A program made the translations under genes and the position numbers. The notes beneath the pieces were generated by a model, which saw only the letters and a list, made by a program, of their open reading frames with translations, had not been told where the DNA came from and made no database searches. A stretch of 64,000 bases of DNA from Azolla caroliniana (Eukaryota; Plantae; Polypodiophyta): assembly GCA_043228905.1 (NCBI GenBank), contig JBHGNT010000014.1, positions 5,704,001-5,768,000 on the forward strand, written 5' to 3'. Below, piece after piece: positions 1-64,000 of the stretch. How positions within the stretch are numbered: the stretch's first letter is position 1; each line of letters starts with the position of its first letter.

Positions 1-389
1 GATCATCGCGCAAGGGTGTAGAGATGGGAGGATGTTTATGCTCGAAATGAAGGGCGTAGGCACCACTATGTTTGCCAAGGGACAAAAAGTCGAATCGGAT
101 ATTGACTTGTGGCACAAGTGGTTCAGCCATGTAAACTTCCTGCGGCTTCGGGAAATGCAGACAAAGAACATCGTTTTCGGCTTGCCGAAATTTAGTGGCC
201 CAAAGGGTCAAGTCTGTGAAGCCTGCCAATTAGGGAAGCATCACTGACTTCCATTCCCAAATGAAAGAAATCGGCGCCGAAACAAGTTCGATTTAATCCA
301 TTCGGATGTATGGGGATTGGTGCAAAAAGTGAGTATTGGTAGAGGTCGTTACTTTGTAACCTTCAACGATGACTACACTCGGCACACTT
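1..389 (+). pseudogene. pol: Decayed Ty1/copia element A, part 1 (GAG-pre-integrase region and integrase N-terminus)
   Basis: LWHKWFSHVN...CEACQLGK*, then DLIHSDVWG...YFVTFNDDYTR. Interrupted at 390 by element 1. Confidence 0.85.
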
Positions 390-674
390 TGTTGTAGACG
401 AGGTCGTCTATGCGGAAGATCAAGAAGCATTCGATTGCTGTTGAGTACCTGCGTATGACAGATTGTAGGTCGTGCACAGAGAGAGAGAGAGAGAGAGAGA
501 GACACAAAAGACTTTCTTATTCCATAAAGCAATAATACAACATCCAACCTTACAAAGAGGTTACAAGGTCACTATATATAGGGACCGACTTAGGGCAACT
601 ACCCTTTATGCTAATTACATAAATGGCCAAGACGAGATAGTGTGAATACGTCCATTATACACATGTATTCGACA
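390..674 (-). repeat. 3' LTR of copia element 1
   Basis: Matches 5485-5769 with one visible difference in the GA microsatellite. Adjacent to the PPT. Confidence 0.96.
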
Positions 675-868
675 CTCCCCCGTAATGGGCGTATACATGG
701 GTTATCTAAGATTACAGGTATAGACTTAGGTTCTCGGACATATCAGTTTTTGTTCGAGTCGGCAGGGTCCGAAGGCAGAAGACCGAACTGGTCGGGTCGG
801 AACAGTTGAAGCCGATCATTAAGGAACTGATGTCGGTTGTCGGGAACCATCCTGCTCTGTGTCCAGCT

Positions 869-3800
869 CTAACCGGACTGGTTTGTCGTTACGCCCATCT
901 GATGCCGAAGAGACCGAAAGCGGTCTGCCGAGAGACACTTGGTCATTCCATCTGCGACATTGTCGGTTGTGGATATTTTCTCTAGACCGATTTTCCCTGA
1001 AATGACGCAGTCCCGAACGAAGTGATATCGAACGTCGATATGCTTGGAGGCGTTGTGGTGAACCGGATTTTTCGACAGGGCAACAGCACCTTGACTGTCG
1101 CTGTAGACAACTGGAGCTGAGTCATGGTCGACTTGTCGAAATGTGTGCGCCAGCCGACCGAGCCACAAAGCTTCTTTTGCTGCGTCGGACGCAGCTACAT
1201 ATTCTGCTTCGGTCGTTGAGGTCGCTGTGCACTCCTGAAGTTTCGACTTCCACGAAATTGCTCCATTGCCGAATTTGAAGCAGTATCCGGTTGTTGATTT
1301 CCGACTGTCTATACAGCCGGCGAAGTCCGAGTCGGTGTAACCGACTACGCCTGAGGTTCGGTTCGGACCGAAAAGAATGCCATGGTCTTTTGTGCCAGCC
1401 AGATATCTGAACACATGCTTGACTGCGTTCCAATGCGATCGGCCAGGATTGTGCATAAATCTGCTAACGACTCCTACGGCGTGAGAAATATCAGGCCGTG
1501 TCGCGACCATCAGGTACATAAGGGAGCCGACTGCCGGTGCATACGGTACCGACTTCATATCTTCCCCCTCCGGGCCGGATGTCGGGCAGTCTCGCTGAGA
1601 GAGCCGAAGATTCATTGGGAGCGGGGTTGAAGCAGATTTGGCTGATTGCATGTTGAAGCGTTCCAAGACACGTCCGATATAGTCGGTCTGAGACAAAAAG
1701 AGATGTCGTTTATCGCGATGCCGACTAATTTTCATGCCAAGGATGTGTCGTGCCGGACCGAGGTCCTTCATGGCAAACTTCAACCGCAGTTGCCGAACGA
1801 GATCGGCAAATTCGCCCGCGTGGCGTCCAGAAAGTAGCATGTCGTCCACGTAAATGATGAGGAAGATGGGTGATCCATCTTGAGCTGTGTTGGTGAAGAG
1901 ACAATGGTCCTCATCGCTTTTGGAGAAGCCGATCGATTGGATGAAGTCGTCGAACTTCTTGTACCATTGTCGCGGTGCCTGTTTGAGGCCGTATAGACTC
2001 TTCCTGAGTCGGCAGACTAGATGTTCTTGGCCAGTTGCCACGAAGCCTTTTGGCTGCTCCATATAAATTTCCTCCTCGAGATCACCATGGAGGAAGGCTG
2101 TTTTGACATCTAGCTGAATCAGCTCCAAGTTGTCGGCTGCCACTACGCCGAGCAGAAAACGAAGGGTTGTCATTTTCACCACTGGTGAAAAAATCTCGTC
2201 GAAGTCGACGCCATATTCTTGTCGGAAGCCCTTCGCAACTAATCTGGCCTTGTACTTTGGGGTGGTCGAATCAGACGTCTCTTTTAGTCGATAAACCCAC
2301 TTGCAAGGAAGAGCACGTCGGTTCCTAGGTAATTGGACCAGATCCCAAGTCTTGTTTGCCCGAATGGAGTGCATTTCCGACTCCATCGCCAGATGCCAGG
2401 TGGCGGAATCGACAGATGTCGATGCTTCTTCGTAAGACGTCGGTTCGCCGGCGTCGGTGAAGAAGATTCCAGGAGAATACCTCTCCGGAGGTTGCGACAG
2501 TCTCTCGGATCGTCGAGGTATGATTGGACTGGTCGCATCGGGTATCGAGGTCGGATGGTCCGAAAGCGGATTGTTCTGCGGTGCCGAGTCGGAGTTGTCC
2601 GAGTCGGTAGTGTAAGGTTCAGCTACCCGTGAAGCTGACCGTGTGTTGAGAGCGGGGCCTTCTTGAAGGGTCGGCACATCGGAAAACGTTACCCTTCGGA
2701 CTTCGATCGGTTTTTCGGCGGATGGATTCATAGCCGACTCGTTGAACACAACGTCCGAACTTCGAACGATTTGCCTGCGTTCGGGGTCCCAGAGTCGGTA
2801 TCCCATTTCGCCGTCGGATCCATATCCAAGGAAAATGCATTTCCTGGACCGAGGTGCAAGTTTTCGGCGATCATCTTTCGGAATAAGGGCGTACGCCTCG
2901 CATCCGAAGATCCTCAGCTTGTCGTAATTCGGCTTACTGCCGATCCATAGTTCCTGAGGAATTTGAAGTCCTAGAGGTCTACTTGGCGACATATTGATTA
3001 TGTGTACTGCCGTGAGTAGAGCCTCTGCCCAGAAGCCATCCGACAGTCCGGAGTGTTGGAGCATGGAAACTATCCTTTCTTGGATTGTCCGATTCATTCG
3101 TTCTGCAATCCCGTTTTGCTCCGGGCTGTGTGGTGCCGTAAATTCACGTCGGATGCCGCGTTGTCGGCAGAATTTGACGAATTCTTCGGATTTGAACTCT
3201 CCCCCATTGTCTGTCCGAAAGCATTTCAGCTTTCGGTCGGTTTGATTTTCTACCATAGCGAGCCAATCGGTGAAGATCGAGAAGACCTGATCTTTGGTGC
3301 GAATCGGATAAGCCCACACCTTTCGAGTCGAATCGTCAATAAAAGTGACGAAGTAAGAGGCACCGCCGAGAGACTGATGCGGCATTGGGCCACAGACGTC
3401 CGAGTGGACCAAATCGAGAGGTCTCGTTTCTCTTGGTGCTGATGTCGGGTGTGATGCGGCTGCTTGTTTGCCATACTGGCAATGCTCGCAGAATTGATGG
3501 TCGGAGAAGGAGAGTTTGGGGATGTATCCGGCTCTAGATAGGTGCGTGATGCCGGCCTTGCTGAGGTGTCCTAATCTTCTGTGCCATAGTGATGACACAG
3601 GAATATCCACCAAAAACAGGTTACCCTCTCTGAGCGTAACATGTAACGGATACAGTGAGTGTATCTTGGGTCCTCTAGCCAGCAGGAGGTTCCCCCTGTG
3701 GAGTGTCCACCCTCCCGAAGAAAAACCGGCACGAATGCCGTCTTCATCTAGTTGTCCGACTGAGATCAATGGCCTTGAGAGCTCGGGTACATGTCGGACA

Positions 3801-4882
3801 TTGTGGAGTACAAGTGTAGAGCCACCTGCAAGGTTGAGCTCTACTGTGCCGATTCCGATGATGTCACAGTGTTGTGAGTTGCCGACTCGAACTGAGTCGG
3901 AGTGACGGATCGTATATTGCCGAAATTGGGATCGATGAGGAGTCACGTGAAATGACGCGCCCGAATCCAAGAGCCATGTGCTCGATTCTTCAGTCGTGAG
4001 TAGAACTTCTGATCCGACTGGATTTTCGATTGATAGTATATTCGGGTCGTCCGGTAGTACATCAGCTGAGAAGCTGACGTAATTGATCTCCTCATGCCGG
4101 CCACTCTTCTTGTTGTTCTTGTTCTTGAGTGCGCGGCAGTCGGCTTTGATGTGTCCGGGTTTCTTGCAATAGTTGCAGATTCGGTTATCCCGTGACTGGC
4201 TCCGTCTTCGTTGATTGTTTGGCGGCCGTGAGGAATCTCTTCCTCGTATGTTCGATCGGTCTGTCGAACCTTGTACTACGTAAGCGTCGTCTGTTGAGTC
4301 TTTGGCGAAAGACTTTCTCCGAGCTGCTTCGGTCAGGATTGCGCTCGTGACTTCGGAGTATTTAACAGCCGTGGTTGACGCGTTGCACACAGTTGTGACG
4401 AAAGTTTCCCATGATGGGGGAAGACTGCTCATGAGTATCATTGCTCTGAGTTCATCCTCGATTGCCGTCCCCTGTGATGAGATTTGGGAGCTTATGCTTT
4501 CGTACTCATTGAGGTGTGCTTGAACCGAGTCGGATTCTTTCATCCGCAAGTTGTAGAGGCGCCGGATCAGAAACATCTTTGTTGCGGCGACCTTCTTTTC
4601 GTAAGTGTCCGACAGTGTTTTCCACAGTTCGAATGCTGTCGTACACGATTGCACCGTAAAGTATACCGATTCCGATAGGTGCATCCGAATCGTGGCGCGG
4701 ACGATTCTGTCCAGCTTCTACCACTCAATTGGTTTGTATCCTTCTGGAGGTTCTTCATTTTCGATGGGATCGATTTGCCCCTTGACTATGAGATAGTCCT
4801 GCATTTGCTCCTTCCAGAAGTTGAAGTTCGATCCATCGAACTTTCGTAGACTCATTTCTGACGAGCCGGATGTTGATGCCAT
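869..4882 (-). pseudogene. gag-pol: Copia gag-pol polyprotein (Gag, CCHC, PR, IN, RT, RNase H) with one in-frame TAG at 4718-4720
   Basis: ORF 869-4684 carries CNYCKKPGHIKADC, LLDSGAS, HSDVCGP, YVDD and YTDSD. The frame extends upstream through TAG to an ATG at 4882 (MASTSGSSEMSLRKFDGSNFNFWK). Confidence 0.92.
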
Positions 4883-5470
4883 CAAATTCGGTTTCGGTTG
4901 ACGAAGCTCGGTTCGAAGTTGACTACGAACCTTGTTGGAGTGCAGCCGGTTGGCTCACCCGATATCGTTCTAGTCGGATTTGAACCCGAGTCGGTTCGGC
5001 TTCGGATATATATATTGTTGAACTTGCTCGAGTTGACTCCGGTAACTTGAGGGACAGAACCGACTGGTCTTCCCGAATGTCGCCGAGTCGGAGTGAGCCC
5101 GGTTCGCTTCGGATATATATGCCGAATACCGATTATTGAAACCGATTATCTGGACCGATTCGGCTTCAGGTGACTGCAGCGACGAGAGAGACGGATCCGA
5201 CTGATCCTCCCGAATGTCGATCAGCCAGATGAAGCACGAATTTGGGTTGTTGTCAAAGTTGCACAAGGGGATTTCACCTCGAGCGGTTACGATCACAAGG
5301 AACAGAGTACAACCTGCTGGCTTACTCCAAGCAAGGGGATCTAACGCGATGAGGTGCAAACCTCGTTTTTGTTCTTCTTCTCTCTTTCTTCGAATGACGC
5401 GAATACTGTGCAGGCCGTGATGAAGTGAAGAACCGAATGCTGTGCAGGCGGTGATGACGGCCGAACCTCT

Positions 5471-5482
5471 GCTCTGATACCA
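5471..5482 (-). other. Primer-binding site, tRNA-iMet
   Basis: TGGTATCAGAGC on the minus strand, 2 nt from the 5' LTR. Confidence 0.95.
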
Positions 5483-5484
5483 GA

Positions 5485-5769
5485 TGTTGTAGACGAGGTC
5501 GTCTATGCGGAAGATCAAGAAGCATTCGATTGCTGTTGAGTACCTGCGTATGACAGATTGTAGGTCGTGCACAGAGAGAGAGAGAGAGAGAGAGACACAC
5601 AAAAGACTTTCTTATTCCATAAAGCAATAATACAACATCCAACCTTACAAAGAGGTTACAAGGTCACTATATATAGGGACCGACTTAGGGCAACTACCCT
5701 TTATGCTAATTACATAAATGGCCAAGACGAGATAGTGTGAATACGTCCATTATACACATGTATTCGACA
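5485..5769 (-). repeat. 5' LTR of copia element 1
   Basis: Direct repeat of 390-674, followed by the PBS. Confidence 0.96.
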
Positions 5770-6107
5770 CACTTGGGCGTGCTTGATCGAGAAGAAAACC
5801 GAATTCTTCTCTTGTTTCTTGAAGGTGAAAAGCCTTGCTGAACAGGAGACCAGTCGAAAGATCAAGTGCCTAAGGTCCGATGGCGGAAAAGAGTCTTTTC
5901 CGACCAGTTCTCTAGTTATCTGCAGGAGGAGGGAACTCGATGTGAATTCTCTTGCAAATACACTCCGGAGCAAAATGATGTGGCCAAAAGTAAGAATTGG
6001 ACGATAGAGGAAGCGGCTAGGGCAATGCTTGAGGAGAAGCATATGCTGTAGTTTTATTGGGCCAAAACGGTCTGAACAGCCATATACCTGCAAAATTGGA
6101 CTTCTAT
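5770..6107 (+). pseudogene. pol: Copia element A, part 2 (integrase core)
   Basis: KIKCLRSDGGKE, TPEQNDVA..., IYLQNWTS. Resumes at 32438. Confidence 0.85.
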
Positions 6108-6536
6108 TGTCATGATATGGCAAGACTCGAACCCATGACCTTATGCTACATGGGTCGAGCTCTTGACCATTAGACCATACATTGTAATACGTAAAATATT
6201 ATTTTCATTTATGTTTTATTATAGAAAATTGATGTATATTCCAGATTTCTCTGGAACATTCTAGAAACTTCAGGAGTATTCCTTAGAACACTATAAAAGG
6301 AGGCACAAGGCATTATTTCAAACCAAATCGGTTCAATGCCAGTCTTAAGCCTCCTAGCTATTATTGTACATTCTCTTCACATAATATATATCTTCTCTTA
6401 TCATCACTCACTCACTCTCTCCCTCCCTCCCTCCCTTTCACTCACTCTTTACTTCTCTCGAGAGTTCTTCACCTCTCTTAGTACTAATACTTCTTTTAGT
6501 ACTAATTCCTTCTCTGTCTTAGTACTGTTCTTGACA
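6108..6536 (+). repeat. 5' LTR of element B
   Basis: TGTCA...TGACA, TATAAAA at 6292. Repeats at 31997-32437. Confidence 0.93.
6123..6177 (-). promoter_or_regulatory. tRNA-like Pol III A-box/B-box module in U3, antisense to the element
   Basis: Minus strand: TGGTCTAATGG, 33 nt, GGTTCGAGTCT. Confidence 0.6.
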
Positions 6537-6538
6537 GT

Positions 6539-6550
6539 TTGAACCGATTT
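6539..6550 (+). other. Putative self-priming PBS of element B
   Basis: TTGAACCGATTT is the exact reverse complement of LTR 6325-6336. No TGG-initiated tRNA PBS next to the LTR. Confidence 0.7.
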
Positions 6551-6629
6551 TGGTCGATCTTCCTTCCTCCTCTTCCTTTCCTCCTCTTCCTTTTATCTTC
6601 TTATTAATCCTCTTATCCTCCCTAGTAAA

Positions 6630-7772
6630 ATGGAAATTGTTAGCGCTCAGGAATACCAATCTGTTTTCTCGGAGCTCCAGTGCTTAAAAGAGAAATTTGT
6701 AGCACTAGAACAAGAAAATCATCGTTTGTTGGGGGACCTTCAACAAATAGCGCTGGAAAAACAACAACAACATGGGGAGCTGACGTTACGTGTACAACAA
6801 CTCGAAGCGACTATCATATCATTACAACAACAAGGATCAAGCACTCAAGGGATTCACAAAGAACCCAAGATCGGTCTTCTTGCAAAATTTGATGGAACTC
6901 GATCACAGTTTAGAGGGTTTTTGAATCAAGTACGTTTAGTGATACAAATGCATCCTTCTCGATATCCCACCGATGCCTCACGAGTGGGACTAGTAGGCAC
7001 TCTCCTTAGTGGCTCAACGTTAGCATGGTTTGCTCCATTGTTAGAAAAAGAATCTCCATTACTAAATAGTTTTGAAGAATTTATAAGTGAGTTTAAGGCC
7101 TGTTTTGGAGATACTGACACCATAAGGACTGTAATCAACAAAATCCGGCGATTACACCAAGGTGATCGTCCAGCCTCCACATACGCTGCAGATTTCCGCC
7201 TACTCGCTGCCGATATCCCTTGGGATGATCATGCATTGATGGAGCAATTCCGTTATGGCTTACGCAACGATGTCAAGGATTTACTCTTGACCTTCCCCGA
7301 AGAGCCAAAATCATTAACAGAAGCAATTAGTCGCGCGGTGAGATGTGACAACCGCCTCTTCGAACGATGTTCGAAACAACAATTCCAGATTCTAAGGGCA
7401 AGATCAGAGCCTACCTACACCTTAGTGGTAGCGAAACCTTTTCCGAAGGAGTCATATAATGCGCCTCTAGTAAGTTCTCCAACTCTGATGGAAATTGACA
7501 CCACATGTCGTCGTGGACCGCTATCGGAAGAAGAAAAGCAATGACGCCGAGCAAACCGACTATGTCTTTATTGCGGTGGACCAGGGCATATCGCGGTAAA
7601 CTGTCCCCATAGGCCAAGAAGGTAGGTAAACCAAATAGTTGCTAGTTCTGATTGTACTAAACCCGAGTCTATTTTAGTAGGGATATCTCATAGTCCTAAT
7701 AGTACTAATAGCCCAAATCTAGCGAACAAATTTGATGTCCTTAGTCAGTTAGAGGAAGAGTTAAACGATTGA
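6630..7772 (+). pseudogene. gag: Element B gag (PEG10/Tf-like capsid plus CCHC), with premature stops
   Basis: KFDGTRSQFRGFLNQ, LMEQFRYGLRNDVKD. TGA at 7542, then CLYCGGPGHIAVNC. The frame ends at TGA 7770-7772. Confidence 0.88.
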
Positions 7773-8617
7773 GTTCAGCCAAAATAGGAGCCGTTTGGTT
7801 GGACAGCCCTAGATCTATGCAGCCCATTAGTGGTTCCATTCCCTCTAAGCAAGTTAGCAATGTGTTCGTAGCCCAAGTAATAGTTAGTACTAAAAGTACT
7901 CCTCCAGTACATGTCTTAGCACTTCTAGATTCCGGAGCTAATTCTTGCTTCATGGATATGAAATTTGCCCAAGCTCATCAAATATCTCTCAGAAAACTCC
8001 CGTGTCCTGCCTCTGTAGTAGTCATTGATGGTCGTCCCATTGCTTCTGGAAATATCATAGAAGAGTTAGAGCCCGTTAATATTGTCCTAGATAATCTAGC
8101 ATGTGTCGTATTATCTAATATAATTAGCATCCCAGAACACCCCATTGTCTTAGGATTACCATGGTTCAAAATACATAACCCAGACATAGATTGGCGGACA
8201 AGAGAAATCCGGCATCGAAAAGCCTGAGGGTCTACTCATGAGATTGCAACGATTTCACTACATTAGTTGCATGAGGAAGGACGCAAGGAAGAAATGTTCC
8301 TCTTCGCAATATCAGTAAAACCATCTAGCACCAATAAAGAGGAATCCATCGTTCAACTTTCAGAGAAGTATCGTCATTATGCCTATGTGTTTGATAAAGT
8401 ACAAGCCAATACGCTTCCTCACCATCGACCATATGATTGCCCCATCGATTTACAACTGGGGAAAGAGCCACCATGGGGACCAATCTACAATCTGTCACCA
8501 ACCGAACTGGAAGTCCTTTGAGCCTATATAGAGGAGAATTTGGAGAATGGTTTCATACGGCATTCGAAATCTCCAGCCGGCGCACCCATTTTCTTCGTCA
8601 AGAAAAAAGATGGCTCA
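7760..8617 (+). pseudogene. pol: Element B pol part 1 (protease, RT N-terminus)
   Basis: [48 protein letters not shown]. Interrupted by element C. Confidence 0.88.
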
Positions 8618-9072
8618 TATTATAGATCTAGGTACTAAAGTAAGCTTAAGATAAGGATAAAGAAATGAAAGATAGAAAGGAGAAAGAGAAAGAAGGGTGC
8701 CGATCCACCCGACCACCCCCGAGCGAAGGGATCAAGACAGACTCGAGCCTCGATCGGCGTCCCATACCACCGCCGTGGCGTCAAGTCGTACCTGGTGCTG
8801 GCGCGCTCGCTACAAGAGTTGACCCACCACACGAGCAGAGTCTCGATGTAGTCAAAAGATGATCAAATGAGGGTAGCTAGGCCTCTTATTTATAGCGATA
8901 CCCAAGGCCCCCAGGTAAGTTCACACTTGACCTAATGGGTTGTCTCAATCCCGAGGATTAAAAGTAATCCTCCCCTTCTTTACACTCTCGTTTAACCCTC
9001 ACACTTATCCACGTGTATAGAATACTACTATAAATTCTTACCACGGGATATTATATGGTCATGCCCGTAACA
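8618..9072 (-). repeat. 3' LTR of element C
   Basis: Direct repeat of 15558-16012. Confidence 0.95.
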
Positions 9073-12000
9073 TACTCCCCCTCTTTAAAACATTGCACTC
9101 TTGCAATGGAAAGTTAGGGAAGTTAGTTCTAAGAGTATTTTCACGTTCCCATGTGGCATCTTTTATTGATTTATCCATCCATTTTATTTTAAATTCTCGG
9201 ATTTCTTTAGTACGTAATTTTTTTGTTTTAACATCGAGAATTCTTTCTGGTACATGTGGTTTAGAAGATAATTCTTCAGAAGTAACCAGAGTTTCTGTCG
9301 TAACTGTATTGTCGCCAAAACCTAGAAGTTCTTTTAGACGACTCACATGAAAGACTGGATGAATTCCGACACCATCGGGAAGATTGAGACGATAGGCTGA
9401 TGACCCAATGCGTTTGAGGACTGTAAAAGGTCCACAAAACCGTGGGGTTAACTTAGCGCACTTACCCGTAGACAATGTCTTAGAATTGTGAGGTACACGT
9501 AAAAATACCTTCTGTCCAGGGTTGAATACACGAGGTTGCCTATGATGATCGGCATAAAAACGCGCTCTATCTTGAGCTGTTTTTATATTATCTCGTGCAA
9601 TATGCAACATATCTTGCATATCCCGAAGAAAGTTTTGCGTACTTCGCAACTCATCATGATGTATATTAACATCAATCGGGGCTCGTGGCTGAAAACCATA
9701 CATCAACATAAAAGGACTATATCCCGTCGACGTATGCTTGGAGCTGTTATAAGCAAACTCCAAAATTGGGAGATAACGTTCCCATTTTGTTGGTTTCGCA
9801 CCAACGTATGCTCGAAGCATGTCCTCAATAATTTGATTTACTCGTTCTGTCTGTCCATCGGATTGAGGATGATCCGTGGAGCTCATGCTCAACGTAGTTT
9901 CTAACTTCTTAAAGACTTGTGTCCAGAAGTCACTAGTAAACTTTGGATCTCGATCACTCACGATATCCATCGGTAACCCATAAAAACGAAACAATTCGTC
10001 AACGAATTGGTAAGCCAATTCAGGAGCTGTTACCGTGGTTTTAGTAGCAATAAATCTGGCCATTTTAGTTAGTCGATCAACGACAACCCAGATGGCATCA
10101 TGACCTTTTTGGGTGCGAGGAAGGCTAACAATAAAATCCATGGATATACTTTCCCACTTATTATTGGGAATGTCCAAGGGATGTAAAAGTCCTGCAGCTT
10201 TAAGTCGCTCGGCTTTGTTAACCTGACACTGGTGACATTTAGTCACATAGCTATGTATGTCTGGACGCATCTTAGGCCAATAAAATTGAGTGGAGATGAG
10301 AACGAGTGTACGATGTATTCCAGGGTGCCCTGCTTAGGGTGCATCATGGCATTAAAAAAGAATCCTCTTTTTGACCTCGGGTAAATCTGGAACACAAACC
10401 TTCCCATTACGATAGAGCAAACCGTTAGCAATGTGGAAGTATTCCTTCGAGGATGTGGTGGTGTCTGTTCCAGACTCAACTCTTGCCCAGTATTTTGCGA
10501 AATAACTGTCATCAGGATACTTTCCTCGAAGGTGATCATAAAGATCTGATGATATTTCAGTGAAGCTAAGCGTGTTAACTTCATGGATGCGACTTAGTGC
10601 ATCAGCGACAATGTTCATGGAACCTTTACGATATCGTATGGAAAAATCAAAGTCCTGGATGAGATCAGCCCATTGTTCCTTACGACCTTTCAGGTCTTGT
10701 TGGTCACAAAAATATTTCAAGGATTCGTGGTCCGTAGTTACCACAAAGTGATTTCCATAAAGATAATGGCGCCATGTTTTGAGCGCATGTATAACTGCAA
10801 ATAATTCCTTTTCTTGAACGGTATACCGACATTGAGCAGAATCAAGTTTCTTACTCTCGAATGCTATTGGTTTACCATCTTGATACAAGACAACACCTAT
10901 AGCATAATCGCTCGCATCGGTTTCAACCTCAAAAGGTTTTGAAGGATCAGGTAAAAGAAGTGAAGGAGCCTTGCAAACTAGGTCCTTGAGTTCCTTAAAG
11001 GTGAGGTCTAGTGTAGCATTCCACACAATAGGTTTTGTAGACTTACGCGTTTGACCTTTTAAAAGATTAGTAAACGGCGTCGTCAATTGGGAGTAATTAC
11101 GAAGAGACTTTCGCAAAAACCCCACAAAACCAAGGAATGATCGAACTTCTCGAATATTCCGAAGAGTGGGCCAAAGCTTGATTTTCTCAATGCGAGAAGG
11201 ATCAATTTCAACTCCTCGTTCGGTTATGAGATGTCCTAGATAAGTAATTGATTTCTTGAAGAACTCACATTTTGAGATCTTCGCATAAAACTGTTTGTCA
11301 CGCAATGTTTGTAAAACAAAGCGGACATGCCTAGCATGTTCTTGTAATGTACGGCTATAAACTAAAATATCATCCAAGAAAATAACGACAAATTTTCCAA
11401 GTTGTACTCGGAAAATGTCATTCATTTCTTGTTGAAAAGTAGCCGGAGCATTGGTCAAACCAAAAGGCATAACCAAAAACTTGTAATGGCCATAACGCGT
11501 ACAAAATGCCGTTTTAGGAACATCGTCCTCACTTATTCGTATTTGATGGTAGCCAGTACGGAGATCAAGTTTCGTAAAATACCGAGCTCCTTGGAGACGG
11601 TCAATTAGATCGTCAGCCCGGGGCAATGGGTACGAATTCTTGATCGTCACTTTATTCAAGCGTCGGTAATTAATACAAATACGCCATGTGCCCTCTTTCT
11701 TTTTAACCAAGAGAACTGGTGCACCCCATGGAGATTTACTATAACGTATATAACCCATTCGTAAATAGTCCTTGAGTTGCTTAGATACCTCATCTTCTTC
11801 GGATCGACTTAAGCGATACGGAGGTATACTTATTGGTGCAACACCAGGTACAATATCTATACGATGGTCTATATTACGTTTAGGAGGTAACCCATCAGGT
11901 AGTTCACTTGGAAAAACATCATGAAAATCATTTAAGATTTCATCAAGTTGTTGTTGTTCAAAATATGTTAATTGAATCGGGACATTATCGATATTGTAAA

Positions 12001-13492
12001 CGTGAATGTCCGGATCAAGTACACAATAATATAACGTAGAACAAGACAACTCGGATATTGATGGACACGAGGAAACAATCGAGAGGGATTGTTTTTTTAC
12101 ACATTGAATAAAATGCGTACAATCGTTCAGTACAAAAGAAATGGAATGACGAATCCAATCAATAAATAAAGAAGAGTTTTTATTATAAAACCAGGGATAA
12201 CCCAGTATTACATCGATGGTACAAAGATTCATTACATGGAAGTCTACTTCCTCTATATAAGTATCAATAGAAATTCTTAATGAATGAATCGCCCCGTTGA
12301 TGTATTGTACTCTTCCATCAGCCAAGTGCACCGTGTAGGTGTGATCACTTACGGTGGGTTGGATTCCCCATATCTGAACCAAACGATCATTCACAAAATT
12401 GTGTGAGCTTCCCGAATCAAATAAAAATTGTACGGGAGATCCATTGATATACCCGTTTGCACGTAGTAAATCATTGGGACCCAATACATAGTGAGGGAAA
12501 GAACATTGACAATTACTTAAATGGTGTGTATAGACCTGAAGGACATTAGGAATCTGACCTTTATGGTCTGCAGCTTTAGCTTTGTTGTCGTGCTCTTTCC
12601 GTTGGAGCTTTCGACATTGATCTTTTGTATGACCCTTCTTTTTGCAGAATACGCAAAAAGGATGTTGTCGCTTACAATCGCGATCCATGAATTCGTTGGG
12701 TGTCTTGCGTTTCCCAACAAATTGCGACTGCTTAGTCCCGGGCGCTTCGTTGGGTTTGTTATGGTCCTTCTTCGAAGTGCGTTGATAGCGAAGAACTATT
12801 TCAACGGCCTCTTCGAAGGATTTTGGATCCTTATCGTGCACTATCCAGTGATAGTCCGAATTGGGGATGCCATTGACAAAACAAGCTATCAACCAATTGT
12901 CCCCTTCTAGACCCGATTTTTGGATTTGGGTTCTAGCATGGTGAACATAGTCTTCTAGCGAGGAAAATTTCCTGCTAGAGAGGTTCATTAAAGCTTGTGC
13001 TGCCTCGGTTCGAGAGGGAGGTTGCAGAAATTGGCCCTTAAAAACCGTGACAAAATCTGTCCAGGTATCGGGCAATTTCCCCATAGTACGGAGCCCACGC
13101 CACCAGGCGGCGGCCTTACCCCCGAGTTCTCGGCCGACATATGCAATCTTCGTACTATCTGGCGTGGGATAGAGCTCAAAATGAGACTCCCATCGTCCCA
13201 GCCATGTGCAGATTGCTTCTTCGGTTCTTTCCTTTTTGTCTCCCGTAAATGGCTTAACGACAAATGATGGTTCACCTTGTCGCTCATCAGGTCTATTAGT
13301 CTCACGTTGTAGACTAATGACACGTGCCTCAAGAGCACTCTGAGATTGCCAAAGTTCGGTCATCTGTTGAGCGGTGAAACTAAGGTATTGGGTTATTTGT
13401 GCCAAATACATCTCAGTGGACATTTGTCCAGGAGGATTCCCTTGAGTTCCTTCCGCTTGAGCGGATGACATCGGGTTGTTAATTTGAGCCAT
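9059..13492 (-). pseudogene. gag-pol: Element C single-frame gag-pol (Gag, CCHC, PR, RT, RNase H, IN, chromodomain) with one in-frame TAA at 10352-10354
   Basis: [34 protein letters not shown]...SDRD, PERILD...IKW...DATWE. ORFs 10352-13492 and 9059-10270 share a frame. Confidence 0.92.
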
Positions 13493-14338
13493 TAAAAATT
13501 ATTTCTGGAAAAGAAATAGGATAAGGTCAGAGAGATAGTCATAACATCATGTCGTGATGTAAACATATCATGGGCGAGCATTAATCGATATCATTATCTC
13601 ACGTCAATACCCCTCTAGACGTATGAGATGAGGTTCAAGATCAGGTTACTATGGTAACACAAAGGTGTTTTAAAAACCATGGGGGTGACAAATAAATGTC
13701 TTTCCCTGATCTCTATATCGATTTTTTCATGGTGGCTCCCCGAGGCTCAACCATGTATATTCGCGTCATGAATAGTTTATACACGAAAAAAAATGTTAAC
13801 AATAAACTATGTTTCGGTGCTCACATAAGTGGTTTCGGCTCTTTAAGTCCTATTACGAGGACCCCGAGGTGCACTTAGACCTTAAGTCTAAACATGTGCT
13901 ATAGTCATATGTATCAAGGATGTTGTATGGTCTTGGTCATATTTGAACTCGAGACCACGAGAACAAATACATTAAACACTTGAGCCAACCAAGTAAGTTG
14001 CTCTTCTCGAATGCTTAATGTTTGATGCGTATAAGAGATATGCGAGGCAATTGATCATATATGTTTTTTTAAAAGAACATATATGTCAAGGGTCCTTATT
14101 TCGCCCTCATTTACCAAAACTATGTTGGTACGTTACCTAACCTCAAGTCTCGTAATTACGATGGCATATGCCAAAGTGCAACCTAATGGTCAAGCCAAAT
14201 GAGCCCTCGTTTCTTAGTAGGCTCACGTGGGCCATCACATGGTCACGTCATTACGAATGCCTCTCGTAAGAACGAGCTCATGGTGGCATCGTATCCATGT
14301 AACGAGGGAGGGATGTTGGATACGTGCGTCATTGGAGC

Positions 14339-14709
14339 TGTTGTATGTATGGCTGGACTAGCCTCAACACAGGTGTCTATCCGACACTTCTCCAAAGGGG
14401 TGGTAGGGATAGAATGTTAATACACGCGTATGATAATTACACTTAAGCACAGACGAAGACAAGATTAATCAGCATAAGCAAAACTATATTAATTCTTCGC
14501 CCCTTCATTACAAAACATCGGATCCTTTTATAGGCATCCGGCCAGATTACAATCGGTGCTCGGTAGGCAACCGTTAACCGAAACCGAATCGGTTCGGATC
14601 CGGATCGGTTACAACTACCGGATCCGTCCCTCCTAATAATTCTATTCCTATTTCTATATTTATCCGATCCGACCTTGCTTTCCCATTTGCCTTTTCTGAC
14701 CGGCCAACA
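14339..14709 (-). mobile_element. Solo LTR inserted in the 5' leader of element C
   Basis: TGTTG...CAACA ends. TSD GGAGC at 14334-14338 and 14710-14714. TATAAAA on the minus strand near 14530. Confidence 0.85.
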
Positions 14710-15057
14710 GGAGCGACCTCACTTGAAGTGGGTCAAGCCCTACGTACTCAACATCATTTTGGCTATTGGCGTTTCTTTACGTAACGAAATCGAGGTCGTC
14801 AACGGGGTTATCAACAATAAAAAAATGTTGAAAAAGGGATGGTGACAACGCCATTCTCACAAAAATGTGAGGACGGCCACCAACATCCTTTTCCCAACCA
14901 TGACAACTTTCGATATAATCACGTAATAACGAATATACACATATGTTTACTTATCACATATATACGATCAAATACGTATATATGTGACCACATATGCCTA
15001 TATTAAACATATCGTTATAGTAAATAGCCACAAATGATGTGATCGAGATACGTAATC

Positions 15058-15300
15058 GAGGTATATACCTCTACGCACACGAAACATCCACAAATAAGAG
15101 ATCATCGTAATACGCAATGGAGGTATTGACCTCTTACGCATACGAGACCAAACACATATCGTTTACAACAAATCAAGGTATTAAACTCATACGCAAACGT
15201 AACATATGTTCGTGAACGTAATACGTAATTGAGGTATTAACCTCGTATGCATACGACACTCATCACATATTATTAATATGTCAAACGAGGTATTGACCTC
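15058..15300. repeat. Five-unit hairpin repeat GAGGT-N4-ACCTC, period 55-62 bp
   Basis: Copies at 15058, 15120, 15175 (degenerate), 15231 and 15287. Confidence 0.8.
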
Positions 15301-15557
15301 GTGCACATATGTAAACGTTTTAGATAATCAATTAAAGACCACTACAACATCATTGACTTAATGAAAAAAATTACATATAAACTAAACACATGATTAGATG
15401 GGAGAAGAGAGAATAGAAAGAAAAATTATGGAAAGAGTTACCGAAGTTCTTTGTTGATCGTTGTCTGGATCAAGGCCAACCGCACAACGATCGATCAGCA
15501 TCAATCAAAAGACAAATGAAAAACAAAGAAACATTAGTATAAAAATCTGATACCAAA

Positions 15558-16012
15558 TATTATAGATCTAGGTACTAAAGTAAGCTTAAGATAAGGATAA
15601 AGAAATGAAAGATAGAAAGGAGAAAGAGAAAGAAGGGTGCCGATCCACTCGACCACCCCCAAGCGAAGGGATCAAGACGGACTCGAGCCTCGATCGGCGT
15701 CCCATACCACCGCCGTGGCGTCGAGTCGTACCTGGTGCTGGCGCGCTCGCTACAAGAGTTGACCCACCACACGAGCAGAGTCTCGATGTAGTCAAAAGAT
15801 GATCAAATGAGGGTAGCTAGGCCTCTTATTTATAGCGATACCCAAGGCCCCCAGGTAAGTTCACACTTGACCTAATGGGTTGTCTCAATCCCGAGGATTA
15901 AAAGTAATCCTCCCCTTCTTTACACTCTCGTTTAACCCTCACACTTATCCACGTGTATAGAATACTATGATAAATTCTTACCACGGGATATTATATGGTC
16001 ATGCCCATAACA
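15558..16012 (-). repeat. 5' LTR of element C
   Basis: Direct repeat of 8618-9072, next to the PBS. Confidence 0.95.
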
Positions 16013-17617
16013 GCTCACTTCGTCTTGTTGTAGATTACCGTGGCTTGAATAAGGTTACAATCTGAAATAGGTATGCACTCCCCCTTATGTCAAGTCTTTT
16101 AGAACGGATCAATGGTGCCAGGTTCTTCATGAAGATCGACTTACGGGGAGCCTATAACCTCGTAAGGATCCGACCAGGAGATGAATGGAAGACCGCGTTC
16201 TGCACAAGATATGGGCACTTCGAGTATACGGTCATGCCGTTCGGCCTCACTAATGCGCCAACAGTCTTCCAACACATGGAAAATGATATTTTTCGAGATC
16301 TCTTGGATGTTTGTCCAATCATCTATTTGGATGATCTACTGGTTTACTCAAAGATCCAAGAAGAGCATGATTCTCATGTACTGTTAGTAGTAAAATGGCT
16401 TCGAGAACATGGTCTTTATGCAAAGCTGGAAAAATGTAGTTTCGGGTGCAACCAGGTGGAATTTCTCGGCTATGTCATTTCCTCAGAAGGCATCTCCATG
16501 GACCCAGCTAAGGTCAAAACGGTGGTAGAATGGCAGACTCCGCGTTCGGTGCAGAATGTGCAATGCTTTCTAGGCTTTGCCAATTTTTACCGGAAGTTTA
16601 TAAAGGATTACTCAAAGCTCGTTTTGCCTCTTACACAACTTACCAGGAAGGGACAATCGTTCGTTTGGTCTGAAGAAGCGGACATGGCTTTTGAGAATCT
16701 TAAACAGGCATTTACATCGGCTCCGATTCTAGCTCACGTTGATCCAGAAAAATCATTCATCATCGAAGCGGACGCATCGGATTTTGCATTGGGGAGATTT
16801 CTATCACAACGAGGTAATGATGAAAAGCTACATCCTGTGGCTTTTCACTCACGCAAGTTTGACGCAGCCGAAATCAACTACGAAATTCATGATAATGAGC
16901 TATTGGCTATAGTGGACTCTTTTATGCAATGGAGGCATTTCTAGAGGGATCTTCTCATCAAGTCACTGTATTCAGTGACCACAAAAACCTCGCCTATTTT
17001 CAAGACGCTCGTCTGTTAAATCGATGTCAAGCTCGGTGGGCCCATTTTCTCACACGTTTCGACTTCAAGATTACATATCGACCTGGGAAGCATCAAGGGA
17101 AAGCAGATGCATTATCACGGCGTTCGTACCTAGCATTGTGTCCCGACGAGCCAACTTTCGATAACCAAAAGCAAGTAATCTTGGGACCGGCACGACTGCA
17201 AGCAACACAGGTCTTTGGCATGCCCATGGATTCCCACGTTATACTAGCACAAGCTATACTAGCACAAATTGATCCCTCTCGAGCGTCGTGTTCATAGTTG
17301 CAACCATCAGGTACGGACTATCGACAATTCAAATACCATGATGGATTACTCTTCTTTAAAGAACTTTTGTATGTTCCTAATGGTTCTTGCCACCTTTGAA
17401 TAGTACAAAACTGTCATGACACATATACAACTGGGCATTTTGGTAGTACTAAAACATTAGATTTAGTACAACGATCATTCTGGTGGCCCCGTATGCGACA
17501 ATTTGTTGAAGATTTTGTTCAGACTTGTGATATATGCTGCAGAGTGGAAATGCCAAGGCATCATCCATATGGTTTATTAGAACTATTACCAATTCCAAGC
17601 AAGCCGTGGCAATCCAT
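16013..17617 (+). pseudogene. pol: Element B pol part 2 (RT, RNase H, IN zinc finger)
   Basis: KIDLRGAYNL, YLDD, EADASDFA, GHFG...CDIC. Several stops and frameshifts. Confidence 0.9.
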
Positions 17618-18233
17618 TGTTGGGAATCAACGCTTGGATTCACCTTCACCGCTCGGCCACAACCGATTAATCGCGGATCAATGCAGCAGAAAATAGGAAC
17701 CACACAGAGAAACAAAAAAAAACGCGCGCACACAGGGATTAACGTGGAAAACCCTAGACGGGAAAAACCACGGGAGTACAAGACTCCAAACCAACACTAT
17801 ACAGAGAAGTATACAATGGCGAGCTCCAAGGCGACGACCTTGAGCTCGCTGTCCTCGCCACAGGCGGCGGAAATACACAGAGGCGTCTACCTCTTCCTCT
17901 CTCGCGCTCTATCTCTCTCTCTCTCTCACGGCTGCTCCCTCTTCACTCCTCTTGAGTGGAAAAACAGAAAAATGGGTAGCAACAACAAAACAGTTTGCCC
18001 TAAGTCATATTTATACACATATGACTTTGGGGCTATTTACAATTGTGGCCTCAGGGGCCCATAGCGAACATATTCACGGATATGTCCCTGCATCCGGATC
18101 GCTCTCCGGGTACATTCGTCATCCGGCACCGAAGCCGGGGTCTTCGTCATCCGGATCCGAAACCGAAACCGGGCTTGTCGGCATTCATCTCCGACATCCG
18201 ACCATCCCATCCGAAGGGACCGTGATCCCAACA
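17618..18233 (-). mobile_element. Copia solo LTR D, related to the LTRs of elements F and H
   Basis: TGTTGGGA...TCCCAACA. TSD TCCAT at 17613-17617 and 18234-18238. Host frame rejoins as PWQSIALDF. Confidence 0.93.
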
Positions 18234-18684
18234 TCCATTGCTCTAGACTTCATCACAGATCTTCCAGTCTCTAAGGGGTTCAATGCGATTCTAACAGTTG
18301 TAGATCGATATACGAAGATGGCTCATTTCTTGCCATGTACTACGGAAATCTCTAGTGAAGACACCGCCGAAATTGTCATGCGTGAAGTATGTCGGCATCA
18401 TGGACTTCCCGATAGTATCATCAGCGACCGTGGACCCCAGTTCGTGTCAAAATTCTGGAAGCACCTTTTCAAAATGCTCAAGGTCACTTGTAACCTCTCC
18501 TCCGGTTACCACCCACAAACCGATGGCCAAGCCGAACGAACCAATCAAACGCTGGAGCAGTATCTGCGGTGCTTTCTCAGCTATCATCAGGATGACTGGG
18601 CAAATATTCTCCACTTCGCCGAATTTGCCTATAATAACTCTATCCACGCATCGACTAAAGTTACGCCATTTTATGCTTATACGG
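18234..18684 (+). pseudogene. pol: Element B pol part 3 (integrase core)
   Basis: IALDFITDLP, IISDRGPQF, HPQTDGQAER. Confidence 0.9.
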
Positions 18685-19322
18685 TGTCGAGGTATTCCTC
18701 GCGGATGCGTGGAATGAGGCGGGACCTCGGGGGTCCTGTACCGAAGAGTAAGAGAGAAAGAGAAGAGACCCACTACGTGCGAGCGTAGATTCACAGGGAC
18801 ACGGCCCTTCGACACAAAGACGCGAATGGGACAGCGACACAGAAGACACGAAAAGTATGTATGTATTGACAAGACAAACAACAAGAACACGAAGACAACA
18901 AACACGAAGTCGGTTACAACCGAACAGGCCGGCGAACAGATGCCGATACCTGCTCGTAAACGCACAGAGGGGAAAGAGTAGGTTGGAGGTGCTGCCGGAA
19001 GCACTCGGGCATTCCTCAGAGCAGCGCGAGCCTCCCGAAACCTGCACAGAAGGAAGCTATGGCGTTTGCAACCGGAAAGAGAGAGAGAGAGAGAAGCCTT
19101 CGCATGCAAACCGACAACACTTCGTCCTCGACTCTCCGCGATCCTTCTACCCTCCTCGTCTCCCTCCTTTTATAGGCAAGGAAGGAGCCGTTTCCCCTTT
19201 ACTCCCTACCTACCGAATCTACCTAGGATCTCCTATGTACAACTTAAGGCGCACGTGCATGAAGAGTCGGTTTCTACGCTCCGGTGCACCGATTCCGCTC
19301 GTGGACGGTTTTCTTCACGACA
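18685..19322 (-). repeat. 3' LTR of element E
   Basis: Direct repeat of 30705-31341. Confidence 0.94.
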
Positions 19323-19395
19323 TCCGCCCCCACCTAACCGCGCATCCACCGGCATGCGCCAAATTGTGTTGGGACGGAGAAAACCGGTCTAGCCT

Positions 19396-21570
19396 TCATT
19401 CCCCGCCCGTCGGTTCTTCCTCGGTTTCGGATCGTTCGTCGTCCCGGTCCAGGTTAACCGGATCCGGCTCGTCGTCGTGACGCTTCTTGAACGCTTTGAT
19501 CCGTTTCCCAGCTACCGGTATCGCCACTCTTGTGCCGTCGAGTTCCGCCAGATGGTACGTCCCGTTGTCGTTGGCGCTTTGTACCACGTAAGGCCCGAAC
19601 CACCTTCTTGCGAACTTCCGCGTTGCTCGGTGCTGGTTGTTGAGGTTGCTGTCGTAGACTAGCACCTAGTCGCCTTCCTCGATCTTCTTCGGTCGGAGCC
19701 GGTGTGTTCGGTCGAACCGGGCTTTGTTCCTCATCCTTGCTTCCCGAAGCTTTTCCGCACCCTGCTCCATGTCCTCCGGTCTTCGCTCGAGCTGTCGTAT
19801 GCGCGCCGTCAACAGTTCCTCCCGGCTCATCTCGTCTCTCCAGTCCACGGTTGCCCATGAGGAGACCGTACGTTCGATCGGCATGATCGGGTTCTGCCCA
19901 AACATGAGCTCTTCCGGCATGAATCCGGTTACCGAACTGTGCGTAGTCCGGTCAGCCCACAACGCGTAAGGCAGTAGCCGCGGCCAGTTCCCGACTTGAC
20001 CTCCGCATGCCCGAACTAACGCCTTGACGATCGGTCCGTGTCCGTGCTCCACCTTCCCATTTGCCTCTGGATTGTACGCAGTGGTAAGCGAGAGCTTGAC
20101 CCCTAACCGATCGAACAGCTCCTCGGCCTCTTCGGCGTCCAACTCCCCGCGATCAGCCACGATCTTCCCGACGCACCCGTACCGGCATATTACGTCCTCG
20201 AGCAGGAACCGACATACGGCTGCAGTCGTTTTGTTCTGAAGGGCCCGGCCTTCCACCTGGTTCGTTAGATCTTCCCGAGCCAGGACTAGATACCGCATCT
20301 GTCCTACTCCTATCGGCATCGTTACCAGGTCTACCATCCATTTGAAGTGGATGGTTGGAGGGTACGTAGGGTGAAGTTCGTCCCGGTGTCGGACTATGGA
20401 GTGCATCTGACAGCTCTCGCAAGTTGTCACGAATCGATGCACGTCCCGGTATAGTCCCGGCCACCAGTACTTCCCCTTTATCTTCTCGAACGTGGCCCAG
20501 GTTCCACGGTGTCCGGCCCAAGGGCTGTCGTGGTAGGCCGTCAGCAGCTCCTCCTGTTCTTCCTTCATCGCTACCACCCGGAGCGGAGCGCCGTCCCTCT
20601 TCCTCGGGTGCTTCCATAAGTATCCGTCCCGGAGAAAGAATCGGTAAGCTTTCTTCCGGATCCGGTTGGCCTCGTCCTTCGTCCATGACGCATCCGGCGT
20701 CATTGTCCTCAAGAATCCACCGATCTGGAGCCACTCGCCGTCGTACTTGCTCTCATCGAAGTCGTTAAGTGCCGGAGTGCTCGTCCCATCGGTCGTCACG
20801 TACGCCGCCTCGAAGAAGTCCACGCCGACTTCTTCGTCCTCCGAAACCATGCCGCCCTCGTCATCAAACCTCGCCCTTGAAAGCATGTCGGCCATGGCGT
20901 TGTCCTTTCCGGAAATGTGTCGTATCTCCGGGTCCAGGGACTTGATGTACGCTATCCACCTGAGCATCGCCAGGTCCGGTGTCGCGCATCCGGAAACCAT
21001 GCCAAGAATCGGCAGGCAATCCATCTCGATAATCACTTCTGTCCTGATCAGGTAGTCTTTGTCCGCCTTTACCGCCGAAACGATACCCCAGAGTTCGCGT
21101 TTAACCTAGGCGTACCCTCGCTGTCGCTCACTGAGGACCTTAGCGCCGAATCGGATCGGGAACCGGGTGCCGTCCTCGTCTTCTTGGTTGACGACCCATC
21201 CGATCCCGGTCGGGCTCGTATCCACCGTTATGTATACCGGGGTACCCTTCTCGTAGACAGCCTTCCGGAGCGCCGGTGCTGCCGCAAGAGCTTCCTTCAG
21301 CTTCCGGACCGACCCCGTGTGCTCGTCTCGCCACTCGAATCTTTGCCCCTTCTTCAGCAACCCGTATAGTGGCTCCGCAACGTGGGCGTAATGCGGGATC
21401 CATATGTGGTAGAACGCGCATGCCCCCAGGAACCTCCGAACTTCCGTAACCGAGCTACAGTCGGTCTTCATCGCGGAGATGGCTTCTACCTTTGCCGGAG
21501 ACGGCTTCCGGCCATATGGTGCACATAGATGCCCGACCACCAGGATTTCTGATTGCCCGAAGGCCGATTT
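19396..21570 (-). pseudogene. pol: Element E pol 3' part (RT end, RNase H, IN, GPY)
   Basis: ITVDTSPTGIG, AGHRG...CESC, WMVDL...IVADRGE, WFGPY. In-frame stops near 21107 and 19666. Confidence 0.9.
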
Positions 21571-22372
21571 TGTTATACGCAGTGCTCGGCCACAACCGAG
21601 AAATAGGATTAACTTTCAGAAAACAGGAATTACAAAATACACGAAGATAATGGGGAGAAGAGTACACAGGATATTTTACGTGGAAAACCCTAAGTGGGAA
21701 AAACCACGGGAGTCCTCAAACTCCAACTATCACTATATGCAGAGATGTACAATGATGAAGCTACAAGGCAACAACCTTGAGCTCACAGTCTTCGCCACAG
21801 GCGGCGGTAATACACTGAGGCAACGACCTCTTCGTCTCTCACACTCTCTCGGCTGCTCTCACTTCGCTCCCTCTTCGTGGAAAACAGAAAATGAGCAACA
21901 ACAACATAAAACTGTTTGCCCTAAGTCATATTTATACACATATGACTTTTGGGCTATTTACAAATATAGCCTCAAGGGCTCTTGGCAAACATATTCACAA
22001 ATATGTCCCCGCATCCGGATCTCTCTCCGGGTACATTCGTCATCCGGCTCCGTAACCGGGGTCTTCAGCATCCGGCTCCGTAACCGGGGTCTTCATCATC
22101 CGGCTCCGTAACCGGGGTCTTCATCATCCGGCTCCGTATCCGGGTACATTCGTCATCCGGCTCCGTAACCGGGGTCTTCAGCATCCGGCTCCGTAACCGG
22201 GGTCTTCATCATCCGGCTCCGTAACCGGGGTCTTCATCATCCGGCTCCGTATCCGGGTACTCTTTATCCGGCTTCATGCCGGGTACTCTTCATCATCCGG
22301 TTCCGTAACCGCAACCGGGCTTGCCGTCATTCATCTCCGGACATCCCATCCGGAGGGACCGAAATCCCAACA
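21571..22372 (-). repeat. 3' LTR of element F, containing a ~30-bp tandem array (CATCCGGCTCCGTAACCGGGGTCTTCAT) at about 22010-22310
   Basis: Direct repeat of 26461-27262. Confidence 0.96.
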
Positions 22373-22382
22373 AACTCCCCCT

Positions 22383-25300
22383 TCACTTCGGCATGGGATG
22401 TCTCTCCAATCCGACTCTCTTCCGGCACGCTCCCAGCTTGTCGGGTGTGAGCACTTTGGTCAGCATATCCGACCCGTTCTCGTCCGTGTGGACCTTCGTC
22501 AGCACGAACTCCTTGTCTTCTATCCTTTCCCGGATCCAGTGATATCTTCGCTGGATGTGCTTCGTCCGGGAGTGATAGGCCGCGTTCTTCGCAAGGTGGA
22601 TGGCACTCTGACTGTCGCAGTAGAGTCGGTACTCCTCCTGCTGGATACCGAGCTCTCTAATGAAGTCCTTCATCCATATTATTTCTTTGCCGGCTTCAAC
22701 AGCCGCCATGTACTCCGCCTCCGTGGTTGACAACGCAACCGTCTTCTGCAGCCTCGACTGCCACGAAACAGCTCCCCCTGCATACGTCATCACATACCCT
22801 GATGTGGACCGGCTGGTATCTGCATCAGCCGACATATCAGAATCAGTAAAGCCTTCAAGTTCGGGCTTACCGGAGCCGAATCGGAGGCACACGTTTGCCG
22901 TGCCCTTCAGGTATCGGAGTATCCACTTGACCGCGTTCCAGTGCTCTTTGCCGGGATTGCTCATGTACCGGCTCACCACTCCAACTGCATATGCTATGTC
23001 CGGTCTTGTACACACCATTGCGTACATTAAGCTTCCGACGGCAGAGGCATATGGTACTTTCATCATGTCCTCCTTCTCAGCCTTTGTCTTGGGGCTTTGC
23101 TTGCTGGACAACTTGCAGTTTCCCGGGAGGGTTGACCCGACCGGTCTTGCTTCCGACATGTTGAACCGGTGAAGCACCTTTGTCACGTACTTCTCCTGTG
23201 ACAGCCACAACTGCTTCTTCTTCCGGTCCCGGATGATGTGCATCCCTAATATTTGCCTCGCCGGACCCAGGTCCTTCATTGAGAAGGTTCGGTGAAGCGC
23301 TTTCTTCAGCGTCCGTATCTTGACCTGGTCCCGTCCGACGATCAACATGTCGTCCACGTATAGGAGGAGTATTAGAGAGTCTCCTCCTTCGAACTTCTTC
23401 ACAAACACGCAGTGATCGGACTGCGTTTTGTGGTACCCTTCGTCGGTCATGAAGGAGTCGAACTTCCGGTACCATTGCCGGGGAGCCTGCTTCAATCCGT
23501 ACAGGCTTTTCTTCAATCGGCATACCAGGTGCTCCTTCCCTTTCTTCTCGAATCCTTCCGGTTGCTGCATGTAGATCTCTTCTTCGAGGTCACCGTGAAG
23601 GAATGCCGTCTTCACGTCCATCTGTTCTACCTCGAGGTCCATGCTTGCCGCTATGCTCAGCACCATCCGGATGGAGGTCATCTTCACTACCGGGGCGAAT
23701 ATCTCGTCGAAGTCGACGCCCTTCTTCTGCTGAAACCCCTTCACCACGATCCTGGCTTTGTATCTCGGGGGGTTTCCGGCATCTCCCGGTTTCAGCTTGA
23801 ACACCCACTTGTTTCGAAGTGCCCGCTTTCCTTTCGGCAACTCCACAAGTTCATATGTGTGGTTCTCATGCAGGGAATCCATCTCGTCCTGCATGGCACT
23901 CAACCACCTGCGGCTCTGGGTGTCATGCTTTGCTTCTTCAAAGCTCTCCGGCTCCCCTTCGTCGGTTAGCAGCACGTGCTCTGGTTCCGGAAATCTCCGG
24001 GGGGCCCTTCTCTCTCTTAGAGGATATCTCCGTTCCGGAGCTTCGGTAACCGGTTCTTCCGATTCTTCTTCATCCGAATCCATTTCGGGATCGGGGCCGG
24101 TTCCGGTATCATTTTCATCTTCTTCGGCCGGTTCCTCGAGTGTTAACCGGTCCCTTGCCGGTCGGGACTGCTCCTCGTAGAGTTGATCCTCACCGATCGA
24201 CTTGGAGCTCTTCATCTTCTTCTCCGACTCCCAGTCGGCGAGTGTCTTGTCCTCCATGAAGATGATGTCTCGACTCCTGAATATCTTCTTGTCGACCGGG
24301 TCCCATACTCGGTAGCCGAACTCGTCGTCGCCGTAACCGAGGAATATGCATGGCCGGGTCTTTGGATCTAGCTTTCCTCTCCGGTCCTTTGCCACATGCA
24401 CGTATGCGAGACACCCGAACACCTTCAGATGCCGGTAGGACACTTCCTTACCGGTCCACACTTTCTGCGGCGTGTCTCCATCCAAAGGTACTGAGGGTGA
24501 TCTGTTTATCACGTATGTCGCCGTCGACATTGCCTCAGCCCAAAACCCCTTGGGTAATTTCGCATGTGCCAGCATACTCCGGACCCTCTCCATTATGGTC
24601 CGGTTCATCCTCTCGGCCAGCCCGTTTAGTTCCGGCGTCTTCGGCACAGTAAACTCGAGCCGGATTCCCTTCGAGCGACAGTACTCCTGGAACTGCCCCC
24701 GGTATTCCCCTCCGTTATCCGCTCGTATCGCTTTCAGCTTCTTGCCGGATTCTCTTTCCACTCTCGCGTGGAGTTCTTTGAAGACGGACAACACTTGGTC
24801 CTTTGTCTTCAACGGCGCCGTCCACAGCTTCCGGCTGTGATCATCAATGAAAGTCACGAAGTACTGGGCTCCGCCATGTGACTTCGTTTCTACCTGACAC
24901 ACATCAGTGTGCACCAACTCCAATGGTGCGCTACGTCTCGTCGGTGGCCTTGAGTGGAAGGAGGTTCGGTTCTGCTTACCGGCCAGGCAATCGGTGCACT
25001 TCTCCAGATGCACATGCTTCACTGGAATGAGGTTGTCTTCTGCATGCCTCTTCATCCCCTTCTCACTCATGTGGCACAGTCTCTTGTGCCACAGCTCACC
25101 GGCAGTGTCGGCTGCCACGTTCAGCTCCTCCGGACATAGCCGGGAATTCATCAGGTACAGGGTGTTGACCTTCCGGGCCCGAGCCACTATCAGGCTCCCC
25201 TTGCTGAACTTCATGACACCGTTCCGGATGCTACCCGTGTAGCCTTCATCATCTAGCCTCCCGGCCGAGATCAGGTTCAATCGGACCTCCGGAACGTGTC

Positions 25301-26429
25301 GCACATCCTTCAACAGCATCTTGCATCCGGTTGATGTCAACAGCCACACGTCTCCTATGCCGGCAATCCGGCATGTGCCTTCATTTCCCATCCGGACACA
25401 GCCGTGCTCACCGGCTGTGTAGGATGAGAAGTATTTCTTCTCCGGGGTCAGGTGGAACGACGCTCCGGAATCGACCACCCAGGTCATCTCTACACCGGCA
25501 AGGTTCAGCTCCTTCTCTTCGGTAATAAGCATTATCTCTTCTTCACTTGCCGCAAGTGCCGTCGTTCCTTTCCGGTCCTGCCCTCGCCGATCCGGACCTC
25601 TCCGGTCCGTGGCTCCCCGGTATGCACCGTTTCTCTCCGGTGACTTCTTCGAATCGGTGTCGTCGGCTCCGTTGTCCTTTCGGTAGTGCCGACAATTCTT
25701 CCGGAAGTGCCCCGGCTTCCCACAGTGGAAGCATGTTGGCCTTCCTCTTGACTGCGACCGGGTCCCCGACTTCTCCCGTCTTTGCGGACTCCGGTTCCAT
25801 TGTCTTCCCCGATCCGATTCGGTAAGCAGCATCTTCTGATCAGAAACCGGTTCTTTATCTCTCCGACGCGCTTCTTCGTTCAAAATACTTGTCTTTACCG
25901 TTTGTAGGGACAAGTTATCTTCGGTGCAGGAGGTGCTGAGAGTCACCACCAAGTTCTCCCAGCTGTCCGGCAATGTACACATCAGGATGATGGCTTGCAT
26001 TGCATCCTCCAACGGGAACTTGATCGCCGCAAGCTGGTTCACGAATCCCATGAACGTGCTTACGTGTTCCACCATACTCTCGCCGTCCCGGTACTTGAGG
26101 TTCACTATCTTCCTCATCAGGGAGGTCCGGTTCAACGCATTCTTCCTCTCATAGAGGCCCGACAGCTTCTTCCACATCTCATAGGCGTTCGTATCGTTCG
26201 CCACATGTTGCAGGACACTTACATCGACATATTGCCGGATCGTCGCTACGGCTTTCCGGTTCAGGAGCTTCCACTCCGACTCTATTACCCCCTTGGGTAT
26301 CTCGGCATTGTCGATCGGTTCGTATAGGTCTCGGACGATGAGAAGGTCTTCCATCTTTATCTTCCAGTCGGCGTAGTTCTGTGAGTTCAACACCATCATG
26401 CCAGGAGGCCCACTACCGCCGCCTTCCAT
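22383..26429 (-). CDS. gag-pol: Uninterrupted copia Gag-Pol polyprotein, 1348 aa
   Basis: CFHCGKPGHFRKNC, VVDSGAS, HTDVC/DNGGEY/AER, YVDD, FTDSD/EAE/YCDSQ. No stops. Confidence 0.96.
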   Translation of the reverse strand: MEGGGSGPPGMMVLNSQNYADWKIKMEDLLIVRDLYEPIDNAEIPKGVIESEWKLLNRKAVATIRQYVDVSVLQHVANDTNAYEMWKKLSGLYERKNALNRTSLMRKIVNLKYRDGESMVEHVSTFMGFVNQLAAIKFPLEDAMQAIILMCTLPDSWENLVVTLSTSCTEDNLSLQTVKTSILNEEARRRDKEPVSDQKMLLTESDRGRQWNRSPQRREKSGTRSQSRGRPTCFHCGKPGHFRKNCRHYRKDNGADDTDSKKSPERNGAYRGATDRRGPDRRGQDRKGTTALAASEEEIMLITEEKELNLAGVEMTWVVDSGASFHLTPEKKYFSSYTAGEHGCVRMGNEGTCRIAGIGDVWLLTSTGCKMLLKDVRHVPEVRLNLISAGRLDDEGYTGSIRNGVMKFSKGSLIVARARKVNTLYLMNSRLCPEELNVAADTAGELWHKRLCHMSEKGMKRHAEDNLIPVKHVHLEKCTDCLAGKQNRTSFHSRPPTRRSAPLELVHTDVCQVETKSHGGAQYFVTFIDDHSRKLWTAPLKTKDQVLSVFKELHARVERESGKKLKAIRADNGGEYRGQFQEYCRSKGIRLEFTVPKTPELNGLAERMNRTIMERVRSMLAHAKLPKGFWAEAMSTATYVINRSPSVPLDGDTPQKVWTGKEVSYRHLKVFGCLAYVHVAKDRRGKLDPKTRPCIFLGYGDDEFGYRVWDPVDKKIFRSRDIIFMEDKTLADWESEKKMKSSKSIGEDQLYEEQSRPARDRLTLEEPAEEDENDTGTGPDPEMDSDEEESEEPVTEAPERRYPLRERRAPRRFPEPEHVLLTDEGEPESFEEAKHDTQSRRWLSAMQDEMDSLHENHTYELVELPKGKRALRNKWVFKLKPGDAGNPPRYKARIVVKGFQQKKGVDFDEIFAPVVKMTSIRMVLSIAASMDLEVEQMDVKTAFLHGDLEEEIYMQQPEGFEKKGKEHLVCRLKKSLYGLKQAPRQWYRKFDSFMTDEGYHKTQSDHCVFVKKFEGGDSLILLLYVDDMLIVGRDQVKIRTLKKALHRTFSMKDLGPARQILGMHIIRDRKKKQLWLSQEKYVTKVLHRFNMSEARPVGSTLPGNCKLSSKQSPKTKAEKEDMMKVPYASAVGSLMYAMVCTRPDIAYAVGVVSRYMSNPGKEHWNAVKWILRYLKGTANVCLRFGSGKPELEGFTDSDMSADADTSRSTSGYVMTYAGGAVSWQSRLQKTVALSTTEAEYMAAVEAGKEIIWMKDFIRELGIQQEEYRLYCDSQSAIHLAKNAAYHSRTKHIQRRYHWIRERIEDKEFVLTKVHTDENGSDMLTKVLTPDKLGACRKRVGLERHPMPK

Positions 26430-26460
26430 TTTCTGTGTTACCGTCGCTCTGATACCAATT

Positions 26461-27262
26461 TGTTATACGCAGTGCTCGGCCACAACCGAGAAATAGGATT
26501 AACTTTCAGAAAACAGGAATTACAAAATACACGAAGATAATGGGGAGAAGAGTACACAGGATATTTTACGTGGAAAACCCTAAGTGGGAAAAACCACGGG
26601 AGTCCTCAAACTCCAACTATCACTATATGCAGAGATGTACAATGATGAAGCTACAAGGCAACAACCTTGAGCTCACAGTCTTCGCCACAGGCGGCGGTAA
26701 TACACTGAGGCAACGACCTCTTCGTCTCTCACACTCTCTCGGCTGCTCTCACTTCGCTCCCTCTTCGTGGAAAACAGAAAATGAGCAACAACAACATAAA
26801 ACTGTTTGCCCTAAGTCATATTTATACACATATGACTTTTGGGCTATTTACAAATATAGCCTCAAGGGCTCTTGGCAAACATATTCACAAATATGTCCCC
26901 GCATCCGGATCTCTCTCCGGGTACATTCGTCATCCGGCTCCGTAACCGGGGTCTTCAGCATCCGGCTCCGTAACCGGGGTCTTCATCATCCGGCTCCGTA
27001 ACCGGGGTCTTCATCATCCGGCTCCGTATCCGGGTACATTCGTCATCCGGCTCCGTAACCGGGGTCTTCAGCATCCGGCTCCGTAACCGGGGTCTTCATC
27101 ATCCGGCTCCGTAACCGGGGTCTTCATCATCCGGCTCCGTATCCGGGTACTCTTTATCCGGCTTCATGCCGGGTACTCTTCATCATCCGGTTCCGTAACC
27201 GCAACCGGGCTTGCCGTCATTCATCTCCGGACATCCCATCCGGAGGGACCGAAATCCCAACA
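26461..27262 (-). repeat. 5' LTR of element F
   Basis: Direct repeat of 21571-22372, next to the PBS. Confidence 0.96.
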
Positions 27263-28543
27263 GATTTCTCCCCGGAGAAGGTGAGCCTCGCATCCTCTAG
27301 CCTTTGTAGCACCTTCTCGCAGTCGTCGATGTGCGTTGCTACGAATCGCCGGCATCCGTCCGGCCCGAGTGTCTCGTCCTTCTCTTCCAGCAGGCACCCC
27401 TTTATGGGGATGTCGTCTAGAAACGGCATGGTGATGTCCGGGATGCAATCCCTCAGTACTTTTTTCATTGCATTCACCATGTGGGCCACTGAGTTAGTCC
27501 CTCCTTGTGGCAGGGTACACATTCGCACTAGGCCGAGGGGAGTTCGCATCGTCGTAATGTCTCTGCTCTCCACGGCTAGCTGGAACTGGTCGTACCCTGA
27601 GTACAGATCACCGACCGAGTAAATCGACCTTCTGGCAAAGGCCTCCGCGAACTCGTCTATGGTCGGTCCGATTCCTGCGTTTCGAATGGTCTTGAATGAA
27701 GCGCAACGTTCCGTTTTTCTTTGGTACGGTAAACCATCGGTTCGAGTATGGCGCGCTCGACGGTTCGAGAATACCCATGTCGACTTTCTGCCTCAATAGC
27801 TCCATCAACTTCGGGATGTGAGCTCTCGGTACTGGAATCGGCTTGAGATTCCACGGTACATGCGGTACCGTGAATATCACCATCGGTTCCACGATCGTCG
27901 GGTCTACGCACCCGATCTCTTCCGGTGAGAATGCAAAGGCTTTCCCGTGCCTTCCGAGCATTCTCCGAAACCGGTCTTCCTCTGCCGGCAGTAGGAACCC
28001 GCCCCCACCGATTTTGAGCTCCCGGAGCGTTCCGTCGGTGAAAGTGTGTCCTATGCAGGCCGGATCTCGTAAACTGGGGTCCGACGCAACCCCTCTGATC
28101 CGGGACTCGCTGCCCTCCGGTAAGGGTGCCGCGACTGGCCTTACCTTCCGGTCAACAGTCTTGTACTTTGTGCTAACTCGGGCCGTCCGATCCGGCCCGA
28201 GCCCCTGACTGAAGTTCGCGATGACTTCGTACATCTCTTCGGAACATACCGGTATCGTCCGGTCCTCGTTAAGGTCTTCTCCGGCAACCTTCCTCAGCAT
28301 CCCTAAGGTGTCATCGAAGGAGACCGCCTCCACGGCTCCGCTGATTTCCTCGTCCGGGCCGAGAACTCCGCACGCTCGAAGTCGCTCTTCCGCCCTTGTC
28401 TTTTCTTGGCCAACGATGCCGACCATCATACACCCTCCGTTGTAGGAGAAGCAAAATCCCCTACCTATCGTACAGTCGTGGGGTCTTTTCCGAGTGTCCG
28501 GGCTGTCTCGGCCCCACGCCTTGGCAGCCCTCTCTAAAAATCC
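27263..28543 (-). pseudogene. pol: Element E pol 5' part (pre-RT region and RT), frameshifted by a small deletion near 27690
   Basis: PYSNRWFTVPKKNG, LPQGGTNS, PFLDD. Confidence 0.88.
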
Positions 28544-30687
28544 TCCCGGCTCTCGCCACCGAGGGATTCGCGGTTTCTCTCGTGGTTCGGCCGCACCGTC
28601 AAAAATTGCACCGAATGGCGCCCGTCCTGGCTTTTGACCCTCGCGTAGGCCGAACCGTTGTCCAGCACCTTGGTCTCCATTCTCGCCGCCGTGATGTATG
28701 GTTCCCCTAATATGACCGGATGCGAGGACGTCTCCTGTACGAAGAAGTGTTGGTCAATCTCGACGTCGCCGATCTTTACTCGCACATTCGGGCAGGCCCC
28801 GTGCAGTTCCTCGGTGGCGCGCGTCACCGCCCGTATCTTCCACCCATGCCAGGTGTTGATCGGCCACTTTCCCTTCTTATAGAAGTCCATGGACATTAGG
28901 TTTATTTCCGAACCGTGGTCCACCAACGCCACCACCGGTTCCTGAACATCTCCGATCTTTACCGGGGTCTCCGTGGTCGCTCGGGCCCAGTGTGGCCTCG
29001 AATAGTGGCTCTCCGCCCACTCATCTTCCAGCGCTGAGTCGTCGATGTGCGTCGTCCGCACCTCCACCGGTCTTTCTGGTTCCGTCTCCGTCGACAGTCT
29101 CTTCCGTTTCACCAAGTCTACAATGGAGTCGTGGAACTCCTTCTTGGCGATCCCTAGCACCTCCCGTAATGACAGCTCCACTTTGCTGTCGAGGATCCGT
29201 TCTTCTAGGACCTTTCGTAGGTCCGTAGTCCTTTCTATTTCTGTCCCCAGTCGGTACCCGCCCTTCCTGGGGTTATCTTGCGGGCCGGGCCCACCGGCAT
29301 CGTTCCGTCGTTGCCCGAATCGGGTCTCGTACCGTTGTGAGGGCCCGGCCGCTCTGGCTTTCCCCACTCGTTTTTCTTCTACCAGAGCCTCGTAGTTCCG
29401 GCAAGCGGCTTCTACGAAGCCCGTCTTCTCCTCGACCGGATCGCTCCACCCGGTTATTTCCCGGACCCGTCTCTCAGCGCGGTCCGTTTCATCTTTCCTC
29501 AGCCGCGCGCCGGCGAGGCCTTCCAGCATCGCCGGCCAGAAACCGTCTTTACTCTCCTTTCGGGCCTCACTGCCCCCGACCTGAATACCGGCTGACGCCG
29601 AGTAGTGGATGGCCTCCACGTGTCGGGCCGCTGACTCTTCCATCAGTCTCTTCATACCTCCTCGCCCGTCGTTTCGGCTCAGGGCCCTCCTGGTGTCGCC
29701 AACGTGCACCCGGCCTTCCCACAGGTACACCACCCGGTTTCTCAACGCCTCTGCGAAATCGCCGCAGTCCTTCCGAATGTGGCCGACCTCGTCGCACCAC
29801 ATGCACCTGTTCCCCGCTGCCGGCCGTCGGTCACGAGCTGGTTCGCCGCCTTCCCTTCGAGTCTGGGCGATCTGGAGATCCTTTATCGCCCGCGTCAACT
29901 CCTCTAGCGTTGCTCCTGCGGACGAGCCATTGGCCATGTTGGTTGAAGCCGGACCGGTTTCGAGCCATTCCCGAGTTTCTTCCCTTCGCACTTGCGGTGC
30001 CGGTTCAAGCCTCCTTGCTGTAACAGAGCCCGCACCGGCCGCCCCGTTGTCAGCCCATTCTCGCCATTTGTCGAAACGGCCACAGACTCTCTTAACCGCA
30101 GCCCAGTCGGTTGTCAGCCCGTCTTCGGTTTCCAGCAAGGAGCCGACTTGATCCCGGTCCCGCTCGTCCACCGACTTGACGAACAGTAGGACCCGGCTCG
30201 TATCCAGAATGGTTCGGTCAAGCGCCGAAAGGCGCGCAAAGCGTTCTTCGAACTCCCGGAGGAGTGCCGACGCGTTTCTTCCTTTGCCGGGGGACTTCAC
30301 CCATTCCATGAAGTCCCGTTTCGAAAGCCGGAGCGCGTCGTCCAGCCCATATTTCTCTAGGAGTCGGCCTTCGAACTCCTCCCAGGTACGGCTCTCCGCC
30401 CGTACCTCGAGCACCTCCGCATGGATGCTCGGCATCGCCACTCGAGGGAACTCGGAAAGACGCCTCTTTTCCGGAATGTCCCGCATCAGCATTTCCGTCC
30501 CGTAGGACGCCAAATACTTCGTAGCATCCTTTCCGCTGAAACGGCCGATCGTACCGACGACCGCCTCAATGGCTCTGTCGAGGGCACCAGTGCCCTCGCG
30601 TGTGCTCAATATCCGATCCACGGCCGAAGCCATGGCCTCTGCAAGATCCGACCCCCTCATCTTCTGCTCTTCTGCCGCCTCCTTCAC
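28534..30687 (-). CDS. gag: Element E Gag-protease ORF (717 aa as called; the true ATG start is probably slightly downstream)
   Basis: CMWCDEVGHIRKDC knuckle, ALVDHGSEINLM protease, VILGEPY. Begins at the PBS. Confidence 0.85.
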   Translation of the reverse strand: MKEAAEEQKMRGSDLAEAMASAVDRILSTREGTGALDRAIEAVVGTIGRFSGKDATKYLASYGTEMLMRDIPEKRRLSEFPRVAMPSIHAEVLEVRAESRTWEEFEGRLLEKYGLDDALRLSKRDFMEWVKSPGKGRNASALLREFEERFARLSALDRTILDTSRVLLFVKSVDERDRDQVGSLLETEDGLTTDWAAVKRVCGRFDKWREWADNGAAGAGSVTARRLEPAPQVRREETREWLETGPASTNMANGSSAGATLEELTRAIKDLQIAQTRREGGEPARDRRPAAGNRCMWCDEVGHIRKDCGDFAEALRNRVVYLWEGRVHVGDTRRALSRNDGRGGMKRLMEESAARHVEAIHYSASAGIQVGGSEARKESKDGFWPAMLEGLAGARLRKDETDRAERRVREITGWSDPVEEKTGFVEAACRNYEALVEEKRVGKARAAGPSQRYETRFGQRRNDAGGPGPQDNPRKGGYRLGTEIERTTDLRKVLEERILDSKVELSLREVLGIAKKEFHDSIVDLVKRKRLSTETEPERPVEVRTTHIDDSALEDEWAESHYSRPHWARATTETPVKIGDVQEPVVALVDHGSEINLMSMDFYKKGKWPINTWHGWKIRAVTRATEELHGACPNVRVKIGDVEIDQHFFVQETSSHPVILGEPYITAARMETKVLDNGSAYARVKSQDGRHSVQFLTVRPNHERNRESLGGESREDF

Positions 30688-30700
30688 GTCGGGTTCACCA
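30683..30700 (-). other. Primer-binding site, tRNA-Trp
   Basis: TGGTGAACCCGACGTGAA is complementary to the plant tRNA-Trp 3' end (TTCACGTCGGGTTCACCA). Confidence 0.85.
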
Positions 30701-30704
30701 AATA

Positions 30705-31341
30705 TGTCGAGGTATTCCTCGCGGATGCGTGGAATGAGGCGGGACCTCGGGGGTCCTGTACCGAAGAGTAAGAGAGAAAGAGGAGAGATCCACTACGTGC
30801 GAGCGTAGATTCACAGGGACACGGCCCTTCGACGCAAAGACGCGAATGGGACAGCGACACAGAAGACACGAAAAGTATGTATGTATTGACAAGACAAACA
30901 ACAAGAACACGAAGACAACAAACACGAAGTCGGTTACAACCGAACAGGCCGGCGAACAGATGCCGATACCTGCTCGTAAACGCACAGAGGGGAAAGAGTA
31001 GGTTGGAGGTGCTGCCGGAAGCACTCGGGCATTCCTCAGAGCAGCGCGAGCCTCCCGAAACCTGCACAGAAGGAAGCTATGGCGTTTGCAACCGGAAAGA
31101 GAGAGAGAGAGAGAAGCCTTCGCACGCAAACCGACAACACTTCGTCCTCGACTCTCCGCGATCCTTCTACCCTCCTCGTCTCCCTCCTTTTATAGGAAGG
31201 AAGGAGCCGTTTCCCCTTTACTCCCTACCTACCGAATCTACCTAGGATCTCCTATGTACAACTTAAGGCACACGTGCATGAAGAGTCGGTTTCTACGCTC
31301 CAGTGCACTGATTCCGCTCGTGGACGGTTTTCTTCACGACA
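30705..31341 (-). repeat. 5' LTR of element E
   Basis: Direct repeat of 18685-19322. Confidence 0.94.
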
Positions 31342-32004
31342 ATGGGATGTCACCCCCGGTGGTGTATACTTGAAACCCCTGAGCTGTCCACAAATCCTTG
31401 CGTGGAGGATCGTTTGGAGCGGTTACGCAAGATACAAGCGTATTTATCTACTCATCTCCAACAAGCTCAACAAACATACAAGGTTTATGCGGATCGTCAT
31501 CGACTCCCATCCAGTTTTAACATTGGAGATCGGGTATGGCTACTATGACGACACATCAAGACTACTTGCCCATGCGAGAAGTCGGATTATCGGCGATTAG
31601 GTCCTTTCCATATTATAAGAAAGATTAATGATGTCGCTTTTCGTCTTGATCTACCTCCGCACCTTCGGATACATCTAGTGTTTCAGAGTTCTCTCCTCGA
31701 ACCCTATCAAGAGAGCACCATCCCAAGACGTATTACACAACCTCCACCCCCGATCGAGCTTGAAGATGGACCTGAGTATGAGGTTGCCGCCATCCTTGAT
31801 TCCAAGATTGTTCGCAACAAGCTCTACTATCTAGTCGATTGGCTAGGATATAGTCCCAGCGAGTGTACTTGGGAACCTATAGAGAATGTGACCAATGCTC
31901 GTGCTCTTCTTGAAGACTTCCATCGTCAATATCCAGACAAACTGGGTCCTCAATCCAAAACGGCTCGTTACACTCGTCGTTTTAAAGGGGGGATAGTGTC
32001 ATGA
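31342..32004 (+). pseudogene. pol: Element B integrase C-terminus with a canonical (group I) chromodomain
   Basis: LGPF, then EYEVAAILDSKIVRNKLYYLVDWLGYSPSECTWEPIENV. Confidence 0.9.
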
Positions 32005-32437
32005 TATGGCAAGACTCGAACCCATGACCTTATGCTACATGGGTCAAGCTCTTGACCATTAGACCATACATTGTAATACATAGAATATTATTTTCATTTA
32101 TGTTTTATTATAGAAAATTGATGTATATTCCAGATTTCTCTGGAACATTCTAGAAACTTTAGGAGTATTCCTTAGAACACTATAAAAGGAGGCACAAGGC
32201 ATTATTTCGAACCAAATCGGTTCAACGCCAGTCTTAAGCCTCCTAGCTATTATTGTACATTCTCTTCACATAATATATATCTTCTCTTATCATCACACAC
32301 ACACACACACACACACTCTCTCTCTCTCTCCCTCCCTTTCACTCACTCTTTCCTTCTGTCGAGAGTTCTTCACCTCTCTTAGTACTAATACTTCTTTTAG
32401 TACTAATTCCTTCTCTGTCTTAGTATTGTTCCTGACA
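31997..32437 (+). repeat. 3' LTR of element B, including the antisense A/B-box module at 32012-32066
   Basis: Direct repeat of 6108-6536, with a microsatellite length change. Confidence 0.93.
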
Positions 32438-32623
32438 TCTACAAATGGAGGAGTGTCACCACATGAGTTGCATTTCGGGAAGAAGCCGAACTTGGCATAC
32501 TTGAGGGTATTCGGTAGCATTGCATATGTGCATGTGCCAAAGGAAAAGCGAACGAAGCTAGACGCGAAAGCTGAGAAGTGTATATTGGTCAGCTACTCAG
32601 ATGAGCAAACGGGTTATAAATGT
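32438..32623 (+). pseudogene. pol: Copia element A, part 3, truncated
   Basis: LRVFGSIAYVHVPKEKRTKLDAKAEKC...GYKC. Confidence 0.85.
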
Positions 32624-33528
32624 TTTCCCTAAGTGTATTTATACTTGTACACTCTATGGGCTATTTACAAATGTAGCCTCTACTACTATCTTCCTATTAC
32701 TATACTAATAATAGTAATAGTTAATCAACTGATTGGTAGACTAGTCGATTCGACTAGCTGACTCTTGTGTCGACTGTCCGGTCGGCCAGACTAGTTGACC
32801 TTGTCTTCGACCATCCGGTCGGCCCAACTAGTCGGTCGTGTCTTCGACCTGAATTACTTTGTATATTGTCGACTCTCCATGTCGACTCCCCCTTGTCTTC
32901 GACTATCGGTTGCTCCCATAGGAGGGACATATTCCAAACAAACTCCCTCTTCACTCCTATGGGTGGAGTCGTTAATCTTGTCCTTTGTCGACAGACTCTG
33001 AGTCTGTCCGTCGGTAGGTTCTTCATCAGCATGTCGGATCCATTGTCGTTAGTATGGATCTTCACAAGGGTAAACTCTCCTTCTTCCACTTTCTCCCGCA
33101 ATCAGTGATACCTTCTCTGTATGTGCTTGGTCCGGGAGTGGTATGCAACATTCTTGGCTAGATGTATGGCGTTTTGGCTGTCACAATGAAGCAAGAACTC
33201 CCTTTGCTTCATTCCCAACTCATTGAGAAAGTTTCTCATCCAAATCAGCTCTTTGCCGGCCTCTACCGCTGCCATATACTCCGCCTCTGTGGTCGACAAG
33301 GCCACAGATTTTTGAAGTCGTGACTGCCACGACACCGCTCCCCTTGCATATGTCATCACGTACCTAGAAGTGGATCGACTTGAGTCTATATCCCCCGACA
33401 TGTTCGAGTCGGTAAACCTTTCGAGCATGGGTTTTCTGACACCATACCTTTGAGGTGTCTTTCAAGTACTTGAGTATCCATTTAACATGTCATCCACATA
33501 TAATAAGAGAATTAAGAAGCCACCTTCA

Positions 33529-33891
33529 TGTTGGGATTACGGTCCCTCCGGATGGGATGGTCGGATGTCCGGGAATCGGGAATGAAGACCCGAATGAGGA
33601 GTACCCGGTATCGGAGCCGGATGATGAAGACCCGGTTCCGGATCCGGATGATGAAGACCCCGGCTACGGAGCCGGATGATGAAGACCCCGGTTACGGAGC
33701 CGGATGACGAATGTACCCGGAGAGAGATCCGGATGCGGGGACATATTTGTGAATATGTTTGCCAAGGGCCCTTGAGGTTATACTTGTAAATAGCCCGAAA
33801 GTCATATGTGTATAAATATGACTTAGGGCAAACAGTTTTGTTGTTGTTGCTCATTTTTCTGTTTTCCACTTAGAGGGAGCTAAGTGAGCAG

Positions 33892-33936
<45 letters not shown>

Positions 33937-36900
33937 GAAGAGGTCGTTGCCTCTGTGTATTACCGCCGCCTGTGGCGAAGACAGTGAGCTCAAGGTTGTT
34001 GCCTTGTAGCTTCACCATTGTACATCTCTGTGTGTAGTGATAGTTGGAGTTTGAGGACTCCCGTGGTTTTTCCCACTTAGGGTTTTCCACGTAAAATATC
34101 CTGTGTACTCTTCTCTCTATTGTCTTCGTGCATTTTTTGTATTTCATGTTTTCTGTGAGTTGATCCTATTCCTCGGTTGTGGCCGAGCACTGTGTTTAAC
34201 AAACTGGTATCAGAGCGATGGTAACACAGAAAATGGAAGGCGGCGGTAGTGGGCCCCCGGGCATGATGGTGTTGAACTCACAGAACTACGCCGACTGGAA
34301 GATAAAGATGGAAGACCTTCTCATCGTCCGAGACCTGTACGAACCGATCGACAATGCCGAGATACCCAAGGGAGTAATAGAGTCGGAGTGGAAGCTCCTG
34401 AACCGGAAAGCCGTAGCGACGATCCGGCAATATGTCGATGTAAGTGTTCTGCAACATGTGGCAAACGATACGAACGCCTATGAGATGTGGCAGAAGCTGT
34501 CCGGACTGTATGAGAGGAAGAATGCTCTGACCCGGACCTCCCTGATGAGGAAGATAGTGAATCTTAAGTACCGGGACGGCGAGAGCATGGTCGAACACGT
34601 CAGCACGTTGATGGGATTCGTGAACCAGCTTGCGGCGATCAAGTTCCCGTTGGATGACGCAATGCAAGCCATCATGCTGATGTGTACCCCTCCGGAGAGC
34701 TGGGAGAATTTGGTAGTTACTCTCAGCACCTCCTGTAAGGAAGAGAACTTGTCTTTACTAACGGTAAAGACAAGTATTCTAAATGAAGAAGCGCGTCGGA
34801 GAGATAAAGAACCGGCCTCTGACTCGAAGGCGCTGCTTACCGAATCGGAACGGGGAAGACAACGGAACCGGAGTCCGCAAAGACGGGAGAAGTCGGGGAC
34901 ACGGTCGCAGTCGAGGGGAAGACCTACATGCTTCTACTGTGGGAAGCCGGGGCACTTCCAGAAGAACTGTCGGCATTTCCGGAAAGACAACGGAACCGAC
35001 GGTACCGATTCGAAGAAGTCACCGGAGCGAAACGGTGCATACCGGGGAGCCACGGACCGGAGAGGTCCGGATCGGCGAGGGCAGGACCGGAAAGGAACGA
35101 CGGCACTCGCGGCAAGTGAAGAAGAGATAATGCTCATTACCGAAGAGAGGGAGCTGAACCTTGCCGGTGAAGAGATGACCTGGGTGGTCGATTCCGGAGC
35201 GTCGTTCCACCTGACCCCGGAGAAGAAATACTTCTCATCCTACACAGCCGGTGAGCACGGCTGTGTCCGGATGGGAAATGAAGGTACATGCCGGATTGCC
35301 GGCATAGGAGACGTGTGGCTGATGACATCAACCGGATGCAAGATGCTGCCGAAGGATGTCCGACACGTTCCGGAGGTTCGATTGAACCTGATTTCGGCCG
35401 GGAGGCTAGACGATGAAGGCTACACGGGTAGCATCCGGAACGGTATCATGAAGTTCAGCAGAGGGAGCCTGATAGTGGCTCGGGCCCGGAAGGTCAACAC
35501 ATTGTACCTGATGAATTCCCGGCTATGTCCGGAGGAGCTGAACGTGGCAGCTGACACTGCCGGTGAGCTGTGGCACAAGAGACTGTGCCACATGAGCGAG
35601 AAGGGGATGAAGAGGCTTGCCGAAGACAACCTGATACCGGTAAAGCACGTACACCTGGGGAAGTGTGCCGACTGTCTGGCCGGTAAGCAAAACCGGACCT
35701 CCTTCCGCTCAAGACCACCGATGAGACGTAGTGTACCATTGGAGTTGGTACACACTGATGTGTGTCAGGTAGAAACGAAGTCACATGGCGGAGCCCAGTA
35801 CTTCGTAACATTCATAGATGACCATAGCCGGAAGCTGTGGACGGCACCGTTGAAGACAAAGGACCAAGTATTGTCCGTCTTCAAAGAACTCCACGCGAGA
35901 GTGGAAAGAGAATCCGGCAAGAAGCTGAAAGCACTACGAGCGGATAACGGAGGAGAATACCGAGGGCAATTTGAGGAGTATTGCCGTTCGATGGGAATCC
36001 GGCTCGAGTTTACTGTGCCGAAGACGCCGGAACTGAACGGGCTGGCCGAGAGGATGAACCGGACCATAATGGAGAGGGTCCGGAGTATGCTGGCGCATGC
36101 GAAATTACCCAAGGGGTTTTGGGCTGAGGCAATGTCGACGGCGACATACGTGATAAACAGATCACCCTCAGTACCTTTGGACGGAGACACGCCACAGAAA
36201 GTGTGGACCGGTAAGGAAGTGTCCTACCGGCATCTGAAGGTGTTCGGGTGTCTCGCATACGTGCATGTGGCAAAGGACCGGAGAGGAAAGTTAGATCCAA
36301 AGACCCGGCCATGCATATTCCTCGGTTACGGCGATGACGAGTTCGGCTACCGAGTATGGGACCCGGTCGACAAAAAGATATTCCGGAGTCGTGATATCAT
36401 CTTCATGGAGGACAAGACACTCGCCGACTGGGAGTCGGAGAAGAAGATGAAGAGCTCCAAGTCGACCGGTGAGGATCAACTCTACGAGGAGCAGTCCCGA
36501 CCGGCAAGGGACCGGTTAGCACTCGAGGATCCGGCCGAAGACGGTGAAGAAACAGAACCGGCCGAGGAAGATGAAACTGATACCGGAACTGGCCCCGATC
36601 CCGAAATGGATTCGGATGAAGAGGAAACGGAGGAGCCGGTTACCGAAGCTCCGGAATGGAGATATCCTCTAAGAGAGAGAAGGGCCCCCCGGAGATTTCC
36701 GGAACCTGAGCACGTGCTGCTAACCGACGAGGGGGAGCCGGAGAGTTTTGAAGAAGCAAAGCTTGACACCCATAGCCGCAGGTGGTTAAGTGCCATGCAG
36801 GAGGAGATGGATTCCCTGCATGAGAACCACACATATGAACTTGTGGAGTTGCCGAAAGGAAAGCGGGCACTTCGAAACAAGTGGGTGTTCAAGCTGAAAC

Positions 36901-38679
36901 CGGGAGATGCCGGAAACCCCCCGAGATACAAAGCCAGGATTGTGGTGAAGGGGTACCAGCAGAAGAAGGGCGTCGACTTCGACGAGATATTTGCCCCGGT
37001 AGTGAAGATGACCTCCATCCGGACGGTGCTGAGCATAGCGGCAAGCATGGACCTCGAGGTAGAACAGATGGATGTGAAGACGGCATTCCTTCACGGTGAC
37101 CTCGAAGAAGAGATCTACATGCAGCAACCGGAAGGATTCGAGAAGAAAGGGAAGGAGCACCTGGTATGCCGGTTGAAGAAGAGCCTTTACGGACTGAAGT
37201 AGGCTCCCCGGCAATGGTACCGGAAGTTCGACTCTTTCATGACCGACGAAGGGTACCACAAAACGCAGTCTGATCACTGCGTGTTTGTGAAGAAGTTCGA
37301 AGGAGGAGACTTTCTAATACTCCTCCTGTACGTGGACGACATGTTGATCGTCGGACGGGACCAGGTCAAGATACGGATGCTGAAGAAAGCGTTTCATCGA
37401 ACCTTCTCAATGAAGGACCTGGGTCCGGCGAGGCAAATACTAGGGATGCACATCATCCGGGACCGGAAGAAGAAGCAGTTGTGGCTGTCACAGGAGAAGT
37501 ACGTGACAAAGGTACTTCACCGGTTCAACATGTCGGAAGCAAGACCGGTTGGGTCAACCCTCCCGGCAAACTGCAAGTTGTCCAGCAAGCAAAGCCCCAA
37601 GACAAAGGCTGAGAAGGAGGACATGATGAAAGTACCATATGCCTCTGCCGTCGGAAGCTTGATGTACGCAATGGTGTGTACAAGACCGGACATAGGATAT
37701 GCAGTCGGAGTGGTGAGCCGGTACATGAGCAATCCCGGCAAAGAGCACTGGAACGCGGCCAAGTGGATACTCCGATACCTGAAGGGCACGGCAAACGTGT
37801 GCCTCCGATTCGGCTCCGGTAAGCCCGAACTCGACGGCTTTACCGATTCGGATATGTCGGCTGATGCAGATACCAGCCGGTCCACATCAGGGTATGTGAT
37901 GACGTATGCAGGGGGAGCTGTTTCGTGGTAGTCGAGGCTGCAGAAGACGGTTGCGTTGTCAACCACGGAGGCGGAGTACATGGCGGCTGTTGAAGCCGGC
38001 AAGGAAATAATATGGATGAAGGACTTCATTAGAGAGCTCGGTATCCGGCAGGAGGAGTACCGACTCTACTGCGACAGTCAGAGTGCCATCCACCTTGCGA
38101 AGAACGCGGCCTATCACTCCCGGACGAAGCACATCCAGCGAAGATATCACTGGATCCGGGAAAGGATAGAAGACCAGGAGTTCGTGCTGACGAAGATCCA
38201 CACAGACGAGAACGGGTCAGATATGCTGACCAAAGTGCTCACACCCGACAAGCTGGAAGCGTGCCGGAAGAGGGTCGGACTGGAAAGACATCCCATGCCG
38301 AAGTGAAGGGGGAGTTTGTTGGGATTACGGTCCCTCCGGATGGGATGGTCGGATATCCGGGAATCGGGAATGAAGACCCGAATGAGGAGTACCCGGTATC
38401 GGAGCCGGATGATGAAGACCCGGTTCCGGATCCGGATGATGAAGACCCCGGCTACGGAGCCGGATGATGAAGACCCCGGTTACGGAGCCGGATGACGAAT
38501 GTACCCGGAGAGAGATCCGGATGCGGGGACATATTTGTGAATATGTTTGCCAAGGGCCCTTGAGGTTATACTTGTAAATAGCCCGAAAGTCATATGTGTA
38601 TAAATATGACTTAGGGCAAACAGTTTTGTTGTTGTTGCTCATTTTTCTGTTTTCCACTTAGAGGGAGCTAAGTGAGCAG

Positions 38680-38726
<47 letters not shown>

Positions 38727-38991
38727 GAAGAGGTTGTTGCCTCTGTGTATTACCGCCGCCTGTGGCGAAGACAGTGAGCTCAAGGTTGTTGCCTTGTAGC
38801 TTCACCATTGTACATCTCTGTGTGTAGTGATAGTTGGAGTTTGAGGACTCCCGTGGTTTTTCCCACATAGGGTTTTCCACGTAAAATATCCTGTGTACTC
38901 TTCTCTCTATTGTCTTCGTGCATTTTTTGTATTTCATGTTTTCTGTGAGTTGATCCTATTCCTCGGTTGTGGCTGAGCACTGTGTTTAACA
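33529..38991 (+). mobile_element. Full-length copia element H, a close relative of F
   Basis: LTRs 33529-34201 and 38317-38991 (about 4 substitutions plus a GA indel). TSD CTTCA at 33524-33528 and 38992-38996. iMet PBS 34205-34216. Confidence 0.96.
34218..38306 (+). pseudogene. gag-pol: Element H gag-pol with two in-frame TAG stops (37200 and 37929)
   Basis: Near-identical to the F polyprotein. Both stops sit where F has CAG. Confidence 0.93.
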
Positions 38992-39586
38992 CTTCATCGT
39001 ACCTTTTGACGAACACATAGTGATCTACCTGTGTTTTCTGGAACCTATGTTCCAACGTGAAGGACTTGAGCTTCTTGTACCATTGGAGTGGAGCTTGTTT
39101 CAAACCATATAAGCTTTTCTTTAGTCGACACATCATGTTTTCTTTTCCTTTCTCCTCAAAGCCTTTGGGTTGTTGCATATAAATATCCTCCTCTAGCTCC
39201 CCATGCAAGAATGTTGTTTTGACATCCAATTGTTCGATCTCCAGATCCATGCTCGCAACAATGCTTAGAACGGTTCAGATGGATGTCATCTTTATGACTG
39301 GTGCGAATATTTTGTCAAAGTTAACACCCTTTTTCTGTTGAAACCCCTTTACCACAATGCGGGTTTTATATCTAGGTGTGCTGTCAACTTCTCCAGTCTT
39401 CACCTTGTAGATCCATTTGTTTCTAAGTGCTATCTTACCTTTTGGTAGCTCCACCAAGTCGTAAGTATAGTTTTCCTACAAGGAGTCCATCTCATCTTGC
39501 ATCACACTCTACCATTTCTCCTTGTGCTCGTCGACAATGGCTTCATCATAACACTCAGGATCACCTTCATAAGTCAAGAGGATGAA

Positions 39587-39987
39587 TGTCGTAAGAAAGA
39601 GAGAGAATTGAAAGGGAAATATTGTATTGTAGAGTAAAATGGATTACAAGGAGTAGGCAACAGAGTGTTACAAAATGACGTTGAACCGATTTAGGTTTGG
39701 GATGATTCATAGATCCCTATTTATAAGTAATAGAGAACACTCTACAATATTCTAGGTCATCCTAGAATGTAAAGTGATCTAGAAGGTTCTAGTGTATGGA
39801 ACACTCTAGAATATTCTAGGTCATTCTAGAATGTAGAGTAATATAGAATACTCTTATGATATTAGATTATATATTCTAAAAACTATACATATAAGAATAT
39901 TAATACAATGGTTAAGGATTTGACATGTGTATAACAAGGTCGTGGGTTCAAACCCTTTTGAGGCATGATGTGAGTGTCATCATGACA
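39587..39987 (-). mobile_element. Solo LTR related to the element B family, with mismatched flanks
   Basis: Minus strand TGTCATGAT...ACGACA. Shares the A/B-box module, TATA and AAATCGGTTCAA with the B LTRs. No TSD. Confidence 0.8.
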
Positions 39988-41147
39988 ATGTCCAAGGAGT
40001 TCTACCGAAAGGGGAAGTGGCTTCTAAACACTAGTCGTGGATGAAAGATTCGGGCAGCCACAAAAGCAACGAAAGATCTATTTGCAGCTTTTTCGGATGT
40101 GTTGGTGAAGATCGGTGAGTTTGTTTGTGCAAGATGAGATCTCACATTTTGAGATCCTCAAGCAACCCTTCATCACGGATTCGCGGATGGAAACAATAGT
40201 GCTCGATAGTAGACCGGCGTTTGCAAGGATTTGGAGCCAAAGCGGTGGGAAAACTGTTCAATTCCTGACTGCTCCATCGAATCATGAAAGGAACAAGAGC
40301 AAACAAAAATGGAATTTTAAAGTAGACTGTTGCGGAGTGGGGAAGTGATAGTCCGAGAAGCCCTGAAACCCCGCACAGGAAGAAAACTGTCGGAGTGAAA
40401 CAAGTGTGAATTAGTTCAGATGCGGCATCTACATATAAATGGCAGTGACCGGAGTAATGAGGAAAGAGTTCTGGAAGATGCAGGATTACCTACGGCTTGC
40501 ATCAATCATAAAAGAAGACGAAGAGATCGTGGGAGTAGTCGAAGAAGTGTTCTATGGGAGCACACTTCAACGACTTGAAGAGCTTACGGAAGAGAATAGT
40601 CAAGGAGATTGGGTAGTTTCGATGGAATCGGTCGAGATGTACGAGATCATTGCGGAAATGGAGCCGGATGCGCTCCACAAAAAAGAAGCAATGGTATGTA
40701 CGAAATATAAGTCCTTGGAAAAGAAGGTGAAACCTTCTATGGGGTTGTTACCCGTCAATAGTGAATAGAAGAGGATAGAAGTCTCGGGAGATCTGACACT
40801 TCAGAAGTCCATGGATATTGGACACACATTTGTAACTGATGAGACCCGAAAGAAACTCTGGATCGATGGAGATTGGTTCCTCTTATCAAATGAAAAAGAA
40901 CGATTTCATGAGATGTTGGAGCAGCATAGAAAATCATTCAGATTCACATCAAGAGAGATAGGGTGCATTGATCCGAAGATAGTGGAGCCGATGGTGATCT
41001 TCACGATTGAACATGTGCCATGGAACTTGAAGCCAATTCTAGTGTCACGGGTGCATATCCCGAAAATCATTGACTTGCTCAAAGAGAAACTGGCTTTGGG
41101 GATTTTAGAGCAATCAAATGCTCCTTACTCAAATCGATGATTTACAG
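39988..41147 (+). pseudogene. pol: Decayed fragment K of the Trp-primed gypsy lineage (protease to RT start)
   Basis: MSKEFYRKGKW, VQFLT, EPMVIFTIEHVPWNLKP, APYSNR. Confidence 0.82.
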
Positions 41148-41459
41148 TGTCATGGGGGATTTCGGCTACAAGGAGAAAAAGGGCCGGATGCACGTGAACG
41201 GGGGTGTGCAAGGATGTACACAGAAATGTACAAAACCATGTGGATAACATAGGGCTAGTAAGTATTAGGTAGTAGGAATTAATGGGTACTTTAAGTCCCA
41301 CACGCATAGAGAGGATATAGGAATTTGATGTAGTGAAATCGAGTCTCTGTCACTGATCACGATGTAACGGTCTCCATTTGTGCTATAAAAGGGAAGGCTT
41401 GAGCCGATTTTTGGGATCCAAGATTGGGAGGATGGAGTGTTGTCAGTTTGAGTGCCGAG

Positions 41460-41492
<33 letters not shown>

Positions 41493-41731
41493 GTGTTCTG
41501 TGCTGATCCGAGGAAGGAAGTGAAGCCTCTACTCGCGTAGGATGCCCGTGAGCTCCCGACCAGAGGTTCATTATTCTGTGTGTGTTTGTGGTGGTCGTAA
41601 TTTGAAGCACAATTGCCGTCCAACTTCGGTTTTAATCTCTTCTTCTCTGATAATCGTTAGTATTTTGTTGAGTCTTTCCTTGTCTGCAGGCGTCAACGTG
41701 TTGTTCTTTCTTGCTTTTGTCGTGTGCATGT
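41148..41731 (+). repeat. Probable truncated LTR of another gypsy element
   Basis: Starts TGTCA exactly where fragment K stops. CTATAAAAGGG and a (CT)n tract arranged as in the element E LTR. No 3' end found. Confidence 0.55.
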
Positions 41732-42500
41732 TGTCGTGAAGATTTTCGGCGATAATGTGTAAATTGTGAGGAACACACAAAATCGAGTGTGGTTCTTCTC
41801 ACAAGATATGAAACAATATTAGTGAAGACACTATTCTAAATAAGTTTAATATCTTGGTACGAAAAGATGGAGGTCTTCAAGAGCTTTCAAATGCACTTTA
41901 CTACATAAGAAATAGACAACTAAGTGTCAAGTTATGTGGGTATGAAGATTGCGAAGAAGAAGAGAAAAACAAAACTAAGAGATATCCCACATAGATAGGA
42001 TAAATAAGGATCCTAGAGTATATAAGCAAACCAATAGCTCTTCATAATATATTTATGTGTTTGGAGCATAGAAAGATTGAGTTGTATGACTTGATGATTG
42101 GATGCAACCAAGTTCATTAGTTTTGGACAAATCCGGATGGAACCGGACCGACGAACGACACCCGACGACACTGGTGACCGGACGACAACGAAACCGATGA
42201 CTGGAACCGAATGGTGACCGGACGACGATGAAACCGGAACCGGAACCGGAACCGAATGGCGATCGGATAGCTACGGAACTGGATGACATGCGGACCGGGC
42301 CGGACGGATGCGAATCGGATGGACCGGACGGGTGGATTTATCACGACACACGATGTCTTAAAGTTTTCCAGTGTGAAACGAACAAAATCTTCTAGTTCTT
42401 TGGAGGTCAAGTGAAGGTGTAATATGCACTTACACATTTGTAAAAACAAGACTAAAAAGCCTAGTAAAAAGAAAATTTGTATACAAAGAGGTGCAAGTAA

Positions 42501-42554
42501 GAATTTGAACCTTGCACCTCCAAGTTAAAAGTGAATAGGCTTACCACTAAGCCA
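42501..42554 (-). promoter_or_regulatory. tRNA-like A-box/B-box module in the element G LTR, antisense
   Basis: Minus strand: TGGCTTAGTGG, 32 nt, GGTTCAAATTC. Confidence 0.62.
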
Positions 42555-43047
42555 AGTCATATCTTTAAAAGTTTTGCTTTGATCATTTTACATGTAAATT
42601 CTCATACATGAGAGCTTAGATGATGACATGGCAAACATGCATTGCATGCATTTCATGCATTACGTGCATGTCTCACACCCTCACATGCACCATATGCATG
42701 GGGGCATCTATAAAAGAGTGGAGGAATCAAGCAAGAAAAAACTAATGAAAAATTTGGGAAAAATAAGAAACTTGTTATCCGATTGTTGATGTATCTTGTC
42801 TCTCAAATCTAAAGTTAAGCGTTTAAATCTTTATCTCAATCTCGCTCTTTCTCCATATCAGTCTCTCTCAATCTATCTTAAATACTTTCTCACTAAAGCT
42901 AGTACAAACTTCAAATCCTTCTGGTCCAGAACCCCGACGGTTCCGCCTCACGATCCGCACATAGTGACGGATTTTCACGACATAATTAAGTGGTGAACCC
43001 GACGTGAAGAGGCGGTAGGAAGGATCAAGTCAAGGATTGACCGATAC

Positions 43048-46000
43048 TTGGAGATGGCATCCTCAAGCAATCAAGCGGGAGAGTTCGAAAGGATGATGCT
43101 AATCGTCGAACAAATGATGAGATCTCGGGACAACAATGCGAGCGTGGAGAAGGCCGTCGACTGTGTCGTAGAGCTCGAGGGTCAATTTGATGGAAGGAAC
43201 ATTACGAAGTTCCTTGATGCATACAAAAGGGAGATGAATCAAAGGGACGTGTTTGAAGCGTGTCAAATTACAAGTTTCAAGAGAGTGGTTTCCAACAACA
43301 TCCAAAGACGCGTCATCGAGCTTCAAGAAGGCAAGACAACATGGTTCGAGTTTGAGAGAGCAATATTAGCGGAGTTCGCGACAGAAGATTTGTCGAGGAT
43401 GACTCGACATGCCTTGATGAAGTGGATAGAAAAGAAAAATAAGAAGATGAGCCCCTCGAGGGTGTACGACGAATTCAACTAGATGTTTAGTCGTCTCCCC
43501 AACATGGACCAAGTGCTGCTTGAGGAGGAAAAGACTTTGTCGTTCTTAAAAGTTGTGGATATGAAGGATAGACGAGAATTGGCGACTCTTCTTGAAGATG
43601 ATACCCAAGCAAACGGGTTTGTGGCAGACTGGATTGTGGTGAAGCGAGCGTGCAACAAGCTTGACAAGCGTCGTTAGTGGGTTGATGACACCCACTTGGT
43701 AACATCGACTGGGGAGAAAATGAGACAATTGAAAGTAGCTGAGCCACTCAAACAAAGCAACCCGGAAGAAAAGAAGATTGATGATGACATCATCGAAGAA
43801 CTGGCGAAGAAGTTCGAGATGGTCACGCTAGCCAACATGAATCGTCGGGGCCCCAAAGGAAAAGAACCCTTTAGATGCGTGTGGTGCGATAGCATGGACC
43901 ACATGAGAAGGGATTGCGCGAGCCTTCGAGATGCCATTCGACAAAATATTGTATACATGGATGAAAACATGATCTGCTGAAGTGAGACTAGAAGACCCCT
44001 ACGGGTGAATTTCGGGAGAGGGGGAATGAAGAAAACCATGGAAGATGCCGAGGCGACTCATGTGGATGTGATGCAATATGTTGCATTGGCCGGAATAAGA
44101 GTCAGGAAAGACAAAGCTGCTTTTCAGGAGCAAAGTTTTGGTCTACTGTTCTTGAGTATGAGAACAAGGGAAAGGTCACTTCAAACGAGGTCAAGCTTGC
44201 GGACCGAAGTGTGCAAAGGATAACCGGATGGTCGGATCTTGTGGATGACAACACCATACTCGCGGAAGTGATGTGTGACAACCAGAATGTGTTCGTGGAT
44301 GAAAAGAGAAAAAGAATGGAAGGGCAAGATAACCCATCAAAAAGACATGAAACAAGGAGCGCGAAAAAGAAAGAAGATGCAGAAACGAGTCGAGCTTTAC
44401 AAACGGAGGGAGACTCAAGCTGGAAAAGGGAGTCGAGCAAACAAGTTGAAGAAATGGTTCGGCTCGTGAAGGTTGGTGTCGAAGACCCCACTCGGAAGAC
44501 AAGAATTATGCCTACCTATAAGCTAAGGTCGGACATAGAGCAAACGATAGATTTGAAGAAGATTCTCGAGGAATGTGTTCTCGATAGCCACATAACCTTG
44601 TCCTTGAGGCAATTGCTCGACATTACGAAGGAGTTCCATGATACGATCATGGACCTTGTGAAGAGAAAAAGGCAACAGTCGGACGAGGAAGAAGAGAAGC
44701 CGTTAAAAGCAAAAACAAATGCCATAACGATGGCAAGGGACGAGGTCGATGAAGATTTGGTGGACAGCCACTATACTCGACCTCATTGGGCATGAGTGAC
44801 AACGGAGACACCGGTGAAGATCGGGGAGAAGAAAGAGACCGTGGTAACCTTGATCGACCATGGCTCGGAGATCAACCTGATGTCGACTGAGTTCTACAAA
44901 AAAGGAAGATGGCCAATTAACACAAACCACAGATGGAAGATTCGAGCGGCAACAAAGACCATAGAGGACTTGTACGGAGCTTGTCCAAATGTTAAAGTCA
45001 CGATTGGGGATGTGGAGATGGATCAACACTTCTTCGTGCAAGAATCGGCCTCGCATCTTGTCATCCTAGAACAATTGTATATCACATCATCCCGAATGGA
45101 GACCAAGGTGTTCGATAATGGAGCAGCCTTCGCGTGGATCAAGAGTCTTGACAACCAAAGATCTGTTCAATTCCTAACGGTTCGGGCTAATCATAAAAGA
45201 AATTGAGATAACCTTGGAGGCGACTCCTCGGATTTTTAGAGTGGACTATTGAAGCATGGGACACAAATAGTCTGAGCAATCACAAGTCGCCACAAGAAAG
45301 TAGAGCGTGTGGATTGCAAGGAGAAGCAACATGTGTCACACCTAGTTGCGCATGTAAACTAGTACTACCCAACAAGGACAAGCGTCGGATACAAGACTTC
45401 GAGAATATTTTGAAAGAAGAAAACATAATCGAAGAAGAAGAATTTGTGACTCATATTATGGAAGAGGCCTCATTTAACGACACCATTGGCGAAATCGAGG
45501 AAGTCATGGACTTGAGCTATCTTCATGATCAACACGTGATTTCGGTTAACTCCGTCACCATGTACGCTATCATTGATGAATATCATCGAGGCATCTTGAT
45601 GGAGGAAGCTGGAGTCAACACAAAATATAAAACGGTGGATAGAAAGATGAAGCCAGTTGCGGTTCCACTACCAAAAGATAGCTAGCAAAAGATGAAGGAA
45701 GTCGCTAATGATCCAAGCCTAAGGGATCCAAAGGCAATAGGTCATGTCTTCACCGAAGAGACGAAAAGAAAGCTACGAGTTGAGAAGGAGGATTTCCTCC
45801 TCCCTGAAGAGGAGTGAATGTTCCGCGGAATGCTTGAAAGACATGGGAAGGCTTTCGCATTTTTCCCACAAGAAATCAGATGTGCTGATCAAGGATGATA
45901 GAACCGATGGTGATCTTCACGGTGCCGTACGTGCCTTGGAATTTGAAACCGATACCGGTTCCGAGAGCACACCTACCAAAGCAAATCGAGCTCTTAAAGG

Positions 46001-47190
46001 AGAAAGTGGATATGGGAATTTTGGAATCGTCGAATGCTCGCTATTCTAATAGGTGGTTCACAGTGCCGAAGAAGAATGGATCATTGCGATTCATCCAAGA
46101 TCTTCAACCCGTCAACAAGGTGACAATTCGGAATGCTGGAATCGGTCCGAGTGTGGATGAATTTGCTGAAGCGTTTGCAGGCCGGTCTATCTACTCCACT
46201 GGCGATCTCTACTTTGGATACGATCAATTCCAGTTGGCAGTCGACAATCGTGATATAACAACTATGAGGACTCCGATCAGGCTTGTGTGGATGTGTACCT
46301 TACCTCAAGGTGCAACGAACTCGGTGGCTCATATGGTGAATGCTATGAACAAGGTCTTGATGGATTGCATCCCGGGTATCACGATGCCATTCTTGGATGA
46401 TATTCCGATAAAAGGATGTTCGGATGAGGAGAAGGATGAATCAAAAGATAAGGAAGGGCGTAGAAAGTTCGTCATGGATCATATGTAAGTTTGCGAGAAG
46501 GTGCTCCAAAGACTCGAAGATATGAATTTGACATTTTTGGGAGAAAAATCTGCATTCAAGCAACCAGAGATCTTGGCGGTAGGTCACTTGTGTGGAGCAT
46601 ACGGACGGAAGCCTTCGCTATCCAAGGTGAACGTGATCCAGGACATGAAAGAAGAATGCGTAACCCAAACGGAGGTTCGAAGGTTCCTTGGAGCATGCAC
46701 GTTTTATCATATCTAGATTCCTCACTACGCTCATGTTGCCGAGCCATTATATGGATTGCTATAGAAAAGAATGAAGTTCGAATGGTGCGACGAGCATAGA
46801 AACGCGATTCGAAGATTGAAGAAACTACTTCTTGAAGCCCCAACACTAAGGAAGGCCAACTATACCGAAGAGAAGCCGATTTATGTGACTGTAGATACGA
46901 GCTCAAATGGAATCGGGTGGGTCATCAACCAAGAAGGAGAAGATAATGCGCGGTATGCCATCTGGTTTAGAGCAATGGTTCTCAACGAGTGACAAGAAAG
47001 ATACGCCCAAGTCAAGCGGGAACTTTGGGGTATTGTGTCTGCAGTAAAGATGGACAAAGACTACCTGATCGGGTCGGAAGTGATAATTGAGACAGATTGT
47101 TTCCCAATCCTCGGGATGATCTCAGGATGTGCAACACCAAATCTAGCTATGCTAAGGTGGATCACCTATATCAAGTCTTTAAACCCAGAG
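43048..47190 (+). pseudogene. gag-pol: Element G gag-PR and pol (RT, RNase H), with many stops
   Basis: CVWCDSMDHMRRDC, LIDHGSEINLM, LPQGATNS, PFLDD, VTVDTS. Confidence 0.88.
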
Positions 47191-47457
47191 GAATGACAAC
47201 TTGTGAGGGGAAGCTCTCCATCTTAACCTATCACTTCCCCAGATATATTAGAGGAGTATTAAACTACATTATATAATGTACCAGAGCATCCACATGTACC
47301 ACATCCAATCATCCCTTGCCCTCCCACATATTTACATCAAGTATTGACAAGGAGTCTATTGATAGGTTGCATAGGAAGTGTGCAAAATCATGATGGTCTA
47401 GTTGCAGAACATTTCCTACATCTTAACCTATCACTTCCTAGTTACCAGTTACCAGTT

Positions 47458-50350
47458 ATTTGTTGGTCGAAGGGAATCCGGCTCGAGTTTAATGTGCCGA
47501 AGAAAACGGAACTAAATGGGCTGGCCGAAAGGATGAACCAGACCATAATGGAGAGAGTTCGGAGCATGTTAGCACATGCAAAGTTACCCAAGACGTTTTG
47601 GGCTGAGGTGCTGATGATGACGACCTATGTGATAAATAGATCACCCTCAACACCCTTGGCAGGAGACTCACCTTAGAAAGTATGGACCGGTAAAGATGTA
47701 TCTTACCGGCATCTAAAGGGGTTCAGGTGTCTCGCATATGTGCATGTTGCAAAGGACAAGAGAGTAAAGCAGGATCCGAAGTCCAGGCCATGTATATTCC
47801 TTAGATACAACGATGATGAGTTCGGTTACCGGGTGTGGGATTTGGTCGACAAGAAGATGTTCCAGAGTCGGGACCTAGTCTTCATGGAAGACAGGATCAT
47901 TGCCGACTGGGAGTCGGAGAAGAAGATGATGAGCTCCGCATCATCCAATGAAAACCGGCTTGAGGACACAAGGATATACCCGGTTGAAAACCAGATGTTA
48001 GCCGATAACCGGATGACACTCGACTAAACGGCCGGATACGAACAAGAAACCGAACCGACCGAAGAAGAAGAAGAAGAAGAGGAGGAAGACACCGGAACCG
48101 GACAAGATCCTGAATTGGATTCGGATTCGGAATAAACGGAGGAATCGACAGTCAGAAATCAACGATGAAGATATCCTCTCAAAGAGAGAAGAGCCCCTGG
48201 GAGATTTCCGGATGCAGAGCACGTGTTGCTAACCAATGAGGGGGAGCCGGAAAGCTTTGAAGAAGCAAAGAGAGACAACCACAGCCGCAAGTGGTTGAGT
48301 GCCATGCAGGATGAAATGGATTCCCTACATGAGAACCACACGTATGAACTGACGGAGTTGCCCAAAGGAAAGAGGGCACTTCGAAACAAGTGGGTGTACA
48401 AGCTGAAACCGGGAGATGCCGGAAACCCACCGAGATACAAAGCCCGAATCGTGGTGAAGGGGTTCCTGTAGAAGAAAGGAGTGGATTTCGATGTCATATT
48501 TGCCCCGATATAAAGATGACATCCATCCGGACGGTATTGGGCATAGCGGCAAGCATGGACCCCGAGGTAGAGCAACTGGACGTCAAGACAACATTCCTAC
48601 ATGGCGACCTCAAAGAAGAAATCTACATGCATCAACTAGAAGGATTTGAGAAGAAAGGGAAGGAGTACCTGGTGTGCTGGCTAAAGAAGAGCCTATACGG
48701 ACTGAAGCAAGGCCCCCGACAATGGTACCAGAAGTTCGACTCCTTCATGACCGACCAAGGGTACCACAAAACGCAAGACGATCACTACGTGTTTGTAAAG
48801 AAATTTGACGGAGGAGATTTCCTGATACTCCTCCTATATGTGGATGATATGCTGATCGTCGGACGAGACCAAGTGAAGATACAGATGCTGAAGAAGGCTA
48901 TGAACCAGACCTTCTCAATGAAAGACTTGGGGCCGACAAGACAGATATTGGGAATGCACATCATCTGGGACCGTTCGAAGAAGTTGTTGTGGTTTTCACA
49001 GGAAAAGTATGTGACAAAGGTACTCCAAAGGTTCAAAATGTCGGAGGCAAAACCGGTCGGATTGACACTTCCGGCAAACTGCAAGCTATCCAGAAAATAA
49101 AGCCCAAGGACAAAGGTGGAGAAGACGGATATGATGAAGATATCATATGCCTCTGCCGTCGGGAGGTTAATGTACGCAATGATATGTACCCGACCGGATA
49201 TCGGAAATGCAATTGGAGTGGTGAGCCGGTTCATGAGCAATCCCAGCAAAGAGCATTGGAACGCGGTCAAGTGGATACTCCGGTACTTGAAAGGCACCTT
49301 GAGTATGTGCCTCTGGTTCGGCTCTGGTAATCCCCAACTTGACAGATTCACGGATTTGGATATGTCGGTTGATGCGGTTACCATCCATCTACATTCGGAT
49401 ATGTCATGACTTATGCAGGGGGAGCTGTATCATGGCAGTCGAGGTTGCACAAGACGGTTGCGTTGTCAACCACGGAGGTGGAGTACATGGCAGTTGTGGA
49501 AGCCGACAAGGAGATAATCTGGATGAAGGACTTCATCTGAGAGCTAGGGATCCAACAGGAGGAATACCGGCTCTACTGCGACAGTCAAAGTGCCATCCAC
49601 CTTGCAAAGAACGCGGCCTACCATTCCTGAACGAAACATATCCAGCGGAGGTACCACTGGATCTGGGAGAGAGTAGAAGATCAAGAGTTCATGCTGACGA
49701 AGATCCACATGGAGGAGAACGGGTCGGATATGCTGACCAAGGTGCTGACGACCGACAAGCTGGATGCGTGCTGAAAGCGGATCGGGTTGACAAGATATCC
49801 CATGCTGGAGTGAAGAGGGAGATTGTTTGGAAATCAGTCCCTCCGGATGGGATCCGGCTGTGAATGAAGAGATCCGGAAACCGGATCGGATGGACCCGGT
49901 GAGAACCGGAAGAGAAGATAGATTTGTAAATATGTCTTGAGTAAGCCTACTGAGGCTACATTTGTAAATAGCCCTAAGTTCATACAAGTATAAATATGAC
50001 TTACGGCAATCACTTTAGGTGTATGTGAGAGTGCATAGTGTTGATGTCATACTATTGAAATTGTTGTACAGAGAGCGAGAAAGTGTGTTAGATACAGTGC
50101 GATACTCTGTTGTAACCGCAGGTTGGCGAAGATACAGAGCTCGAGGTCGTTGCCTCTAAGGCTCTGAATGTACCTTTCTCATATAGTGATAGTTTGGAGT
50201 CTGTGGGCTCCCGTGGTTTTTCCCTATTAGGGGTTTCCACGTAAACATCCTGTGTATTTCCTTGTGTACTCTCCATTTCCCATTTCTGTGTTTCATTCTC
50301 ATAGAAGTGATTCAAGACTCGGTTGTGGTCAAGCAATATTCCGCTCTATT
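47458..50350 (+). mobile_element. 5'-truncated decayed copia element L (IN, RT, RNase H, 3' LTR from 49824), F/H family
   Basis: ELNGLAERMN, YVDD, PPT GAAGAGGGAGAT, then TGTTTGGAAATC. The LTR end is approximate. Confidence 0.85.
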
Positions 50351-50353
50351 CTC

Positions 50354-50590
50354 TTGAAAGATCCCTCTAAAACATGCCTCCAATGTGTAAAAGAGTCCAC
50401 TATTGCTAATAGCTCCTTGTCATGAATTTCATTATTGATTTCGGTGGCGTCAAACTTGCATGAGTGGAAAGCCACAAGATGTAGCTTTTCATCATAACAT
50501 TGTTGTGACAGAATGCTACCCAGGGCAAAATCCGACGCCTCTGCCTCAATTACCAACGGTTTTTTCAGATCAATATGAGATAGAATAGGA
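50354..50590 (-). pseudogene. pol: RNase H fragment of an element B-like chromovirus
   Basis: PILSHID...IEAEASDFALGSILSQ...[12 protein letters not shown]...WRHVLEG, similar to 16720-16950. Confidence 0.8.
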
Positions 50591-50830
50591 GTGCACGGAC
50601 GTGTGGACGTTTTGGGCGTACACGCGTATGCACGACCGTGTGGATGCTTCGGGCGTACGCGCGTGTGCACGGCCGCATGGACGTTTTTGGATGTACGCAC
50701 ATGTGCAAGTTTCGGGCGTACACGTGCACGGCCGCGTGGATGTTTCGGACGGATGTGCACATGCACGGCCTCGTGGGATGCTCGGACGGACGTGTGTGTG
50801 CGGACGAGCGTGCGTGGATGCGTACATTGC
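50591..50830. repeat. GT-rich tandem array (GTGTGGACGTTTTGGGCGTAC / GTGCAAGTTTCGGGCGTA) in the element I LTR
   Basis: The same unit family recurs at 62880-63262. Confidence 0.8.
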
Positions 50831-53800
50831 GTGGTCGGGACTTTTGCGCGCGGACGCGTCTACGGTTTGGTTGCGACGCATGTACGGATTGCGCACGGGC
50901 TAAACTTTATGGATGATTGGGTCATTTGGCCGAATTATATGGACGGTTGCATGCAACTAAAAGCCAAGGCCATGCAACTAAAAATGGAAGCATGCAACTA
51001 AAACTAGAGGCCATGGAACTGAAAATAGAGGCCATGCAGCTAAAAGTGGGCATGCAAAGTAACATTGGGAAGGGGGATCAACAAAGAGCTCCTCGATATA
51101 TGTTCCATTTTTTCCCTCTACTTTTTTTCTCCCCCTTTCTGTTTCTCTCTCCCATTCCTTGGGGAAGAAATCTCTCTCATATTGATATCGGACCACTCCT
51201 TACATGGCTTTTGGCTCCTTTCTTTTTTAAGAATGATCTCTCATTTTCATGTCCAACCTGTTGTAACAAGATTCTTGAATTATAAAAGAATCTATTTTCT
51301 TATGCAATAAACGAACGGTTTCTCTCATCTACTCGTCTTATATGTGGATTTTGCTTGTGTTGTACGTGTTGCACTAAATCCTTCTAATCCAGAACCCCGG
51401 CGGTTCCGCCTCGCGATCCACACATAATGATAGATTTTTACGACATAATTAAATGGTGAACCCGACGTGAAAGAGGCAGTAGGGAGGATCTCAAGTACAA
51501 TGATGGCTTCGACAAGTGGAACTCAAGGAGAGGAATTAACGAAAGGTATGGTGTCCCTAATGGAATACATGCTGAAGGTGAGAGATCGAGAAGCTTTAAT
51601 CGACAAAGTTGTTGATCGTATGGTCGAGATAGCTGGACAATTTGGTGGCAAGAACATCACGAATTTTCTTGCTACCTATCGGAACGAGATGCAACAGAGG
51701 GATGTCAACGATCTCAAACAAATTTCTAGCTTCAAACGTGTGGTGGAACCAGGGACCTGCGAGCGTGTCATGGAGATCCAAAATGAGCACACAACATGGG
51801 TGCAGTTCGAAAAGGTGCTTCTCGCTGAATACATGATTGAAGACGTGTCACGGATGACTCGACATAATCTAATGACGTGGATCAAGAAGAAAGGGAATAA
51901 TATGTGTGCGTCTGGAGTATATGCCGAATTCGACCAAAAGTACAACCGACTTCCGAGTGTTGATCAATGAGTTCTTGATGGAGATAAAGTCCTACTATTC
52001 CTAAAGGAAGTGGATGCGAAAGATTGGTGAGAATTGGGCAACTTTTTGGAGGACGAAACACAACCAAATGGTTTGGTAGTGGACTAGGTGGCGGTGAAGA
52101 AGGCTTGTAGCCGCCTTGATAAGCTTCAACAATGGCAAGAGGAAACTTATATGGAGAATCCATAATCGTGGAGGAGGAAGGCGCCTATGACGATCGAGCC
52201 TAGCAAGCCGATCAACAATTTCGACAAGAAAGCGATGGAAGAATCCATAATCGAAGAGCTCTCCAAGAAGTTTGAAGCGGTATTGTTGGCCAACTTAGGT
52301 CGACGTGGGCCCAAGGGAGAAGAAGCATATAGATGTGTGTGGTGTGACAGTTGGCCAAATCTAGTCGACGATAACACCAGCTTTGCGGAGGTTGTATGTC
52401 ACAACTATGAAGCTCTTGTCGAAGAGAAGAGGAAAAGAACCGATGAAGAAGATGGCACATCAAAGCGTCACAATATGAGGAATGCAGGGAAAGAAGGACA
52501 AGCCCAACCTACGCCACGAAAAGAGATAGGGGAAACAAGCATGAAGGCCGATGGATGGAGCCAACCTTCTCGGATGGAAGTCGATGAATCTGTGAAGAAA
52601 GGAAAAGAACGAGCGGCGCTGACTTACAAGCTAAGGTCGGACATAGAACAAACAACCGACTTGCGGAAGGTCCTTGAGGGGAAGGTTTTAGACAGTCATG
52701 TCGACCTTACTTTGAGAGAGCTACTTGGGATCTCTAAGAAGGAGTTCCACGATACTATCGTGGACTTGATTAAGCGGAAGCGGCAACAAGCGGATGAAGA
52801 GGAGGTGAAAACAAGTGCAATAACTATGGCAAGATTGGAAGAGGAGAAAGAAGAAGAAGTGATGGTGGACAACCATTACTCTCTGCCTCATTGGGCAAGA
52901 GCAATAAGGAGACGCCGGTGAAGATCGGGGAGAAGAAAGAGACCGTGGTAGCTTTAATTGACCATGGTTCGGAGATTAACCTCATGTCGGCTGAGTTCTA
53001 CAAAAAGGGAAGATGGCCGATTAATATAAACCACGGATGGAAGATTCGAGCGGAAATGAAGGCCACGGAAGACTTGTAGAGAGCTTGCCCCAATGTTAAA
53101 GTCACAATTGGAGATGTAGAGATGGATCAACACTTCTTCGTGCAAGACTCGGCTTCACATACTGTCATCCTAGGACAACCGTATATCACATCGTCCTGGA
53201 TGGAGACCAAGGTGTTCGATAATGGAGCAGCTTTTGTGCGAGTCAAGAGCCTTGACAACCAAAGATCTATTCAATTCCTAACGGTGCGAGCCAATCACAA
53301 AAGGAACTGAGATAGCCTTGGAGGCGAATCCTCGGATTTTTAGAACGAACTATTGAAGCATGGGGCACAAATAGTTCGAGAAATCATAAGTCCCCACAAG
53401 GAAGTAGAATGCATGGATTGCAATGAGAAGCAACATGTGTCACACCTAGTGGCGCATGTAAACTAACACTACTCAATAAGAAGTACAAGTGTCGGATACA
53501 AGAATTCGAGAAGGGGCTGAAAGAAGAAACCATAATAGGAGAAGAAGAATTCGTAACTCATATTCTAGAGGAAGCCTCATTTAATGACACCATCGACGAA
53601 ATTGAGGAAGTCGTGGACTTGAGCTATCCTCACGATCGACACGAGATTTTGGTTAGCTCCATCAACATGTACGATATCATCGATGAATATCATCGAGGCA
53701 TCTTGATGGAGGAAGCTGAAGTCAACACGAAATATAAAACATTGGATAGAAAGATCAAGCTAGTTGCGGTTCTACTACCGGAAGATAGCTGGCGAAAGAT

Positions 53801-54792
53801 GAAGGAAGTTTCTAATGATCCAAGCTTAAGGGATCCAAAGGCAATAGGTCATGTCTTCACTAAAGAGACAAAAGGGAAGCTACAAGTTGGAAAGGAGGAT
53901 TTCCTCCTACCTGAAGAGGAGCGAATGTTCCGCGGAATGCTTGAGAGACATGGGAAAGCCTTCGCCGTCTCCCCACAAGAGATCGGATGTGTCGACCCGA
54001 AGATGATAGAGCTGATGGTGATATTTACGGTGCCGCATGTACCTTGGAACCTCAAGCCGATACCGGTTCCAAGAGCTTGACAGGAACTACACGCTCCCTA
54101 AGCACAACGCTCGGCCACAACCGAGCTTAGAATCATACATAGAAAATGGGTAGTGAATGCACAACACAATGGAGAGAGGAGTACACAGGATGTTTACGTG
54201 GAAAACCCAAACACGGGAAAAACCACGACAATCCACAAACTGCTAACTATCAGTATGTAACAATATACAATAGATGAACACAGAGGCAACAACCTCTTGT
54301 TCACTGTCTTCGCCACAGGCGGCGGCGGTTACAATAGAGATACAGACTCTTTGTCTCTCTCTCTCTCTCTCTCTCTGTACACTGTGCACTCTAATCTTGC
54401 ACCAACAAAAATGACAACCACAACCTAAGTTTGCCCTAAGTCATATTTATACTAATATGACTTTTTGGCTATTAACAAATATAGCCCCGATGGACTCTCA
54501 GGAAACATATTTACGAATATGTCCCTTCATCCGGTGAGCACTTCTCACTGGGCCTTCACCATCTTGCTCTTGCCGGGTACTCGTCATCCGGTTATCACCG
54601 GGTCTTTCGTTGCCGGGTAGTCCACATCCGGTTCTCACCGGGTTGTCCGTTGCCGGGTACTCCACATCCGGTTCTCACCGGGTCTTCTGTAGCCGGGTAC
54701 ACCTCATCTGGTTCTCAACGGGTCTTCCGTAGTTGGGTACTCCTCATCCGGATTCCAATCCGGAGGGACTTTTTTCCTAACAAACTCCCCCT

Positions 54793-57700
54793 TCACTCCG
54801 GCATGGGATGTCTTACTAGTCCGATCCGCTTCCGACATGCATCTAGCTTGTCGGGTATTAGTACTTTGGTCAGCATATCTGACCCGTTCTCGATCATGTG
54901 GATGTTCGTCAGCGCGAACTCCTGGTCATCTACTCTTTCCCAGATCCAGTGATACCTTCGATGGATATGCTTCGTCTGGGAATGGTAGGCCGCATTCTTA
55001 GCAAGGTGGATGGCACTTTGACTATCGCAATAGAGCCGGTATTCATCTTGCCGGATACCGAGCTCTCCGATGAAGTCCTTCATCCATAGTATTTGCTTGC
55101 CGGCTTCCACAACCGCCATGTACTCCGCTTCTATGGTTGACAACGCAACCGTCTTCTGCAGCCTCGACTACCTCGAAACAGCTCCCCCTGCATATGTCAT
55201 TACATACTCGGATGTAGACCGGCTGATATCCACATCAGCCGACATGTCCGAATCGGTAAAGCCGTCAAGTTGAGGTTTTCCGGGGCCGAATCGGAGACAC
55301 ATGTTCGAAGTGCCCTTTAAGTACCAGAGTATCCATTTGACCGCGTTCCAGTGCTCCTTGCTGGGATTGCTCATAAATCGGCTCACCACTCTGACTGCGT
55401 ATCCTATATCCGGTCGGGTACACACCATTGCGTACATTAAGCTCCCGACGGCTAAGGCATATGGAACCTTCATTAGATCAGCCTTCTCAGCTTTCGTCTT
55501 CGGGCTTTGCTTACCGGATAATCTGCAGTTTGCCGGGAGTGTCGATCCGACCGGTTTTGCTTCTAACATGTTGAACCGCTGAAGCACCTTTGTCACGTAT
55601 TTCTCTTGTGACAGCCACAATTGCTTCGTTGGCCGGTCCCGGATGATATGCATCCCTAGCATCTGTCTTGCCGGACCCAAGTCTTTCATCGTGAAAGTTC
55701 AGTTGAGAGCCTTTTTCGGCATCCGTATTTTGGCTTGGTCTCGTCCGATGATCAACATGTCGTCCACGTACAGAAGGAGTATCAGGAAGTCGCCTCCTTC
55801 AAACTTCTTCACAAACACGCAGTGATCAACCTGTGTCTTGTGGTACCCTTGATCGGTCATGAAGGAGTCGAACTTCCGGTGCCATTGTCGGGGAGCCTAC
55901 TTCAGTCCGTACAGGCTCTTCTTCAACCGGCAAACCAGGTGCTCCTTCCCTTTCTCCACGAATCCTTCTGGTTGCTGCACGTAGATCTCCTCTTCGAGGT
56001 CACCGTGAAGGAATGTCGTCTTCACGTCTAACTGCTCTATCTCGAGGTCCATGCTTGCCGCTATGCTCAGCACCGTCCGGATGGAGGTCATCTTTACTAC
56101 TGGGGCAAATATCTCATCGAAGTCCACGCCCTTCTTCTGCTGGAACCCCTTCACCACAATCCTGGCTTTGTATCTCGGGGGGTTGCCGGCATCTCCCGGT
56201 TTCAACTTGTACACCCACTTGTTTCGGAGTGCCCGCATTCCTTTCGGCAACACCACCAATTCGTACGTATGGTTCTCATGCAGGGAATCCATTTCATCCT
56301 ACATGGCACTTAACCATTTGCAGCTATGGGTGTCATCCTTCGCTTCTTCGCTTCTTCGAAGCTTTCTGGCTCCCCCTCATCAGTTAGTAGCACATGGGTC
56401 CCTTCTCTCTCTGAGAGGATATCTCCGTCTTTGGGCTTCGGTAATCGGCTCCTCCATTTGCTCTTCATCCGAATCCGATTCGGGGTATTGGCCGGTTCCG
56501 GTTTCAGCTTCCTCTACTTCTTCTTTTGCCGGTTCGGTATCCTCACCGTAACCAGCTGGTTCCTCGAGTGCTAACCGGTCTCTTGCTGGTTGGGTCTGCT
56601 CATCGTAGAATCGATCCTTACCGGTTGACTTGGAGTTCATTATCTTCTTCTCCGACTCCCAGTCGGCGAGCGTCTTGTCCTCCATGAAGATAATATCTCG
56701 ACTCCGGAATACCTTCTTGTCGACCAGGTCCCACACTCGGTAGCCGAACTCATCGTCGCCGTAACCGAGGAATACGCATGGCCAGGTTTTCGGAACTAGT
56801 TTTCCTCTCCGGTCCTTAGCTACATGCACATAGGCAAGACACCCGAATACCTTCAGATGCCGGTAGGACACTTCCTTACTGGTCCAGACTCTCTGTGGCG
56901 TGTCTCCATCCAAGGGTACTGAGGTTGATTTGTTTATCACATACGTCGCTGTCGACAGCGCCTCAGCCCAAAACGCCTTGGGTAATTTTGCATGCACCAA
57001 CATACTCCGGACCCTCTCCATTATGGTCTGGTTCATCCTCTTGGCCAACCCATTTAGTTCCGGCGTCTTCGGCACGGTAAATTCGAGCTAGATTCCCTTC
57101 GAGCGGTAGTACTCCTCGAACTGCCCCTGGTATTCTCCTCCGTTATCTGCTCGAACCGCCTTCAGCTTCCGGCCGGTTTCTCTTTCCACTCTCGCATGGA
57201 GCTCTTTGAAGACAGATAGCACCTGATCCTTCATCTTCAACGGTGTGGCCCACAACTTCCGGCTATGGTCATCTATGAACGTCACGAAGTACTGCGATCC
57301 TGCATGTGACTTCGTGTCCACTTGACACACATCAGTGTGCACCAATTGCAGTGGTGCATTATGTCTCATCGGTGGCCTTAGTCGGAAGGAGGTTCGGTTT
57401 TGCTTACCGGCCAGACAATCAGTGCACTTCTCCAAGTGCACGTTCTTCACTGGAATGAGGTTGTTGTCTGCAAGCCTCTTGTTGAGAGACAAGCTCAACA
57501 TCGGCCGGATCGGCTGAAGAAGCCGAGGACCGGATCGGTTGGGACCGATCGGTTAGGCTGAGTGCATAAACCGGGAGGCCGTTAGGAAAGATATTCCGTG
57601 AGGAATATATTTTGGAGTTAGTGTAGGAGCTCTTGATGAGCATTGAAGTACTGTCAGTACTTCGGTCAGTCCTTCTAGGACTTGTATAAAAGTGCTCACT

Positions 57701-59215
57701 GAGCACGTCTTATGTACAGATTGAGTATTATTGTTGAATATAGTTTTTTGTGTTTCTCTCTCTGTCTCTCCCGAGTATACTGCGTAAGCTCAAGCTCTCC
57801 ATTGTACCTCAGTTTCCTTCCTTCTGTTCGGTCTTCATACTTGCTTCCGCACGTTACTTTCTACACCTCTTCATCCCCTTCTCGCTCATGTGACACAGCC
57901 TTTTGTGCCACAGCTCACTGGCAATGTCGGATGCCACGTTCACTTCCTCCGAACATAACCAAGCATTCATCAGGTACAATGTGTTTACCTTCCGGGCCCG
58001 AGCCACAATCAGGCTCCCTTTGCTAAACTTCATAACATCGTTCCGGATGCTACCCGTGTAGCCTTCATCATCTAGCCGACCAGTTGATATCAGGTTCAGA
58101 CGAACCTCCAGAACGTGTCGAACATCCTTCAGCAACAACTTGCATCCGGTTGGTGTTGTCAACCACACGTCTCCTATGTCGATAATTTGGCATGTACCTT
58201 CATTACCCATCCGGACACAGCCGTGATCACCGGCTGAGTAGGATGAGAAGCATTTCCAGTCCGGGGTAAGGTGGAACAACACTCTGGAGTCGACCACCCA
58301 GGTCATCTCATCGCCGGCAAGGTTTATCTCACTCTCCTCGGTGATGAGCATCAACTCTTCTTCACTTGCCGCGATTGCCATCGTTCCCTTCCGGTCCGTT
58401 CCCCTCCGGTCTTTACCGTTCCGGTCCGGTGTCCGCTTTGAATCGGTATCGTCGGTTTCCTTGTCTTTTCGGAAATGCCGACAATTCTTTTGGAAGTGTC
58501 CTGGCTTGCCGCAATAGAAGCAAGTAGGCCTCCCCCTTGACTTTGACCGTGTCCCCGACTTTTCCCGGTTCTGGGGACTACGGTTCCTTTGTCTTCCGCG
58601 TTCCGATTCGGTTAGGAGCTCTTTGGAGTTAGAGCTCATATCCTTATCTTTCCGACGCGCCTCCTCATCTAGCAAGCTCGACTTCACTCTTGCTAGGGAT
58701 AACCATTTCCCTTTTGGCCCGGTGTTGCCCAAAGTGACAACCAACGTCCCCCAACTATCTGGGAGGGAACCGAGCAGGAGTAGCTCTAGTATCTCATCGG
58801 CGAGAGGTACTTCCAATGATGTTGCCTGGTGGATCAGCCCCTGGAAGGCATTCATGTGCTCCGCCATGCTGGAGCCATCTTGGTATCGGAGTCTTACTAG
58901 CTTCCGAAATACCAAAACCTGATTGACAACATTTTTGTTCTGAAACATAATGCCGATCTTCTCCCAGAGCTCATGAGCCTTGCTCTCTTCATTGAAGTTG
59001 TTGTATAGACTCATGTCGATGAAGCACCGTATGTACGCCGTTGTCTTCATGTGCATCACTTCCCATATCGTGGCATCAATTTTGTCTGGTCTCTTGTCCC
59101 CGAATTGAACCGGCAACCAAAGATCTTTAACCACGAGCATGTCCCTCATCTTCAACTTCCACACCGAATAGTTGGAGCCGGTGAGCTTGAACATGCCTCC
59201 CAACGAATCGTCCAT
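54793..59215 (-). pseudogene. gag-pol: Element M gag-pol, with several stops, interrupted by a solo LTR
   Basis: CFYCGKPGHFQKNC, HTDVC, YVDD, FTDSD. Collinear with F from the zinc knuckle onward. Confidence 0.9.
57480..57865 (+). mobile_element. Solo LTR N inside element M
   Basis: TGTTG...CTACA. TSD CCTCT at 57475-57479 and 57866-57870. TATAAAA near 57685. Confidence 0.9.
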
Positions 59216-59519
59216 TTTTCTGTGTCGTTTTGCTCTGATACCACTTTGATAGGAACTACACACTCCCTAAGCACAACGCTCGGCCACAACCGAGCTTAGA
59301 ATCATACATAGAAAATGGGTAGTGAATGCATGACACAATGGAGAGAGGAGTACACAGGATGTTTACGTGGAAAACCCAAACACGGGGAAAACCATGGTAG
59401 TCCACAGACTGCTAACTATCACTATGTAACAATATACAATAGATGAACACAGAGGCAACGACCTCTTGTTCACTGTCTTCGCCACAGACGGTGGTTACAA
59501 CAGAGATACGAACTCTTCG

Positions 59520-59551
<32 letters not shown>

Positions 59552-62500
59552 CACTGTGCACTCTAATCTTGCACCAACAAGAATGACAACCACAACCTAA
59601 GTTTGCCCTAAGTCATATTTATACTAATATGACTTTTCGGCTATTTACAAATATAGCCCCGATGGACTCTTAGGAAACATATTTACGAATATTTCCCTTC
59701 ATCCGGTGAGCACTTCTCACTGGGCCTTCACCATCCGGCTCTTGCTAGGTACTCGTCATCCGGTTCTCACCGGGTCTTCCGTTGCCGGGTAGTCTACATC
59801 CGGTTCTCACTGGGTCTTCCGTTGCCGGGTACTCCACATTCGGTTATCACCGGGTCTTCCGTAGTCGGGTACACCTTATCCGGTTCTCACCGGGTCTTCC
59901 GTAGCCGGGTACTCCTCATCCGGATTCCCATCTGGAGGGACTTGTTTCCTAATAGAGCTCACATTCTAAAGTTGATTGAGCTTCTAAAGGAAAAGGTTAG
60001 GATGGGAATTCTTGAGCCATCCAATGCTCTCTACTCCAATAGATGGTTTATGGTGCCAAAGAAGAATGGGTCCTTACGCTTTATTCAAGATCTCCAACCC
60101 ATCAACAAGGTGACAATCCGAAATACTGGAATTCGTCCAAGCGTGGATGAATTTGTCGAAGCCTTCGCGGAAAGATCGATCTATTCCATTAGTGATCTCT
60201 ACTCGGGCTATGATCAGTTTCAATTGGCCATCGATAGTAGAGACATAACGACAATGAGGACACTGATCGGGTTGGTAAGGATGTGCACCTTACCCAAGGT
60301 GCAACAAATTCCATAGCCCACATGGTGAATGCCATGAACAAAGTGTTGAGGGATTGTATCCCTGATATCACAATGCCCTTCTTAGATGATATTCCAATCA
60401 AAGGATGCTTGGTGGAAGAAAAAGATGAATCAAAAGATGAAGATGGTTGCTGAAGATTCGTCATCGATCATATAAAGGATAGCGAGAAGGTGTTGCAAAA
60501 GCTTGAGGATGTAAATCTCACGTTTTTGGGAGAGAAGTCTGCATTCGGTCAACCAGAAATATTGGTAGTAGGACACTTATGTGGGTCTTATGGCCGGAAG
60601 TCATCTCCATCCAAGGTGAACGCTATTCAAGAGATGAAAGAAGAATGTGTGTCTCAAACAGAGGTGTGCAGATTCTTGGGAGCATGTGCATTCTATCACA
60701 TATGGATTCCACATTATGCTCAAGTCGCTGAACCATTGTATGGATTACTAAAGAAAAGGAAGAAGTTTGAATGGGAAGATGAGCATACTTACGCGTTTCA
60801 AAAGCTAAAGAAACTATTATTGGAAGCTCTGGCACTGCGAAAAGCCGACTACCCCGAAGGTACCCTGATATATGTGACTGTGGATACAAGCCCAACCGGA
60901 ATTGGATGGGTGATAAACCAAGAAGACAAAGAAAAGAATCGGTATGCAATCCGATTCGGTGCAAAGGTGTTAACCAAAAGACAAAGGAAGTATGCCCAAG
61001 TAAAGAGAGAGCTATGGGGAATAGTATCCATGGTTAAAACCAATCGTGACTACCTTATCGGAACAGAGGTCATAATCGAAATTGATTGTCTACCTATTCT
61101 CGGAATGATATCGGGTTGTGCTACACCGGATATTGCTATGCTACGATGGATTGCCTATATCAATTCCCTCAACCCCGAGATTCGACATATAAATGGGAAG
61201 CATAATGTGGTGGCCGATATGTTATCAAGGGCAAGGTATGAGGGTGAAGAAGATTTGCACTCCGTCAAAGAAGATGTTGGCCTAAACTTCTTTACGGTTT
61301 CTTGTGCTCGGGTGCTTGCCATGTTTAAAGTAGAAGATTATGAGGGTGAATTCATCGAAATTGGCAAGTAGTACTTAAGCTCTCTTACAAAGGATGAATC
61401 ATGGTCAAAGGACCGAATTAGGAAGAAGGCCTACAAGTTCTTCCTCAAAGAAGGACATCTATGGAAGTTTCCAAAGAAGAAGAATGGAACTCCAGTTCGA
61501 GTGGTGTGCAAGAAACAAGATCAACAAACACTAATTGTTGAATTTCATGATAGTGTGTGGGCAGGTCATCGAGGTATATGGGCAACATTTGCAAAGCTCA
61601 AGGAGAAGTATTGGTGGCCGGGTGTTTACAAAGATGTAGCAAGCTATGTTGAAACATGTGAGCAATGCCAATTATAGTCGAATATTCAACATAGGGATTA
61701 ACTTCATCCGACATATCCATTATCAATGCACTATAAGTGGTTAGTAGACATAATGGTTATGCTGATGGGATTGGGGCAAATGAAGTATCTCGTGCTAGCA
61801 AGAGAGGATCTCACCAACCAAGTAGAAGGACGGGCGCTAAGGAATAAAACAACTTCGGCGATTTGTAAGTTTCTCCTTGAAGATGTTATTTGTCTATACG
61901 GATGTGTTGCCAAAATAGTAGCTGATAGGGGAGAATTAGATGCAAATGAAGCTAAAGAATTCTTTTCAAGAATAGGCGTCAAACTATCGCTCACCATGGC
62001 ATACAACCCGGACGCAAATGGGAAGGTGGAATGAGGACATAGTCTGATTGTAAAAGCTCTAGCAAAGGCTTGCGACGGGAAGAGGAAATGAGTTGGGATG
62101 ACTTGCTAGCCATGAGGATTCAACAACTAGAACGGAGGCCCGAAGATGTCAAGTTGGCAATAGAACGGTTGCGCCAAGCTCGATTGAAGAACAAGGAGAA
62201 TTTTGATAGGAAGCATCGTCTTGGACAAAGAAAAATTGAAGAAGGAGATTGGGTTCTTGTCTATGATAGTAGTCTCGATAATCAATATAGCACTACTCGA
62301 AAGTTCGCAAAACGATGGTTTGGCCCGTATATGGTCAAGAAAATAGAAAGCAATGCAACCTATTTTTTAGTGAAGTTAGATGGAACTCAACTTGCTTTGC
62401 CAATTGTAGGAAAAAGAATCAAGATCTTTAAGAGAAGAGAGGCCCCAAATCTTGAGATCGAAGCTCTAGATGATACACCCTCGAACATCAAGGTTGAAAA

Positions 62501-62879
62501 AGATAATTAAAAGAGGAACCTCACCACAATTGGCACATACCTTTGGATGTGTAGGTTTTGTGGGGGTGAATGTAATATGATTTTTCACACACGATATGAA
62601 ACACTAGTAAAACTATTATTTAAGATTAGCTTAATGTATTCATATGGAAAGATAGATGTCTTCAAGAGCTTCATAACGTATTTTACTACGCATGAAACGG
62701 ATAAACAAGTATCAAGTTATGTGAGTGTGAAGTTTGAAAAAGAAAAGAAAAGAAAGAAAAGACAAAACTGTGAGATATCCCACATAGATAGGACAACATT
62801 GGAACCCAGGATATATAAGGGAAACCAAAACATATTCATTATATCAATGTGTGGAGCATAGAATGTTCAAGGTGACTTG

Positions 62880-63262
62880 GGTGGTGTGGATGTTTCGAGC
62901 GTATGCACGTGTGCATGGTTGTGTGGACGTTTTCGAACGTACGTGCGTGTGCAAGTTTCGGGCGTATGCGTGCACGGACTCGTGGGACATTCGCACGAAC
63001 GCGTGTGTGTGGACGTTTTCGGACGTACGTGTGTGTGCAAGTTTCAGGCGTACGCGTGCATGGCCGCGTGGACATTTCAGAAGGACGAGTGCGTGCATGG
63101 ACTCGTGGGACGCTCGCACGGACACGTGTGTGTGGACGCTTCGGGCGTATGCACATGTGCACGGTTGTGTGGACGTTTTTGGACGTACGTGCGTGTGCAA
63201 GTTTCGGGTGTACATGTGCACGGACTCCTGGGACGCTCGCACAGATGCGTGTGTGTGGACGA
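62880..63262. repeat. Tandem array in the 3' LTR of element I
   Basis: Repeated GTGTGGACGTTTT/GTGTGCAAGTTTCGGG/GGACTCGTGGGAC units. Confidence 0.82.
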
Positions 63263-63265
63263 GTG

Positions 63266-64000
63266 ACCACCAGGGTCTTGGACTAGGGAGGACGTTCGCA
63301 GAATTATCGAAGAGATGACGATCAATGTAAGATTAGATGAAATTGGTTTACTTGAGAAGAAGAAAGATTGTACACTTGAGAAGTAGAAAAATATGAAGAA
63401 GATAAAGACAAAGATAATTATATTGATAATAATGGTGTTGGTGATATCATATATTGAGCCCCCCTTACACAAGCCCAACTAGAGGCTTTTATAGGTCTTT
63501 CCATGCTTGTGACATGCACAAAACCATGGGCTAAAACCATGGTTTTGTGCACACGGTTTTGCTTATGTCATGCACAAACCATGGGTTTAGAACCATGGTT
63601 TTGTGCACATGGTTTTGTATGGTTGTTTCATCTATAATTCATATATAAAAGGGAAATACATAAAATCTACATTATATGATAGTTGTCCTAATGGTAAGGC
63701 AATTATCTTGTATCTTAGAGGTGCAAGGTTCAAACCTTGCTTGCACCCATGTGTATGAACTCAAGTGCCACTAGGCCTTAGGTTTATTTGCTAAGTGCAT
63801 GTGCAATGTTGCACATCCTTGGTTTATTCTTCTCACTCGGTTTCACACCGTAGTCGAAAATCGTCACGACATCCACCCCCACCAAACCCACACATCCTCC
63901 GGTATGTGCCGAGAAAGGTGAAGAGGTGAGATCTTTGGCAACGGTGATCAACCGAGTTCCTCTGCACGCTCGTTGACCTCTTCTGACTTCGTCTTCCACT
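63266..64000 (-). mobile_element. 3' LTR (about 63266-63871) and 3' end of another gypsy element O that continues beyond the window
   Basis: LTR start TGTCGTGAC at 63871, next to PPT GGTGGGGGTGGA as in element E. TATAAAA on the minus strand near 63490. The left end resembles the G LTR U5 but lacks its terminus. Confidence 0.75.
63684..63737 (+). promoter_or_regulatory. tRNA-like A-box/B-box module in the element O LTR, antisense
   Basis: TGTCCTAATGG, 32 nt, GGTTCAAACC. Confidence 0.55.

Follow-up and report, generated by a model that had tools for sequence, protein, structure and literature searches.

Pol III promoters in LTRs have been described for non-coding TRIMs, where they supposedly take the place of the Pol II promoter. 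The LTRs of Helenus (TRIMp3) contain a tRNA-like sequence with boxes A and B (PMC10886601); these elements are non-coding TRIMs of 311-1263 bp, and in four LTRs of the supplement, including that of Selaginella Helenus-1_SMo, the tRNA part lies in sense and is proposed to transcribe the element. The same source (Kojima, 2024; PMC10886601) considers it unlikely that autonomous partners share such LTR sequence but adds that tRNA-like parts occur in "not a few" LTRs of Repbase, and its available text makes no mention of moss. Cassandra and Ajax TRIMs, the former from plants, also carry a Pol III internal promoter inside the LTR, but theirs is of the 5S type (box A, IE, box C), belongs to non-autonomous elements and drives the element's own transcript (PMC10886601). 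Foamy viruses, which are autonomous LTR elements, have in their U3 a Pol III unit that works separately from the Pol II promoter and yields defined dumbbell pri-miRNAs with terminators (PMC6950176). TFIIIC sites beside Pol II promoters, in divergent arrangement and with a proposed boundary role, are known from tDNA/TFIIIC insulators and B2 SINEs, that is, from yeast and mouse host loci or SINEs (PMC4228148, PMC8136502). Plant self-priming chromoviruses, finally, constitute the Tcn1 clade, which among plants is limited to mosses and club-mosses (PMC6317226); a tRNA-like LTR part is not described for this clade in the available portions of two sources (PMC6317226, PMC2864245), and none is mentioned in that of the RLG1 literature (PMC7466625). 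In our literature search, which covered mostly openly accessible papers, no such module was described in moss or in autonomous plant elements, and a viral sequence collection gave a single, uninformative locus.

The elements studied here share with Helenus the boxes in the LTR and depart from it in that they encode gag-pol, keep a TATA box and carry the tRNA-like part in antisense. Unlike the foamy-virus units, their modules have the geometry of tRNA genes with no conserved fold or terminator, and unlike the yeast and mouse sites the module is integral to the promoter of a plant retrotransposon, where a boundary role would be putative. The new observation is that coding gypsy elements of two lineages carry, next to an intact Pol II promoter, an antisense module of type-2 Pol III promoter layout that is under selection.

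The window, i.e., the whole stretch of 64,000 nucleotides that was analysed, is a pile of nested LTR retrotransposons (Table 1). Element B (6108-32437) is broken up by later insertions and encodes gag, protease, RT, RNase H, integrase and a chromodomain according to Pfam. It possesses both the chromodomain and the self-priming primer-binding site of Tcn1 chromoviruses, its gag and LTR end resemble those of SM-Tcn1 (PMC6317226, PMC2864245), and judged by sequence it can be assigned to the self-priming Tcn1-type chromoviruses, the comparison with SM-Tcn1 being by eye only. Taken by itself, self-priming would point to a bryophyte as the likely host. Inspection by eye of the SM-Tcn1 LTR from Selaginella revealed no module (PMC2864245, supplement S3). 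About 15 letters after the SM-Tcn1 5' LTR are, by eye, complementary to the R region and would form a self-priming site; the paper reports that none was found (PMC2864245). Elsewhere in the window, a copia element (21569-27262) with identical 804-bp LTRs and an open frame of 1359 aa is a very recent insertion.

Table 1. Coordinates of the LTRs, tRNA-type modules and associated features in the window.
Feature	Position	Strand	Remarks
5' LTR of B (Tcn1-type chromovirus)	6108..6536	+	TG..CA ends; 415 matches and 14 substitutions over 429 aligned letters with the 3' LTR (96.7%); target-site duplication TCTAT/TCTAC around element B
tRNA-type A box/33 nt/B box module, B 5' LTR	6123..6177	-	A box 6167-6177, variable-loop AGGT 6138-6141, B box 6123-6133
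AT-rich tract upstream of A box	6178..6235	.	putative TFIIIB loading place
TTCnnGAA array, B LTR	6249..6282	+	presumably heat-shock-element-like
Pol II TATA-like box, LTR B	6291..6298	+	
Self-priming primer-binding site, B	6539..6554	+	15/16 letters complementary to R region 6322-6336
gag of B	6630..7544	+	Pfam Retrotrans_gag, Ty3_capsid
Integrase C-terminus and chromodomain of B	31549..32004	+	Pfam SH3_Tf2-1, Chromo; motif-independent search anchor
3' LTR of B	31997..32437	+	preceded by polypurine tract
Module, B 3' LTR	32012..32066	-	
Lone LTR, sister Tcn1-type family	39587..39986	-	aligns to B LTR along its length; no clean target-site duplication
Module, lone LTR	39901..39955	+	antisense to LTR
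5' LTR of G (chromodomain-less gypsy, DUF4100 gag region)	41732..42982	+	tRNA-type primer-binding site 42991-43007, whose primer we take to be tRNA-Trp
Module, G LTR	42501..42554	-	score 22.9
3' LTR of O (G lineage)	63262..63871	-	begins at 63871 behind polypurine tract; TG start, homology to G LTR; U5 truncated; coding region outside window
Module, O LTR	63684..63737	+	antisense to LTR; score 27.6

A preliminary description of this DNA had reported five modules, each with an A box and a B box 32-33 nt apart, antisense to their elements and upstream of the LTR TATA box, in four families representing two unrelated gypsy lineages. All five were found, with these boxes and this spacer. The pattern ARTGGT-N(30-36)-GTTCRA has five occurrences in the window, whereas 100 locally composition-matched random windows contain 0.21 on average (maximum 2); ARTGG-N-GGTTCRANNCY has four, as compared with 0.01 in composition-matched random windows. 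Orientation was borne out as well, the plus-strand elements B and G carrying minus-strand modules and the minus-strand solo LTR and O carrying plus-strand modules, as was the location at ~120 nt (B), 160 nt (G) and 195 nt (O) upstream of the TATA box. The four families reduce to two lineages, since the B copies are LTRs of a single element, the solo LTR represents a sister family of B, and the LTRs of G and O are homologous. These lineages are indeed distant: only 50 residues align between the RTs of the G/O lineage and B, at 34% identity, against 44% over 297 residues between two chromoviruses. As for the A boxes, the ARTGGT core is kept and the canonical 5' half TRGY is intact in B and G only. 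In addition, the variable-loop AGGT of tRNAs makes up a third conserved block that had been overlooked. Nor did the preliminary description name Helenus, the nearest known counterpart.

We surveyed the Tcn1-type relatives of B by protein, because selecting on the motif itself had to be avoided. The integrase-chromodomain protein beside the 3' LTR identified 80 loci of 46-91% identity, the low values being biased downward by frameshifted copies. An LTR start was recognisable in 71 loci (absent in 9), and 8 more with less than 130 nt of LTR were dropped; the remaining 63 LTRs of 130 nt or more, together with the window copy, formed 41 families at 85%, which were aligned blind to the motif. The B-box core was present in 34 of the 41 LTR families, always in antisense, and the strict A+B pattern occurred in antisense in 19 of the 41 representatives and in sense in none. 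A matrix accepted (score 20 or more) 30 of 41 representatives and 53 of 66 LTRs of at least 100 nt, figures that are partly circular, as it was trained on 20 of the scored loci.

Conservation was concentrated in the boxes. Across the 41 families, information reached 1.40 bits at the invariant B positions, 1.30 in AGGT and 1.09 in the A core ARTGGT, whereas the anticodon arm had 0.40 and adjacent U3 0.39; the A-box 5' half TRGY was poorly kept (0.55 bits). Similarly, in comparisons of 164 pairs of families whose integrases were 50-65% identical, identity amounted to 91% in the boxes, 43% in the anticodon arm and 41% in upstream DNA. The CpG at positions 56-57 was CG in 17, CA in 18, TG in 3 and TA in 1 (p 0.0015, a value that like our others overstates independence, columns and families being related), so that the tolerated CA clearly outnumbered the box-breaking TG. 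G53, T55, C56 and A58 were invariant in the 30 representatives scoring 20 or more, and position 59 was free to vary, in agreement with the degenerate B box GTTCRANNC. A-to-B spacing was 33-34 nt in 21 of the 29 pairs found, with the B box 11-63 nt from the LTR end. Of 19 loci whose pol frame is open over 800 aa or more, 17 had the module, and one exception had both boxes and a longer spacer; scores of 30 or more were reached in 31 of 39 high-coverage contigs versus 10 of 25 low-coverage ones. Rows without the module were scattered at tree tips with no clustering. In four sequencing runs under four organism labels, the B LTR was found in thousands of contigs, 35-99 per run joining the LTR start to the polypurine tract, and two of 40 variants listed among 160 fell in the module, one of them affecting the spacer and the other the R of the A box; contig recruitment favours conserved seeds, hence run variants of B and O are used as supporting evidence only and depth is not taken as copy number.

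These results demonstrated that the module is real, lineage-wide and under selection. The expectation that the boxes would be far better conserved than adjacent U3 was thus confirmed across LTR families, and the sporadic SINE insertion that might have explained the modules was excluded: the position is fixed across the clade, and the five copies show no tail or duplication of their own. Its presentation as a built-in LTR part proved right for most Tcn1-type members and too broad for the G/O lineage, in which it is not universal. A weaker antisense A/B-like module was also seen in pol, between protease and RT, of one subfamily (L015:261-307, L016:4959-5005, L017, L018, L019, L024:2654-2701); it is similar to the LTR module of the same family, and its score of 17-18 lies in the range of random sequence.

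The surroundings of the module follow a regular layout. Inward of the A box lies an AT-rich tract of 50-60 nt and then a Pol II enhancer-like array; AT content was 81-89% at 20-50 nt inward of the A box and ~63% beyond 80 nt (26 families). Arrays of TTCnnGAA were present in 24 of 36 family representatives versus 2.5 in shuffles, and in six loci (L026, L036, L037, L044, L048, L080) other arrays replaced them; we label the former heat-shock-element-like and the latter G-box/RY-like. Module and AT tract were kept in 17 families with the former type of array and in 6 with the latter. Since it is kept while the Pol II array is exchanged, the module outlasts enhancer turnover.

Evidence on the G/O lineage comes from the two window copies and from contigs of the sequencing runs. 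With the matrix trained on 20 Tcn1-type loci only, both of its modules scored above the best of 60 random windows (19.8), and no further modules were found by this matrix in the window. The module lies ~770 nt from the LTR end in G and ~135 nt in O, and outside it the G/O U3 gave only short, weak matches to Tcn1-type LTRs. Among 40 of 43 O-family variants listed from the four runs, changes affected eight spacer positions and box positions 15 and 59, where variation is tolerated, and none fell at 63718-63733. The frames scanned with Pfam gave no chromodomain match in G or O, and a guess would be that the lineage is Phygy, a non-chromovirus gypsy clade defined by RT-RH-INT phylogeny. In both copies (42480-42520; 63716-63752) the B box is enclosed by an 8-10 bp inverted repeat, giving a hairpin unlike a tRNA T arm. 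Within this window, the module was absent from the K and D LTRs of the same lineage, from element C and from five copia LTRs. The K (50590-51444) and D (18685-19322) LTRs, having the primer site and termini of G and no module, constitute natural negative controls. The 2-kb leader of chromovirus C (8617-16012) contains a weak variable-loop and B-box match (~13925-13990, minus strand) with a short-spaced A-like box, sense to C, whose score of 15.4 is not significant.

Taken as a promoter, the module shows the B box GTTCRANNC, the A box at tRNA distance and the AT-rich upstream region of type 2, and lacks a consistent T-run terminator. It is very probably a selected TFIIIC/Pol III site, judging from which letters are kept. 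As for its selected function, we favour chromatin insulation acting at the DNA level, with a probability of about 0.5, because the features kept are those that TFIIIC reads plus the upstream AT tract, and because in yeast TFIIIC sites and assembled Pol III complexes stop read-through by Pol II and act on their neighbours (PMC4228148). The module would constitute an outward-pointing tRNA-type promoter on the outer side of the LTR's Pol II promoter. Its boxes would bind TFIIIC, which would load TFIIIB on the AT-rich tract, as TFIIIB loads on the AT-rich upstream tract of plant tRNA genes (PMC13578239). In such a layout TFIIIB would face the Pol II promoter, and any Pol III transcription would run outward, between the promoter and the flanking DNA; the bound module may thereby maintain an open LTR promoter and shield it from read-through and from the heterochromatin on its flank. 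For B2 SINE boundaries, too, TFIIIC binding or divergent Pol III/Pol II transcription has been discussed, with a divergent TATA box (PMC8136502).

It is unlikely, in our estimate, that selection acts instead on a short antisense RNA made from the module as a Pol III gene, an RNA that would regulate the element or the host. Pol III hairpin cassettes of this kind sit in foamy-virus U3 (PMC6950176), and the conservation of both boxes, their spacing and the upstream AT tract is what initiation requires. Since the B box alone may suffice for a barrier, the conservation of the A box and of the spacing points to real initiation and makes an RNA role possible. The quasi-palindromic B-clade module (window 6108-6190, minus strand; L005, L035, L027) is also predicted to form a long rod hairpin (z -3 to -7; individual values -4.3, -4.2 and -7.1), and rod covariation scored above shuffles on all 30 rows (4/500). 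Against this, other families lack the rod, its signal disappeared without the B clade (22 rows, p 0.15-0.21), RNAalifold gave no consensus pair, and of 33 modules only 5 had z below -2. (The 30 of 41 representatives scoring 20 or more were the basis of the substitution table and of the fold and covariation tests; a set of stem and terminator tests covered 21.) A T4 run lay inside the LTR in 7 of 21 families, outside it in 8 and was absent within 150 nt in 6, and the O module had no terminator T-run within 210 nt; with such a distribution, 5' and 3' LTRs would yield different RNAs.

The module as a tRNA gene was likewise considered and rejected. ARAGORN at default settings called no tRNA in the window, and none of its nine window calls at the 85% threshold coincided with a module; with Rfam, neither the window nor two modules nor the LTRs of 12 loci matched a tRNA. 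Both programs detected two genuine tRNAs in L033. These genes (L033:553-626 and 832-905; Asn and Thr) lie 200-300 nt from a Tcn1-type fragment. No stems covaried: cloverleaf positions were 52.9% paired versus 53.0% in shuffles, and the acceptor-stem test (p 0.04) came with only 38% pairing and was read as relatedness. Because a conserved fold and terminator are lacking, a defined antisense RNA is weakened, and the absence of a conserved cloverleaf, fold or terminator suggests that the RNA product matters little and points to a TFIIIC/TFIIIB site at the level of DNA.

A quite improbable reading is that an old SINE or tRNA insertion left the module behind as a relic without function, or that the boxes are kept for another factor, such as a Pol II regulator or the integration machinery. 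SINE insertion has been proposed as the source of Helenus-type LTRs (PMC10886601), the module keeps close to the LTR end in Tcn1-type elements, and its positions 43-61 are 72% identical to a real L033 tRNA. However, the anticodon arm has only 22% identity with that tRNA and between families is hardly more alike than background, although the boxes are retained, and the distances in G and O are far larger. Furthermore, the CpG asymmetry and the fixed spacing need selection. A relic origin of the module is likely, without present-day neutrality.

Pairing of the genomic RNA with a host tRNA is a very improbable reason for keeping the module. The genomic RNA would be the complement of tRNA D and T loops and would pair with the tRNA in reverse transcription; the orientation makes it complementary to tRNA, directly behind the polypurine tract. 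A tRNA-like stretch reportedly exists in HIV-1 U3. In Ty3, a bipartite primer site has a 3' half (PMC11381356). But B self-primes and needs no tRNA, and K and D have the primer site of G, yet no module. Moreover, wobble changes were not favoured (T-to-C 0/120, G53-to-A 0/30), the pairing-breaking C61-to-T occurred in 4/30, and the variable position 59 fits such pairing no better. That the module is a landing pad for Pol III-targeting retroelements is hardly credible, for although Pol III-targeted integration is known in yeast and amoebae, no upstream insertion was seen at the five window modules, only 1 of 43 loci was interrupted in the 160 nt inward of the A box, and attraction would be a consequence that gives no reason for selection.

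Two considerations qualify the insulator reading. First, the module is dispensable in relatives: it is missing from K, D and, by eye, SM-Tcn1, and 11 of 41 Tcn1-type representatives score below 20. Second, yeast TFIIIC sites also repress adjacent Pol II genes (PMC4228148), so the effect on the LTR promoter could have either sign. The wider scenario, that two distant gypsy lineages separately took up a host tRNA promoter as an outward-facing insulator and that every new insertion carries a TFIIIC/TFIIIB barrier of its own into heterochromatin, is put forward tentatively and with some doubt.

The carrier clade is thought to target heterochromatin, and RLG1, a chromodomain gypsy of Physcomitrium, is the prevailing element of heterochromatin and at the same time strongly expressed (PMC7466625). 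If the insulator reading is true, the module would be a cis-acting anti-silencing device that helps explain how heterochromatin-seeking chromoviruses stay transcribed, and it would give a direct handle on tDNA insulator function in plants. The finding bears on retrotransposon activity in silent chromatin and on TFIIIC sites as possible plant barriers.
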